Origin: Acetivibrio ethanolgignens | GTDB lineage: Bacteria > Bacillota > Clostridia > Lachnospirales > Lachnospiraceae | Assembly (NCBI RefSeq): GCF_001461035.1 | Contig: NZ_LNAM01000024.1 | Location: 16,145 to 56,144, forward strand | Length of the DNA: 40,000 nt | Reading direction: 5' to 3' | Shown here: piece after piece, positions 1 through 40,000 of the stretch | Numbering within the stretch: the first letter of the stretch is position 1 | How the letters are laid out: each line of letters begins with the position of its first letter | Made by a program: the position numbers and the translations under genes | Notes under the pieces: generated by a model | Told to the model about the DNA's origin: nothing | The model's database searches: none | What the model saw: only the letters and a program-made list of their open reading frames with translations

Positions 1-193
1 CTTCAAAGGTAGCATTGGCAACTGGTGGCTGTCCTTCCTCTTGAAAACTTAAACCCCAGTTTCCTTCAGCTGACTGAAGCTGGCCTTGTGCCGTAGGCTG
101 GACGAGAAATCTGTCTACAGCCATGGCACTAAAGCGGCCGGCAAAGAAACAGGCCGCCAAGAGAAGACCAACACGAATGGATTTTGCTATCAT
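1..193 (-). CDS. Secreted protein, N-terminal part only (gene runs off the left edge); possibly polysaccharide deacetylase family
   Basis: ATG at 193 on the minus strand. Translation MIAKSIRVGLLLAACFFAGRFSAMAVDRF... looks like a signal peptide. The following NWGLSFQEEGQPPVANATFE resembles the region preceding the catalytic domain of PdaA/PdaB-type deacetylases (from memory, not searched). Confidence 0.55.
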   Translation of the reverse strand, partial: MIAKSIRVGLLLAACFFAGRFSAMAVDRFLVQPTAQGQLQSAEGNWGLSFQEEGQPPVANATFE

Positions 194-270
194 ATTCTTC
201 CTTTCAAACAACTTTACAGAAAATCTTAATTTATGTATATTGGAAAAAGAGAAGTTTCATGTTTCGTTTC

Positions 271-300
271 TGAAACTTTTTTAAAGGTTATACTGTCTAA
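271..300 (+). promoter_or_regulatory. Putative ECF-type (autoregulated) promoter TGAAAC-N17-TGTCTAA upstream of the sigma factor gene
   Basis: TGAAAC at 271-276 and TGTC at 294-297 match the AAC/CGTC-type architecture of group-IV sigma promoters. It lies about 50 nt upstream of the TTG start at 350. Confidence 0.4.
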
Positions 301-349
301 TAGATATAAAGGAAAAACGTCATGACGACCCCGACAGGAGGTAAATAAT

Positions 350-862
350 TTGGGTAGAAAAGAAAAAGCAGACAAGGTGAGTGAAACCTTGCTGGAAAAT
401 TATGAAAGACTTTACCGGTTTGCCTACTCTTATGTCTCCAACGAACAGGATGCCATGGATATTGTTCAGGAGGCCGCATATAAAGCTATACGAAGCTGTG
501 AAACCTTGAAAAATGAAAATTATACAATAAGCTGGCTATTTACGATTGTACGTAATCTGGCACTGGATGTACAGGAAAAACGAAAAAGGGAGCAGCCAGG
601 ACTTATAGAGGAATATTTGGAAAATAAGGAGGAATTTATCGTACAGATCCAGGATAACTGTGCCACAGAGCTTAGGGAGGCTTTAAAGCTGCTAGAGGAG
701 AAGGAAAGAACGATTATTGTGCTCCGGTTCTTTGAGGATAAGAAGCTAAGTGAGATTGCGGAAATCATGGGTGAGAATATTAATACAATAAAATCCAGGC
801 TTTACAGAGCTTTGCAGAAGCTGAGGATAGAGCTTGGAGATATGGCATATTTTGTAGGATAG
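350..862 (+). CDS. ECF (sigma-70 family, group IV) RNA polymerase sigma factor
   Basis: 170 aa. Region 2 motif DAMDIVQEAAYKA and region 4 HTH LSEIAEIMGENINTIKSRLYRALQKLR. RBS AGGAGG before the TTG start. Followed by an anti-sigma gene. Confidence 0.9.
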   Translation: MGRKEKADKVSETLLENYERLYRFAYSYVSNEQDAMDIVQEAAYKAIRSCETLKNENYTISWLFTIVRNLALDVQEKRKREQPGLIEEYLENKEEFIVQIQDNCATELREALKLLEEKERTIIVLRFFEDKKLSEIAEIMGENINTIKSRLYRALQKLRIELGDMAYFVG

Positions 863-881
863 TAAAGAATGGAGGAAGCTT

Positions 882-1796
882 ATGAATCAGAAGATGGAAG
901 AATTAAAACGGCAGTACGAGGAAATACCGATGCCGGAGGAACTAAAAGGGAAGGTAGAGGAGGCCATTAAAAGAGGCCAGGAGGCAGAAAGAAGAGAAAA
1001 GTACAGTAAAAAGAGAGGTGGCTGGCTTCTTATACTGAAAGGTGGAGGAGCTGTTGCGGCAGCGGCTTTACTTTCGATTGTAGTTTTGTCCAATACATCG
1101 GCTGAAACCGCCTATGCACTAGAAAACATTCCGGTTATTGGTGCAATCAGCCGGGTAGTAACCTTGAGTACCTTTGCAGATAAGCAGGGAGATTATGAAG
1201 CTAGCATCGATACACCAAAGATTGAAAGTGAAGAAGGAGAAAAAAAGAATCTGACCGAAGGAAAAGTAAACCTGAATCAAACAATGGCTGATTATACGGA
1301 AACGATTGAAAAGGCTTATGAGGCTGATTTAAAAGCAGCGGGTGACCTTGGTAAGGAAACGGTGGATACCAGCTATCAGGTATTGACAGATAATAAAAGG
1401 CTTCTGAGTATCCGTATTGATACAACTGTTGTTATGGCTAGCTCAAATGCCTTTTCAAAAATCTATCATCTAGATAAGACAACAGGAAAGCAGCTTGTAC
1501 TAAAGGACTTTTTTAGGCAGGATTCCAACTATATTGATGTGCTTACAGAGAGCCTGCTGAAACAGATGAAAAAGGCAAATGAAGAAGAGGAAGCGGCTTA
1601 CTTTATAGATACGGAGTATGGAGATGAGTTTAATTTTACACAGCTTGACCCGGAACAGAACTGCTACTGGGATGAAAAGGGAAATTTGGTAGTTGTATTT
1701 GATAAATACCAGGTTTCGGCAGGATGTATGGGCATGCCTGAATTAACAGTAGACCGTAATGTATTTTCAGAATGTCTGAAGCCAGAGTGGAAATGA
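882..1796 (+). CDS. Membrane anti-sigma factor with extracytoplasmic DUF4163/DUF3298-type domain (RsiV-like)
   Basis: 304 aa. Short cytoplasmic N-terminus, one TM segment (GGGAVAAAALLSIVVL), and a C-terminal domain ending in FDKYQVSAGCMGMPELTV, typical of DUF3298. Closely follows the sigma gene (19-nt gap). Confidence 0.8.
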   Translation: MNQKMEELKRQYEEIPMPEELKGKVEEAIKRGQEAERREKYSKKRGGWLLILKGGGAVAAAALLSIVVLSNTSAETAYALENIPVIGAISRVVTLSTFADKQGDYEASIDTPKIESEEGEKKNLTEGKVNLNQTMADYTETIEKAYEADLKAAGDLGKETVDTSYQVLTDNKRLLSIRIDTTVVMASSNAFSKIYHLDKTTGKQLVLKDFFRQDSNYIDVLTESLLKQMKKANEEEEAAYFIDTEYGDEFNFTQLDPEQNCYWDEKGNLVVVFDKYQVSAGCMGMPELTVDRNVFSECLKPEWK

Positions 1797-1885
1797 TACA
1801 GAAAATACAACAAAATTCTTGTCTTTTCCTAGAAGAAAGAATAGAATAGAAGCATAAAGTTAAAAAAGAAGGGAAGGTAAAAATT

Positions 1886-3316
1886 ATGCTTCGTACAAGA
1901 AAAGATAAAAAAATTATTCATGCAATTGTTCACATGCAGCCCGTAGAGAGGCAGAATGGCTCTCGGGAGCTTTTGGAAGTTCATGAAAGACTGATGAAGG
2001 GAAGAAAATCCTTTGAGGAGGTTGTTAGCAATACGCTTACTTCAGCAATGGGAATGAGTGCCTTGGATTTGCAGGTGAGTGACCGGGTGGAAGAACTCCA
2101 GAATATCAGCAGTGACTTATCTGTGCTGACCGGTGACTTAAAGGAAACCTCCAGACAGACGACGGAGATTACAAATGAGGTTTCCAAATCTCATGAGATG
2201 TTATCAGCTTCCATTGCAGAAATTTCCTCCAATACAGCAGATAGCTTAGAGGAAATTGAAAAAAGCCAGAAAAATATTGAAAACATTAAAGGCTTGTCCC
2301 ATCAGGCCTCCGAAGACTCTAAAAAAATGCAGGCAGATATGGCAGCGCTGATGTCAGTAATTGACCAGATGCAGACGGTAATTGCAAATATTAATGCAAT
2401 TTCCGGCCAGACCAATCTGCTTGCTTTGAATGCCTCTATAGAGGCAGCCAGAGCGGGTGAGGCCGGGGCAGGCTTTGCTGTCGTTGCAGATGAAATCCGT
2501 CAGCTGGCTGATGAAACAAAGGCACTGACAGACAATATGGGGAAATTTGTAGGAGATATCCAGGCAGCCTCCAGCCAGAGTGTTGAGAGTGTGGAGACAA
2601 CAGTAAAGGCATTGGAGCAGATAAACGATAACCTTACTGTTGTAGTTGAGGTAAATACAGATAACCGTGAACGTTTGAAAGAGATAAATGAAAGCCTTAC
2701 CAATATTGCTGCTACAGGTGAGGAAATCAGCAGCTCCATGAATGATGTGGGTAGCCATATCAGTTATTTGGATCAAAGACTGGAGGGACTTAATGCGGAT
2801 GCAAAGAACCTGGATCAGGTGAGTCAGCAGCTGTCCAAGGTAATAGCACCAATGTGTGCGATTGAAGATAATCTGAAAAATACGGCCCAGAGAATGGGGA
2901 AAATGGCACATGACACCTTCTATATGCCAGATAATGCCATGTTTATAGAAAACGTAAATAAGGCCGTTGAGGCACATAAGAACTGGTTGAAAACACTGGA
3001 TAAGATGATTTGTAATGAAAAAGCGCAGCCGCTGCAGACAAATGAGCATAAATGTGGATTTGGACATTTTTACTATGCAGTTGAGCCAAAGAATAAGGAG
3101 ATTCAGGCTATATGGAAAGGAATTGAAGGAAAGCACAAGCAGCTACATGGTTATGGAGCCCAGGCGATTACTGCATTGAAGCATGGCAATCCAGAGGAGG
3201 CGAGAACTGCTTATAAAAAGTCAGAGGATATTTCGAAGACCCTTCTGGCTGATTTTGATACGATAATTAAGCTGTCTCAGAAGCTGGACAAGGAGGGTAT
3301 CCGGGTATTTGAGTAA
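1886..3316 (+). CDS. Soluble methyl-accepting chemotaxis protein with C-terminal CZB (chemoreceptor zinc-binding) domain
   Basis: 476 aa. Highly conserved MCP signalling hairpin [37 protein letters not shown]. No TM segments. The C-terminus carries the CZB signature H-x2-W...C-G-F-G-H-F...H-x3-H (HKNWLKTL...[10 protein letters not shown]...GKHKQLH). Confidence 0.9.
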
Positions 3317-3354
3317 TACGATATCCAAAGAGAAACAAAAGGAGGCAGCAGACT

Positions 3355-5277
3355 GTGGAATATAATATCTGGTTTGATATATCTGGAATCCTTGTTCTGA
3401 TGGTAATTTTAATCAGTTTTTACATAGAAAATAACGTTCCGGTTATCCAGTACCAGTATTTCAAGAGGATGGTATGGATCGTGCTGCTGTCTGTAATTGC
3501 CGATTTGCTGATAGGCTTGTGGGGAAATCACCTTACTCAGGTGACAGCCGTATTTCCGATAGAGGTATCCGAGATACTCCATGTTGTTTATTTTGCTACG
3601 AAAAATGCGACACCACCGGCTTTTTTGCTTTATGTCCTCTCTGTTATGAATATCAGGGAAAAAACGATAAAGGGAATTTTAATACTTCTGATACCAGCAG
3701 CGATAGTAGAGGCTTTGATTTTTTTCAGCCCAGTAACAAACCTGATTTTTTATATTGATTCTGCTGGTGCGTATCATCGTGGACCGGCTCTTCCCTTTGC
3801 TTATGTAATTGCCGGTGCCTATATGGTATTTACCTTGGCACTTATGATTACATACCATAAGCTGGCTTCTGCGTTTCAGAGTGGAACTTTTGGAATCTTT
3901 ATTATGATGGCAATAATTACGGTTATTTTACAGGGCATTTTTCCAACATTTCTGGTAGAAGGATTTGGAATGGCAATTGGCTTACTGGCATGTTCTTTGG
4001 CGATTCAGAAGCCGGAGGAGATACTGGATGGTGCCACTGGTTTTTTAAATAAAAAGGTTTTTTCAGATTTGTGCAGGGCAAGATTTAAGGAAAAATCATC
4101 CTTTGCCGTACTGGTGATTGTTCTTGAAAATTATGATATCCTAGAGAAATCTTATGGGATTAATAATATTGAAAAGCTGGTATCAGAGGTGGCCGTTTAC
4201 CTTAAACGGTTTCAGGGGATTAGAGGCTGTCGGATAAGTGAGGATAAATTCTGCCTTTTGGAAAACAAGGCAGATGTTAAGACACTGGAGGATGCTATTG
4301 AACTGATAGACAGGCGATTCAAAAATGCCTGGAAGGTATCTGAATACAACGTAGTATTAGAAAGCTGCTGCTGTATGATACATTGTCCCCAGGATGCTTC
4401 TGATTTTCAGGAGCTTATGGATTTGATCGGAGCTGTCGCAAATCTCGGAAGAGAAGAGAATAGACATCTTATCCAGCTAAAGGAAATAGATTTGGAAGCG
4501 TTTTTCAGGCAGTGCAAAATTGAGAAGCTGGTAAAAGAAGCGGTGGAGAGGAATCTTTTGGAGGTTGTGTACCAGCCGATTTATTCTCCCAAAAAGAATC
4601 GTTTTTCTTCTGCAGAGGCATTGATACGGATGCGGGATGAAGAGCTTGGCAATATTTCTCCGGCAGAATTTATCCCGATTGCAGAGAAAAATGGTGCCAT
4701 AATAAAAATAGGAAAATATGTAATGGATACCGTATGCCGGTTTATGGCAGAGCATGATTTGAAAAAATATGGAATTGAGTATATTGAGGTAAATGTGTCT
4801 GCGGTAGAGTGCATGCAGGAGGACATGGTAGAGTGTGTGATGCATCATATCGCCTGTCATGACCTGGAGCCCAGACAGATTAATCTTGAAATTACAGAAA
4901 CAGCAATCAGCATTTTACCGGAAAGTATAAATGAGAAGATGGAACGTCTTTTGAAGGAAGGGGTTACCTTTTCTCTGGATGACTATGGCACTGGATATTC
5001 TAATTTAAGCCGTCTGGCAGCACTTCCGATAGAAATTGTTAAAGTTGATAAGACGATTGTACAGGCAGCCTTCGAGTCTGAAAAAATGAAAGTGATTTTG
5101 GATAATACCCTTGAGATGCTTGGCGGGCTGAAACGAAAGGTGCTTGTAGAGGGGGTAGAAAAAAAGGAACAGGCTGATTATTTGATTGAAAAGGGCTGTG
5201 ATTATATTCAAGGCTATTATTATGCAAAGCCAATGTCAGCAGATGATTTTTTAAAGCTCATAGAGAAACAAGTATAA
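3355..5277 (+). CDS. Membrane-bound c-di-GMP phosphodiesterase (multi-TM N-terminus, degenerate GGDEF, EAL domain)
   Basis: 640 aa, GTG start. About 6 hydrophobic helices. The middle domain lacks GG(D/E)EF (RISEDKF in its place). EAL motifs present: EVVYQPIY, EITE, DDYGTGYSNL, KVDK, EGVE, QGYYYAKP. Confidence 0.9.
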   Translation: MEYNIWFDISGILVLMVILISFYIENNVPVIQYQYFKRMVWIVLLSVIADLLIGLWGNHLTQVTAVFPIEVSEILHVVYFATKNATPPAFLLYVLSVMNIREKTIKGILILLIPAAIVEALIFFSPVTNLIFYIDSAGAYHRGPALPFAYVIAGAYMVFTLALMITYHKLASAFQSGTFGIFIMMAIITVILQGIFPTFLVEGFGMAIGLLACSLAIQKPEEILDGATGFLNKKVFSDLCRARFKEKSSFAVLVIVLENYDILEKSYGINNIEKLVSEVAVYLKRFQGIRGCRISEDKFCLLENKADVKTLEDAIELIDRRFKNAWKVSEYNVVLESCCCMIHCPQDASDFQELMDLIGAVANLGREENRHLIQLKEIDLEAFFRQCKIEKLVKEAVERNLLEVVYQPIYSPKKNRFSSAEALIRMRDEELGNISPAEFIPIAEKNGAIIKIGKYVMDTVCRFMAEHDLKKYGIEYIEVNVSAVECMQEDMVECVMHHIACHDLEPRQINLEITETAISILPESINEKMERLLKEGVTFSLDDYGTGYSNLSRLAALPIEIVKVDKTIVQAAFESEKMKVILDNTLEMLGGLKRKVLVEGVEKKEQADYLIEKGCDYIQGYYYAKPMSADDFLKLIEKQV

Positions 5278-5281
5278 AAGA

Positions 5282-5301
5282 GGAATGCCAAACAGCATTC
5301 C
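5282..5301. terminator. Bidirectional hairpin terminator between convergent genes
   Basis: GGAATGC (5282-5288) / GCATTCC (5295-5301), loop CAAACA, followed by CCTTTGCTTTTT on the plus strand. Sits between the EAL gene (+) and the catalase fragment (-). Confidence 0.6.
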
Positions 5302-5321
5302 CCTTTGCTTTTTGAAAAAAC

Positions 5322-5762
5322 TTAAGACTTCTGGCAGTCACAGGCAGCAGGCTTTACATCAAAACCAGGATTGAAGGCATAGAAATTCTTGAAATTCAAG
5401 TCATCCTGGACTCTTCGGAGAGCTTCGCCGAAACGCTGGAAATGAACCAGTTCTCTCTGGCGGAGGAAGCGGATTGGGTCGCAGACTTCAGGATCCTTTA
5501 CCAGCCGGAGAATATTGTCATAGGTGGAGCGTGCCTTTTGCTCGGCAGCCAAATCCTCAACCAGGTCGGTGATAGCATCACCCTTGGACTGGAATTCACA
5601 GGCATTAAACGGAATGCCTCCGGCAGCCTGCGGCCATAGACCGACCGTATGGTCAACATAGTAGTTTGCAAAGCCGGTGTTTTCGATTTCCTCCGGCGTC
5701 AGGTCGCGAGTCAGCTGGTGAACGATGGTAGATATCATTTCCATGTGTGCCAGCTCATTAGC
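5322..5762 (-). pseudogene. Manganese catalase (CotJC family), 3' fragment only, truncated by prophage insertion
   Basis: Translation ...ANELAHMEMISTIVHQLTRDLTPEEI...AAEQKARSTYD...IRFLRQRELVHFQRF matches the region of Mn catalases/CotJC starting at the TEE(F/L)AH(L/M)EMI metal-binding helix. The roughly 65-70 N-terminal residues are missing. The frame is closed by TGA/TAA at 5763-5768. Confidence 0.85.
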
Positions 5763-5782
5763 TCATTAATGTTGGAAGTGTT
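5745..5782. other. Left prophage/host junction (attL region)
   Basis: Catalase homology ends around 5756-5762. The integrase stop codon is at 5783-5785. A tandem 8-mer GCTCATTA GCTCATTA lies at 5753-5768, right at the breakpoint. Confidence 0.6.
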
Positions 5783-7426
5783 CTATAACAATAACTTTAC
5801 ATTAATTTCAAACGGTGTTTCCGACCAATTGCCGCCTGCTTTCAGCTTAACATCCTTCTGTGTATCTTTTTTTAATCTTTGTGACTGTTCTCTCCTGTAT
5901 TCAATTCTGCTAATACAGTTTTTTAATAACTGATTCTTTTTCTGTGCAGATGCATCAGGATTTCTTAGTGCGGAAAGAGCATCTTTAAATTTTATGATTT
6001 TTTCTTCATAAGAAATTGGCTCTGGCATTGATGCATAAGCTTCTCGTAAGGAATTTTGAACTTCTTCTTTCTCCTTTAAAAGTTTTTCATTGAGTTGCTT
6101 AAATATCTCTTGTGGCATTCTATTTGAAGGGTCAGGGTCAGCCTGTGCCTCCCACTGTGCTAGTTCCTTAGCTTGCAAATCTTGGAGCTTTTTTTCAAGG
6201 TGTTTTATTATGTCTGCTTGAATTTTAGCAGAGTCCTTACCATCATTTCTAAGTAAAATTTCAAAATCATGAATAGAATCTTCCAGAACTTCACATACCT
6301 TTTCTATTAATTCATCGTATAAGCAAGAGGTTGTGTGGCAATACTTTTGTCCATCGCATAATAGTCTTGGAGAGCAGCGTTCGCTTCCATCTGAATTTTT
6401 ATAGAATCTCAAAGACATTGCTCTGCCGCAGCTACAATATAAAAGACCTGCCAGTGGATTTCTGATTTTGGTTTTTGCCTTTGCTCTATGATTTCTGCCT
6501 TGCTTTTCCTGTGCGGCTTCAAAGAGTTCTTCAGAAATTATAGCTTTATGCCGGCCTTCATAGATTAGGAACTCTCCCATGCGTGCCTTAGGCCTTGTCT
6601 TAATAATTTCACTGTCCTCGACGACAGTTACAGTTTTTCTCCAGTTCCATTTTACCTTTCCGATATAATGTATATTTTCAAGCATATCTTTCAGAGCGGC
6701 AGGGGACCAGTGTATACCTTTAGGCGGTTTGATTCCCATATCGTCCAAATAATTACATATACTGGCCCTTCTCATGTCTTTATTTACATATAATTCAAAA
6801 ATCATACGGATAACGTCGGCTTGCTCAGGATTTTCAACCAGGGTAGGACATTTCCTTTTCCCATCCAGAATAAAGGCTTTATCATAGCCATATGGAGGAA
6901 CAGAACCGATATAATTGCCCTGACTGACTGAAAGTAGTCTGCCTCTGCTCAATATCTTTTTGGTGTACTCCAGATAATCATTTCCGCGTTTTAACTCTCT
7001 TTCAAAGGCATCCCAGTCATATTCATCCTGCAAATCATAAATCCTTTGTGGAGTGATAATTAGGGTGTGAGTATGTTTAAAAAGCTTCATTAGCCGACCA
7101 ATGTCCTCTAAATCACCTCTTGTCAGACGTTGAGGCTCTACAATGCATACAGCTTTGATTTTAGGAGATTCTATCTGCCTGAGTACTTTATTGATTTCTG
7201 GTCTTTCCTTTAATGTTTCCCCAGAAACAACTTCTCTATATTTATTTTCCTCCGGTATCTTTTCACCAAGGCTTTTTTCTGCCCATTCATCCAAAATAGT
7301 TTCATGTTTCTCCAAGACTTCTTCAACAGACAGCATAGGATCATCAGAACGGGATTTCCTCAAATATACAATTATTTCATCTTTTTTTAGGTTTTCTAAA
7401 TTATATTTCATAAATTCATAGTTCAT
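5783..7426 (-). CDS. Large serine recombinase (phage integrase)
   Basis: 547 aa. N-terminal resolvase domain with catalytic Ser context IIVYLRKSRSDDP. Recombinase domain (VPPYGYD, VENPEQADVIRMIFELY). Cys-rich zinc ribbon (LLYCSCGRAMSL...CDGQKYCHTTSC). C-terminal coiled coil. Confidence 0.95.
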   Translation of the reverse strand: MNYEFMKYNLENLKKDEIIVYLRKSRSDDPMLSVEEVLEKHETILDEWAEKSLGEKIPEENKYREVVSGETLKERPEINKVLRQIESPKIKAVCIVEPQRLTRGDLEDIGRLMKLFKHTHTLIITPQRIYDLQDEYDWDAFERELKRGNDYLEYTKKILSRGRLLSVSQGNYIGSVPPYGYDKAFILDGKRKCPTLVENPEQADVIRMIFELYVNKDMRRASICNYLDDMGIKPPKGIHWSPAALKDMLENIHYIGKVKWNWRKTVTVVEDSEIIKTRPKARMGEFLIYEGRHKAIISEELFEAAQEKQGRNHRAKAKTKIRNPLAGLLYCSCGRAMSLRFYKNSDGSERCSPRLLCDGQKYCHTTSCLYDELIEKVCEVLEDSIHDFEILLRNDGKDSAKIQADIIKHLEKKLQDLQAKELAQWEAQADPDPSNRMPQEIFKQLNEKLLKEKEEVQNSLREAYASMPEPISYEEKIIKFKDALSALRNPDASAQKKNQLLKNCISRIEYRREQSQRLKKDTQKDVKLKAGGNWSETPFEINVKLLL

Positions 7427-7499
7427 ATTACCACTCCTATCTTAAAATTTATGAAAAATAGTATAAAAAATACACCTACTTGCCAGAACAGGTGCAGGA

Positions 7500-7538
7500 G
7501 TGATATAATATGACTTGTCTAGGGAGATATTATATCAC
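7500..7538. promoter_or_regulatory. Perfect 12-bp inverted repeat upstream of the integrase gene
   Basis: GTGATATAATAT (7500-7511) and ATATTATATCAC (7527-7538), separated by 15 nt. Each arm contains TATAAT on one strand. It lies 74-112 nt upstream of the integrase ATG. Confidence 0.35.
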
Positions 7539-7568
7539 TTTGGCTTGTCCGGTATAGTATCTATAAAA

Positions 7569-7603
7569 GCCGTTTCTGTTGGTAGCAGAGGCGGTTTTTA
7601 TTT
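7569..7603. terminator. Hairpin plus T-run immediately downstream of the Abi gene
   Basis: GCCGTTTCTG (7569-7578) / CAGAGGCGGT (7586-7595). The pairing includes G-U pairs on the plus strand and two mismatches on the minus strand. Flanked by T-runs on both strands. Located directly after the stop codon at 7604. Confidence 0.45.
7579..7599. repeat. Cassette boundary repeat R2, copy a (TTGGTAGCAGAGGCGGTTTTT)
   Basis: 20 of 21 identical to 9182-9202. Lies directly downstream of the Abi gene stop. Confidence 0.8.
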
Positions 7604-8617
7604 TTATAAAAATCTACGCTCAAAGAGGTTATTTAGGCGAGAAAATAAGTCATTTGGAAATCCAAATACTTCAAAAACATTTTTAGTGTTAAAATGAGTA
7701 TCTTGATTAGCATAAGGAGAAAGAAGCGAATACAATTCTTCATAAAAATTTCGTAAGACATATTGGTCATTTAATAAAATGTTAAGAGCAAGCAATACAG
7801 CCATAACATCGTTTTGCCCCATCTTAGAATTATATTCTTCTTCTATAATTGTATTAAAACTAAGTGTCAATAGCTGCTTTTTAGGAAGTTGCGGTAGGTT
7901 TAATGCACTAAATGTTCTATTTCCATGTGCAATTTTGTTTCTATATTCTTTAGTAAGTTCAAGAGATTTTCTCATAAATTCTTTAGTTTCTTCAATAGTA
8001 AGGATGCCAGAAGAAATAAAAGAATTACAAATAGACTCTTTATCACAGCTTTTCAGTATGTTATACCATTCAATAGTTAAACCATAAGAAAGATTTGTAA
8101 TTAAAATCCAAGCTGGAATATGATTACGATGGTTAATGTAGTGCTGCATACTTGGATTATTTCTTGACTGGTGAATACTTTCTTTTAAACCAATCAGGAT
8201 ATTGATACGTTTTCTATTGGAGTTTGTATAATTGCTTTTGCATAAATAGTCACTAGGGTTAGAGAAACTTCTGTCACTGGCGTCTGTAAATACACCATAT
8301 TTTTCTGATACCAGATATGATATTCTTGATTTTAAAGCTTTTTCTAAATACAAAATATACTTAAAAATTATGCTGTTTAAAGATACATCCAAAAGATGGA
8401 GTGTATATAACTCTTCAAATTTAGTACCATTAATAAAATCATCGGAATCTGGAATTTGAAGAAATGTATTTTTGTATGCATTAATTAACCCATAGTAAGA
8501 AAGATTTTGCAGAGCAGTTATCGCAAACTCCTTGTCTTCAACAATGATATTACGACTTTCCATAAGCGCAATCATTTGTTCATATGTTTTGAATGGTTTA
8601 TCATATGTGTTGTTCAA
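7604..8617 (-). CDS. Abi_2 family (AbiD/AbiF-like) abortive-infection protein
   Basis: Motifs DKPFKTYEQMIALMESRNIIV, LSYYGLINAYKNTF, FEELYTLHLLDVSLNSIIFKYILYLEKALKSRISY and NKIAHGNRTF match the Abi_2 family as I remember it. Preferred start is TTG at 8617, 9 nt after GGAAGGAGGG. The tracked ORF extends to ATG 8758 but would run through a terminator-like hairpin and overlap the upstream gene. Confidence 0.85.
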   Translation of the reverse strand: MNNTYDKPFKTYEQMIALMESRNIIVEDKEFAITALQNLSYYGLINAYKNTFLQIPDSDDFINGTKFEELYTLHLLDVSLNSIIFKYILYLEKALKSRISYLVSEKYGVFTDASDRSFSNPSDYLCKSNYTNSNRKRINILIGLKESIHQSRNNPSMQHYINHRNHIPAWILITNLSYGLTIEWYNILKSCDKESICNSFISSGILTIEETKEFMRKSLELTKEYRNKIAHGNRTFSALNLPQLPKKQLLTLSFNTIIEEEYNSKMGQNDVMAVLLALNILLNDQYVLRNFYEELYSLLSPYANQDTHFNTKNVFEVFGFPNDLFSRLNNLFERRFL

Positions 8618-8622
8618 AAGAA

Positions 8623-8711
8623 AAAAACCCTCCTTCCAAAACTGGTAAGAGGGTTTTTCGCTAGTCATCTCAACAACGACCATTTCTGTTGAGATAATCT
8701 TACCAGTTTTG
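8623..8711 (-). promoter_or_regulatory. Structured RNA leader (nested helices plus terminator-like hairpin that includes the RBS) between the small ORF and the Abi gene
   Basis: On the minus-strand RNA: P1 is CAAAACUGGUAAGA (8711-8698) with UCUUACCAGUUUUG (8650-8637), 14 bp perfect. P2 is AUCUCAACA (8695-8687) with UGUUGAGAU (8675-8667), 9 bp. The terminator-like stem is AAAAACCCUC (8658-8649) with GAGGGUUUUU (8632-8623), followed by UUCUUUUG. The P1 3' strand lies in the terminator loop. Confidence 0.5.
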
Positions 8712-8721
8712 AGATATAATG

Positions 8722-9135
8722 TCAAGCTAATTTTATAGGGTCTCCAATTTTTATACATACATTTTCAGGCGTTAATTTTTGGATATCATCACGGTTTATA
8801 TTTAATGGAACTGCTACCTTTCTTGTGGTTTCCAAAAGAGGCGATAAAGCCGCTGCGGTAGAGGAAGAAGTTTTTTCCATTAGAGGTTTTTGGCACACGG
8901 AAAAGGTTTTTTCTGTACGAATAACTTCCAACTCATCTTTGCAAAAGATATAACGCTCAAGTGGTGTACCATCGAGATCTAAGATTTCTTCGCCAATCTC
9001 ATAGACTTGTACGATATCACCTATTTTTAAAACGCCTCTGCCGGCATTTACAATAATGGTTCGGCTGTCAATAATACGAATGACATTTGCAATATAATAA
9101 GGACCATACTTCTTTTTCATTTCGTCTTTGTTCAT
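8722..9135 (-). CDS. Hypothetical 137-aa protein, first gene of the Abi operon (no domain recognised)
   Basis: ATG preceded by AAAGGAG at 9-nt spacing. No TM segment or HTH. Beta-rich-looking sequence with a repeated KIGD(I/P) element near the N- and C-termini, and a Ser/Thr/Ala linker (EKTSSSTAAALSPLLETT). Confidence 0.75.
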   Translation of the reverse strand: MNKDEMKKKYGPYYIANVIRIIDSRTIIVNAGRGVLKIGDIVQVYEIGEEILDLDGTPLERYIFCKDELEVIRTEKTFSVCQKPLMEKTSSSTAAALSPLLETTRKVAVPLNINRDDIQKLTPENVCIKIGDPIKLA

Positions 9136-9162
9136 TGTTAAAATCTCCTTTTATTTTACATT

Positions 9163-9202
9163 AATTCCATAACTCCTAAATTTGGTAGAAGAGGCGGTTT
9201 TT
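9163..9202. repeat. Abutting boundary repeats R1 copy a (9163-9181, AATTCCATAACTCCTAAAT) and R2 copy b (9182-9202)
   Basis: R1 is identical to 9858-9876. R2 is 20 of 21 identical to 7579-7599. The pair sits exactly between the two accessory cassettes. Confidence 0.8.
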
Positions 9203-9226
9203 GCTATTTAAAGGAATGTGTATATT

Positions 9227-9505
9227 CTAGCAATAATATTGAATTTCTCCAAAATAAGCAATCCATTTTTCAATAATTTCTGTACTCCTGGCTTCAATCA
9301 TTCTCATCATATTTCGAAGTGTTTTTTCTGGTATTTTAGAATTATTGTGGCAAAGATAACACTTACCCTTACGGGTAATCCATATTTTTGTTGCATTGCC
9401 GGAAGGATGCCCATTGGAAATATGGACATGTATCGGTTCAAGTGGCTTATTTTCATTTGTCCAAAAGTAAACCCAGTATGGACCAAACCTAAAGATTTGC
9501 GGCAC
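9227..9505 (-). CDS. DUF4160 domain protein
   Basis: GTG start at 9505 preceded by GGAAGGGGG. VPQIFRFGPYWVYFWTNENKPLEPIHVHISNG...ATKIWIT...EIIEKWIAYFGE matches the DUF4160 pattern (F-F-x-NE-x-PxHVHV...K-W...W-x-YF). The 156-aa tracked version would overlap the upstream gene. Confidence 0.8.
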   Translation of the reverse strand: MPQIFRFGPYWVYFWTNENKPLEPIHVHISNGHPSGNATKIWITRKGKCYLCHNNSKIPEKTLRNMMRMIEARSTEIIEKWIAYFGEIQYYC

Positions 9506-9761
9506 CTTGGAAGCCCCCTTCCTGTGAAAATTCCAAAATGAGATTGGCTGTTGATTCAATGATTTCCTGAATTTTTTTAATGTCATTTTGGGAGAATCCA
9601 TAAATATCTTCCCAAGTGTAATCAGGAAGCCAGCAGGTAGCATGTTTAAAACAGACTTTTTCGTCTGGCTTTTCAATATATACTTTGACGCGACCATCTG
9701 GTTTCATTTCAGAATGTACAATTTCGGTTTCATCATTTAGTGTCATAAATGGGTACATCAT
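9489..9761 (-). CDS. Hypothetical 90-aa protein, upstream partner of the DUF4160 gene
   Basis: ATG preceded by AAAAAGGAG. Its 3' end overlaps the DUF4160 GTG start by 17 nt, suggesting translational coupling. No domain recognised. Confidence 0.65.
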   Translation of the reverse strand: MMYPFMTLNDETEIVHSEMKPDGRVKVYIEKPDEKVCFKHATCWLPDYTWEDIYGFSQNDIKKIQEIIESTANLILEFSQEGGFQGAANL

Positions 9762-9825
9762 AGCGTCTCATCTCCTTTTTGATACTGTTACATCTGTGAT
9801 TATTATTTTTATCGATTTTTTGTCA

Positions 9826-9845
9826 TTTTGTTGATGTCAACAAAA
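9826..9845. promoter_or_regulatory. Perfect 9-bp inverted repeat (candidate operator) upstream of the DUF4160 cassette
   Basis: TTTTGTTGA tg TCAACAAAA. Contains TTGACA on the minus strand. The 2-nt spacer argues for a protein-binding site rather than an RNA hairpin. Confidence 0.35.
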
Positions 9846-9857
9846 CGTTTTTATATC

Positions 9858-9876
9858 AATTCCATAACTCCTAAAT
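9858..9876. repeat. Cassette boundary repeat R1, copy b
   Basis: 19 of 19 identical to 9163-9181. Located between the DUF4160 cassette and the cI-like gene. Confidence 0.8.
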
Positions 9877-9893
9877 ATGGTTCGAAATAAATG

Positions 9894-10613
9894 TTATTCT
9901 ACTTTGTCTAAAACTTTTCCAATAACTTTTACATTCTCTAAATTTTTGATATTTTTATATTCTTTATTAATGGAAATAAGCTCATTTTCACCCAATTCCT
10001 TTATATAACAATTATTTCCGTCAATAAATATTCCAATTTCGCCTACAGATAATTCAATTGTTTTCTTTACAAATACCTTATCTCCATCGTTATATACAGG
10101 CTTCATGCTATCCCCATTTACCCCAATAACAAAATCTGCGTTTCTTGATTTTTCGTTATCTTCAACTTCTATAAAATCAGTTGGAATATCACTGAATAAA
10201 TATTCTCCTGTTCCGGCAGATGCAAGTTTTTGATAGTAGCTGATTATTCTGGTCGGCTTTTCTTCTTTTTTGGATTTCATTCTTTCTGTTTCCCATTGGA
10301 GAATGGTATTAACGTGTTCTTGACCAATAGGGTCCAAATCTCTATATTTCTTTAATAATTCTTGTTCTCCGTATTTTAAAATGAATTTTGAGTCTGGATA
10401 TATTCCATAAATATCATTAATAGAAACATTCAATATTTCACAAACTTCAAATAGTATATCAATAGTAGGACAATTTGCTCCAGTTTCCCAATTAGATATT
10501 CTAGAAGGAACAACACCTAATCTTTTTGCTAATTCTTTTTGGCTAAGACCAGCCTGTTCTCTATATTTACCAATATTTTTAGAAATATTTTTTTTGATTG
10601 TATCGTCACTCAT
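9894..10613 (-). CDS. CI-like prophage repressor (XRE HTH plus S24 LexA-type peptidase domain)
   Basis: 239 aa. N-terminal HTH LSQKELAKRLGVVPSRISNWETG. C-terminal S24 motifs GVNGDSMKP...GDKVFVKK. Divergent from a Cro-like gene. Confidence 0.95.
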   Translation of the reverse strand: MSDDTIKKNISKNIGKYREQAGLSQKELAKRLGVVPSRISNWETGANCPTIDILFEVCEILNVSINDIYGIYPDSKFILKYGEQELLKKYRDLDPIGQEHVNTILQWETERMKSKKEEKPTRIISYYQKLASAGTGEYLFSDIPTDFIEVEDNEKSRNADFVIGVNGDSMKPVYNDGDKVFVKKTIELSVGEIGIFIDGNNCYIKELGENELISINKEYKNIKNLENVKVIGKVLDKVE

Positions 10614-10637
10614 CGAATTCCTCCTTTTTATAAGTAA

Positions 10638-10666
10638 ATAGTATCACAGATATTTTGAAAATTCAA
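10638..10666 (-). promoter_or_regulatory. Putative repressor-maintenance promoter (TTGAAT-17-TACTAT on the minus strand)
   Basis: -35 at 10666-10661 and -10 at 10643-10638, with 17-nt spacing. About 25 nt upstream of the cI-like start. Confidence 0.5.
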
Positions 10667-10676
10667 CAAAAAAAAT

Positions 10677-10745
10677 CAGAAAATCTGAAAAAAGTATTGA
10701 CAAAACAGAAATACTGTTTTATTATGAAATAAATCAGAAAATCTG
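10677..10745. promoter_or_regulatory. Three related palindromic operators, CAGAAA(AT/TA)CTG
   Basis: CAGAAAATCTG at 10677-10687 and 10735-10745; CAGAAATACTG at 10706-10716. Each is the core of a TCAGA/TCTGA- or ACAG/CTGT-type palindrome. The middle one fills the spacer of the rightward promoter. Confidence 0.5.
10697..10725 (+). promoter_or_regulatory. Putative early rightward promoter (TTGACA-17-TATTAT)
   Basis: -35 at 10697-10702 and -10 at 10720-10725. Upstream of the Cro-like gene. Confidence 0.55.
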
Positions 10746-10768
10746 ATTTAGAAAGGAGGAAAACAGTT

Positions 10769-10981
10769 TTGAAAGGTAGTGACATTAAAAAGTATCTTGA
10801 TGATAACGGAATTAAACAGACATTTGTATCGGAAAAAACAGGGATACCAGCACCAATATTAAGCATGATCCTAAATAACAACAGAAAGATTGAAGCAAAT
10901 GAATACATGAAAATTTGTGATGCAATTGGAGTACCACTTGACTATTTCCGACCTTGTTCAAGTAAAAAGAAAGGAGCATAA
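10769..10981 (+). CDS. Cro-like XRE-family HTH protein
   Basis: 70 aa. TTG start 8 nt after AAAGGAGG. HTH IKQTFVSEKTGIPAPILSMILNNNRKI. Divergent from the repressor. Confidence 0.85.
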   Translation: MKGSDIKKYLDDNGIKQTFVSEKTGIPAPILSMILNNNRKIEANEYMKICDAIGVPLDYFRPCSSKKKGA

Positions 10982-10984
10982 AAT
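10949..10984 (+). repeat. 36-bp direct repeat, copy 1 (3' end of the cro-like gene plus the next RBS)
   Basis: CGACCTTGTTCAAGTAAAAAGAAAGGAGCATAAAAT; 35 of 36 identical to 13964-13999. Confidence 0.85.
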
Positions 10985-11203
10985 ATGATAGTCAAAGCAT
11001 ACAGTCCCAGCGTTCCATTGAATATGTCAGAGGAAACAAAAAAGAACAATCTTATATGGGAACAGAAAGATGTGGACAGGATTGAAATTATTCCAGATAT
11101 AGCATTATTGAAATGTTTATCATGTGGAAAAGAAGAAATGTTCAAATATGGAGAAAATAGAATTGAAGTTTTGGGTAATCCCATAGATGGAATTACCCAG
11201 TAA
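10985..11203 (+). CDS. Hypothetical protein (72 aa)
   Basis: ATG 6-7 nt after AAAGGAG. CxxC motif (CLSCGKEE). Confidence 0.6.
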   Translation: MIVKAYSPSVPLNMSEETKKNNLIWEQKDVDRIEIIPDIALLKCLSCGKEEMFKYGENRIEVLGNPIDGITQ

Positions 11204-11205
11204 TT

Positions 11206-11406
11206 TTAGAGATTGTTTAGTTTTTTGAATAATGGGCAATCAACATCGCCGACACGACATTGTTCAGAATGAGAACATTCATTAATGTATGTACTTCCAT
11301 CACAGACACCTTTTCCTAAAATGGGTATTTGCTTTTTTAAATAGCTTGCAGTAACAGTGCCATTCACTATAGGACAATAATAGTTAATCTTATCCAATGA
11401 TACCAC
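11206..11406 (-). CDS. Hypothetical Cys-rich protein (66 aa), opposite orientation to the early operon
   Basis: ORF with 5 Cys. Convergent with 10985..11203. No strong RBS seen. Confidence 0.45.
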   Translation of the reverse strand: MVSLDKINYYCPIVNGTVTASYLKKQIPILGKGVCDGSTYINECSHSEQCRVGDVDCPLFKKLNNL

Positions 11407-11491
11407 TTCCCTTCTTTAATACTCGGCATGGCAGTGCCTGTAAGTGAATTATAGAACGAAGCAGGAGGGATTGGCAATAGGAAATTGATAT

Positions 11492-11526
11492 CTATTCAGT
11501 ACGGATTAGAATCGAGGTGATACATA
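11492..11526 (+). repeat. Conserved early-gene leader, copy 1
   Basis: CTATTCAGTACGGATTAGAATCGAGGTGATACATA. Related to 12670-12704 and 13371-13408. Confidence 0.7.
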
Positions 11527-11741
11527 CGGACATAACTAAGAATGTTGCTAAATATGTAAAGGATATAGGGGTAAATTTGTCTGAACTATCAAGAAAGGCA
11601 GAGATTCCGTATTCTTCTTTATATGCTAGTTTGGCAGAAGGAGGAAGAGGACGTGAATTGCGAGCAAAAGAGTTGGTTTCTATATGTTTTGTTTTGCGGA
11701 TTAATCCTATGAATTTTGTGGATAAGAAAGATAAAGAATGA
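11517..11741 (+). CDS. HTH DNA-binding protein (74 aa)
   Basis: GTG start inside the conserved leader (..GAATCGAGGTGATAC..). HTH-like LSELSRKAEIPYSSLYASLAEG. Confidence 0.7.
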   Translation: MIHTDITKNVAKYVKDIGVNLSELSRKAEIPYSSLYASLAEGGRGRELRAKELVSICFVLRINPMNFVDKKDKE

Positions 11742-11755
11742 GAGGTGACGCTTTA

Positions 11756-11953
11756 ATGGAGAAAAGCAAAAAAATAATACCGCCAATGCCAAATAGAATG
11801 AATATATTTGGAAGAAAGCGGTATTCAGTAGAAATGAATGCGGTTGACTATGAAAATTATAGTTTTGACGACGTATGGAAAGCAATCGGAAGATTATGGT
11901 TAACAATGGCAATCGTAGTAATTATGATGGCAGGTTGTTCAAATAAGAAATAA
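11756..11953 (+). CDS. Hypothetical small membrane protein
   Basis: ATG at 11756 follows GAGAGGTG (the tracked ORF starts at 11738). C-terminal hydrophobic stretch LWLTMAIVVIMMAGC. Confidence 0.5.
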   Translation: MEKSKKIIPPMPNRMNIFGRKRYSVEMNAVDYENYSFDDVWKAIGRLWLTMAIVVIMMAGCSNKK

Positions 11954-11962
11954 GCCTTTCAG

Positions 11963-12031
11963 TTAAATCAGCACATGCGTAAAAGCTGAAAGCTCTCTAT
12001 GTGTAAAATTAGACATTTCTTTATTTGTCAT
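11963..12031 (-). CDS. Micro-ORF (22 aa, MTNKEMSNFTHRELSAFTHVLI) with its own promoter, RBS and hairpin
   Basis: GGAGG 6 nt before ATG 12031. Near-consensus promoter upstream. A 7-bp hairpin CTTTCAG/CTGAAAG (11954-11993) plus a T-rich tail lies downstream. It may instead be a small RNA. Confidence 0.35.
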   Translation of the reverse strand: MTNKEMSNFTHRELSAFTHVLI

Positions 12032-12059
12032 ATGTAACCTCCGTAAAGTGTTTTAGCAA

Positions 12060-12088
12060 ATTTTAGCATAATGGCAAAAATATTTCAA
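12060..12088 (-). promoter_or_regulatory. Strong sigma-A-type promoter TTGAAA-17-TAAAAT (minus strand)
   Basis: -35 at 12088-12083 and -10 at 12065-12060, 17-nt spacer, TGC immediately before the -10 (TGcTAAAAT, extended -10 type). Confidence 0.5.
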
Positions 12089-12187
12089 GGAATAAGAAAA
12101 TTTTACGATGAATATGCTGTTATCTTTGAAATGTTAGAAGTGAATACAGATTTCTTTTTGAAGCCAAGAATACCAGAAACAAAGAAT

Positions 12188-12208
12188 GAAGCGAGGTGAG
12201 AAAGAATG
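12188..12208 (+). repeat. Conserved early-gene leader, short copy
   Basis: GAAGCGAGGTGAGAAAGAATG is identical to 13388-13408. Confidence 0.75.
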
Positions 12209-12409
12209 ACGGCAGAAGAAATGCTAGGAATTAAGGAAAAAGCTACAGAAGAAACGCTCCAAAGCATTGACATTACTTTGAAGCGTATCGAAAATCATCT
12301 TCAACAAAATAGTGTAATCATTACCTTGAAAAGAGATGATATTGATTTGGATGTTCTTTCAAAAACAGTATCTATTCGTTTACAAGAAGCTCTGAAAGAA
12401 TTGCCTTAA
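12206..12409 (+). CDS. Hypothetical protein (67 aa)
   Basis: ATG preceded by the conserved GAAGCGAGGTGAGAAAGA leader. Confidence 0.55.
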   Translation: MTAEEMLGIKEKATEETLQSIDITLKRIENHLQQNSVIITLKRDDIDLDVLSKTVSIRLQEALKELP

Positions 12410-12581
12410 ATAAATCTTTATTCATTTCCAAAGAAATTAGCAAAAAGGATTCATTAGAAATTTTGCCATTTTCGTCTGCGTATTTAGAAAGACGTTTTTT
12501 TAAAGCTTCTTTATCAGATAAAGAGAGTAAGTTATTTCTGTATGCAGCATCAAAACGGCTATCAAATTCATTTTTAGTCAT
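12372..12581 (-). CDS. Hypothetical protein (69 aa), convergent with and overlapping 12206..12409
   Basis: ATG preceded by AAAGAAAGGAAC. The 3' ends of the two genes overlap by 38 nt. Confidence 0.5.
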   Translation of the reverse strand: MTKNEFDSRFDAAYRNNLLSLSDKEALKKRLSKYADENGKISNESFLLISLEMNKDLFKAILSELLVNE

Positions 12582-12669
12582 AACAGTGTTCCTTTCTTTA
12601 TATACTCAGCTCTGGCAGGAGCCTGTATCTAAAGTATAAAAGAAAGTAGGAGATTTATCAATTGATTAT

Positions 12670-12704
12670 CTGTTCAGCACAGATTAGAAACGAGGTGAGA
12701 CATA
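12670..12704 (+). repeat. Conserved early-gene leader, copy 2
   Basis: CTGTTCAGCACAGATTAGAAACGAGGTGAGACATA. Confidence 0.7.
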
Positions 12705-13366
12705 TAAACAAATTAGTCTATTTAAAAAATGATGAAGCAGTATGCGACAGTTTGCTGGTTGCAGAAAAGTTTGGAAAAAGACATGCAGATGTTCTGGAGA
12801 AGATTGAAAAAATCTTATCTGACGAACCAACGGAAAATTCCGTTCGTTGTTTCAAGAAAACGAGCTACAGAGATGCAAAAGGTGAAATAAGACCAATGTA
12901 TCTTATGAACAGAGATGGATTTACATTTTTGGTAATGGGGTTTACTGGAAAAAAGGCGAATGAGTGGAAATGGAATTACATTAATGCTTTCAATTCAATG
13001 GAAACCATTTTAAGAGAACGTTCAACAGAAGTATGGTTGGAAACTCGACAGCAAGGCAAACTTACACGCAAAGCTGAAACCGATGTTATCCAGCAACTTA
13101 TTAAATATGCAAAGGAACAGGGAAGCACTCATGCTGATATGCTTTACATAACATATTCTAAGCTTTCGAATAAGATGGCAGGCATAAAGAAGAGAGACGA
13201 AGCAACGGTATCACAACTTAACAATCTTTCTCTGATGGAAAATATTATTTTAAACTGTATTCAAAACGGAATTATGTTGGAGAAGCATTACAAGGTAATC
13301 TATCAGGATTGCAAGCGTAGACTAGAGGCTTTTAAAGATATTGCTTATCTGGAAACAGCATCTTGA
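12695..13366 (+). CDS. Rha-family phage regulatory protein / antirepressor (copy 1)
   Basis: Motifs SLLVAEKFGKRHADVLEKIEKI and RPMYLMNRDGFTFLVMGFTGKKANEWKWNYINAFNSME. Start is probably the GTG at 12695 in the conserved leader (the tracked ORF begins at TTG 12662). Confidence 0.9.
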   Translation: MRHINKLVYLKNDEAVCDSLLVAEKFGKRHADVLEKIEKILSDEPTENSVRCFKKTSYRDAKGEIRPMYLMNRDGFTFLVMGFTGKKANEWKWNYINAFNSMETILRERSTEVWLETRQQGKLTRKAETDVIQQLIKYAKEQGSTHADMLYITYSKLSNKMAGIKKRDEATVSQLNNLSLMENIILNCIQNGIMLEKHYKVIYQDCKRRLEAFKDIAYLETAS

Positions 13367-13370
13367 TTAC

Positions 13371-13408
13371 CTATTCAGCACAGAATAGAAGCGAGGTGAG
13401 AAAGAATG
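13371..13408 (+). repeat. Conserved early-gene leader, copy 3
   Basis: CTATTCAGCACAGAATAGAAGCGAGGTGAGAAAGAATG. Confidence 0.7.
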
Positions 13409-13540
13409 GCAAAAAGAAAATTATCCATTGCAGAACGGCAGGAACGACAAAATAAGATAATGAAAATATTGGAGTATGTTGTTCCAGTAATTGTTTCTGC
13501 CGTTGCAGCAACTATTTTTAATATTTTGTTACTTACATAA
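13406..13540 (+). CDS. Small membrane protein (44 aa, MAKRKLSIAERQERQNKIMKILEYVVPVIVSAVAATIFNILLLT)
   Basis: Not in the ORF track (under 60 aa). ATG preceded by the conserved leader GAAGCGAGGTGAGAAAGA. Has a C-terminal TM helix. Confidence 0.45.
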   Translation: MAKRKLSIAERQERQNKIMKILEYVVPVIVSAVAATIFNILLLT

Positions 13541-13871
13541 GAAAACCATTAACCGCAAGAGTAATCAATGTAGTGAACAAAGCAACTAAGACAGGCAAAA
13601 TAAACGATTTTATAAGAACTTCTTTTGTTTTTAACCAACGATATTGTGAATAATGTTTTCCCTTATATGTGGGTTTTATATTTGTGATCAAAGTATCGTT
13701 TACATCAGCTGTTATGTATTCATCAATTATAAGCTGCTGGATAGTAGCTGTAAGGTCTAATTTTTTTGTTCTTTGATTGAAATATACCATTATATCAACA
13801 TTTGATGTGGTTTCGCTTTGCTCACATAGATAATTAATTGCTTTTAGCACTTTATGACATGGGTAAATCAT
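13533..13871 (-). CDS. Hypothetical C-terminally membrane-anchored protein
   Basis: ATG at 13871 follows GGAGG at 6 nt (MIYPCHKVLKAINYL...). C-terminal TM segment ILPVLVALFTTLITLAVNGFL. Opposite orientation to the early operon. Confidence 0.6.
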   Translation of the reverse strand: MIYPCHKVLKAINYLCEQSETTSNVDIMVYFNQRTKKLDLTATIQQLIIDEYITADVNDTLITNIKPTYKGKHYSQYRWLKTKEVLIKSFILPVLVALFTTLITLAVNGFLM

Positions 13872-13963
13872 AGTAACCTCCAATTTTAATATTTTCTAAA
13901 GTATAACACATTACAAAAAGTTTGTTAATTGGTTATTACTTACCAATGATTAGAAAGTGAGTT

Positions 13964-13999
13964 CGACCTTGTTCAAGTAAAAAGAACGGAGCATAAAAT
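13964..13999 (+). repeat. 36-bp direct repeat, copy 2
   Basis: CGACCTTGTTCAAGTAAAAAGAACGGAGCATAAAAT. Here it is non-coding apart from supplying the RBS and the AT of the ATG of 13998..14237. Confidence 0.85.
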
Positions 14000-14237
14000 G
14001 AAGAATATTCCCGAAAAGCATATCTTGACTTTTGATGTAGAAAGACATTTAAAGGAAAAAGAAAGGCTAAACCAAGCATTAAACGGTAATCTTTCTGGTT
14101 TTGAAAATGATATAAAGGAAGTTCTCAAAAAATACAATATTGATTTATGCAATGGAATAGCCTTTGATTCTTTCATCTATGTATTGGAACAAATACATAT
14201 TGAAAAATTCAATATAAAGCTAGTTTTTGCGAATTAA
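13998..14237 (+). CDS. Hypothetical protein (79 aa)
   Basis: ATG preceded by the duplicated ..AACGGAGCATAAA.. RBS region. Confidence 0.6.
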   Translation: MKNIPEKHILTFDVERHLKEKERLNQALNGNLSGFENDIKEVLKKYNIDLCNGIAFDSFIYVLEQIHIEKFNIKLVFAN

Positions 14238-14286
14238 GACAATCAATACCAGAATAATTTAGTACATATAGGAAGGAAGTGTTGTA

Positions 14287-14502
14287 ATGAGAGGTCAGGA
14301 TACTTACAAGGAAGTAAAAACATATACATATCCAAATGCAATCGTCAGGGTGTACATACCTGACCTTACAGAGGAAGAACGCGAGCGAAGGATGAAAAAT
14401 CTTATGAAACAGACAGAGATATTCATGAAAGGAGTATTAGCAGACGAAATGGCTGCGAAAAAAGAAAAATGCAAAAGAGAAGATGCAGAGAAATTACATT
14501 AA
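14287..14502 (+). CDS. Hypothetical protein (71 aa)
   Basis: RBS GGAAGGAAG. The VRVYIPDLTEEERERRMK motif is common in small phage/ICE proteins of Clostridia (from memory). Confidence 0.65.
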   Translation: MRGQDTYKEVKTYTYPNAIVRVYIPDLTEEERERRMKNLMKQTEIFMKGVLADEMAAKKEKCKREDAEKLH

Positions 14503-14569
14503 TTATTACAGTTGCCTTTATTTTAGCCATGTGCTGGGGTATTAAGGCAATGTAGGAAGGAGTACAAGC

Positions 14570-14779
14570 ATGAGGAGTACAAGCACGATTACTATTCAGG
14601 ATATCACAGACAAGGAAAGGGAGCTCGTTCAGCAGCACATCGATAGCTATTCGGCTATCAGCTGGGACAAGATATATTCTTTGTGGAGAGACAGCGATGG
14701 CAAATTGTGTATCAGGTATAAATGCGACAGCCTGGATATATGGTTCCATTATGACACAGATTCTGGAGAATGGTGGTAG
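14570..14779 (+). CDS. Hypothetical protein (69 aa)
   Basis: RBS AGGAAGGAG. Confidence 0.6.
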   Translation: MRSTSTITIQDITDKERELVQQHIDSYSAISWDKIYSLWRDSDGKLCIRYKCDSLDIWFHYDTDSGEWW

Positions 14780-14795
14780 AAGGGAGGTGTAAGCG

Positions 14796-14918
14796 ATGTT
14801 TTTAAAAGATATAACTATTCAGGATTGCATGGAAATGTGGGAATATGGCTGTGAAATAATCATAGATAACGGTCAGACAACCATCAAAAAAGCCCCTACC
14901 AGTCGGCAAACCGAATAG
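14796..14918 (+). CDS. Hypothetical small protein (40 aa)
   Basis: GGGAGG 8 nt before the ATG. Not in the ORF track (under 60 aa). Confidence 0.4.
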   Translation: MFLKDITIQDCMEMWEYGCEIIIDNGQTTIKKAPTSRQTE

Positions 14919-14970
14919 GGGCATAACAAATTAACCAATTAAATTGTAGCACACGAAAGGAGAAGTTGCA

Positions 14971-15129
14971 ATGGCTTTTTATAGGAAATGCCCAGACTGT
15001 GGAGCAAATCTGGATCCTGGTGAGCGATGCGACTGTTCCAGAGAACGGAAGGAAAAAGAAAGGATTCTGTCTGTGATGTTCCGGCAGGGACCGGACGGTC
15101 AGATGGAGATTGGAGGAATCAATGAATAT
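14971..15129 (+). CDS. Small zinc-ribbon protein (52 aa, MAFYRKCPDCGANLDPGERCDCS...)
   Basis: AAAGGAGAAG before the ATG. CxxC...CxC motif. Its stop overlaps the next start (ATGA). Confidence 0.5.
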
Positions 15130-16552
15130 TGTAAAAATCAAAATTAGAAATTTATTCGGAATAAAAGAGTATGAAGCAAATGGAAACAGCGTAGAGCTTT
15201 CCGGGAAAAATGGAGTCGGAAAAACATCAGTTATTGATGCCATCCGCTATGCACTTACCAATAAGAGTGACCGCAACTATGTTGTTAGAAACGGAGAGAC
15301 CGAGGGAGAGATCCTGATTGAGACAGATAATGGCATTCGCATTAATCGAAAAGTCAGAACGTACCAGACAGACTATAAGAGTATTAAAAAGAACGGTGCA
15401 GAAGTGCCGGGACCGGAGGCTTTTTTAAGGGATATCTTTACTCCGCTGCAGCTAAATCCTGTTGGATTCATGTATATGGATGAAAAGAGGCAGAATGCTA
15501 CCATTCTTGACATGATTGAGTATGACTGGAATCTGGACACTATACGCGGATGGTTCGGAGAATTGCCGGACTGGGTATCTTATGACCAGAATATCCTTGC
15601 TATTCTCAATGATATACAGTCAGAAAAGGGGTATTACTTCCAGCACCGCCAGGATATTCAGAGGGATATTCGAAATAAGCGAGCATTCATTGAAGAAATC
15701 GGAGAAAGCCTTCCGGCTGGATACTGTGCGGATAACTGGGAAAACGCCAATGTTGGTGATTTATATACCAAAATAGAGACTATCCGTAATGAAAATGAGC
15801 TGATTGCAAAGGCAAAGCAGATGCTGGAAAACCGTGATAACAAAGTAAGAAAGTTCCAGGCAGACCGTGAAATATCTATTGCAGCTCTGGACAGAGAGAT
15901 GAGTGCTACAAAAGGCAGACTGCAGAATGAGATTACAAAGCTCCAGGAGCAGATGAAAGCTAAGGAAGCAGAATTAAATGGCCTTATGGACAAGAGAAGT
16001 GACAAACTTGCGGTAATCGAGGAGAAATACAAGGCTGACATTTCCAGATATGATGCAGAGGTAGAAAGCTACCGGGAGTATGCCGAAAGAGAACAGATGG
16101 ACTTCTCTGATTTGATGGAACAGGCTGCCTTAGTAGAAGAAATGAAGGGTTATATCAACGAGTACCGCCGCATGGAGAATCTGGAAGAGGAAGTGGAAGA
16201 GCTTTCACAGGAGGCGAGGGAGCTTACCAGAAAAATTGAACTTGCCAGGACACTTCCTGGTACTATTTTGGAAACGTCTACCATACCGATTGATGGCCTT
16301 ACTGTGAAAGATGGCATTCCTCTGATACATGGACTTCCTATAAGCAATCTTTCCGAAGGTGAGAAGCTTGATCTTTGCATTGACGTAGCTATCCAGAAGC
16401 CAAATGGCCTGCAGATTATTCTCATTGATGGTGTAGAAAAGCTTGCCACTAATTTAAGGGAAAAACTGTACCAGAAATGCAAAGATAAGGGGCTGCAGTT
16501 TATTGCTACCCGAACAACGGACGATGAGGATTTAACCGTAGTGGAATTATAG
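15122..16552 (+). CDS. SMC/Rad50-like AAA ATPase of the recombination module
   Basis: Walker A GKNGVGKTSVIDAIRYAL, long central coiled coil, and C-terminal signature/Walker B region (LSEGEKLDL...IILIDGVE). ATG 15122 is preferred over 15110. Confidence 0.85.
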   Translation: MNIVKIKIRNLFGIKEYEANGNSVELSGKNGVGKTSVIDAIRYALTNKSDRNYVVRNGETEGEILIETDNGIRINRKVRTYQTDYKSIKKNGAEVPGPEAFLRDIFTPLQLNPVGFMYMDEKRQNATILDMIEYDWNLDTIRGWFGELPDWVSYDQNILAILNDIQSEKGYYFQHRQDIQRDIRNKRAFIEEIGESLPAGYCADNWENANVGDLYTKIETIRNENELIAKAKQMLENRDNKVRKFQADREISIAALDREMSATKGRLQNEITKLQEQMKAKEAELNGLMDKRSDKLAVIEEKYKADISRYDAEVESYREYAEREQMDFSDLMEQAALVEEMKGYINEYRRMENLEEEVEELSQEARELTRKIELARTLPGTILETSTIPIDGLTVKDGIPLIHGLPISNLSEGEKLDLCIDVAIQKPNGLQIILIDGVEKLATNLREKLYQKCKDKGLQFIATRTTDDEDLTVVEL

Positions 16553-16562
16553 GAGGAAAGTT

Positions 16563-17204
16563 ATGGAGAAAAAAGAAGTTATCCTTGCGGAACAGAAAAC
16601 AGAAATGTTATCTAATGCTTTTTCAGATACGGAAGCTTTTAATAAAATTTACAAAATCGGAACAATGTTTGCATCATCTTCTTTAGTTCCAGATAATTAC
16701 CAGAATAAACCAATGGATTGCGTTATTGCTGTTGATATGGCAAATCGTATGGGAGTAAGCCCAATGATGGTAATGCAAAATCTGTATGTTGTAAAAGGCA
16801 AACCTTCCTGGAGCGGACAGGCTTGTATGTCGCTTATCGAAGGAAGTGGAAAGTTTAAAGGTGTCCGTCCGGTATACTTTGGAGAAAAAGGAACAGATGA
16901 ACGAGGATGCCGCATTGAAGCTGTGTGGGCTGATACCGGAGAAAAAGTTGTTGGAACGGAAATTACAATAAAGATGGCAAAGGATGAGGGCTGGTATTCC
17001 AAGAAAGATAAATATGGAAATGAAACAAGCAAATGGCAGACCATGCCGGAGCAAATGCTTGCTTATCGTGCGGCTTCATTTTTTGCCAGGGTATATATTC
17101 CAAATGCCTTAATGGGCGTGTATGTAGAAGGTGAAGCAGAGGATATTGATAAAGAACCGAGAAGAAAAGCACCTGACCCGTTTAATGAAGGAGGTATGGA
17201 ATAA
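16563..17204 (+). CDS. RecT/Red-beta-type single-strand annealing protein
   Basis: 213 aa. Motifs MQNLYVVKGKPSWSGQACMSLIE...SKWQTMPEQMLAYRAASFFARVYIPNALMG are typical of phage RecT/Bet-like recombinases (from memory). Confidence 0.8.
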   Translation: MEKKEVILAEQKTEMLSNAFSDTEAFNKIYKIGTMFASSSLVPDNYQNKPMDCVIAVDMANRMGVSPMMVMQNLYVVKGKPSWSGQACMSLIEGSGKFKGVRPVYFGEKGTDERGCRIEAVWADTGEKVVGTEITIKMAKDEGWYSKKDKYGNETSKWQTMPEQMLAYRAASFFARVYIPNALMGVYVEGEAEDIDKEPRRKAPDPFNEGGME

Positions 17205-18001
17205 TGATACTGACAGCTGAAAACTATTATTCACAGGAAGCTAACCTGGAATATCTCTCGGTTAGCCAGTATAAAGATTTCGTTGGAACTATTGGCCGCC
17301 CTGGCTGTGAGGAACAGGCTATCGCAAAGTTAAATGGAGAATGGGAAATGGAGAAGACCACGGCATTGATGGTTGGTTCTTATGTAGATTCTCATTTTGA
17401 AGGCTCCTTAGCTACGTTTAAGGCAAAGAATCCGGATATCTTTACAAAGCAGGGGCAGTTAAAGGCAGATTACCGGCAGGCAGAAGAAATAATTAACCGA
17501 ATTGAACGGGATGAATTATTTATGAAGTATATGAGCGGTGAAAAACAGGTAGTTATGACCGCTGAACTATATGGAGCGAAGTGGAAGGTAAAGCTGGACA
17601 GCTATCTTCCTGGTAAAGCTATAGTAGACCTTAAGATTATGAGGGAGCTACATAAGGCAGAGTATGCCAAGGACTATGGATATATGAATTTTATTGAATA
17701 CTGGGGGTATGACCTGCAAGCTGCAATCTATCAGGAAGTAGTTTACCAGAATACAGGGGAGCGTCTTCCGTTCTACATTGCTGCGGCTTCAAAGGAAAAA
17801 TATCCTGATTTGGAACTCATATGGATTGATGATGAACGTCTGAAAGAAAAGCTGGCAGAGGTAGAGCAGAACACTCCGAAGATACTGGCACTGAAAAAAG
17901 GAGATATAGACCCTATACGGTGTGAAATGTGTGATTACTGTAAGCACACAAAAGTTTTGACAGCTCCTGTGCATTATTCAGAGCTATTGGGGGATGTGTA
18001 A
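17204..18001 (+). CDS. PD-(D/E)XK exonuclease (exonuclease VIII / Cas4-like, C-terminal Cys cluster)
   Basis: 265 aa. VDLKIMRE core motif and C-terminal CEMCDYCKHTK. Translationally coupled to the recT-like gene (ATAATG). Confidence 0.8.
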   Translation: MILTAENYYSQEANLEYLSVSQYKDFVGTIGRPGCEEQAIAKLNGEWEMEKTTALMVGSYVDSHFEGSLATFKAKNPDIFTKQGQLKADYRQAEEIINRIERDELFMKYMSGEKQVVMTAELYGAKWKVKLDSYLPGKAIVDLKIMRELHKAEYAKDYGYMNFIEYWGYDLQAAIYQEVVYQNTGERLPFYIAAASKEKYPDLELIWIDDERLKEKLAEVEQNTPKILALKKGDIDPIRCEMCDYCKHTKVLTAPVHYSELLGDV

Positions 18002-18285
18002 TGGAGAAAACAAGTCTTTTAGTAGACGATATGACACACTGCATTTACTGTAACCGTCCAGCGGAAGAACATCATGTCTTTTTTGGAAATCCAAACCGTG
18101 CGGCGGCAGACCGCAGAAGATTGGTGGTTCCTTTATGTTCGGAACATCATAGGACAGGGAAAGATGCACCGCACAAAAATCGGATTGTAGACATGACTTT
18201 GAAATGCTGGGCTCAGACGGTTTATGAAGAGAAGTGTGGAACCAGAGAGGACTTCAGGAGAGAATTTGGAAAGTCCTATTTATAA
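18001..18285 (+). CDS. Small Cys/His zinc-binding protein (HNH-like / NinG-DUF1364-like)
   Basis: CIYCNRPAEEHHVFFG...VPLCSEHHRTG motif. Confidence 0.65.
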   Translation: MEKTSLLVDDMTHCIYCNRPAEEHHVFFGNPNRAAADRRRLVVPLCSEHHRTGKDAPHKNRIVDMTLKCWAQTVYEEKCGTREDFRREFGKSYL

Positions 18286-18332
18286 GCACCTTCTGTAATT
18301 GTCTCACGAACTTTTACAGTTGAAAACCGAAA

Positions 18333-18356
18333 CCTCCTGCCCTTCTGGGTGGGAGG
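18333..18356 (+). promoter_or_regulatory. Stable hairpin sequestering the RBS of the RusA-like gene
   Basis: CCTCCTGCCC (18333-18342) ttct GGGTGGGAGG (18347-18356): 10 bp including 2 G-U pairs. No T-run follows. Confidence 0.4.
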
Positions 18357-18369
18357 GGAAAGGAATGAC

Positions 18370-18771
18370 ATGGTATATAAATTTACGATACTTGGAAAGC
18401 TGCCAGGGTTAAATGAGTATACAGCGGCTAACCGCACACATCCCAATAAAGGGAGCCGTATGAAAAAAGAGGGTGAACAGACCGCTATGTGGGCTATACG
18501 GCATGAGCTTGGTAGACTGCATATAGAAAAGCCTATCCGTATGCACTATTGCTTTTATGAGCCGAATAAGAAACGAGATTTGGATAATATTTCTTCTTTT
18601 GCCCATAAGGTAATCCAGGACAGTCTTGTGAAACTTGGAATCCTTAAAAATGACGGTTGGAATGAGATTGTAGGGTATACGGATCAATTCTATTGCGACA
18701 GGCAGAATCCAAGAATAGAAGTAAAGCTGGAGGAGGTAGAAAATGAAAAAATGGCTTATCAAGCACAGTGA
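18370..18771 (+). CDS. RusA-family Holliday junction resolvase
   Basis: Motif KRDLDNISSFAHKVIQDSLVKLGILKNDGWNEI (D-x-DN...K-x-x-D...DD/DG). ATG 18370 is preferred because the GTG at 18349 lies inside the hairpin. Confidence 0.8.
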   Translation: MVYKFTILGKLPGLNEYTAANRTHPNKGSRMKKEGEQTAMWAIRHELGRLHIEKPIRMHYCFYEPNKKRDLDNISSFAHKVIQDSLVKLGILKNDGWNEIVGYTDQFYCDRQNPRIEVKLEEVENEKMAYQAQ

Positions 18772-18780
18772 GGTGGTTAA

Positions 18781-19356
18781 GTGACGGATGGAAATTACAT
18801 AAAAATCTACCGCTCTATGCTTGACTGGGAATGGTATCAAGATATCAATACCTGCAGATTATTTTTGCATATGCTCCTGAAAGCAAATTGGAAAGACGGA
18901 AAATTCCAAGGTACAACTGTGCCGCGTGGTTCATTCATATCCTCTCTGCCAAAGCTTTCCGAAGAAACAAAACTGACAGTTGATGAAATTCGGACAGCTT
19001 TGAAGCACCTGGAAAAAACAGGGGAAGTTACCAGGCAAACCACAAACCGAAGTTCCATGTTTACCGTGGTTAATTACCAGTTGTACCAAGGAACTTCCCA
19101 GACAAATCCCAATCCAATCCCAGGCAGTTCCCAGTCTATTCCCAGTCCATTCCCAGCAATAGAAGAAGAGAAAGAAAGGGAAGAAGGAAAAGAAATTAAG
19201 AAGGAAAGAAAGAATATTACAGTTTCTAACGAAACTGTTTGTCAGACTGACGTCAGACTTATCCTTGATGCATGCAACAGTATTCCTTCTTTGGAGAAAA
19301 GCAATTACAGGCGTATGGGTTTGTGTAAAAGAGTATTATTATTCAGGAAGAGATGA
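18781..19356 (+). pseudogene. Phage replisome-organizer / replication protein, N-terminal wHTH part only; the 3' part is replaced by out-of-frame terminase sequence
   Basis: YIKIYRSMLDWEWYQD...LFLHMLLKANWKDGKFQGTTVPRGSFISSLPKLSEETKLTVDEIRTALKHLEKTGEV is the usual N-terminal domain. After ..VRLILDACNSIPSL the frame runs into terL-derived DNA and terminates. Confidence 0.6.
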
Positions 19357-19741
19357 AGTGGCACAGAAAACAGATGCAGAGTACACTGAGGATTTAAAGC
19401 AGTTCCTTGGCAGCATTAAGATTAAAGCAGTAATCGTTGACCCGAGTGCCGCTTCTTTTATTGCACAGTTAAAGAAAAGCGGATTTAAGGTAAGGAAAGC
19501 GAATAACGATGTTCTGGATGGAATTCGCTTTGTTGGAACACTACTTAATCAGAAAAAGATACGGTTTTATAAAGACTGTGTTAATACCGTAAAAGAATTT
19601 AATTCTTATGTATGGGACAACAAGGCAGTGGAAAAAGGGGAAGACAAGCCGGTAAAACAGTTTGACCATTGCATGGATGCGGTAAGGTATTTCTGCATGA
19701 CAGTAATTAAGATGAAGCAGTCATTAAGCATTTTGAAATAG
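19265..19741 (+). pseudogene. Terminase large subunit (PBSX/Terminase_3 type), C-terminal nuclease-domain remnant (about 140 aa)
   Basis: ...VWVCVKEYYYSG...KAVIVDPSAASFIAQLKKSGFKVRKANNDVLDGIRFVGTLLNQKKIRFYKDCVNTVKEFNSYVWD...FDHCMDAVRYF is the C-terminal third of a TerL. There is no ATPase domain (Walker A/B), no plausible start/RBS and no small-subunit gene upstream. Confidence 0.8.
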
Positions 19742-19743
19742 AG

Positions 19744-21141
19744 GTGAAAAGAGTGGATTTAGAGAGTGCAAAAAAACTCATTAAGGAGCATATGCCAGTT
19801 CATGAGAAATTCGTGAAAGATGCAATTGAGGCGAAGAGGTATTATCGGAACGAGAATGATATATTGACAAAAGGTGCGAGAAGGGAAAAGGAACAGTCAG
19901 AAGATACTCCTATCCGTAGTGCAGATAATCGCATTAGTCATAATTTCCACGGGCTTTTGGTAAATCAGAAAACTGCATATATGTTTACAGCCTCACCTTT
20001 GTTTGACATCGGAAATCCAGAAGCAAACAAAAGGATAGCCAATGTCCTTGGGGATAAATATGCAAAAGTCTGCAAAGATTTGTGTATCAATGCCTCCAAT
20101 GCTTCTGTGTCATGGCTACATTATTGGAAGGATGAAAAAGGTACATTCAAATATGGTGTCATAGAAAGCGAGCAGATCATACCAGTGTGGAGCAGTGATT
20201 TGGAAAGAGAACTGCAGTCGGTACTGCGTGTATATCGAAGAACCCAGGATGATGGGAAAACATATACAGTGTATGAGATATGGACAGAAAAGGAGTGCCA
20301 GTCTTTTATAAGACAGGAAAATCTATCGGTAGATATTGGGCTTTCGTATTATAGTATATTGGATTTTTCCGTTGTGGATACGTCAGAAGGAAGCATTTAT
20401 GATCATGGGATGGAAAGAGTCCCTTTCATCCCTTTTTTCAATAATAATGTGAATACCAATGATTTGAAAAATATCAAAGGACTGATAGACGCTTATGATA
20501 AAGTTTACAGCGGTTATGTGAATGACTTGGAAGATATACAGGAAATCATCTTTATTTTAAGTGGTTATGGCGGCACTGATTTGAAAGAGTTTATGCAGGA
20601 CTTGAAATTGTATAAGGCTGTAAAACTGGATGCCGACAGCGATAAGCCGGGGTTATCCACACTTGCCATTGATATTCCGGTGGAGGCAAGAGAAAAGCTT
20701 CTTGCCATGACTAGAAAAGAAATCTTTGAACAGGGTCAGGGAGTAGACCCACAGCCGGAATCATTTGGCAACAAATCAGGCGAGGCTTTGAAGTTTATGT
20801 ATGCTCTCTTGGAACTGAAAGCCGGTTTGATGGAAACAGAGTTTAAGCTTGGTTTCGGAGAACTTGTAAGGGCGATCTGTCAGTATTTGAATGTACCTTG
20901 TGAAACGCTTACCCAGACATGGACGAGGACATCCATTAAAAACGATACCGAGATTTCAGATATTTGTAGAAACAGCGTAGGAATCATATCTAATAAGACT
21001 GTTTTGAAAAACCATCCTCTTGTTGAAAATGCGGAAGAGGAAGAAAAACAGATAGCCAAGGAGAAGAAAGAGGCAGAGGAATCAGAACAGGAGTACAAAA
21101 GAGCATTTGCAGATAAAAGCGGTGATGTAGATGAAGAATAG
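19744..21141 (+). CDS. Portal protein (SPP1 gp6-like)
   Basis: 465 aa. Position immediately after terL. Acidic C-terminus. The AKRYYRNENDI...NRISHNFHGLLVNQKTAYMF pattern is typical of SPP1-type portals. Confidence 0.9.
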   Translation: MKRVDLESAKKLIKEHMPVHEKFVKDAIEAKRYYRNENDILTKGARREKEQSEDTPIRSADNRISHNFHGLLVNQKTAYMFTASPLFDIGNPEANKRIANVLGDKYAKVCKDLCINASNASVSWLHYWKDEKGTFKYGVIESEQIIPVWSSDLERELQSVLRVYRRTQDDGKTYTVYEIWTEKECQSFIRQENLSVDIGLSYYSILDFSVVDTSEGSIYDHGMERVPFIPFFNNNVNTNDLKNIKGLIDAYDKVYSGYVNDLEDIQEIIFILSGYGGTDLKEFMQDLKLYKAVKLDADSDKPGLSTLAIDIPVEAREKLLAMTRKEIFEQGQGVDPQPESFGNKSGEALKFMYALLELKAGLMETEFKLGFGELVRAICQYLNVPCETLTQTWTRTSIKNDTEISDICRNSVGIISNKTVLKNHPLVENAEEEEKQIAKEKKEAEESEQEYKRAFADKSGDVDEE

Positions 21142-22627
21142 CGAATATTGGAAAAGGCGGTTCGAACAGCTCGAAGATGAGAATTATGCAAAGACAGAAA
21201 GCTACTACAAGGATGTAGAGAAACAGTTCCGCATGGCACAGAATAGCGTACAGGCAGATATTGAAAAATGGTATTGGAGACTGGCAGATAATAATGATAT
21301 TTCCTATGCAGCAGCAAAAAAGCTGTTGAAAAAGAATGAGTTAGAGGAGTTCCATTGGACAGTAGAGGAATATATCAAATATGGTCAGGAAAATTCCATG
21401 AATCAGAAGTGGATGAAGGAATTGGAGAATGCTTCTGCAAGAGTACATATTTCCCGTCTGGAAGCCATAAAGCTTCAGATACAGCAGGAAGCCGAAAAGC
21501 TATTCTTGGAATATGAAGGGGCAACAACAGAATTTTTAAAAAGAACCTATGCAGATGGTTTCTATCATACAGCATTTGGGATTGCAAGAGGGACTGGTGT
21601 AGGAAGCAGTCTGGCAAAGCTGGATTCTGATACAATTGAAAAATTGATAAAGAAGCCCTGGGCACAGGATGGGAGCAATTTTTCTGACCGTATCTGGGCA
21701 AATAAAAAGAAACTGGTAAACGTACTGCACACAGAATTGGCACAGAATGTCATCAGAGGGGAAAGCCAGGAAAAGGCTGCTAAGAGAGTAGCGGAACAAA
21801 TGGGAGCATCTATGAGACAGGCAAGGACACTGGTATATACAGAAAGTGCCGCGATTGCTTCAGGTGCAAGAAGAGACTGTCTTAAAGACCTTGGTGTAGA
21901 GCAGTATGAGATTGTAGCAACTCTTGATAGCAAGACATCAGACATTTGCCGGGAGATGGATGGTAAGGTGTTCGATATGAAAGAATATCAGGTAGGACTT
22001 ACCGCACCGCCGTTTCATCCTAATTGTCGTTCTTGCACTTGCCCATATTTCAATGATGAATTTACCATTGGAGAAGAAAGAGCAGCAAGAAATGAGGAAA
22101 CAGGAAGAACTTATTATGTACCGGCAGATATGAAATATCTGGAGTGGAAAGAGAAATTTGTAGATAAGGACGCCAAAGAACCTAAATCTGTGCTAACTCT
22201 TACTGAGATAGGAGCAATTATAAGATATGTAAGTCCGGATTCTTATGTTCTGAATGATAAATTAAGGCATGGAGATGAGTTGACAGAGGAAGAAAAAGAA
22301 TGGATAATAGACTTAGATAATGCACTAGATAAAATGCAGGACTATGAGGGGATAGTATATCGGTCTGTTTCGGATTTTGGAATTGGTGATGTAGATGAAT
22401 TTATAAATTCTTATGTACCTGGATGTACAAAAGAATTTCCATCATATATATCTTCTTCTGAAAACGTATATGATGAGAGCTTTTCAATACAGTATGCTAT
22501 TTGGTCGAAACATGGAAAGGATATTCGAGAATATAACCAGAAAGAAAAAGAGGTATTGTTTAAGCGGAATAGCAAGTTTAAGGTGATAAGAGTTGAGAAA
22601 AATATAATTTATTTGGAGGAAAAATGA
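21131..22627 (+). CDS. Head morphogenesis protein (SPP1 gp7 / Mu F-like) fused to a C-terminal ADP-ribosyltransferase domain
   Basis: N-terminus NSEYWKRRFEQLE...TLDSKTSDICREMDGKVF...PPFHPNCRSCT (gp7/MuF). The C-terminal ~145 aa carry the R-S-E triad in order: YRSV, SYISSS, QKEKEVLF, preceded by YVLNDKLRHG. Confidence 0.9.
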   Translation: MKNSEYWKRRFEQLEDENYAKTESYYKDVEKQFRMAQNSVQADIEKWYWRLADNNDISYAAAKKLLKKNELEEFHWTVEEYIKYGQENSMNQKWMKELENASARVHISRLEAIKLQIQQEAEKLFLEYEGATTEFLKRTYADGFYHTAFGIARGTGVGSSLAKLDSDTIEKLIKKPWAQDGSNFSDRIWANKKKLVNVLHTELAQNVIRGESQEKAAKRVAEQMGASMRQARTLVYTESAAIASGARRDCLKDLGVEQYEIVATLDSKTSDICREMDGKVFDMKEYQVGLTAPPFHPNCRSCTCPYFNDEFTIGEERAARNEETGRTYYVPADMKYLEWKEKFVDKDAKEPKSVLTLTEIGAIIRYVSPDSYVLNDKLRHGDELTEEEKEWIIDLDNALDKMQDYEGIVYRSVSDFGIGDVDEFINSYVPGCTKEFPSYISSSENVYDESFSIQYAIWSKHGKDIREYNQKEKEVLFKRNSKFKVIRVEKNIIYLEEK

Positions 22628-22887
22628 TGGCATTAACGGCGAGAGAATGGACTTTATTACCAAAAGACGAAATGGAGGCAAGACAAGGTGAATTGTCTCC
22701 GGGAGAATGCTTTAAGCTTAGGACGGAGCTAAGTATGATACATTTGACAGAGGAACAAAAAGCCAGAATGACAGAGGAGGAAAAAAACAAATTTATTAAT
22801 CAGAAATATCCCAAAAGAACAGAAGAGGAAAAGAGAGAGATTGAAAGACAAGCAAGAGAAGTTTTTAGATCGCTGCTGGAGGATTAA
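22624..22887 (+). CDS. Hypothetical protein (87 aa)
   Basis: ATGATG overlap with the preceding stop. Charged, Glu/Lys-rich. Confidence 0.6.
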   Translation: MMALTAREWTLLPKDEMEARQGELSPGECFKLRTELSMIHLTEEQKARMTEEEKNKFINQKYPKRTEEEKREIERQAREVFRSLLED

Positions 22888-22889
22888 AG

Positions 22890-23123
22890 ATGGCAAAGGA
22901 TGATTATTTTGTAATTGTATACAGGATACTGAATTATCTGTATGAATGTTTCAAAGCCGGCGAAAGACCGGATATGGAAATGTTCGGACCCGTTGCTCTT
23001 CGGATTAATAATGGATATTGGGTGAATGTCATGGAAAGTCTTTATTTGGTGGTTTTTATGCTACAAATTAAAAAGTTGCACTGGCACAACAGAATGGAGG
23101 ACATATGGAACTTAACAGTTTAG
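22890..23123 (+). CDS. YjcQ-like protein, C-terminally divergent or truncated
   Basis: MAKDDYFVIVYRILNYLYECFKAGERPDMEMFG...INNGYWVNVMESLY matches the N-terminus of clostridial YjcQ-family proteins as I recall them. The last ~25 aa do not. Confidence 0.55.
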   Translation: MAKDDYFVIVYRILNYLYECFKAGERPDMEMFGPVALRINNGYWVNVMESLYLVVFMLQIKKLHWHNRMEDIWNLTV

Positions 23124-23314
23124 AAATAAATACAAGCGGCAGCTTAGGAAATATTATTCTGAATGGAGAAGACATATCGAAAAAAATTACAAAGGTAGAA
23201 TATGTACATGAAGGAGGCGAAATTCCATTTATAAAAATAACATATCCTGTAGATGAAATAAAAATTAATGCAAATGTAATAGTAAATGAAATACCAGATA
23301 ATCAGAACACTTAG
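23105..23314 (+). CDS. Hypothetical protein (69 aa)
   Basis: ORF with GGAGGACAT before the ATG. Followed directly by a terminator. Confidence 0.5.
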   Translation: MELNSLEINTSGSLGNIILNGEDISKKITKVEYVHEGGEIPFIKITYPVDEIKINANVIVNEIPDNQNT

Positions 23315-23333
23315 AGATAGGTGTTCTTTTTAT
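23304..23333 (+). terminator. Rho-independent terminator inside the late region
   Basis: AGAACAC (23304-23310) / GTGTTCT (23321-23327), followed by TTTTAT. The stop codon of the preceding ORF sits in the loop. Confidence 0.6.
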
Positions 23334-23421
23334 ATGCCGCCTTTCCGGTACCGCAGGCGGAAAAGAACGGGACATCACCGGACACGACCGGGGCAACAAG
23401 TGAAGATGAAAGGAGACTATC

Positions 23422-24030
23422 ATGAAGAAAGAAGATTTTATTTCGCTTGGAATTAGCGAGGAACTTGCAGAAAAAGCAGCAGAAGCTTCCGCAAAAGAGC
23501 TGGAAGGCTTTATACCTAAATCACGTTTTGAGGAAGTCAATGAGGCAAAGAAACAGCTTGAAAAAGATGTAAAGACCAGAGACGGACAGTTGGAAGAGCT
23601 TAAAAAAGCAAATGGTAATAATGAGGAGCTGCAAAAGCAGATTAAGGAGCTTCAGGAAACAAACAAAACCGAGAAAGCAAAATACGAGTCTGACATTAAG
23701 GACTTAAGACTTTCTAATGCTATAAAGCTTTCTCTGGCTGGAAAAGTACACGATGAGGAGATTGTGGCTGGCCTTTTTGACAAGACAAAGCTGGTTCTTG
23801 GAGAAGATGGCAAGGTTTTGGGACTGGAAGAGCAGATTAAGGAGCTTCAGGAAACAAAGAAATTCCTGTTTAAGCAGGTAAATGGTGGCTATAACCCACA
23901 GGGCGGAAGCCATACAGTAACGAACCCGTTTGCAAAAGAAACTTTTAACTTAACAGAACAGGGAAAATTATTAAAAGAAAATCCGGCACAGGCCAGAGAG
24001 CTGGCAGCAGCGGCCGGAATGACCATTTAA
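23422..24030 (+). CDS. Capsid scaffolding protein (GP20-like)
   Basis: 202 aa, coiled-coil and Lys/Glu-rich. Repeated IKELQETNK/IKELQETKK. Position immediately before the major capsid gene. Confidence 0.8.
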   Translation: MKKEDFISLGISEELAEKAAEASAKELEGFIPKSRFEEVNEAKKQLEKDVKTRDGQLEELKKANGNNEELQKQIKELQETNKTEKAKYESDIKDLRLSNAIKLSLAGKVHDEEIVAGLFDKTKLVLGEDGKVLGLEEQIKELQETKKFLFKQVNGGYNPQGGSHTVTNPFAKETFNLTEQGKLLKENPAQARELAAAAGMTI

Positions 24031-24051
24031 GAAAGGAAAAGGTGATATTTT

Positions 24052-25047
24052 ATGGCAGCAACAAAATTATCAGACGTTATTGTACCGGTTTTATTCAATC
24101 CCTATGTAGTGAACCGTACAATGGAGTTATCTGCTCTGGTTCGGAGCGGGATTGTAACAAATAACAGTGAGTTTGACACATTAGCTTCACAGGCATCTCC
24201 GCTTGTGAATATGCCGTTCTTTGAGGATTTAACCGGAGAATCCGAGCAGATTATCGAAGATGCGAACCTGGAGGCTAATAAAATCAATTCCAACAAGGAC
24301 GTAGCGGCTATTATTCGCCGTGCTAAGATGTGGGCGGCAACAGATTTATCCGCAGCACTGGCAGGCAGTGACCCAATGAAAGCTATTGGTGATTTGGTGG
24401 CACGGTTCTGGGAAAGAGACTTGCAAAAAGAGCTGGTGGCTGTGCTTGGTGGCATCTTTGGAACCTACACTCCTCCGGAAGGGCATGCAACTACACCACT
24501 GGCATCTAATATATTAGATATTTCTGGAAAATCTGGATCAGCGGCAAACTGGAGTGGTACAGCCTTCATTGATGCAGAGCAGTTGCTTGGAGATGCTAAG
24601 GCACAGCTTACTGGTGTATGTATGCACAGTGCAACAGAGGCTTATTTGAAGAAGCAGAACCTGATTGAAACGGTGCAGCCGTCTAATGATGTGTCCTTTG
24701 GATTATACCAGGGAAAGCGTGTTATCGTTGATGATGGTTGCCCGGTAGAAAAGGGTGTGTATACTACCTATTTATTTGGAAATGGTGCTGTTGCTCTTGG
24801 AAACGGAAGTCCGGTCGGATTTGTGCCTACAGAAACTGACAGAGATAAAAAGAAAGGATCTGGCGTTGATTATCTGATTAACCGCAAGACTATGATTCTT
24901 CATCCAAGAGGAATTAAATTTACCAATGAAAAGGTAGCTAAGACAGAAGGCCCTTCCCGTGCAGAGTTGAAAAATGCACAGAACTGGAAGCCTGTTTATG
25001 AATCAAAGCAGATTAGAATTGTGGCATTTAAGCACAAATTGGGGTAG
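24052..25047 (+). CDS. Major capsid protein
   Basis: 331 aa. Position after the scaffold gene. Strong RBS GAAAGGAAAAGGTG. Composition typical of HK97-fold coat proteins. Confidence 0.85.
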   Translation: MAATKLSDVIVPVLFNPYVVNRTMELSALVRSGIVTNNSEFDTLASQASPLVNMPFFEDLTGESEQIIEDANLEANKINSNKDVAAIIRRAKMWAATDLSAALAGSDPMKAIGDLVARFWERDLQKELVAVLGGIFGTYTPPEGHATTPLASNILDISGKSGSAANWSGTAFIDAEQLLGDAKAQLTGVCMHSATEAYLKKQNLIETVQPSNDVSFGLYQGKRVIVDDGCPVEKGVYTTYLFGNGAVALGNGSPVGFVPTETDRDKKKGSGVDYLINRKTMILHPRGIKFTNEKVAKTEGPSRAELKNAQNWKPVYESKQIRIVAFKHKLG

Positions 25048-25407
25048 GTGAAATTTATGTCAGAGGAACTTGAGTTATTAGGCAAGTTGAAAACTTCCCT
25101 TGGAATACAGGGAGAGGAAAAAGATGGTGAATTAAAATTGTGTCTTGAAGAGGCAGAGGAGATAGCGGTTAATTACTGTAATCTGTCAGAGCTTCCAGAT
25201 GGGCTTAAAAATACGGTGGTGCGTATGGCAGTCGATATTTACCGGAACGAACAGCCAGGGGATAACATGGTTCCTCTGGCTGTGAAATCCATTAGTGAGG
25301 GAGACACAAGTACAAGCTTTGGAACTGTGCAGGTAAGCGGATATGCAGAGTCTGTATTGAAGGATTATAAAAACCAGCTTAACCGGTATAGAAAGGTGTG
25401 TTTTTGA
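25048..25407 (+). CDS. Head-tail connector (gp6-like)
   Basis: 119 aa. GTG start abutting the capsid stop. Position and size fit. Confidence 0.7.
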   Translation: MKFMSEELELLGKLKTSLGIQGEEKDGELKLCLEEAEEIAVNYCNLSELPDGLKNTVVRMAVDIYRNEQPGDNMVPLAVKSISEGDTSTSFGTVQVSGYAESVLKDYKNQLNRYRKVCF

Positions 25408-25775
25408 TGAATGCAGAGCAGCTACATAGAAAAGCAGTAGAAAGTCGCTATACTGGTATTTGCAATGTATATGAGCAGAAAGCAGAAAGAAATGAAGTTA
25501 CAAAACTAATGGAGCAAAAGGAAGTCCTTGTACTGGAGAATCAGCCTTGCAGGATTTCCTTTTCTTCTGTTCCGTCGGCATCAGAAAAACAGAATGCAGC
25601 AAAAGTTGATCAGATAGTGACTTTGTTTATTGCTCCAGAACTGGAAATAAAAGCCGGTTCCAAGATTGTAATAACCCAGGATAATGTGACCAGAGAGTAC
25701 AGCAAAAGTGGAATATCAGCCGTATATCCATCCCATCAGGAAATAACGTTGGAACTGCTTGGAGGTTATGCATAA
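25407..25775 (+). CDS. Head closure / head-tail adaptor protein
   Basis: ATG 25407 overlaps the preceding TGA (TGATG). Position fits. Confidence 0.6.
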   Translation: MNAEQLHRKAVESRYTGICNVYEQKAERNEVTKLMEQKEVLVLENQPCRISFSSVPSASEKQNAAKVDQIVTLFIAPELEIKAGSKIVITQDNVTREYSKSGISAVYPSHQEITLELLGGYA

Positions 25776-26245
25776 TGGCAAGTTGGGGAAGTTGTGATTT
25801 CAGCGAGTTGGAAAAGCTAAGGGACAGCTTGGAGGCAATGGGGAATCAGAAGAAGGCAGATGCTTTCTGTGAGGACTGTGCCAAGGAGCTTGCCGCCAGA
25901 TTGCTTCGGAAGGTAATTAAGCGAACACCAACAGATACGGGAAATTTAAGAAAGAATTGGACAACGCAAGCAGACGGAAGCGGCTCGGAAGGGTTAAAGA
26001 CCAGAGGAGCAACACAGTATGTAGATACGTTAAAAGTACATCGCTATGGTAACAATTTTGTGGTCAATATAACAAACCCAACAGAGTATGCGAGTTTTGT
26101 TGAATTTGGACACAGGACCGTAGATCATAAAGGATGGGTTAATGGTCAATTCATGCTTACAATATCCGAAAAGGAAATTGCTGATGCAGCTCCAGGAATT
26201 CTGGAGAAGAAACTGACAGCCTATTTGAAAGAGGTGTTTCAATGA
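25775..26245 (+). CDS. HK97 gp10-family tail-component protein
   Basis: Motif RTPTDTGNLRKNW...YASFVEFGH is typical of HK97 gp10-like proteins. Confidence 0.8.
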   Translation: MASWGSCDFSELEKLRDSLEAMGNQKKADAFCEDCAKELAARLLRKVIKRTPTDTGNLRKNWTTQADGSGSEGLKTRGATQYVDTLKVHRYGNNFVVNITNPTEYASFVEFGHRTVDHKGWVNGQFMLTISEKEIADAAPGILEKKLTAYLKEVFQ

Positions 26246-26670
26246 ACTTAGATGATATTACCGTGGGAATTTCACAGGCGATTTACAATGAATTTGGAGA
26301 GGATTATACAATTTATAGCGATGACATCAGTCAGGGAATGTCAGAACCCTGCTTTCTTGTATTGCCAATTAATTCAAGCCGTGAGCTGATTGTAGGAAAC
26401 CGCTACGAAAGTAGAAATCCATATGATATTCATTATTTTCCACAAAAGGAGAATGACCGAAGCGAGATAAATACTGTAGAGGCACGTCTGTATGTGGCCT
26501 TGGAGTATATTACGGTCAATGATGGGCTAGTCCGTGGGATAAATATGAATTCCCAGGTAACAGATGGTGTACTGCATTTTTTTGTTGACTATAATATGTT
26601 CCTGAATAAAAAACTTTTTGCAGCCGAAGAGATGCAGAAGTTATCAGTTACAGTTAAATTGAAGGAGTGA
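26242..26670 (+). CDS. Tail completion / neck protein
   Basis: 142 aa. ATGA overlap with the upstream gene. Position fits. Confidence 0.6.
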   Translation: MNLDDITVGISQAIYNEFGEDYTIYSDDISQGMSEPCFLVLPINSSRELIVGNRYESRNPYDIHYFPQKENDRSEINTVEARLYVALEYITVNDGLVRGINMNSQVTDGVLHFFVDYNMFLNKKLFAAEEMQKLSVTVKLKE

Positions 26671-26676
26671 TACTAT

Positions 26677-26859
26677 TTGCCAGATAAAAAGACAGAAACA
26701 AAGGTAAAGGAACCAATCTTTACAAAAGAGCAGCTTTTAACGTCAAAAAAATATGAAAAAGACAGAGATATTATAGATGCTGTATTGGAAGAAGGGAGCT
26801 ACACAGAAAGTGAAATTAGAAAAATAATCGAACAGTTTAAGAAAGGTAAGGTGAACTAA
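26677..26859 (+). CDS. Hypothetical small protein (60 aa)
   Basis: TTG start after AAGGAG. Abuts the sheath gene. Confidence 0.5.
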   Translation: MPDKKTETKVKEPIFTKEQLLTSKKYEKDRDIIDAVLEEGSYTESEIRKIIEQFKKGKVN

Positions 26860-28167
26860 ATGCCATTAGGTGGAGGAAAATTTACGACACAGAATAAGAT
26901 ACTTCCGGGCTTTTATGCAAATTTTGTTAGTATGGCAAGAGCATCATCTGTTGTATCAGACAGAGGATATGTGGCGTTGCCAATGGAGCTTGACTGGGGT
27001 ATTGATGGTGCTGTTTTTGCAGTGGAAAATGCAGATTTCCAAAAGAACTCAATGGATATCTTTGGATATTCCTATGATTCTGACCAGATGAAGTCACTAA
27101 GAGATTTATTCTTAAATGCAAAAACTGCATATATTTACCGGCTAAACAGCGGAGGAAAGGCAGCGAATACATACGGAACAGCAAAGTACAGCGGAGTCCG
27201 GGGAAATGATATCAAGACGGTAATCCAGACAAACGTAGATGATCCGTCAAATTTTGATGTGATTACCTATGTTGGAACTTCTAAAGTAGATGTACAGACG
27301 GTTTCCAGTGCAGCAGAGCTTGTAGATAACAGCTTTGTTTCGTTTAAAAAGGAGGCAGTTCTTGAAGCTACAGCAGGAATTCCGATGACAGGGGGAAAGA
27401 ACAAAGCAGATGTTACTGGTGAGGACCACCAGACGGCTCTGGTTAAATTAGAAGCATATACAGCTAATATTCTTATTTGTACTTCTACAGATGAGAAAAT
27501 CAAAAAGCTGTATGCTGCCTTTGTTAAAAGGCTCAGAGATGATGTCGGTGTAAAGCTTCAGGCAGTAATCCATAATTTCCCTGGAGATTACCCTGGAGTA
27601 ATCAACCTGAAGAATACTGTAGCTGACAGCGGAGCGAAAGGAAATGAGTTGGTGTATTGGCTTGGTGGTGCCGAAGCGGCTTGTGCAGTTAATAAAACAC
27701 TCACAAACCGTACTTATGATGGCGAATACACGGTAAATGCAGAGTATACGCAGACGGAGCTTATAAAGGCAATTCAGGATGGAGAGCTTTGCTTCCATAA
27801 TGTAGGCTCTGAAATTCATGTTCTGGATGATATTAATTCCTTTGTTACCTTTACCGAGGAAATGAATAAGGATTTTTCAAAGAATCAGGTAATCAGAGTA
27901 TTAGATCAGTACGGAAACGATATTGCCCTTTTATTCAATACCAAGTATCTTGGAAAAATTCAGAATGACAAGGACGGAAGAGTATCTTTCTGGGGTGATT
28001 TGGATGACTACAATAAAAAGCAGCAGAAGCTCCGTGCGGTAACCAACTATAATCCGGAGGAGCTTACTGTAGAGGCTGGAGAAGAAAAGGACAGTGTTGT
28101 AGTAGAGAACCCGGTGCAGGCAGTGTGCGCAATGGCAAAATGCTACATGAGAGTCTATGTAAGATAA
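26860..28167 (+). CDS. Contractile tail sheath protein (XkdK-like)
   Basis: 435 aa. N-terminus MPLGGGKFTTQNKILPGFYANFVS is characteristic of PBSX-type sheath proteins. Confidence 0.9.
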   Translation: MPLGGGKFTTQNKILPGFYANFVSMARASSVVSDRGYVALPMELDWGIDGAVFAVENADFQKNSMDIFGYSYDSDQMKSLRDLFLNAKTAYIYRLNSGGKAANTYGTAKYSGVRGNDIKTVIQTNVDDPSNFDVITYVGTSKVDVQTVSSAAELVDNSFVSFKKEAVLEATAGIPMTGGKNKADVTGEDHQTALVKLEAYTANILICTSTDEKIKKLYAAFVKRLRDDVGVKLQAVIHNFPGDYPGVINLKNTVADSGAKGNELVYWLGGAEAACAVNKTLTNRTYDGEYTVNAEYTQTELIKAIQDGELCFHNVGSEIHVLDDINSFVTFTEEMNKDFSKNQVIRVLDQYGNDIALLFNTKYLGKIQNDKDGRVSFWGDLDDYNKKQQKLRAVTNYNPEELTVEAGEEKDSVVVENPVQAVCAMAKCYMRVYVR

Positions 28168-28180
28168 GGAGGAAGAGCAG

Positions 28181-28678
28181 ATGTTTAAAACGAATTTGCA
28201 GTTTTTTGCTGATGATGTAATGGAAGCAAAGGACGCGGTTTCTGCTAAACTGGCAAAATGCTATGTGACGATTGAAGGAAACCGTTATCTCTTAATGCAG
28301 GCCAAGAGTTTTGAAGCAAATTTTAAGAAAAACAAAAAGACGGTATCCATATTAGGAAAGACCGGAGAGGGAAACAAGGCTTCTGGCTGGTCTGGTAGTG
28401 GAAAGATGGTTATTTACCATAATACAGAGCTTTTCAATGATTTGCTTGAACGCTACAAGAATACAGGTGAGGATATTTATTTTGATGTACAGGTAACCAA
28501 TGAGGACCCAACCAGTGCTGCCGGAAGAAATACCAAGATTTACAAAAACTGTAATCTGGATGAAGGAACCTTACAGAGTTTTGATGCAGCCGGAGAATGG
28601 CTGGAACAGGAAGTTTCATTTACCTTTGAGGATTATGAGGGTCCTGAAAAATATAAGCAGCTTGCAGGTATGCAGTAG
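28181..28678 (+). CDS. Tail tube protein (XkdM-like)
   Basis: 165 aa, directly after the sheath gene. The AKCYVTIEGNRYLLMQAKSFEA pattern is typical of XkdM-type tube proteins. Confidence 0.85.
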   Translation: MFKTNLQFFADDVMEAKDAVSAKLAKCYVTIEGNRYLLMQAKSFEANFKKNKKTVSILGKTGEGNKASGWSGSGKMVIYHNTELFNDLLERYKNTGEDIYFDVQVTNEDPTSAAGRNTKIYKNCNLDEGTLQSFDAAGEWLEQEVSFTFEDYEGPEKYKQLAGMQ

Positions 28679-28699
28679 AAGAAAAGGAGAAAGAGAAAA

Positions 28700-29113
28700 A
28701 TGAGTAATTTTGAAGCATTTTTAAATCAGAACAAGAAGAAGCAGAAAAATGTAAAAGTGGTAGCAAGTAAAGCTTTTGTAGGAAATGAAGGGAAACCATT
28801 AGAGTGGGAAATCCGCCAGTTAAAATCAAAGGAGGCAGATTATATCCGTAATGAATGTACTTCGGTTGGAAAAGGCGGGAAAGTTGTAATGGATGGTGCA
28901 AAATTTAACCGCATGGTAGCTGCTAAGTGTACAGTATATCCGAACTTGAATGACAAGGAACTTCAGGACTCCTATGGTGTAATGGGGGCAGAGGAGCTGA
29001 TTCAGGAAATGCTGGATAATGATGGTGAATTTCAGGAGTATGTAGGAAAAATCCTTGAAATAAGCGGATATGGTAAAACGGATACAGAACTAGAAGAAGA
29101 AGCAAAAAACTAA
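28700..29113 (+). CDS. Tail assembly chaperone (XkdN-like, gpG analogue)
   Basis: 137 aa, acidic C-terminus. Ends with the slippery sequence GCA AAA AAC TAA. Confidence 0.8.
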   Translation: MSNFEAFLNQNKKKQKNVKVVASKAFVGNEGKPLEWEIRQLKSKEADYIRNECTSVGKGGKVVMDGAKFNRMVAAKCTVYPNLNDKELQDSYGVMGAEELIQEMLDNDGEFQEYVGKILEISGYGKTDTELEEEAKN

Positions 29114-29283
29114 TAAATGGAGGCGATGTGGACAGCAATTACTATTATTATTGTTTGCATCGCTTCCACTGGACACCGAGACAGTTTTTAGAATTTGATA
29201 GGTATGAAAAGGCATTAATCATGGCTTGCATTGATATACGGACAGAAAAAGAAAAAAAGGAAGCGGCAAAGATGAATAGATGA
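29104..29283 (+). CDS. -1 programmed-frameshift extension of the chaperone (gpGT analogue)
   Basis: A AAA AAC heptamer (29104-29110) is in the correct zero-frame register just before the stop. The -1 frame is open from 29110 (CTA ATA AAT GGA GGC GAT GTG GAC...) to TGA 29281-29283, encoding ..DSNYYYYCLHRFHWTPRQFLEFDRYEKALIMACIDIRTEKEKKEAAKMNR. Confidence 0.6.
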   Translation, partial: KKLINGGDVDSNYYYYCLHRFHWTPRQFLEFDRYEKALIMACIDIRTEKEKKEAAKMNR

Positions 29284-29293
29284 CCGCGTAGTC

Positions 29294-29345
29294 TGGACTT
29301 TAATAACTCCCTGTTGTATAATAGAACTATATTGTACAATAGGGA
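29294..29345 (+). promoter_or_regulatory. Moron promoter (TGGACT-17-TATAAT) embedded in a 15-nt-arm inverted repeat that also covers the RBS
   Basis: -35 at 29294-29299 and -10 at 29317-29322. Inverted repeat TCCCTGTTGTATAAT (29308-29322) / ATTGTACAATAGGGA (29331-29345), 13 of 15 complementary. The right arm overlaps AGGGAGG, the RBS of ATG 29353. Confidence 0.45.
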
Positions 29346-29352
29346 GGAAAAC

Positions 29353-30030
29353 ATGAAGAGATGGAAATGCGGAAGAAAATATACTTATCTGATACTAGTT
29401 TTAACTATTGCTGGGTATATTGTTTTTGGAATTATTCAGGTAGGTAAATCTTATAAAACATATCAACTAACAGATTTTATAGTAGTTGGTATTATACTTT
29501 TGCTATTGGGGATTGCCGAAAAGCGGCTTATAGGGAAATTTTTAAATAATTCATCTGTATTAAAGCAAAACAATGAAAATTTAAAAGCTGAGCAAGAGAA
29601 AATATATAATTATGATGAAGTAAATGTAGCATTAGACCAGACAAAAATAAAACTGTCAGCTGATGAAAAAATATTGCAAGGGAAAGTTGTTGACATATTA
29701 ACTAAAAGCCTTTTGAGAAAAAGAGGTTATGGAGTATATATGAAAACATCGGAAAATGAAGATTATTTTTTTAGAGAACTTGTAAAAAATATAGAGAATA
29801 GTGGTTTAAAATCAGCGTTATTGTACTTAGAACCGATGTCGGATAAAAGTTTTAGTGTTCACTATGATGGTTATCAAATAGGAAGAATAAAGTTAAGTGG
29901 AAATAAAACTCGTATGCAGGTTTTGGTAGGATTACATGGAATGAAATTGTACGAAAATTTAACGGTGGAAGAGTATGTTGAAAAAATTTCTTTTTGGATA
30001 AAACATGCAAAGCATTGCTTAAGAGATTAG
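29353..30030 (+). CDS. Two-TM membrane protein of unknown function (moron gene)
   Basis: 225 aa from ATG 29353. TM1 YLILVLTIAGYIVFGII and TM2 FIVVGIILLLLGIA, then a coiled coil and a C-terminal globular domain (..SFSVHYDGYQIGRIKLSGNKTRMQVL..). Visibly AT-richer than the flanking tail genes. Confidence 0.7.
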   Translation: MKRWKCGRKYTYLILVLTIAGYIVFGIIQVGKSYKTYQLTDFIVVGIILLLLGIAEKRLIGKFLNNSSVLKQNNENLKAEQEKIYNYDEVNVALDQTKIKLSADEKILQGKVVDILTKSLLRKRGYGVYMKTSENEDYFFRELVKNIENSGLKSALLYLEPMSDKSFSVHYDGYQIGRIKLSGNKTRMQVLVGLHGMKLYENLTVEEYVEKISFWIKHAKHCLRD

Positions 30031-30171
30031 CAATTTTGCATATAAATATACAAAATTGAAAAATGTATTTCAAGGCACCCAGAGAAATCTAGGTGATTTT
30101 GTTATTGAAGGGCGTGGCAAAATGCTACGTCTTATTTTATTACAAAAAATCAGCAGAAAGGATTGAAAAAT

Positions 30172-30825
30172 ATGTTAGTAGAAATCACAAAAATCAATAA
30201 GGAAGAGGTAACTGTAGTAACCAGTCTTGATGTGGCTGAGACTTTTGAAAAGCAACATAAAGATGTACTTGAAAGTATTCGTGTCATAAAAGATACGTTG
30301 AGTACAGCGGAATTTTCCGCCCTATTCTATGAAGCAACATATAAGGCCGCTAACGGAAAAGCAAATCCTATGTACTATATGAACCGTGACGGTTTTACTC
30401 TTTTGGTCATGGGCTATACTGGTGAAAAAGCAATGAAATTTAAGCTTGCCTATATTAAGCAATTCAATGCAATGGAACAGGCTCTCATCGGCAAAATGAA
30501 AGAGCGTGAGAAAGGAATTGCTGTAAGACAGGCTCTCACAAAGGCAATCCAGCAGTCAGAAGAGAATGAAAGAATGCACGGCCACGCCTATTCTACTTAC
30601 ACAAACTGCATTTACAAGGTGGTATTCGGCATGAATGCGAACCAGCTCCGGGAAAAGTATGGATTAGGAAAGAAGGATAATATTAGAGATTGCTTTACAG
30701 AAGAGGAGTTAAAGGCTGTACAGTCAATGGAATGTCTTGTTAGCGGTCTGGTTGATTGCGGATGGGGATATGACCAAATTAAGGAATTTATCCAGCAGAC
30801 AAATGTCAAGAAGATTGCTGCATAG
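30172..30825 (+). CDS. Rha-family phage regulatory protein / antirepressor (copy 2), inside the tail module
   Basis: SLDVAETFEKQHKDVLESIRVI and NPMYYMNRDGFTLLVMGYTGEKAMKFKLAYIKQFNAME. Paralogous to 12695..13366. Confidence 0.85.
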   Translation: MLVEITKINKEEVTVVTSLDVAETFEKQHKDVLESIRVIKDTLSTAEFSALFYEATYKAANGKANPMYYMNRDGFTLLVMGYTGEKAMKFKLAYIKQFNAMEQALIGKMKEREKGIAVRQALTKAIQQSEENERMHGHAYSTYTNCIYKVVFGMNANQLREKYGLGKKDNIRDCFTEEELKAVQSMECLVSGLVDCGWGYDQIKEFIQQTNVKKIAA

Positions 30826-30853
30826 AGAGCTTAGAAATAGGCTTTCTTTTTTA
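30824..30853 (+). terminator. Terminator-like hairpin after the moron
   Basis: AGAGAGC (30824-30830) / GCTTTCT (30841-30847), with one G-U pair, followed by TTTTTAT. Confidence 0.45.
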
Positions 30854-30881
30854 TGTATCAATTTAAGAAAGGAGAAATTTC

Positions 30882-33005
30882 ATGCCAGGACTTAATACGT
30901 CTATTCAGATTAAAGACCGACTGTCACCTGCTTTTAGAACAATGACACAAAGCATTAATGTGTGCCTTGGTGCGTTTGCTGATATGCAGACAGCCACCGG
31001 ACAGGCGGTAAATACAGATGCAATCAGGGCGGCACAGGTCGCCATGAATGATATGAACATGGAAACTTCCAGAATTGATGACGAGCTAAGAAAAGCTGCT
31101 ACAGCTCAACATCAGTTTAATGATTCTGTAAGAACTGGTCATACAGCAGCAGAGGAATTGCTAGGAAAAGTAAAGGCTGTAGTAGGGGCCTATGTTGGAA
31201 TGCGTGCAGTAAGTGGTGTGATTGGGTTGTCTGATGAAATGGCACAGACGGCAGCAAGACTTAACTTAATGAACGATGGCTTGCAGACTACAGCAGAATT
31301 ACAAGAAAAAATATATATGTCAGCTCAAAATTCAAGAGCTTCATATATGGATACAGCGGCAGCAGTATCACGAATGGGTATGTTGGCTAAGGATGCATTT
31401 TCCGGAAATGATGAACTTATCCAGTTTACAGAACTGATGAATAAGAACCTTAAAGTAGGCGGTGCATCAGCACAGGAACAGGCATCAGCGATGTATCAGC
31501 TTACACAGGCTATGGCTTCTGGCAGGCTCCAGGGAGATGAATACCGAAGTATTATAGAAAACGCTCCGTTGTTGGCTTCTGCGATTGAGGACTATATGGT
31601 GAATGTTCAGCACGCCCAGGGCAGCATGAAAGACTGGGCATCAGAAGGTCTTCTTACAGCCGGTGTTATCAAAGCTGCAATGTTTAATGCGGCAGATGAG
31701 ACAAATGCTAAATTTGAAGAAATTCCAATGACTTGGAGTGATGTAGCTAATTTTGTGAGAAATGCAGGAGTTATGGCATTTCAACCGATTCTGCAGCAGA
31801 TTAACCAAATTGCAAATAATGCCAATACTCAGACAGTAGTACAAGGTATCGTTGGAGGAATGGCAACAATCGCGGCAGCTGTAGGACCTGTGCTGAATCT
31901 TATGGTAGATGGTGCTGGCTGGATAGTAGAAAATTGGTCGATGATAGAACCTTTAGTCTGGGGTGTAGCTGGAGCCGTAGGGGCTTATGCCATTGCACAG
32001 GGAATAGCAAATATTCAGGCGGCAATCGCCAATGGCCAAGGGGCGGCGTATGTGACATTACAGCTGGCAAAGGCGGCAGGGTTGGCAGTGGTAGCCTTAA
32101 TGACTGGAAATGCTACATTAATGCAAACAGCATATAATACCGCAGTTGCGGCATTCCCAGGGATTTTTATTTTAACAATTATTGGACTGGTTGTATCTGC
32201 TTTGGTTAAATGGGTGCAATCGGTAGGAGGCGTAAGGATAGCCTGGGCTATTATGGTTGATTATATAAAATATGGAATCGCATTGTTGATAGCAGATATA
32301 AGCATGGCAAATACAAGAATTGCAAATTTTTGTGGAAAAATATCCTTGTCATTTAAAGCAATGGGAATAAATATGGCAAATGCTGTTGGAGAGAGTAAGG
32401 TGAATATTCTTACTTATTTGCAAGATTTAATTAATAATTCTATTTCAATGATAAATGGGTTTATTGATATTCTAAATAAAATACCAGGAGTTTCTATTGA
32501 GGCTATTAGTTGGACTGCTACTTTTGCTACAGATGCGGCAATGGCAGAAGCAGATAAGAAAAGTGCGAGAGAATCCTCTTTTAAAGCAGCTGAGGCGGCA
32601 TATGCAAATGAAAAAGCAAATAGAGAAAGAAAAAGTCAGCAATTATTGGAAAAGGCTAATTATGAGCATGCAAACAGACGAAGAGAAATTGAACAGATGA
32701 GGAAAGAAGCAACGGAAAATAAGTCGGAAAAGGCAAATGAAACAGCCTTGAATTATGCCGCAGTTACAGCAGCTAATACTGGTAAAATTGCAGATTCTAC
32801 CGAGATTTCCAGTGAGGACTTAAAATATCTCAGGGATATTGCAGAAAGAGACATCATTGACCGAACGGTGTTCCGGGATATCAAGGTGGATTTAGGCGGT
32901 GTGATTAACCAGGTGAATGAAATGAGTGATTTGGACGGTATCGCAGCGTACATTGGTGAGAGCGTTCGTAGAGAAATGCTTATTTCAGCGGAAGGGGTGC
33001 ATTGA
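30882..33005 (+). CDS. Tail tape measure protein
   Basis: 707 aa. Conserved TMP core (MYQLTQAMASGRLQGDEYRSIIENAPL), Gly/Ala-rich hydrophobic central segment, coiled coils. Confidence 0.9.
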   Translation: MPGLNTSIQIKDRLSPAFRTMTQSINVCLGAFADMQTATGQAVNTDAIRAAQVAMNDMNMETSRIDDELRKAATAQHQFNDSVRTGHTAAEELLGKVKAVVGAYVGMRAVSGVIGLSDEMAQTAARLNLMNDGLQTTAELQEKIYMSAQNSRASYMDTAAAVSRMGMLAKDAFSGNDELIQFTELMNKNLKVGGASAQEQASAMYQLTQAMASGRLQGDEYRSIIENAPLLASAIEDYMVNVQHAQGSMKDWASEGLLTAGVIKAAMFNAADETNAKFEEIPMTWSDVANFVRNAGVMAFQPILQQINQIANNANTQTVVQGIVGGMATIAAAVGPVLNLMVDGAGWIVENWSMIEPLVWGVAGAVGAYAIAQGIANIQAAIANGQGAAYVTLQLAKAAGLAVVALMTGNATLMQTAYNTAVAAFPGIFILTIIGLVVSALVKWVQSVGGVRIAWAIMVDYIKYGIALLIADISMANTRIANFCGKISLSFKAMGINMANAVGESKVNILTYLQDLINNSISMINGFIDILNKIPGVSIEAISWTATFATDAAMAEADKKSARESSFKAAEAAYANEKANRERKSQQLLEKANYEHANRRREIEQMRKEATENKSEKANETALNYAAVTAANTGKIADSTEISSEDLKYLRDIAERDIIDRTVFRDIKVDLGGVINQVNEMSDLDGIAAYIGESVRREMLISAEGVH

Positions 33006-33772
33006 TGATTACAAATACAATACAGGCAGGAATCAAGGCGGCAATAAAGCCGCTTTTGGTTTCCCTTTCCCAGCAGCAGGGCTATCACTTTTATTTTGGT
33101 ACAGAAATGCTTCCTGTGACACCGGAGAAGCTTTCTACCAAGATTAAAAACAAGAATAAGACAATTACCCTGATGAACGAAGGAGAGGTAAATCTGCTTA
33201 AGACGGCAGGTCTCACAGAATATAAATTTGATATTTTGCTTCCGAATGTATCTTACCCTTTTGCAGAGTATTTATTTGAATTCCAGCCGGCTGGGTACTA
33301 CCTGGAATTTTTAGAAAAGCTGAAAACAGAGAAAGAACCGTTTCAGTTTATTGTAAGCCGCGTGCATCCGGGACGAGGAAGCCTTTTTAAAACGAACACA
33401 ACCGTAACCTTAGAAGAATATGAAATTAAGGAAAGTGCAGAAGATGGTTTTGATTGCATAGTATCTGTGGAATTGAAGCAATACCGGCCGTTTGAAACCA
33501 GAGTTGTAAGGTTGACTAGCAATAAGAAAAAAGCAGGAACGACCGGAAAGAAGCGAGTTGCAAAAAAAGCTGCTTCTGGAACATCGTATACGGTAAAGTC
33601 AGGTGACTGCCTCTGGAAGATTTCCAAAAGCTGTTATGGAGATGGAGGAAATGGAAGTAAGATATATGCAGCCAATAAGTCAGCCATTGAGAAAGCAGCG
33701 AAGAAACACGGAAAAAGCAGCTCTCAAAACGGAAGATATATATATCCTGGCACTGTGCTTAAGATACCATAA
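33002..33772 (+). CDS. XkdP-like tail protein with C-terminal LysM domain
   Basis: LysM motif YTVKSGDCLWKISKSCYGDG...IYPGTVLKIP. ATGA overlap with the TMP gene. Confidence 0.85.
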   Translation: MMITNTIQAGIKAAIKPLLVSLSQQQGYHFYFGTEMLPVTPEKLSTKIKNKNKTITLMNEGEVNLLKTAGLTEYKFDILLPNVSYPFAEYLFEFQPAGYYLEFLEKLKTEKEPFQFIVSRVHPGRGSLFKTNTTVTLEEYEIKESAEDGFDCIVSVELKQYRPFETRVVRLTSNKKKAGTTGKKRVAKKAASGTSYTVKSGDCLWKISKSCYGDGGNGSKIYAANKSAIEKAAKKHGKSSSQNGRYIYPGTVLKIP

Positions 33773-33781
33773 GGAGGGGCT

Positions 33782-34738
33782 ATGGGAATTGAATTACTGA
33801 TGCAGAATGGAAAGAAAATATATGCTCCAGGTATAGAAGAGGGCATAAAACTTAAAAGCGTGAGAAAAGGAACTCCGGGGCAACTCAATTTTACGGCTAT
33901 AAACGATGGCTTATTGAAATTCACAGAGGGAAATCCGGTTAGGTTTCTCGTTGATGGTAAAAAGTTGTTTTATGGTTATGTATTTGAAAAAAAGCGGAGT
34001 GGCAGGGATACGATAGATGTTGTTTGTTATGATCAGCTCCGGTATTTCAAAAATAAGGATACCTATATTTATAAGAATAAGACAGCATCGCAGGTATTGA
34101 AGATGGTTTGCTCTGATTTTGGTTTAAAAGCCGGGAAGATAACAGATACAAAGCATGTTATTTCTAAAAAGCTGGAGAGTAATAAGACGCTGTTTGATAT
34201 TGTGCAGAACGCTCTGGATGAAACAATGCAGAGTAAAGGAAAACTTTATGTTTTGTATGATGATTTTGGCCGTATATGCCTTACGGATGTTGCAGATATG
34301 AAGCTTAATCTTCTGATTTGCGATGAAACAGCAGAAGGTTTCACATATACATCCAGTATTGATAAGGATGTCTACAATAAAATCAAACTGGCATACACTA
34401 ATCAAAAAACAGGTAAGATAGAAACCTATATTGCTCAGGATAGCAAAAACATCAATAAATGGGGTGTATTGCAGTATTATCAGTCAGAGCAGAATAATGC
34501 CGGGTTAAAGTCAAAAACAAATAGCCTGCTTAAGCTGTACAATCGGAAAAGCAGAAACCTCACAATTAAGAATGCTGCTGGTGATATCAGGGTGAGAGCA
34601 GGATGTAGCTTACTTGTTTCATTGACTCTGGATGATATCAGAATAAACAACTATATGCTTGTAGATGAAGTAACCCATACCTTTAAAGAAAACGTACATA
34701 CAATGGACGTAAAACTGATTGGGGGCGATTTTGTATGA
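33782..34738 (+). CDS. XkdQ-like baseplate hub / late control gene D-like protein
   Basis: 318 aa. Position after the LysM protein, as in the PBSX gene order. Confidence 0.75.
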   Translation: MGIELLMQNGKKIYAPGIEEGIKLKSVRKGTPGQLNFTAINDGLLKFTEGNPVRFLVDGKKLFYGYVFEKKRSGRDTIDVVCYDQLRYFKNKDTYIYKNKTASQVLKMVCSDFGLKAGKITDTKHVISKKLESNKTLFDIVQNALDETMQSKGKLYVLYDDFGRICLTDVADMKLNLLICDETAEGFTYTSSIDKDVYNKIKLAYTNQKTGKIETYIAQDSKNINKWGVLQYYQSEQNNAGLKSKTNSLLKLYNRKSRNLTIKNAAGDIRVRAGCSLLVSLTLDDIRINNYMLVDEVTHTFKENVHTMDVKLIGGDFV

Positions 34739-35052
34739 GTGATCTTCTTTCGGTTATCAAGCAGGCGGCCATAGAAGCTGTAAGAGAGAGTAAACCGGTA
34801 GAATTTTTGACCGGGACTGTAGAATCTGCTTCTCCATTGAAGATACGAATCGACCAGAAAACGCTTCTGGACGAAGATTTTCTGATTCTTACCAGGGAAA
34901 CAAAAGATTATGAGGTAGAGGCTACTTCTGATGGAGCAAAGAGGAAATACAAGGTGCATAACGCACTGAAAAAAGGAGAAAAATGCTTGATTCTATCAAA
35001 ACAGGGTGGACAAGATTATCTCGTGCTATGCAGATTGGAGGTGTCTGAGTGA
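34735..35052 (+). CDS. XkdR-like (DUF2577) baseplate protein
   Basis: 105 aa. Position and size fit. ATGA overlap. Confidence 0.7.
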   Translation: MSDLLSVIKQAAIEAVRESKPVEFLTGTVESASPLKIRIDQKTLLDEDFLILTRETKDYEVEATSDGAKRKYKVHNALKKGEKCLILSKQGGQDYLVLCRLEVSE

Positions 35053-35453
35053 TACCAAATGAAGATGATGATTTATTAGAAGAGCTAGAGACAGAAACAC
35101 AGCCGTCACTTACTTTTGCTATGAATAAGGAGGACAACAAGGTCCAGGGGCAATGTGATGGACTGGAGGCGATGGAGCAGGCCATTTACTGCATCCTTAA
35201 CACAGAAAGATACCAGTGTCCTATATATGATTGGAGCTATGGTGTAGAGCTAGCTGATTTAATCGGTATGCCGCTGGATTATTGTATAGCAGAAGTGGAA
35301 AGGCGAATCAAGGAAGCTCTGGAGGCAGATGACAGAGTAATATCTATTGATAACTTCCAATTTGATTTACCGGAATCCGGTACGCTGGCTGTTGAGTTCA
35401 TTGTCAGTACAATCTTTGGAACAACAAAAGTAAATAAAGAGGTGAATATTTAA
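35049..35453 (+). CDS. XkdS-like (DUF2634, gpW/gp25-like) baseplate protein
   Basis: 134 aa. GTG start overlapping the upstream stop. Position fits. Confidence 0.7.
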   Translation: MIPNEDDDLLEELETETQPSLTFAMNKEDNKVQGQCDGLEAMEQAIYCILNTERYQCPIYDWSYGVELADLIGMPLDYCIAEVERRIKEALEADDRVISIDNFQFDLPESGTLAVEFIVSTIFGTTKVNKEVNI

Positions 35454-35454
35454 G

Positions 35455-36552
35455 ATGTATGAAGAAAAGACCTATGAGGCTCTCTTGGAGGAAAAACTTA
35501 GCCTGGTAGATGATAAATTTGATAAAAGGCAAGGGTCTCCAATTTATGCAGCTTTGGCACCAAACAGTGTTGAGCAGGCAAGGCTATATTCTCATCTTGC
35601 ATGGTTGCATAATCAAATGTTTGGAGATACAGCGGAAAGAGATGGATTAACAAGGATTGCACGGGACACCAGGGGGCTTTCTCCAAGTGCTGCAACTTAT
35701 GCAGTACGAAAATGTGTAGCTGATGCAGTTCTTCCACTTGGGCTTAGCGTATCTTTGGATATACTGAACTATACCATAACAGAGGCCGTAGATGAGGCAG
35801 GTAGCTCGGGTGAATATGTTTACAAGGCTGTGTGTCAAGAATCTGGAGAAATCGGAAATAAATACAGCGGAGAAGCCATCCCTAATGAATTTGTAGAGGG
35901 CCTTACTGCGGTGAGGATATTAGATGTTCTGATACCTGGCGAGGATGAGGAAGATACTGAAGCATTCCGCAAAAGATGGAGGGATAACTTCCGTTCAATG
36001 GCTTTTGGAGGAAATAAGACAGACTACAAAGAGAAAATTAATGGAATTGAAGGTGTTGGAGGTGTTAAAACTGCCAGAGCAAGGAATGCTTCCGGTGAAG
36101 TACAGGGAGGCCATGTATTAGCTGTTATTATTGCCTCTGATTTTTCTGTACCATCACTTTCTCTGGTTGAAAAGGTGCAGGAAATAATAGACCCGGTAGA
36201 AAATGCTGGAGAAGGTGATGGACTGGCCCCTATAGACCACACAGTGCATATACAGGCGGTTACTGGAAAGGTAATTAACGTAGCAACTACTTTGACTTTG
36301 GATACCGGATATTCTTTTGAGGATATCAAAAGCTTTGTGGAGGGAACTGTAGACAAATATTTCTTAAGCATCAATAAGGAATGGGAGGAAAAAGGAAATG
36401 AAAGCATTGTAGTCAGGATTGCTCAGATTGAAAGTGCCATATTGAAAATAATAGGCGTACTTGATATTACAGGAACCATGTTAAATGGAGAGGAGAAGAA
36501 TGTTATTCTTGACAAGTATGAGATAGCAGTAAGGGGTGAAATAAGTGGATAA
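35455..36552 (+). CDS. Baseplate J-like protein (XkdT-like)
   Basis: 365 aa. Size, position and the GSPIYAALAPNSVEQARLY motif are typical of baseplate J. Confidence 0.85.
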   Translation: MYEEKTYEALLEEKLSLVDDKFDKRQGSPIYAALAPNSVEQARLYSHLAWLHNQMFGDTAERDGLTRIARDTRGLSPSAATYAVRKCVADAVLPLGLSVSLDILNYTITEAVDEAGSSGEYVYKAVCQESGEIGNKYSGEAIPNEFVEGLTAVRILDVLIPGEDEEDTEAFRKRWRDNFRSMAFGGNKTDYKEKINGIEGVGGVKTARARNASGEVQGGHVLAVIIASDFSVPSLSLVEKVQEIIDPVENAGEGDGLAPIDHTVHIQAVTGKVINVATTLTLDTGYSFEDIKSFVEGTVDKYFLSINKEWEEKGNESIVVRIAQIESAILKIIGVLDITGTMLNGEEKNVILDKYEIAVRGEISG

Positions 36553-37093
36553 TCAACTGATGAAATATCTTGATGGCTGTATTTTTAAGGATTATGAGGA
36601 AATCAAGGAAATTCTCCGGGTGGAACAGATAGAAGAAACTGCTTTGTGGAATGAAATGGACTATCTTTTAAAAGAGTCAAAAGTGCAGAGCAGTGAGGAC
36701 ATAGGTTTGCGGCGGTGGGAAGGAATTCTTGAATTAAAACCGCTTGATACAGACCCGATAGAGGTTAGGCGACTTAGAATAAAAGGAAAGCTTAACGAAA
36801 CTCTTCCTTACACTTACAGGGTAGTTTATGCTATGCTGCAGTCTTTGTGTGGAAAAGATGGAGTGTCTGTTGATAGAAATGTTGAAGAATATTCGTATTC
36901 AGTTAAAGTAGCATTAAAAAGCAAAAAACTAAAAGCTGAGGTTGAAAAGCTTCTGGATAGAGTGATTCCAGAAAACATGATACTTAAAGTCACCATTATG
37001 TACAATACCAACCGTATGCTATCTGGCTTGACCCACGCACAGCTTGCAGCTTATACTCACAGGCAACTTAAGGAAGAAGAATTGGAGGTGTGA
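36545..37093 (+). CDS. XkdU-like (DUF2313) tail protein
   Basis: 182 aa. The GLRRWEGILELKP motif is typical of DUF2313. Confidence 0.75.
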   Translation: MDNQLMKYLDGCIFKDYEEIKEILRVEQIEETALWNEMDYLLKESKVQSSEDIGLRRWEGILELKPLDTDPIEVRRLRIKGKLNETLPYTYRVVYAMLQSLCGKDGVSVDRNVEEYSYSVKVALKSKKLKAEVEKLLDRVIPENMILKVTIMYNTNRMLSGLTHAQLAAYTHRQLKEEELEV

Positions 37094-37482
37094 AATTGGA
37101 ATATACGGAAAACTTAAAATTAAGAAAGCCTTTGCAGGATGAACCATATGATGTAGACAATTTTAATCAGAATGCAGATAAGATTGATTCAGCAATAGCA
37201 AGAAAGGCAGATAAATCTATCGAAAAATCAGCAACACTCTTTGCCTCTTCCTGGACAGGAGATACAGCCCCATATTACATTACCATTGATGTAGAGGGAG
37301 CCACCGCAACAAACAATATTGAAATCCTTCCGGCGGCGACTTTAATCCAGGAACAGTATGAGGCTATGAGCAGTGCTGGTATTACCGGAGCAGACCAGGC
37401 AGAAGGAAGTGTAACCCTGAAAGCTTTTGGTGACAAACCAAAGATAGATTTGCCAATTATAGTGATAGTGAGAGGTGATTGA
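37090..37482 (+). CDS. Tail fibre N-terminal / baseplate-attachment protein
   Basis: The N-terminal motif LKLRKPLQDEPYDVDNFNQNADKID is common to Firmicutes phage fibre proteins. Confidence 0.55.
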   Translation: MKLEYTENLKLRKPLQDEPYDVDNFNQNADKIDSAIARKADKSIEKSATLFASSWTGDTAPYYITIDVEGATATNNIEILPAATLIQEQYEAMSSAGITGADQAEGSVTLKAFGDKPKIDLPIIVIVRGD

Positions 37483-39181
37483 TATGGCTGTAATTGTAAG
37501 GATGCCGTCAAAAGGCGGCTCAAATACAAAAAATGTAACAGCGGTACCGGATGATGTATTGAGTGGAAAAGTATTTGTCAATTCAAAAGGAGAAGAACAG
37601 GAAGGAAATATGCCGGACAACGGAGCTGTAGCACAAGTCCTTAATGCAGGTGGTTCCTATACAATACCAAAGGGATATCATGATGGAGGCGGAAAAATAA
37701 CAGCAAATAGTCTAGCTTCTCAAACGCAGGCAAACGCTACAGCTCCTTTTATAGCAAGAGGAAAGACGGCATGGGTCAATGGGAATAAGGTAGTAGGAAC
37801 TGGTCTGATTGCCAGCGAGATAAGAGGTGTGAAAAAAGATTACTATGTATATGCAGGGCAGACAATAGAGGTTGGTGATTTTGTTCAGCTAACTTATGGA
37901 ATATCCGGGATTGGTTCTGGAAAAGCCATTAAAAAAACACTGCCACTAAAAACTAGTAGCGACAGCAGTTTTATAACATGTAAGATAGACGAGAGCACAG
38001 TACTTCTCCTTTCAAAAGAAGCAGATTCAAACTATAATTATTATAGAATGTATGCTTCGGTAATTAAAATAAATGGTGTCGACATTTCAGTAGGGCCACG
38101 TATTCAAATTCTTGAAAAGAAATATGTTTACGGAATAGAAGATAGTGATTTAAAGTATATAAGTGATGCAAAATTTATTGTAAGCGATAGCTCCCATGTA
38201 TATGTGCTCTACCCAACTTCAAAATCATACGATGAGTTCATGTATTGGTATTTAACATTAAATGGAGTAACTATATCGGTGTCTGGAATGAAAAAAATAT
38301 ATATTGGAAGGGATAAAGAGTTTCAAGGCGTGTCGTATAAAAATAAAGCCCTTTATAAAACATCATCCGGACATTTCTATCTGCCGATAATTCATGGTAC
38401 AGGCACTATAAACGATTGGAACATGACAACGTATAATACTATGTATATTTCCATAAATTTTTTGTCAGACAACAAAGGGACACTGAGGCTTGAAAATAAA
38501 ACTATCCTTCATATCGATTCTTGTGACTCTGCAGATTGTGACTTCGGTAAAGATGAGTTTGTCTTGGCATATAGCAAAAATAGTGATAGAAATACTATAG
38601 GCATCTTTACAGGTAGAATCAGTGGGAAAACTGCAAAGGAGGTCAAAAAACAGTATGTTAATAAAACTGAGGACGCTTACTTAAATGTATGCAAATTAAC
38701 AGAGAAGGTAAGGATTGTATTTATAGGAAAGAATAGCTCTGCTTTGTATTATAGGACTGTAGATAACGAAGGTAATATTTCCAGCAGCACATTGTCTATA
38801 GCTCTTTCTACAGAAAAAATAATAGTGACTTCCAATTTAGACAATAGGCTGCTTATTCGCAATGAATTGTTTGAAATTTCAAATGCCAGGAATGGATTGC
38901 TGAGAAAATTAAGTACCAAGGCTGGTTTTTATTATTCAGAAATTTTACTTCTGTATGGGTCAAAAGCACTGACTATATATGATGGAGAAGCTACAGTAAT
39001 AAATTTCCCAAATGCAAACATTGATTATTTGAATTATATATATGAGATTCAAGCAAAATTAGCCATTTCCAATGATGACACAGAGGGAGTCGCATTAACA
39101 AAAGGGATAGGAGGGAGTAATCAAGGTTCTGGTGCGAAACATAATCAAAAAGTAACTGTAGTGTCGAAGTTGGCAAAATAA
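37475..39181 (+). CDS. Tail fibre / receptor-binding protein
   Basis: 568 aa. Conserved N-terminal fibre motifs (GNMPDNGAV...IPKGYHDGGGKI...GKTAWVNGNKVVGTG), then an AT-rich divergent C-terminal domain. Confidence 0.7.
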   Translation: MIDMAVIVRMPSKGGSNTKNVTAVPDDVLSGKVFVNSKGEEQEGNMPDNGAVAQVLNAGGSYTIPKGYHDGGGKITANSLASQTQANATAPFIARGKTAWVNGNKVVGTGLIASEIRGVKKDYYVYAGQTIEVGDFVQLTYGISGIGSGKAIKKTLPLKTSSDSSFITCKIDESTVLLLSKEADSNYNYYRMYASVIKINGVDISVGPRIQILEKKYVYGIEDSDLKYISDAKFIVSDSSHVYVLYPTSKSYDEFMYWYLTLNGVTISVSGMKKIYIGRDKEFQGVSYKNKALYKTSSGHFYLPIIHGTGTINDWNMTTYNTMYISINFLSDNKGTLRLENKTILHIDSCDSADCDFGKDEFVLAYSKNSDRNTIGIFTGRISGKTAKEVKKQYVNKTEDAYLNVCKLTEKVRIVFIGKNSSALYYRTVDNEGNISSSTLSIALSTEKIIVTSNLDNRLLIRNELFEISNARNGLLRKLSTKAGFYYSEILLLYGSKALTIYDGEATVINFPNANIDYLNYIYEIQAKLAISNDDTEGVALTKGIGGSNQGSGAKHNQKVTVVSKLAK

Positions 39182-39196
39182 AAGGAGAGATAGAGA

Positions 39197-39583
39197 ATGT
39201 ATATTATTACGGACAAAAAAAATCATATTATTGCTTTAACAAATGAAGTTAGCATGATTTTTATAAATGAGGAAAAAGGAGATTATGAAACGACAAGGGA
39301 TGAGAATAGAGCTATTGGATGGATGGACATGGAGAATAATACAATCTATCAAGATATTAAAGCTTGGAATGTTGATTCAACAACGGAAAATCCACCATAC
39401 GACCTGTCAAAAGATTTAGGTAGATATCTTTTTGCGAAGGAGAGGGGTTTTTACAAAAACAAAGACTGGTTGCCGCCACAGCCTTCTTTTGAAGATAAGG
39501 TAAGAGCCGATATTGAATATATAGCACTATCAGCAGGAATTGATTTAACGGAGGTAAGTTATGAAAGCGAAGGAGATTTGTAA
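39197..39583 (+). CDS. Hypothetical protein (128 aa), possibly a fibre-associated or assembly protein
   Basis: RBS AAAGGAGAG. Position between the fibre and XkdX genes. Confidence 0.55.
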   Translation: MYIITDKKNHIIALTNEVSMIFINEEKGDYETTRDENRAIGWMDMENNTIYQDIKAWNVDSTTENPPYDLSKDLGRYLFAKERGFYKNKDWLPPQPSFEDKVRADIEYIALSAGIDLTEVSYESEGDL

Positions 39584-39704
39584 AAAATACTATCCAAAAT
39601 TATGGGGAATTGGAAGGATAAGGAATTTGGTTAAGATTGGAAGAATCACAAGAGAGGAGTATAAAGAAATCACAGGAGAGGATTATGACAGGAAAGAAGC
39701 CTAA
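39561..39704 (+). CDS. XkdX-family small protein (47 aa)
   Basis: MKAKEICKKYYPKLWGIGRIRNLVKIGRITREEYKEITGEDY has the XkdX signature (..V..G.IT.EEY.EITG). GGAGG before the ATG. Not in the ORF track. Confidence 0.7.
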   Translation: MKAKEICKKYYPKLWGIGRIRNLVKIGRITREEYKEITGEDYDRKEA

Positions 39705-39717
39705 GGGCTTCTTTTTT
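39695..39717 (+). terminator. Rho-independent terminator
   Basis: AGAAGCC / GGCTTCT (7 bp, loop TAAG), followed by TTTTT. Confidence 0.7.
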
Positions 39718-39737
39718 CATGGGAAAGGAGGTCACCT

Positions 39738-40000
39738 ATGACGGATGAAGAAGTAGCAGTAAAGCTTAAAGCTCATGAGCATGAGCTGGCGTCTTTAAAG
39801 CATAGAATGAATAAGCAGGAAGAGACTACATCAACCCTGCAAGCCATTCTTTTACAGATTAAGGAAATCAGTATCACGATGAAAGGGATTCTGGAAGAGC
39901 AGAAGGAACATAGTGCCAGGCTTGACAGCCTGGAGGAAGAACCAGCCAAGAATTACAAGCAGCTTAAAATGGCAGTATCTACCGCTGTAATAAGCAGCCT
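39738..40000 (+). CDS. XhlA-family (haemolysin XhlA-like) lysis-module protein, 5' part; runs off the window
   Basis: RBS AAAGGAGG. MTDEEVAVKLKAHEHELASLKHRMNKQEE...ARLDSLEEEPAKNYKQLKMAVSTAVISS is a coiled coil followed by the start of a TM segment, as in XhlA. Confidence 0.7.
   Translation, partial: MTDEEVAVKLKAHEHELASLKHRMNKQEETTSTLQAILLQIKEISITMKGILEEQKEHSARLDSLEEEPAKNYKQLKMAVSTAVISS

Follow-up and report, generated by a model that had tools for sequence, protein, structure and literature searches.

The window analysed here, a stretch of 40,000 nucleotides of Acetivibrio ethanolgignens, opens with host genes, which are followed on the minus strand by the 3' part of a manganese catalase gene, a large serine recombinase (LSR) gene and a prophage (Table 1). 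The four host-flank genes are the same four that follow the intact cotJC in conspecific metagenome-assembled genomes (MAGs). The minus-strand ORF 5322..5762 matches the Pfam family Mn_catalase (PF05067, E 1.7e-23) over profile positions 65-196 of 284 only, and shares 98.6% identity with residues 65-208 of an intact 208-aa homologue (P0001). Its identity as a Mn catalase is also borne out by PDB Mn catalases among the matches; catalases of this type have a di-manganese fold with conserved E-x-x-H metal motifs. In the interrupted and the empty loci alike, the catalase is encoded by the third gene after those coding for CotJA (PF11007) and CotJB (PF12652); the split gene is a real cotJC, third in the cotJA-cotJB-cotJC operon.

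Table 1. Features of the 40,000-nt window discussed in the text.
Feature	Position	Strand	Remarks
Host flank	350..5277	+	ECF-type sigma factor, DUF3298 protein, chemoreceptor, GGDEF-EAL protein
3' fragment of cotJC	5322..5756	-	codons 65-208 and stop; Mn catalase of CotJC type
attL	5734..5777	-	empty-site homology starts at 5756; attR from L113/L111
attL host arm GCTGGCACACATGGAAATGAT	5754..5734	-
Tandem octamer GCTCATTA GCTCATTA	5753..5768	.	attP left-arm inner motif, then spacer, central GA, first host bases
attL central dinucleotide GA	5756..5755	-
attL phage arm TTCCAACATTAATGAGCTAAT	5777..5757	-
LSR (integrase), 547 aa	5783..7426	-	Pfam Resolvase PF00239 and Recombinase PF07508
LSR leader	7427..7603	-	inverted repeat and terminator-like hairpin
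Abi_2 abortive-infection-type accessory gene	7604..8758	-	PF07751, E 1.4e-33; phrog_2158
CI/LexA-like repressor	9894..10613	-	HTH_3 and Peptidase_S24
Cro-like HTH gene	10769..10981	+	divergent from repressor
Conserved motif AGACAATCAATACCAGAATAATTT (RGACAA-N10-MATAnnnT)	14237..14260	+	27-50 nt before start of 71-aa ORF
71-aa ORF, candidate recombination directionality factor (RDF)	14287..14502	+	by co-occurrence only
DnaD-like loader ORF	18781..19356	+	directly before terminase remnant
Terminase large subunit (TerL) remnant	19265..19741	+	C-terminal nuclease part only; Terminase_6C positions 72-153/155; phrog matches
Myovirus-type late genes	19744..39583	+	PHROG matches, E 1e-50 to 1e-165

The original prediction described this ORF as the C-terminal part of a Mn catalase/CotJC protein, closed by two stop codons, with a recombinase gene ending 20 nt further on and a prophage splitting the gene, and all of this is found: the frame upstream of the fragment reads TAA (5768-5766), TGA (5765-5763), then A-N-E-L-A-H-M-E-M-I, the recombinase stop codon lies at the distance given, and the LSR gene adjoins the fragment with a myovirus-type prophage behind it. 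The EELAHMEMI helix, in which the ORF was said to start, is present as well; however, blastn against the empty site places the beginning of host homology at 5756 and not at 5762, the A-N codons at the fragment start being phage DNA. The insertion lies within codon 65, and the predicted 2-bp crossover, GA, belongs to the codon for the second Glu of T-E-E-L-A-H, a metal-binding motif. In the clade, cotJC is evidently under purifying selection, judged by a single comparison with 29 synonymous versus 2 non-synonymous codon differences. A selection test on the split halves is powerless, as their sequence is the same as that of the intact alleles. A search for a sigma-E promoter upstream of cotJA yielded a weak match only, as judged by eye.

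The recombinase (KSV60273.1 / WP_058351474.1 of A. ethanolgignens) matches the phrog_95 integrase (E 1e-79), and its best PDB match is SPbeta SprA/YokA (9dxh, E 2.4e-30, residues 16-509). In its domains (N-terminal resolvase catalytic domain, recombinase domain and C-terminal extension), its length (~450-600 aa being typical) and an attP that is quasi-palindromic around a predicted crossover point (~40-50 bp being typical), it corresponds to LSRs of the phage-integrase type. The translation includes a Cys-rich stretch, to which the Pfam zinc-ribbon model gave no score. The gene ends 5 nt from the phage arm of attL, and the ORF is of full length, this length being 100% conserved in 6 further assemblies. 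The leader contains a perfect 13-bp inverted repeat (7539..7527 / 7511..7499), within which TGATATAAT occurs on either strand, and, directly ahead of the ribosome-binding site, a terminator-like hairpin (7496..7471). A riboswitch or other known RNA was considered for the leader and rejected, as no Rfam family was matched and the fold does not rise above that of shuffled sequences (z -1.3).

Judged by its gene content, the element is a myovirus-type prophage running past position 40,000. The late genes code for portal, head morphogenesis, major head, sheath, tape measure, baseplate and fibre-like proteins; a scan of viral contigs with the fibre-like protein revealed no relative. For the last ORF of the window, the sole record is a 1.3-kb contig. 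In line with the packaging defect proposed in the original prediction, TerL is reduced to its C-terminal remnant, and neither the terminase ATPase domain nor a small subunit was found. With the ATPase lost, the domain content implies that the prophage can probably no longer package DNA.

Attachment sites and the uninterrupted allele

The search proposed with the original prediction, for a 5' fragment behind cotJB, for strains with an uninterrupted gene and for a reconstruction of attB and attP, gave a result on each of these points. The 5' fragment was recovered as P0145/P0146 (codons 1-65); P0145 is 100% identical over residues 1-65 and is encoded on a 72,009-bp NCBI contig. Since the contig with the window proteins has this length too, and the source agrees, the fragment would seem to be placed on the contig of the window, behind cotJA-cotJB. 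The attR DNA has the same position relative to cotJA-cotJB in five metagenome assemblies. The attR sequence was read from the closely related metagenome Logan contigs L113/L111, the attR DNA of the metagenome contigs showing a difference of a single T within a T-run. In the same-species MAGs GCA_048617435.1 and GCA_048617415.1 the site is empty, the flanking genes are identical and cotJC is intact, coding for 208 aa; their alleles are 99.5-99.9% identical to the window across 5,756 bp. Homology to the uninterrupted allele ends at the window junction, exact to the base, and the split is therefore not due to chance. Between the 3' fragment and the intact alleles L118 and L119, 0 of 435 nt differ; on this comparison of filled and empty alleles the insertion is recent or strain-variable.

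The sequences of attL and attR share the 11 bp GAGCTGGCACA (5756..5746). Reconstruction from attL, attR and the empty site gave GATATTGGTACCGAGGAGCTGGCACACATGGAAATG for attB and ACTTCCAACATTAATGAGCTAATGAGCTGGCACATTTATGTTGGAAGT for attP, the latter being a 44-bp quasi-palindrome around GA with symmetry at 16/21 arm positions and the layout ACTTCCAACAT-TAATGAGC-TAAT-GA-GCTG-GCACATTT-ATGTTGGAAGT. This symmetry would place the crossover at GA. When the two halves are joined in silico at GA, the resulting ORF equals the protein of the intact allele (P0122) with 0 mismatches, and precise excision would thus rebuild cotJC exactly, with a protein identical to that of the intact allele. The arm layout and the central GA/TC are common to 12 related viral contigs and Roseburia phage Jekyll; in relatives the central dinucleotide is GA or TC, and the gene side that is joined flips to match. 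The same dinucleotide in other catalase genes has served for integration, in either orientation, of relatives of the window recombinase (L002/L003, L010/L011, L022, L026, L101).

The tandem described at the breakpoint is real, the only two copies of GCTCATTA in the window being those at 5753 and 5761, but it was not made by the insertion. Read on the minus strand, the first copy (TAATGAGC) is an inner motif of the attP left arm that is also found in the relatives L008 and L015, and the second copy is made up of TAAT, the central GA and GC of the host. A target-site duplication was rejected as the origin of the octamer, since what stands there is a motif of the attP arm and then the core. It is the tandem that supplies the frame-closing TGA and TAA.

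A candidate directionality factor and the fate of the split gene

Profile matches to the 71-aa ORF were obtained in 17 of 17 loci that have a window-type LSR and enough upstream sequence, whereas loci of other LSR classes gave no matches. A homologue is encoded by phage Jekyll (VUE37419.1, E 3.9e-7). This distribution points to the 71-aa protein as a candidate directionality factor of this LSR clade. It belongs to no Pfam, PHROG, NCBIfam or PDB family, and the AF2 model (pLDDT 87.7) consists of a beta-hairpin and a long helix, for which Foldseek returned no match. A SprB-like RDF was considered and rejected, as the PDB, with the SprA-SprB fusion chain among its entries, yielded no match to the profile; neither in sequence nor in fold did the protein show likeness to known RDFs.

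The conserved motif AGACAATCAATACCAGAATAATTT upstream of the ORF is the sole match in the window, where 0.23 would be expected. Of 13 upstream regions examined, 10 have RGACAA-N10-MATAnnnT at a distance of 38-54 nt from the start of the homologous ORF, 9 related loci each contain a single match to the exact fixed-spacing form, in that position, and phage Jekyll carries a one-mismatch copy upstream of its homologue. The motif includes a -10-like element, CATAnnnT, with non-canonical spacing. Of the RDF with a sporulation promoter that was to be looked for, a candidate RDF is at hand by co-occurrence; the motif upstream of it is non-canonical, and no conserved or sigma-E/K-type promoter was found upstream of the window LSR or of related recombinase genes.

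With moderate confidence, we read the locus as the result of site-specific integration of a temperate A. ethanolgignens myovirus into cotJC, catalysed by the SprA-like LSR. The lysogen would have been left with cotJC in two inert pieces, of which the one at attR comprises codons 1-65 and the one at attL codons 65-208. The terminase ATPase would have been lost from the prophage later, and with it, probably, packaging. The gene for the recombinase is intact, as are the two att sites and the two halves of cotJC. Excision, that is, recombination of attL with attR, would need the recombinase and a directionality factor, for which the 71-aa protein on the early-lytic side is proposed. It may follow derepression of the prophage through the LexA-like S24 repressor, as the presumed trigger, and would restore cotJC exactly.

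A sporulation-type intervening element comparable to skin or SPbeta, excised only in the mother cell by the LSR and an RDF under a mother-cell promoter while the spore genome keeps the element, is possible but rather doubtful. In its favour, the cotJ operon of Bacillus subtilis is sigma-E-dependent and mother-cell-specific. Intervening elements lie almost always in mother-cell genes (PMC6957869), and several tested elements of this kind excise in sporulation (PMC4191935, PMC5595907, PMC10747680). The closest structure to the LSR being SprA, the defective look of the prophage beside an intact recombination unit, the splitting of the same gene by small non-phage elements (L005, L072) and the resemblance of CATAnnnT(A) upstream of the RDF candidate to a sigma-E/K -10 element are consistent with such a role. 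However, the spacing of the motif is wrong for sigma-K/sigma-E, it also occurs in a mitomycin-inducible lytic phage, Jekyll, and the recombinase genes lack a conserved upstream promoter. The species description gives A. ethanolgignens as non-sporeforming; a literature search found no direct data on its sporulation genes, and the empty-site strains keep the cotJ operon intact. Mutants of the cotJC type in C. difficile have mild phenotypes (PMC11222575), and in Sellimonas catena a decayed remnant with a truncated recombinase sits at cotJC, from which it follows that reconstitution is not always maintained. Nor does the strain-variable, recent insertion favour a sporulation role, and long-term domestication, as suggested in the original prediction, cannot be inferred from it.

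The Sellimonas catena remnant, which shows that loss of cotJC is tolerated, also lends something to the view that the insertion is a dead end, with the recombinase, the factor or their expression lost and cotJC inactivated, tolerated by a strain that does not sporulate or has other catalases. The large deletion that the prophage already has, the description of the host as non-sporeforming and metagenome contigs that cross attR with no branch at the junction point the same way. We nevertheless consider a dead end very unlikely, given a recombinase ORF of full length that is conserved in length, intact and quasi-palindromic att sites, gene halves free of lesions, and an intact candidate RDF ORF with its upstream motif.

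cotJC as an insertion target

LSR elements break cotJC in 23 of 80 sampled species representatives (~29%), mostly Lachnospiraceae. These split genes represent at least four junction types, made in related species by recombinases of several lineages, in both orientations and with elements from 1.6 kb to whole prophages; in relatives, the gene is also split by small non-phage elements with intact recombinases (L005, 3.9 kb; L072, ~6 kb). Going by these loci, elements of this kind commonly dock at the same short stretch of cotJC in gut bacteria related to A. ethanolgignens. We think that it is used because it offers almost invariant DNA in a gene that growing cells can do without. An extension of this view, which we regard as unlikely, is lineage-wide docking in gut Lachnospiraceae, where LSRs of several lineages would have converged on two targets, the ~15-bp stretch that codes for D-I-G-T-E-E-L-A-H and the motif A-A-E-Q-K-A-R, with cargo from complete phages to 4-6-kb cassettes, the elements being developmentally excised switches driven by an unrecognised family of small RDFs represented by the 71-aa protein. 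If this were true, about a quarter of the species would have to rearrange their mother-cell DNA in order to make the spore-coat catalase.

In Bacillus and a few clostridia, much work has been done on prophage-like elements that interrupt sporulation genes and restore them on excision; to our knowledge, very little is known about them in the dominant spore-forming commensals of the mammalian gut, whose spores drive transmission between hosts. For A. ethanolgignens, a pig-gut bacterium, a base-level att map and natural filled and empty alleles within one species are now at hand, and these make excision directly testable by PCR. New are the share of sampled species, mostly Lachnospiraceae, with a recombinase-bearing element inside cotJC, and a candidate directionality factor for a whole LSR clade that includes the cultured inducible phage Jekyll. 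A matched set of integrase, RDF and att sites could serve as a genome-engineering tool, and even if excision is not linked to sporulation, the conserved metal-binding motif would still be a 'safe harbour' for phages.

Comparison with known elements

As far as the sequence goes, the locus has the makings of an intervening element: a sporulation gene is interrupted, both halves appear restorable, and the element's own recombinase lies beside the att site. In SPbeta/spsM of Bacillus subtilis (SprA, SprB), an LSR prophage likewise interrupts a spore-surface gene of the mother cell, and the gene is made whole again by precise excision. The gene, the site and the bacterial class are different, the window LSR is only ~27% identical, no SprB homologue was found here, and the A. 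ethanolgignens prophage appears unable to package; excision in sporulation has been demonstrated for SPbeta (PMC4191935), and sporulation-specific excision for skin, whereas for the present element it is a possibility. The skin element in sigK (SpoIVCA; Skr in B. subtilis, CD1234 in C. difficile) is similar in being a defective prophage-like element with a serine recombinase at its edge, directly upstream of the 3' fragment. However, sigK is a regulator gating late sporulation and cotJC codes for a structural/enzymatic coat protein. The gin element in gerE of Bacillus cereus ATCC 10987 resembles L005 and L072, these being minimal non-prophage elements with little beyond the recombination unit, but it differs from the nearly complete prophage of the window, as well as in gene and recombinase.

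The closest isolated phage by recombinase (42.6% identity) is Roseburia phage Jekyll (LR596902.1), which has the same attP architecture, including the central GA and a core GAATT that fits Glu-Leu codons, and the homologous 71-aa ORF with its motif. In contrast to the window prophage, Jekyll is an active mitomycin-inducible siphovirus (10.1101/575076; the paper names no attachment site in the host). As regards the target gene itself, a skin-like element in cotJC of Laceyella sacchari was described in silico (10.1101/2022.02.25.481979), and in another report cotJC is listed beside gerE, yaaH and yhbH as a target after Abe et al. 2013 (cited in 10.1101/2021.11.22.469490). The two reports have the target gene and recombinase-bearing elements in common with the present case, but their hosts are Bacilli, and att site, recombinase clade, prevalence and excision data do not figure in them. 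The A. ethanolgignens element differs from them in its Lachnospiraceae host, in a site mapped to the base and in belonging to a hot spot used by several recombinase lineages.

The divided catalase gene and its in silico restoration

The truncated manganese catalase gene of the original prediction was borne out by its match to the Pfam Mn_catalase profile (E 1.7e-23), which begins only at profile position 65; solved Mn catalases are likewise aligned by the same frame from their residue 65. The two stop codons shutting the frame upstream, the next gene, coding for a 547-aa large serine recombinase (LSR) with Resolvase and Recombinase domains, and the tandem octamer GCTCATTA, of which the window holds no other copy, were all found in their predicted places. 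Exact look-up assigned the LSR, the GGDEF-EAL protein adjoining it (KSV60272.1) and a further product (KSV60317.1) to Acetivibrio ethanolgignens.

Features of the window and of the comparison loci
Feature	Position	Strand	Remarks
Open frame with cotJC 3' fragment	5322..5762	-	
Octamer copies	5753 and 5761		tandem
Stop codons TGA and TAA	5765-5763 and 5768-5766		
LSR gene	5783..7426	-	KSV60273.1 / WP_058351474.1
Inverted repeat of the recombinase leader	within 7471-7539	-	perfect, 13 bp, AGTGATATAATAT / ATATTATATCACT
Abi_2 abortive-infection-type gene	7604-8758	-	between recombinase and repressor
DUF4160 protein and overlapping 90-aa partner	9227-9761	-	between recombinase and repressor
RGACAA-N10-MATAnnnT	14237-14260	+	
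71-aa ORF	14287..14502	+	
DnaD-like loader ORF and terminase piece	18781-19741		piece directly after the loader ORF, before portal gene
ORF of KSV60317.1	39197..39583		
L002, element with window-type recombinase	1-8209		
L005, response regulator	6223-7029	-	full length, with Spo0A_C domain
L106, Spo0A_C-only protein	10333-10668	+	111 aa
L058, L071, L086, L095, second cotJC break	about 10405		one in each locus
Phage Jekyll, record end (L116)	4600-4630		...ATCTGAACCGATGAATT
Phage Jekyll, record start (L117)	1-30		GAATTGGGATGGAGATGTTGGATATG

The prophage is still running where the window stops on the right, and attR, its opposite end, is therefore outside. With residues 1-65 of an intact homologue as the query, the predicted 5' catalase fragment was identified. 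P0145 (87 aa) matches these residues at 100% identity before continuing LAHLCWKF..., and derives from an NCBI contig of 72,009 bp, the length of the contig that carries the three window proteins named above. The near-identical P0146 is encoded on five Logan contigs in the order mreB, cotJA, cotJB, cotJC 5' fragment. The lack of any matching 5' piece, which would have spoken against the original prediction, was thus not observed. The attR sequence of these contigs is GATATTGGTACCGAG-GA-GCTGGCACATTTATGTTGGAAGTTT. Since the P0146 DNA, once a T-run is lengthened by one T, translates into P0145, we infer that this is the attR belonging to the window's element. Of the five independent contigs (L111-L115), four end at an identical base, 13 nt past the stop of the 5'-fragment ORF, and the variable T-run sits just before this shared end, which suggests prophage variants diverging at this point.

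Metagenome-assembled genomes (MAGs) of Acetivibrio ethanolgignens encode an intact 208-aa CotJC (P0122), and the uninterrupted gene was found in three conspecific loci (L118-L120) in the order mreB, cotJA, cotJB, cotJC, EAL, chemoreceptor, DUF3298 and sigma factor, the last four being the left-hand genes of the window. Positions 1..5756 of the window share 99.5-99.9% identity with these loci, and homology ceases at 5756; that of the attR contigs ends 11 bp further on, and therefore attR and the window's own junction, attL, have GAGCTGGCACA in common. Joining the left part of attR to the right part of attL at GA in silico gave a 208-aa ORF with no mismatches to P0122. Because the gene halves do not differ from the intact alleles (0/435), the insertion appears to be young or the strains very close. 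Within the clade, 29 synonymous and 2 non-synonymous codon differences in cotJC point to purifying selection.

Attachment sites and state of the prophage

The window attL, the Logan attR and the empty-site loci allowed the reconstruction of both parental sites, namely attB, GATATTGGTACCGAG-GA-GCTGGCACACATGGAAATGATATC, and attP, ACTTCCAACAT TAATGAGC TAAT GA GCTG GCACATTT ATGTTGGAAGT, a quasi-palindrome with an arm symmetry of 16/21 around GA. A scan of viral contigs with the LSR returned 23 loci (22 at 55-69% identity, one at 34%), twelve of which carry a site of the same layout, with central GA or TC, directly after the recombinase stop codon; among isolated phages the closest, Roseburia phage Jekyll (recombinase identity 42.6%), has such a site too. 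Since related loci and Jekyll share this layout, the window's first TAATGAGC is an inner motif of the phage arm and its second is TAAT + GA + GC of the host. A duplication created by the insertion was thus ruled out as the origin of the tandem octamer, whose second copy spans into the host. The crossover is placed at GA from symmetry, as the 11-bp identity hides its exact position from direct reading. The two ends of the Jekyll record (LR596902.1) form an attP laid out like that of the window, with a core compatible with Glu-Leu codons, and on these grounds Jekyll, too, may have its integration site in a Mn catalase gene in Roseburia intestinalis.

The prophage codes for portal, head proteins, sheath, tape measure, baseplate and a fibre-like protein. 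The sole terminase signal is a 158-aa ORF spanning the end of the nuclease domain of the large subunit; neither the ATPase domain nor the small subunit was seen in the window's prophage, so a deletion has probably removed both and left the phage unable to package, as originally proposed. The lysogeny module is an ordinary one, composed of recombinase, Abi_2 gene, DUF4160 pair, S24/HTH repressor and divergent Cro-like gene. The inverted repeat in the recombinase leader holds, on either strand, an extended -10-like TGATATAAT and is followed, just before the ribosome-binding site, by a terminator-like hairpin; the leader has no Rfam match and an unremarkable folding energy.

A candidate recombination directionality factor

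When the ORFs of the window's prophage were compared with all ORFs of related loci, widespread matches came from only three: the LSR, an ORF antisense to it, whose apparent sharing is an artefact of its position inside the recombinase gene, and a 71-aa ORF. The profile of the 71-aa family matched every one of the 17 loci in which the recombinase is of the window type and 2.3 kb or more of sequence upstream is available, the small element L002 included, and none with a recombinase of another class. In Jekyll, a homologue (VUE37419.1, E 3.9e-7) stands first among the leftward early genes. On the basis of this co-occurrence we infer that the protein is a candidate recombination directionality factor (RDF). 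No relative was detected in Pfam, PHROG, NCBIfam or PDB; the single-sequence AF2 model, a beta-hairpin and a long helix (pLDDT 87.7), gave no fold match. The ORF is always on the strand opposite the recombinase, at a distance of 6.9 kb in the window versus 1-3.4 kb in relatives, because accessory genes are inserted between recombinase and repressor.

In 10 of 13 cases the ORF is preceded, 38-54 nt before its start codon, by the motif RGACAA-N10-MATAnnnT, which occurs once in the window (0.23 expected). With this exact spacing, nine related loci have one match each, at that very place, and the Jekyll copy has one mismatch. Matching places were recorded in L002, L008, L009, L013, L016, L021, L024-L026 and L121, elements that are otherwise unrelated. 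CATAnnnT(A) is similar to the -10 element of sigma-E/K promoters; GACAA, however, is 4-5 nt nearer to it than the sigma-K rule allows, and the spacing is not known to fit a sigma factor consensus. Being partly palindromic (GAC-N5-GTC), the motif may be an operator.

cotJC as an insertion hot spot

Integrated relatives of the LSR occupy the same dinucleotide as the window element, among them L002/L003 from a JGI metagenome and L010/L011, whose recombinase is 69% identical and whose catalase is only 59% identical. In L022, L026 and L101, the central dinucleotide in the recombinase-sense strand is TC and the element is joined to the 5' instead of the 3' fragment, the behaviour expected of a serine integrase with orientation set by the central dinucleotide. 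The 8 kb available of L002 encodes HicA/HicB, a YafQ-like toxin, a PBECR3 protein, an S24 peptidase fragment and a gene with a Cas7 match, and no phage structural genes.

A genome scan with the N-terminal 64 residues gave, among the matches listed, 80 species-representative loci, mostly of Lachnospiraceae, a sample which is not random, though we see no reason for a bias toward split genes. The catalase reading ends within the codons D-I-G-T-E-E-L in 19 of these 80, at a contig edge in one, and at A-A-E-Q-K-A-R, in the second metal-binding helix, in four (L058, L071, L086, L095). The latter break marks a second recombinase insertion site in the gene, with a serine recombinase gene of distant relationship 0.5-0.7 kb away. 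Three junction types were distinguished at the first site: at GA, as in the window, with arms that end ...ATGATGGAA (7 loci); at GGTA|GAGAAGCCCCTGAAATGTTCC (10 loci, six of which have a different recombinase nearby); and within GGTAC (2 loci, plus L005). Many breaks are adjoined by recombinase genes, and both gene halves are visible in several cases, among them L005, L061, L072 and L106. The element of L005 measures 3.9 kb (core GGTACAGA); that of L072 (~6 kb) encodes an intact 549-aa recombinase along with a methylase and a MatE pump; in L061, the 5' fragment borders on endolysin and tail genes, a layout as in the window; and the complete genome of Sellimonas catena (L106) retains a 1.57-kb remnant with intact att arms and a frameshifted, truncated recombinase. 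Spo0A_C proteins are encoded in the small cotJC-splitting elements of both L005 and L106; a mobile element lodged in a sporulation gene might, by bringing its own copy of the DNA-binding domain of the master regulator, disturb the entry into sporulation. The hot spot and the candidate RDF are the parts most deserving of follow-up.

The proposal of a sporulation-type intervening element is thus partly supported: the split of cotJC by a prophage with an SprA-like integrase is real and looks reversible, although the species description of Acetivibrio ethanolgignens, a member of Lachnospiraceae for which reclassification has been proposed, terms it 'nonsporeforming'. Among the literature searched, no paper was found on this att site, the recombinase clade, the prevalence among Lachnospiraceae or any RDF of the clade. 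For Bacilli, cotJC is already on record as a target of insertion, one case being Laceyella sacchari (10.1101/2022.02.25.481979), and further cases are listed by Abe et al. 2013, according to the citing paper (10.1101/2021.11.22.469490). In C. difficile R20291, the phi027 prophage directly adjoins CDR20291_1465, a CotJC-like Mn catalase gene, which was lost along with the prophage in a deletion mutant (PMC11222575).

Follow-up and report, generated by a model that had tools for sequence, protein, structure and literature searches.

The analysed window, a stretch of 40,000 nucleotides of Acetivibrio ethanolgignens DNA, contains a small module of an Abi_2 gene, a spacer and gene 1, which lies between an integrase and a CI repressor and has both of its genes on the minus strand. 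The features are as follows.

5783-7426: serine integrase.
7563..7601, no strand assigned: bidirectional terminator-like hairpin at the end of the module, found by terminator scan (18 pairs plus T-run).
7604..8617, minus strand: Abi_2 gene, TTG start, 337 aa.
8618-8721, minus strand: spacer between gene 1 and the Abi_2 gene, 104 nt.
8722..9135, minus strand: gene 1, an ATG open reading frame of 137 aa.
9894-10613: CI-like repressor with HTH and S24 domains.

A DUF4160 gene and a 90-aa open reading frame also sit in the gap between gene 1 and the CI repressor. The initial annotation had placed an AT-rich unit between the integrase and the repressor; both the siting and the composition were confirmed, with a G+C content of 0.29-0.31 across the Abi_2 gene and higher values (0.35-0.44) in the flanks. 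The order gene 1, spacer, Abi_2 was found again in more than 80 independent loci, and the arrangement is therefore not a product of chance. Direct repeats of 21 nt flank the cassette. They were rejected as a general mobility signature, being absent from six other loci checked.

Translation of the Abi_2 gene is assigned to the TTG at 8617, an in-frame codon 10 nt past GGAGGG; homologue alignments start at residues 1-5. The hallmarks of Abi_2 that had been noted for this gene were borne out by the suggested search with Pfam Abi_2 PF07751 (E 1.4e-33), and the protein was also matched by PADLOC AbiD (E 4.6e-44) and by the PHROG family 'abortive infection resistance protein' (E 9e-68). It is homologous to the PbAbiF chain 8vz6_A (E 1.2e-7). 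The catalytic Rx4H motif of the Abi_2/HEPN family is present as R225-N-K-I-A-H230, and within this intact RNKIAH motif R225, N226 and H230 are invariant among 25 homologues. The gene product is an intact AbiD/AbiF-family HEPN protein and a predicted RNase toxin.

Gene 1 is preceded by AAAGGAGA, 8 nt 5' of its ATG, in agreement with the good ribosome-binding site claimed for it earlier. AlphaFold2 models its acidic product (pLDDT 84) as a beta-barrel in which residues 88-102 form a disordered S/T/A linker, and two KIGD elements (LKIGDIVQV and IKIGDPIKL) are present in the protein; the beta-rich character, the duplicated KIGD(I/P) elements and the linker had all been described from the translation. 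The earlier statement that no domain could be recognised also holds. Searches of Pfam, NCBIfam and PADLOC-DB v2 returned no family (in Pfam and NCBIfam only sub-threshold noise), the sole family match was phrog_27728, labelled 'unknown function', and a sequence profile search of the PDB gave zero matches. The HMM and fold searches that the initial annotation had proposed for gene 1 yielded weak barrel likeness and no annotated function. Foldseek (PDB, BFVD) reported similarity to FlgT-like and ATPase N-terminal barrels with TM 0.35-0.53. Like the gene 1 model these are small closed beta-barrels, but identity is 9-25% and neither a sequence-level relation nor a common context links them, and the modelled likeness supports no functional inference. 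As the protein is acidic and its structural relatives are uninformative (TM <=0.53), no activity can be assigned. Its family of acidic beta-barrel proteins numbers at least 1,000 clusters, is uncharacterised and appears to be new. Values of dN/dS between 0.08 and 0.36 indicate that gene 1 evolves under purifying selection.

The initial annotation had proposed that synteny of the 137-aa protein with Abi_2 genes be checked across genomes. The linkage is strong: Abi_2 lies directly downstream in 45 of the 47 informative loci anchored on gene 1 (13/13 + 32/34), and the two loci with gene 1 and no Abi_2 belong to one lineage (L128/L129). In HMM searches gene 1 precedes almost all Abi_2 genes within one clade, even where Abi_2 identity falls to 26%, and the two proteins have co-diverged (Mantel r 0.79, p 5e-4). 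A few loci inside this clade have lost gene 1. Apart from one iA2-like element, gene 1 homologues were not found in plasmid records. By this comparison of loci, gene 1 is not universal but an accessory of the Abi_2 module specific to one large Abi_2 clade, with which it has diverged in parallel.

The strongest competitor of a functional association is that gene 1 is a prophage moron of unrelated function, such as exclusion or host modification, which travels with the AbiF cassette through contiguity. This would fit the patchy distribution of gene 1 in the family and the one orphan lineage, as well as the zero-length gap to the promoter described below, which limits recombination between gene 1 and the cassette; no domain or fold link of gene 1 to RNA or RNase biology was detected. 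However, adjacency is kept amid changing neighbours in prophages of Lachnospiraceae, Streptococcus, Lactobacillus and Staphylococcus, the linkage lasts to 26% Abi_2 identity with just the two exceptions given above, and gene 1 is under purifying selection. We regard the moron reading as rather unlikely.

The spacer carries the following predicted features.

8697..8725, minus strand: promoter of a small RNA, from a promoter scan and a geometry common to about 50 diverged loci.
8621..8690, minus strand: predicted ncRNA of about 70 nt, an AbiFr/RCd22-like antitoxin candidate, from a covariance model and conserved architecture.
8662..8682, minus strand: P1 hairpin, in which 8682-8675 pairs with 8669-8662 (RNAalifold).
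8621..8658, minus strand: intrinsic terminator with arms 8658-8643 and 8638-8623 and a T-run, from inverted repeat I4 and the fold.

The promoter consists of a -35 box TTGACA (8725-8720), a 17-nt spacer and an extended -10 element TGgTAAGAT (8705-8697). Its -35 box overlaps the TGA stop of gene 1 (8724-8722); such an overlap occurs in 18 of 41 loci, over which the gap has a median of 1 nt. So little distance from gene 1 to the promoter would by itself keep both linked. The -35/17/-10 geometry is kept in the diverged loci while the sequence of the promoter spacer varies, and the element is predicted to be a near-consensus promoter of the sigma-A type, independent of gene 1. A scan for the DNA pattern of promoter plus AAATGG returned only five loci, mostly unrelated. 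The start of the ncRNA was placed from the promoter geometry and its end at the T-run. Across loci its architecture reads ARAAAUGG-P1-CUAGCGAAAA-terminator, and covariance model R1 places it right before Abi_2 in more than 50 loci.

The initial annotation had described about 100 nt of highly structured RNA with a terminator-like hairpin. This agrees with the 104-nt spacer, whose folding exceeds that of shuffled controls (z -3.7 to -5.6), and with the 16-bp terminator hairpin and its T-run. Compensatory changes occur in 8/8 pairs of P1 (95% of cells paired) and in 11/11 pairs of the terminator, that is in 19/19 pairs combined, with 89% of cells paired; the combined covariation score is 0.58, compared with 0.25 for shuffled alignments (0/500 reach 0.58) and 0.10-0.18 for slid ones. 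A terminator hairpin of -14 to -27 kcal/mol with T-tract was present at 41/41 loci. In the window its 3' arm includes the Abi_2 Shine-Dalgarno sequence GGAGGG (8633-8628). A leader peptide encoded in the spacer was rejected, as frames vary between loci and P1 covaries as RNA. The earlier description of the spacer as an operon leader thus stands as to structure and terminator, but the conserved TTGACA-17-TG-n-TAAGAT promoter predicts a small RNA gene in its own right. Sequence and comparative evidence together point to a cis-encoded ncRNA gene upstream of Abi_2, with its own promoter and intrinsic terminator.

The Rfam abiF motif RF03085 was not matched in the window (E <=1 over 4 kb, E <=10 over 151 nt), nor at the gathering score in 20 related loci; the same model does detect phiC2. 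Other Rfam families returned terminator-like noise only for the leader (ctRNA_p42d, PyrG leader). The leader RNA appears to be a new class, distinct from the Rfam abiF motif. Upstream RNAs have been described for AbiD and AbiD1 too, and the RF03085 motif therefore defines a subclass rather than the system; since the leader does not match it, RNA-protein recognition may differ from the cases studied.

These features bear on the proposal of a two-gene operon of gene 1 and Abi_2, with gene 1 as the obligatory antitoxin or sensor and the spacer as a mere attenuator setting their ratio. Strong synteny and co-divergence, the shared strand and the tight spacing would accord with such an operon, and the acidic gene 1 protein could mask the basic RNA groove of the HEPN dimer. 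The conserved consensus promoter within the spacer speaks against it. The obligatory partnership proposed earlier is further contradicted by the occurrence of the same leader class before Abi_2 genes without gene 1 and by plasmid Abi_2 loci that lack it, and the plasmid and C. difficile AbiF systems function with RNA alone (PMC12373285). A type II toxin-antitoxin system, with a universal upstream protein coupled to the toxin gene and neither promoter nor terminator between them, does not describe the locus, because both elements separate the genes and Abi_2 loci without gene 1 have the same leader. The two-gene operon is accordingly a quite improbable explanation.

Equally little weight is given to a leader that is purely a cis-regulatory attenuator, comparable to a riboswitch, a thermosensor or the translation initiation region of abiD1, and not a trans-acting antitoxin. 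In its favour, the terminator stem hides the ribosome-binding site, a phage protein and cold both activate abiD1 translation (PMC2661086), and the RNA is single-copy: no tandem repeats were found within 7500-9300, each leader having one P1 motif. Against this, RCd22 and AbiFr bind the toxin and act in trans (PMC12373285; PMC12737573), the conserved single strands ARAAAUGG and CUAGCGAAAA flanking P1 look like a protein-recognition motif, and a requirement for excess RNA best accounts for the strong independent promoter.

A further helix, P0, connects the promoter region with the terminator.

8698..8711, minus strand: P0 5' strand CAAAACUGGUAAGA, from inverted repeat I5, the read-through fold and locus-specific complementarity.
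8637..8650, minus strand: P0 3' strand UCUUACCAGUUUUG, equal to the inner 5' arm and loop of the terminator.

The two strands form 14 nt of perfect pairing in the window (I5), and P0 and the terminator are mutually exclusive. Folding of the nascent read-through RNA gives P0 as the minimum-free-energy structure. In RNA of full length from this locus, thermodynamics favours the terminator fold (-35.7 kcal/mol), and P0 would therefore need to act kinetically. Its 5' strand overlaps the -10 box and is consequently missing from RNA begun at the internal promoter. Between subgroups this strand slides by a few nt relative to the -10 box, which rules out one column-wise P0 helix for the whole family; pair counting was for this reason replaced by a test of matched against mismatched duplexes. 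Over 34 loci the -10 segment paired with its own terminator at a mean of -15.9 kcal/mol, compared with -9.3 kcal/mol for mismatched terminators, and the own terminator was the best of the 34 partners in 20 loci (permutation p < 5e-5). The complementarity is locus-specific and takes in loop positions of the terminator with which the 3' arm cannot pair; the likeness of -10 box and terminator was on these grounds rejected both as a by-product of the resemblance of TAAGAT to the ribosome-binding site TAAGGAGG and as a direct repeat. P0 was seen by eye in three of the four loci without gene 1 that were read (L087 was ambiguous), so it gives no specific argument for a function of gene 1. The comparison implies an anti-terminator that would be usable only by transcripts arriving through gene 1, an arrangement that appears to be new. 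That P0 is instead a processing site, at which RNase III or AbiF itself excises the ncRNA from read-through transcripts, would suit a helix of 10-14 bp that brackets the ncRNA core and the reported processing by AbiF of its cognate ncRNA (PMC12737573), but the helix is short for RNase III, the sharing of its 3' strand with the terminator 5' arm is the classical arrangement of an anti-terminator, and there is little likelihood of such a site.

Taken together, the locus is probably a prophage-borne toxin-antitoxin (abortive infection) module of the AbiD/F type, belonging to type III, with an additional clade-specific protein. On the model of AbiFCd/RCd22, PbAbiF/AbiFr and lactococcal abiD1, transcription from the internal promoter would yield an abundant RNA of about 70 nt that halts at the terminator and binds and silences the Abi_2 RNase, with toxin mRNA arising from rare read-through; upon infection the labile RNA would be lost and the RNase freed. 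Transcripts initiated upstream and running through gene 1 would form P0, read through the terminator and expose the ribosome-binding site. Lysogeny-module transcripts would in this way give toxin and gene 1 protein together, and the internal promoter antitoxin only. As a best guess, and as the weakest step of this scheme, gene 1 may encode a protein that modulates the RNase directly, as its inhibitor or as an adaptor for the trigger, and so suits the module to life in a prophage. It is possible, if doubtful, that gene 1 is a third component in its own right, whose synthesis requires anti-terminated transcripts from the lysogeny operon and whose product binds the AbiF RNase or RNP. It would then serve as a second, protein antitoxin or as an adaptor sensing infection or induction, and the module would read the origin of transcription: RNA from upstream would form P0, skip the terminator and yield toxin plus partner.

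AbiF is among the most abundant Abi families and is the proposed ancestor of Cas13. Among prophages of Firmicutes from gut and mouth, the gene 1 family is almost exclusively tied to a single AbiF clade, and it is an obvious candidate for the missing AbiF regulator or sensor. The leader adds an AbiF-associated RNA class missed by current Rfam models, and P0 suggests a principle in which an anti-terminator strand is hidden under the antitoxin promoter and toxin output depends on the transcription start site. Should gene 1 turn out to play no part, what remains is an ordinary AbiF toxin-antitoxin module of type III.

With ToxIN, AbiQ, CptIN and TenpIN the locus would share a promoter, an RNA antitoxin, a ratio-setting terminator and an endoribonuclease toxin, the known systems having an abortive infection phenotype; the initial annotation had already compared the locus with such a layout, and a predicted promoter, ncRNA and terminator do precede Abi_2. 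The toxin here is HEPN and lacks the ToxN/AbiQ fold, and the candidate antitoxin has no tandem repeat array, both of which set it apart from classical type III systems.

Lactococcal AbiD1 (pIL105; Anba 1995, Bidnenko 2009, PMC2661086) belongs to the same protein family and has the same succession of promoter, short RNA and terminator, the RNA of abiD1 being 50 nt long and stopping at a terminator immediately 5' of the gene (PMC2661086). The full-length mRNA of abiD1 is scarce and derived from read-through, as is predicted here, and RNA structure at the ribosome-binding site limits translation. It differs in being plasmid-borne and in carrying the ribosome-binding site in a separate hairpin past the terminator.

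The architecture of AbiF with an upstream ncRNA, regarded as undescribed in the initial annotation, had been demonstrated in 2025: AbiF acts as a type III toxin, and an ncRNA encoded in cis upstream of it, with a promoter and a terminator of its own, neutralises it (PMC12373285; PMC13064643). For RCd22/AbiFCd a sigma-A promoter, a terminator, neutralisation in cis and in trans and direct binding were reported (PMC12373285; Saunier et al., PLoS Genet 2025). A review treats AbiD, AbiD1 and AbiF as protein plus RNA systems and AbiF as type III (PMC13064643); it cites Zilberzwige-Tal et al., Cell 2025, PDB 8VZ6, for AbiF-AbiFr. The core of an AbiF-type toxin and upstream ncRNA is thus already known, and gene 1, the RNA class and P0 appear new. 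AbiF-AbiFr and AbiFCd-RCd22 share with the present locus a prophage-borne Abi_2/HEPN RNase with Rx4H, a sigma-A promoter, and a short structured ncRNA with an intrinsic terminator adjoining the 5' side of the toxin gene. The ncRNA here is of another sequence and structure class, RF03085 matching phiC2 and not this leader, and it has one motif instead of two. In addition, the ribosome-binding site here lies within the terminator stem, the anti-terminator strand extends over the -10 box, a conserved protein gene abuts the promoter, and the module occupies the lysogeny region between CI and int, whereas theirs are found in the lysis module.

On the minus strand the order is CI-like repressor, 90-aa ORF with the DUF4160 gene, gene 1, spacer, Abi_2 gene, terminator and serine integrase.

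9894-10613, minus strand: CI-like repressor (HTH and S24)
9227-9761, minus strand: 90-aa ORF and DUF4160 gene
8722-9135, minus strand: gene 1, 137 aa
Between gene 1 and the Abi_2 gene, minus strand: spacer, 104 nt
8682-8675 / 8669-8662, minus strand: hairpin P1, conserved in the family
8658-8621, minus strand: predicted terminator, strong hairpin and T-tract
7604-8617, minus strand: Abi_2 gene, TTG start
7563-7601: terminator after Abi_2
5783-7426, minus strand: large serine integrase

The two minus-strand genes, the spacer, the AT-richness and the location between integrase and CI repressor reported in the initial annotation were all confirmed. HMM searches bear out the Abi_2/AbiD identity of gene 2 (Pfam E 1.4e-33; PADLOC AbiD E 4.6e-44; PHROG 2158 E 9e-68). 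The protein shares homology with PbAbiF, whose structure is solved (chain 8vz6_A, E 1.2e-7), and has an intact HEPN motif, RNKIAH, that does not vary among homologues. The G+C content falls to 0.29-0.31 over the Abi_2 coding region.

The DUF4160 gene (within 9227-9761, minus strand), just 5' of gene 1, overlaps the 90-aa ORF, which has no assigned function. Its true start is probably internal, since the Pfam match spans only residues 74-145 of the 156-aa ORF. Counterparts of the DUF4160 gene and the 90-aa ORF (55% and 71% identity) also lie 5' of the gene 1 homologue in a related locus, L023, which points to a further small unit of two genes, possibly TA-like. A 21-nt direct repeat (20/21 identical, TTGGTAG[C/A]AGAGGCGGTTTTT) at 7579-7599 and 9182-9202 exactly brackets the gene 1-ncRNA-Abi_2 cassette; the downstream copy is one half of the terminator following Abi_2. 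Equivalent flanking repeats were found in none of six other loci, so the repeats are probably local, either left behind when the cassette was inserted or produced by duplication of the terminator. The interval between Abi_2 and integrase (7465-7609, plus strand) contains a perfect 13-nt inverted repeat (AGTGATATAATAT / ATATTATATCACT, 7499-7511 / 7527-7539) and a plus-strand promoter-like site (11/12, 7480-7509), and may be an integrase regulatory region. An Rfam L10_leader match between the same two genes (33.6 bits, below the gathering score of 44) is most likely due to chance. Beside the integrase, a 140-aa ORF (5322-5744, minus strand) matches only positions 70-196 of 284 of the Mn-catalase profile. 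The prophage is probably integrated in a Mn-catalase (CotJC-like) gene, whose 5' part is expected at the other prophage end.

The structured leader of the initial annotation is present with its terminator hairpin, but is more than a leader, with a predicted promoter of its own and a conserved RNA. In alignments of 13 and later about 50 loci, the spacer DNA is more conserved than the flanking genes. The predicted promoter (8725-8697, minus strand) has TTGACA as its -35 box and, after a variable spacer of 17 nt, a TG-extended -10 box, which reads TAAGAT in the window and TATAAT, TATTAT, TACTAT and similar in distant relatives. Such variation is typical of sigma-A promoters. In 18/41 loci the -35 hexamer contains the stop codon of gene 1, and the median gap between gene 1 and promoter is 1 nt. 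The promoter is followed by a conserved ARAAAUGG, P1, CUAGCGAAAA and the strong hairpin with T-tract. The Abi_2 Shine-Dalgarno sequence sits in the terminator 3' arm, and the start codon 3-12 nt past the T-run. R1, a covariance model trained on 35 leaders, matches directly 5' of Abi_2 in >50 loci and essentially nowhere else in the 538 kb searched. In the R1 alignment 89% of cells are paired, with compensatory changes in 19/19 pairs. The covariation score, computed on an alignment fitted to R1 itself, is 0.58, against 0.25 in shuffles (0/500 reach 0.58) and 0.10-0.18 for slid partners; P1 covariation is already visible in an independent MAFFT and RNAalifold run. Judged from these alignments, the spacer is a gene in its own right, encoding a predicted ncRNA.

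A hairpin private to the window (8695-8665, minus strand, UAUCUCAACAG...UUGUUGAGAUGA) rivals P1 in the read-through fold and is not conserved among relatives. The leader of L047, a viral contig, has an extra hairpin between promoter and P1, and two group I introns (1721-1962 and 4061-4332, above the Rfam gathering score) flank its gene 1-Abi_2 module. In the related locus L063, a second, weaker leader-model match (4672-4772) lies about 0.7 kb past the first Abi_2 gene and is followed by a second Abi_2-like ORF; Abi_2 modules can thus be tandemly duplicated, as is also mentioned in PMC12373285. Between Abi_2 operon and integrase, Streptococcus phage Javan597 (L103, 3003-3088, minus strand) matches Spy779816, an sRNA family of S. 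pyogenes, at 75.9 bits, which exceeds the gathering score.

In the window, 14 nt over the -10 box (CAAAACUGGUAAGA, 8711-8698) are perfectly complementary to UCUUACCAGUUUUG (8650-8637), the inner 5' arm and loop of the terminator. This alternative helix, P0, is present with different sequences in other loci.

Strands of P0 in related loci, read directly from the alignment
L003: CATGATAAGA / TCTTATCATG
L041: CAATGTAAGA / TCTTACATTG
L035: AAAGCAGTAA / TTACTGCTTT
L091: AATTAACTCA / TGAGTTAATT
L094: TTACTTAG / CTAAGTAA

Matched and mismatched duplexes were compared over 34 non-redundant loci. Duplexes of the -10 segment with the downstream region of the same locus average -15.9 kcal/mol, those with the downstream regions of other loci -9.3; in 20 of the 34 loci the segment's own partner outranks the other 33 (permutation p < 5e-5). 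Because the pairing extends into the terminator loop, it cannot be explained by the terminator 3' arm resembling the -10 box. The 5' strand of P0 lies at or upstream of the predicted transcription start; internally started RNA therefore lacks it and would fold the terminator only. Upstream-derived RNA is predicted to fold P0 once the terminator 5' arm emerges (nascent fold, z -5.6). The terminator is still favoured in the full-length fold, so the effect of P0 would be kinetic. We infer that transcripts initiated upstream pass the terminator and keep the ribosome-binding site accessible. P0 is recognisable by eye in three of four gene-1-less loci examined (L072, L069 and L090; in the fourth, L087, the pairing is ambiguous). 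It is a property of the leader, not of gene 1. As a predicted pairing, P0 appears conserved and new.

Gene 1, in which no domain had been recognised, has no Pfam, NCBIfam or PADLOC family; its sole match is PHROG 27728, 'unknown function'. It has 58 close homologues and a family of 1,059 clusters at 50% identity (E <= 1e-3). The best 150 of these clusters are stand-alone proteins, mostly of about 125-145 aa and none >191 aa, with no gene 1-Abi_2 fusion seen among them. The AF2 model (pLDDT 84) shows a small beta-barrel, which the C-terminal IxxGDxVK strand closes, and a disordered linker. Its fold neighbours, FlgT-like and ATPase or HerA N-terminal barrels (TM 0.35-0.53), are functionally uninformative. 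The family is acidic (median pI ~5), which speaks against an RNA-binding protein and would allow binding to a basic surface of another protein. The dN/dS is 0.08-0.36.

The suggested synteny of gene 1 with Abi_2 holds across genomes. Anchored on gene 1, Abi_2 follows within ~110-170 nt in 9/9 genome loci, 4/4 informative viral loci and 32/34 informative metagenome loci, two of them with Abi_2 remnants. The one orphan lineage (L128/L129) has gene 1 without Abi_2. Anchored on Abi_2 by HMM, gene 1 lies directly 5' in nearly all loci of a single large clade, even where Abi_2 identity is as low as 26%, and is missing from only two sublineages within it. The clade includes Streptococcus Javan phages, Lactobacillus phage iA2 and Staphylococcus phage phi575, whose gene 1 homologues are annotated as hypothetical. 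Gene 1 was never found in the remaining Abi_2 clades, phiC2 among them, nor on plasmids except in one iA2-like record. Distances of gene 1 and Abi_2 correlate (Mantel r 0.79, p 5e-4). Regions 5' of gene 1 are not conserved, and varied lysogeny-module genes precede it. The finding is real, and its conservation goes beyond what the sequence alone could show.

With high confidence, the locus belongs to the type III TA (abortive infection) modules of AbiF type; it is carried as a moron in the lysogeny module. With moderate confidence, the strong internal promoter would yield an antitoxin RNA that stops at the terminator, and toxin mRNA would arise by read-through, preferentially of transcripts that enter via gene 1 and form P0. 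Gene 1 encodes a clade-specific accessory protein that would be co-expressed with the toxin. It may act as a protein-level inhibitor or trigger adaptor and so suit the module to life in a prophage, for instance by preventing self-abortion upon prophage induction; confidence in this mechanism is low. That gene 1 merely hitch-hikes with the AbiF cassette stays a serious rival, because gene 1 and module are physically welded.

The type III TA-like layout proposed initially is correct and had already been described (PMC12373285, PMC2661086, PMC13064643); the claim that an Abi architecture with an RNA element is undescribed no longer holds after work of 2025. [quoted passage not shown] Zilberzwige-Tal et al. 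(Cell 2025), as cited in PMC12373285 and PMC12737573, solved the PbAbiF-ncRNA structure and traced the root of Cas13 to AbiF. The sole abundant transcript of lactococcal abiD1 is a 50-nt RNA ending at a terminator just 5' of the gene (PMC2661086), and a 2026 review counts AbiD, AbiD1 and AbiF among the systems made of protein plus RNA and classes AbiF as type III TA (PMC13064643). This literature accounts for the architecture seen in the window (promoter, RNA, terminator, toxin gene). The Rfam abiF motif RF03085 detects phiC2, but matches neither the window leader nor 20 relatives. Because the two consensus sequences are unrelated, the window leader is a distinct AbiF-associated RNA class. The locus is a variant of the known AbiF type III TA system; new here are an ncRNA class different from the Rfam abiF motif, a proposed anti-terminator concealed beneath the promoter of the antitoxin RNA, and a large family of uncharacterised proteins tied almost exclusively to one AbiF clade.

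Follow-up and report, generated by a model that had tools for sequence, protein, structure and literature searches.

A prophage Abi_2 toxin gene behind a structured RNA leader with a terminator that may discriminate between transcripts by their origin

Known members of the Abi_2 family are described as type III toxins neutralized by an upstream non-coding RNA (ncRNA) (PMC12373285, PMC13064643). AbiF_Cd/RCd22 of C. difficile is a type III toxin-antitoxin (TA) system with an ncRNA and a sigma-A promoter (PMC12373285), and PbAbiF/AbiFr of a Prevotellaceae bacterium (PDB 8VZ6) is reported as another (PMC12737573, PMC13064643). In these AbiF systems the short ncRNA is made from a sigma-A promoter and inhibits the HEPN dimer by binding to it, and the majority of transcripts end at a terminator shortly before abiF (PMC12373285, PMC13064643). 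AbiF and AbiD-like systems depend on their upstream sequence for function. HEPN toxins of the AbiF/AbiD family with RNA antitoxins have been proposed as ancestors of Cas13 (Zilberzwige-Tal 2025, as cited in PMC12737573 and PMC13064643). AbiD1 of L. lactis is reported to have a strong promoter, a terminated transcript of ~50 nt and a structure that sequesters the ribosome binding site (RBS) (Anba 1995 as cited; PMC2661086, PMC11381338). AbiD1 expression depends on read-through, and the upstream sequence is needed for function (PMC2661086, PMC11381338).

The window analyzed here is a stretch of 40,000 nt from Acetivibrio ethanolgignens, and the features described below lie on its minus strand unless stated otherwise. 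Its gene order is a cI-like HTH/S24 repressor (9894-10613), a small ORF of 137 aa (8722-9135), the RNA element, abi (7604-8617) and a large serine integrase (5783-7426); a DUF4160 gene region is located at 9227-9761, and a cro-like gene lies on the opposite strand. The locus is a prophage lysogeny module bearing a defense moron. Megablast of positions 7400-9300 against phage records returned no match. The Abi protein, 337 aa long from a TTG start at 8617, matches Pfam Abi_2 (1.4e-33) and PADLOC AbiD (2.9e-44) and is related to PbAbiF (PDB 8VZ6, E = 1e-7). It is an Abi_2/HEPN protein with a catalytic Rx4H motif, like the toxins of AbiF/AbiD-type type III TA systems; the motif, RNKIAH (R226-N-K-I-A-H231), is invariant among 31 homologues.

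The locus shares several features with AbiF/RCd22 and AbiFr. The toxin is prophage-borne and of the Abi_2/HEPN type with the Rx4H motif, sequence elements for a sigma-A promoter, a short structured RNA and an intrinsic terminator are found directly upstream of the toxin gene, and the sequence of the upstream RNA is more conserved than that of the protein. In contrast to the AbiF systems, the RNA has one hairpin flanked by A.AUGG...CU and not the hairpin of Rfam family RF03085 (CCCGCC-A-AGC...GCU-CAAAUC-GGCGGG), the terminator incorporates the Shine-Dalgarno sequence (SD) and the start codon, promoter and terminator are complementary to each other (a pairing named P1 below), a conserved upstream ORF is attached, and the module lies between cI and int and not in the lysis module.

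The initial annotation had pointed to the abiF motif, a candidate structured RNA reported upstream of some abiF-family genes. In Rfam this motif is RF03085, the one curated model for AbiF RNAs. Membership in this family was defined by a score of at least the gathering score of 37 bits and by a 6-bp stem, an A bulge, an AGC/GCU stem and a 3' CAAAUC internal loop. The leader does not belong to it: no match was obtained in the window at the gathering score, on 8450-8900 even at E <= 10, or in 18 homologous loci, while the two RCd22 motifs of phiC2 scored 37.6 and 19.5 bits and a positive control directly upstream of a PbAbiF-like gene on a Phocaeicola plasmid scored 59.1 bits. Rfam scans of the window and of the 18 loci assigned this RNA to no family at all; matches to the PyrG, PyrR and Phe-leader families were sub-threshold and were rejected as terminator noise. 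By analogy, the element may work like AbiFr or RCd22 yet outside RF03085, with a different RNA motif in the same design. It is of the same kind as the known AbiF/AbiD RNA-antitoxin leader, but its sequence and structure are new. An origin-selective terminator based on P1 and a conserved partner ORF are apparently undescribed; neither a promoter-embedded antiterminator nor the upstream ORF turned up in the searchable literature.

AbiD1, compared here by its description, is likewise an Abi_2-family gene behind a promoter, a terminated short transcript and a sequestered RBS. Unlike in the present locus, a weak hairpin that is distinct from the terminator and follows it holds the AbiD1 RBS, and phage Orf1 and cold activate translation (PMC2661086, PMC11381338). 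The descriptions of AbiD1 include no promoter-terminator pairing or upstream partner ORF, both of which are present here. Lactococcus plasmids were absent among the tblastn matches. The succession of a putative RNA antitoxin gene, a terminator that would set the RNA:toxin ratio and a toxin also resembles ToxIN and AbiQ. However, ToxI consists of 34-36-nt repeats in tandem, from which pseudoknots are processed, and the toxin fold here is HEPN and not ToxN. The leader contains one copy only of hairpin H1 (see below), and Tandem Repeats Finder found nothing in 8400-9200 at a score of at least 30. A ToxIN-like type III TA system was rejected because there is no tandem repeat array upstream of the toxin.

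For the comparative analysis, 243 loci encoding Abi relatives were gathered from genomes, viral contigs and metagenomes, and the 230 nt upstream of the Abi N-terminus were extracted for 227 of them. Presence of the motif was sampled by regular expression and alignment, and the architecture seen in the window is common to ~120 of these 227 Abi_2 loci (75 unique leaders). An exact-pattern scan for the H1 sequence in viral contigs retrieved one locus, the pattern being too strict. Pairing was analyzed in alignment A2 of 54 non-redundant leaders; the proteins encoded behind them share 33-100% identity with the Abi of the window. Controls consisted of shuffles (500), sliding of the partner strands and a direct-repeat test. 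Shuffle tests can be inflated by related sequences, and the slid and direct-repeat controls argue against such inflation.

Inverted-repeat and folding checks recovered all three helices that the initial annotation had read between the small ORF and abi. On the minus strand, 8711-8698 (CAAAACTGGTAAGA) and 8650-8637 are perfect reverse complements (P1, 14 bp), 8695-8687 is perfectly complementary to 8675-8667 over 9 bp, and the arms of a terminator hairpin (8658-8643 / 8638-8623; 16 nt, 88% complementary) enclose a GUUU loop and are followed by a U7CUUUU tail. The terminator stem had been taken as 10 bp (8658-8649 / 8632-8623); this stem is present, but the arms are in fact 16 nt long. The idea that such complementarity is beyond chance is borne out by the minimum free energy (MFE) of the 126-nt leader, -36.2 kcal/mol, a value that none of 200 dinucleotide shuffles reached (-22.6 +/- 3.2 kcal/mol; z = -4.3), and by the rarity of the 14-nt repeat, the sole perfect inverted repeat of this length with a gap of 3-100 nt in the 40-kb window, where composition-preserving shuffles predict 0.03. 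P1 and the terminator share nucleotides 8650-8643 plus the loop and the top of the 3' arm, and are therefore alternatives that cannot coexist. The two folds had been called either mutually exclusive or an H-type pseudoknot; the former is correct, and the pseudoknot is ruled out because, of the nucleotides in the P1 3' strand, 8 belong to the 5' arm of the terminator and 2 to the 3' arm. As for the 9-bp hairpin (8667-8695), it is perfect in the window but was rejected as a conserved element, its pairing of 54.9% across homologues being no better than that of shuffles. Its 5' arm lies mostly upstream of the predicted transcription start, and we regard it as a window-specific alternative to H1.

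The intrinsic terminator T (8615-8658), identified from the MFE fold and the inverted repeat, has a U-tract at 8627-8618 that runs into the TTG start (8617-8615). Its helices are 93.5-94.1% paired in the 54 leaders, with changes on both sides at 11 of 14 pairs, so that structure and covariation both place an intrinsic terminator between the ncRNA and the toxin ORF. The alignment always shows a G-rich SD in the terminator 3' arm, read in the window as GGAGGG (8628-8633), and a start codon (ATG, TTG or GTG) after the U-tract. Burial of the Abi RBS by the terminator, first proposed for this single leader, is a conserved and covarying feature across the 54.

A promoter scan listed TTGACA-17-TAAGAT with TG at 8725-8697, comprising a -35 box TTGACA (8720-8725) and an extended -10 element TGgTAAGAT (8697-8705, hexamer 8702-8697). 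TTGAC is invariant in 54 of 54 leaders, as are T24, A25 and T29, and T21/G22 are at least 90% conserved. This predicted sigma-A promoter should start an RNA at ~8690/8689, a site placed because of the position of the -10 element and by analogy with the mapped RCd22 start (PMC12373285). Conservation at the RNA level begins at this predicted start. The layout of the short RNA is a 5' segment AACAGAAAUGG (8680-8690), conserved in the 54-leader alignment, followed by hairpin H1, CUAGCGAAAA and T; A41, A43, U44, G45 and G46 are invariant across the 54 leaders. With an end in the U-tract before the TTG, the ncRNA should be ~65-75 nt long.

H1 (8663-8681, GGUCGUU / GAUGACU) has 6-7 bp and a loop of 5-7 nt, is flanked by the invariant A.AUGG...CU and forms in the MFE structure of the short transcript. 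Across the 54 leaders, 99.2% of its cells are paired, with compensatory changes at 4 of 7 pairs and variants such as GUUGCC/GGCGAC, GGCCGUU/AAUGGCU and GGCUG/CGGCU. H1 and the terminator together are 95.5% paired, compared to 44-62% with slid partners, and show 109 double-change cells against 27.7 +/- 4.5 in shuffles (0 of 500). A conserved structured ncRNA with its own promoter was therefore found in silico directly upstream of the toxin gene and on the same strand. By homology with AbiFr and RCd22, this short RNA is a candidate antitoxin of the HEPN Abi_2 toxin, with H1 as the predicted Abi-binding motif. The earlier suggestion of an RNA antitoxin fits a HEPN Abi_2 relative of PbAbiF in a family with known type III members, although the accompanying comparison to ToxI-type pseudoknots does not apply.

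P1 connects this promoter to the terminator. Its 5' strand (CAAAACUGGUAAGA, 8698-8711) consists of the promoter spacer and the first five bases of the -10 hexamer and would therefore be absent from the RNA made by this promoter; its 3' strand (8637-8650) runs from the upper 5' arm of the terminator through the loop and into the 3' arm, of which it takes the first 2 nt. About 11 bp of P1 are conserved with covariation in the 54 leaders. In an ungapped 14+14 alignment, anchored on MAFFT columns that were chosen without reference to P1, 81.9% of cells are paired, versus 71.8 +/- 1.1% in shuffles and 31-57% with slid strands, and double-change cells number 105 versus 52.8 +/- 6.2 (0 of 500). Examples are AACUGAUAAGA/UCUUAUCAGUU, AAGCUGAUAAGA/UCUUAUCAGCUU, AAAGCAGUAA/UUACUGCUUU and UAUAAAUGGUAAGA/UCUUACCAUUUAUA. 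In 81-89% of loci, spacer positions 3-5 are paired to nucleotides of the terminator loop; they are identical to the bases by the 3' arm in just 28-30%, and on this basis we rejected a direct-repeat relation between the -10 region and the terminator 3' arm as the explanation. Many U·G pairs are seen (at one position, in 13 of 53 sequences), which favors an RNA of the abi sense strand over explanations at the DNA level or by antisense RNA. Cognate promoter/terminator duplexes have a mean energy of -15.0 kcal/mol, compared to -10.4 kcal/mol for non-cognate ones. The 14-bp helix is thus a real, covarying alternative to the terminator, and the covariation sought in leaders of homologous Abi_2 genes exists for the terminator, P1 and H1 and not for the 9-bp hairpin.

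Complementarity of promoter and terminator also occurs in other registers, as in Streptococcus phage Javan374, where the pairing AGAUAGAAGG/CCUUCUAUCU spans the -10 element to the start site, in a TATAAT-type clade (L156/L141) and in Trichococcus (L032). Some Abi_2 subfamilies have no such complementarity (z about 0).

In 67 of 75 unique family loci, the next gene upstream, on the same strand, is a homologue of the 137-aa ORF. In 52 of 54 loci, the -35 box is preceded at a distance of <=41 nt by the end of an ORF of >=70 codons in the same orientation, and in 28 of 54 the TGA stop of this ORF lies inside TTGACA, as it does in the window (8724-8722). Since the ORF ends so near the -35 box, without room for another terminator, transcripts of the upstream gene must enter the leader. 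No Pfam, NCBIfam or PADLOC match was found for the 137-aa protein, which falls in phrog_27728, a group without assigned function. An AlphaFold2 model built with 33 homologues (pLDDT 81) is a beta-barrel with a disordered linker at 88-102 and has weak structural neighbors only. This predicted beta-barrel protein is a candidate third component of the system and may be a sensor or modulator.

When the nascent read-through RNA is folded to the end of the P1 3' strand, P1 is the MFE structure in 47 of 49 loci and in the window too. In the full-length RNA, most loci favor T over the P1 fold, with a mean difference of 5.6 kcal/mol and one of just 0.9 kcal/mol in the window; the P1 and T folds of the window have energies of -34.4 and -36.2 kcal/mol. 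Since T is more stable at equilibrium, antitermination must be kinetic if it occurs, and the SD would be re-buried after refolding.

We consider it probable that this region supplies both the RNA of an AbiF/AbiD-type (type III-like) TA phage-defense module and the gate for its expression, with a terminator that selects transcripts by their origin. This proposal builds on the structures, their covariation, the conservation of the promoter and the gene linkage. The internal promoter would constitutively make the RNA of H1 and terminator in excess, and, as in the analogous systems, this short RNA would bind and neutralize the HEPN RNase Abi. T would stop most transcripts from the internal promoter before the TTG, and the rare read-through copies would be poorly translated with their SD hidden in the 3' arm. 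RNA begun upstream, in the small ORF or the cI operon, would also carry the sequence of the promoter spacer and -10 element. This P1 5' strand could pair with the 5' arm and loop of T as they emerge, before the 3' arm is made, and block nucleation of the hairpin until G96-G98 leave the polymerase, i.e. after the U-tract. The polymerase would then pass into abi, and the SD would be transiently freed to yield abi mRNA. Two promoters and one switchable terminator would in this way set the toxin:antitoxin ratio.

The hairpin-nucleation model of intrinsic termination is accepted, and we infer the kinetic antitermination step from it. In IS10 fold-back inhibition and in the pyrC and pyrG leaders, the start site decides whether a complementary strand joins the transcript and hence how the leader folds. 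Externally started transcripts are silenced in IS10, whereas here they would escape termination. The present locus also differs from IS10, pyrC and pyrG in that the putative antiterminator strand lies in the -10 element and spacer of the internal promoter.

With confidence a little short of even, we extend this proposal to a terminator that selects by transcript origin through an antiterminator hidden in the ncRNA's own promoter and that forms, together with the beta-barrel ORF, a three-part Abi_2 defense module with a class of RNA antitoxin absent from Rfam, the same pairing recurring in other registers in several Abi_2 subfamilies, including those of Streptococcus prophages. If this is true, only polymerases that enter by way of the upstream gene would transcribe the toxin gene, with the antiterminator encoded in the internal promoter. 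Such an arrangement bears on how toxin expression can stay low yet inducible. The leaders also represent an uncatalogued RNA class for the Abi_2 family that is widespread in prophages of gut Lachnospiraceae and Clostridia.

Another possibility is that P1 does form in RNA begun upstream but serves as a duplex for RNase III, stabilizes the 3' end of the small-ORF mRNA or masks the terminator or the antitoxin portion of the long mRNA. The covariation of P1 is compatible with such roles, as are the thermodynamic preference for T in most loci and the fact that P1 closes a domain containing H1. However, the conserved portion of P1 pairs with precisely those elements, 5' arm and loop, that are needed for nucleation of T, P1 forms first in 47 of 49 loci, and a helix of 11-14 bp is short for RNase III. 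We therefore view these roles as improbable, while giving them more weight than the alternatives that follow.

The initial annotation suggested attenuation or riboswitch-like control. In a classical single-transcript attenuator or riboswitch, all leader transcripts would hold the P1 5' strand, and a ligand, a protein or the ribosome would choose between P1 and T. Both the mutual exclusion of P1 and T, which are near-isoenergetic in the window, and the covariation of P1 would be expected of such a device, and there is a weak, sub-threshold likeness to the PyrG, PyrR and Phe leaders of Rfam, but it stems from the terminator. The position of the P1 5' strand, which is the spacer and -10 element of an invariant promoter, speaks against it: the promoter's own transcript should lack this strand, RNA conservation starts at the predicted +1, and in homologous systems the start has been mapped to a site shortly after a promoter of this kind (PMC12373285). 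The P1 strands enclose just a conserved 19-nt hairpin without an aptamer-sized domain, and no Rfam riboswitch matched. These findings make an attenuator or riboswitch quite unlikely.

It is also conceivable that the ncRNA acts in trans, with the terminator 5' arm and loop pairing either with the non-template strand of the promoter, for autorepression, or with the small-ORF mRNA at its 3' end, as the complementarity of the ncRNA to the promoter and upstream mRNA region is conserved. In the free ncRNA, however, these nucleotides would be locked in a very stable terminator hairpin, and pairing in cis is kinetically far more likely. To our knowledge there is no bacterial precedent for an RNA that targets the -10 element of its own promoter. 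We consider action in trans very improbable.

ORF 7604-8758 is open across the leader in the window, and gene callers often stretch Abi homologues over the leader, which yields the pseudo-peptide 'MVVVEMTSxxPSYR..EGG.FSF'. This openness lends little weight to the least probable explanation, an ordinary terminator of the upstream gene with a 14-bp repeat that arose by chance or quasi-palindrome correction, or a coding N-terminus of a 384-aa Abi, which is almost certainly wrong given the 0.03 such repeats expected per window, the covariation across 54 loci, in-frame stops between the -10 element and the Abi start in 48 of 54 leaders, the use of all three phases in the distance from the conserved AUGG to the start codon (18/15/21 of the 54 leaders) and a pseudo-peptide conserved above the true Abi N-terminus. 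A coding N-terminal extension of Abi is ruled out by the stops and the three phases, and these together with covariation uphold the original reading of the region as a non-coding structured RNA. The call of a 384-aa ORF from 8758 is an artefact, and abi starts at TTG 8617. The greater conservation of the pseudo-peptide is what a constraint on the nucleotides would be expected to produce, and annotations of Abi proteins repeatedly carry the translated RNA element as a false N-terminal extension.

Annotation of the Abi_2/HEPN toxin gene is affected by its noncoding RNA leader, which gene callers translate as an N-terminal extension of 20-47 residues, giving a pseudo-peptide that reads 'MVVVEMTS..PSYR..EGG.FSF'. 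In the window this produces an Abi ORF call at 7604-8758 on the minus strand, and the same false extension was found in P0001, in many homologues and in Javan374_0057 (locus L083). Lengthening Abi proteins in this way is a systematic error of annotation.

The leader also contains an 8-nt direct repeat, TTGAGATA (UAUCUCAA on the minus strand), which was detected by repeat search in two copies at 8689-8696 and 8709-8716. One copy lies just 5' of the 5' strand of the 14-bp helix P1 and the other at the predicted start site. Either copy could pair with the 3' arm of the 9-bp hairpin described in the initial annotation (8695-8687/8675-8667).

More distant Abi_2 subfamilies (loci L056-L081 and others) carry different conserved RNAs upstream of Abi, of which the UGAGUGGUGCUCAAGAAACUUUCGAAGCCUUGAGUCAUUUUUU and (A/G)UGAAA-hairpin types are examples, arranged as promoter, hairpin and terminator as in the window. 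No match to the Rfam abiF motif RF03085 was obtained among these upstream RNAs in the loci scanned. Two of the related loci, L002 (4093-4161, plus strand) and L025 (5491-5570, minus strand), have a skipping-rope RNA (RF02924) near Abi, with Rfam scores of 40-42 bits across the two; the Rfam scan gave no match to this family in the window.

Downstream, the interval that separates the stop of abi (7604) from the start of the integrase gene (7426) has terminator-like hairpins on each strand, at 7563-7601 on the plus strand and 7496-7471 on the minus strand. Together with a strong promoter-like site found by promoter scan at 7480-7509 (plus strand), these sequence features suggest that abi and int are separate transcription units.

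The serine-integrase prophage appears to sit within a cotJC-like manganese-catalase gene, because a 140-aa ORF adjoining the integrase end at 5783 (5322-5744, minus strand) aligns with the 284-position Mn_catalase profile at positions 70-196 alone, and the match begins at the first residue of the ORF. The 5' half of this gene was not found in the window by motif search. Upstream of the 137-aa small ORF, two overlapping minus-strand ORFs (9227-9761) resemble a small cassette of two genes, located between the CI-like repressor gene and the Abi module. A domain search of the 90-aa ORF returned no matches; the 156-aa ORF has DUF4160 in its C-terminal half. This cassette is common to only one other locus, L085.
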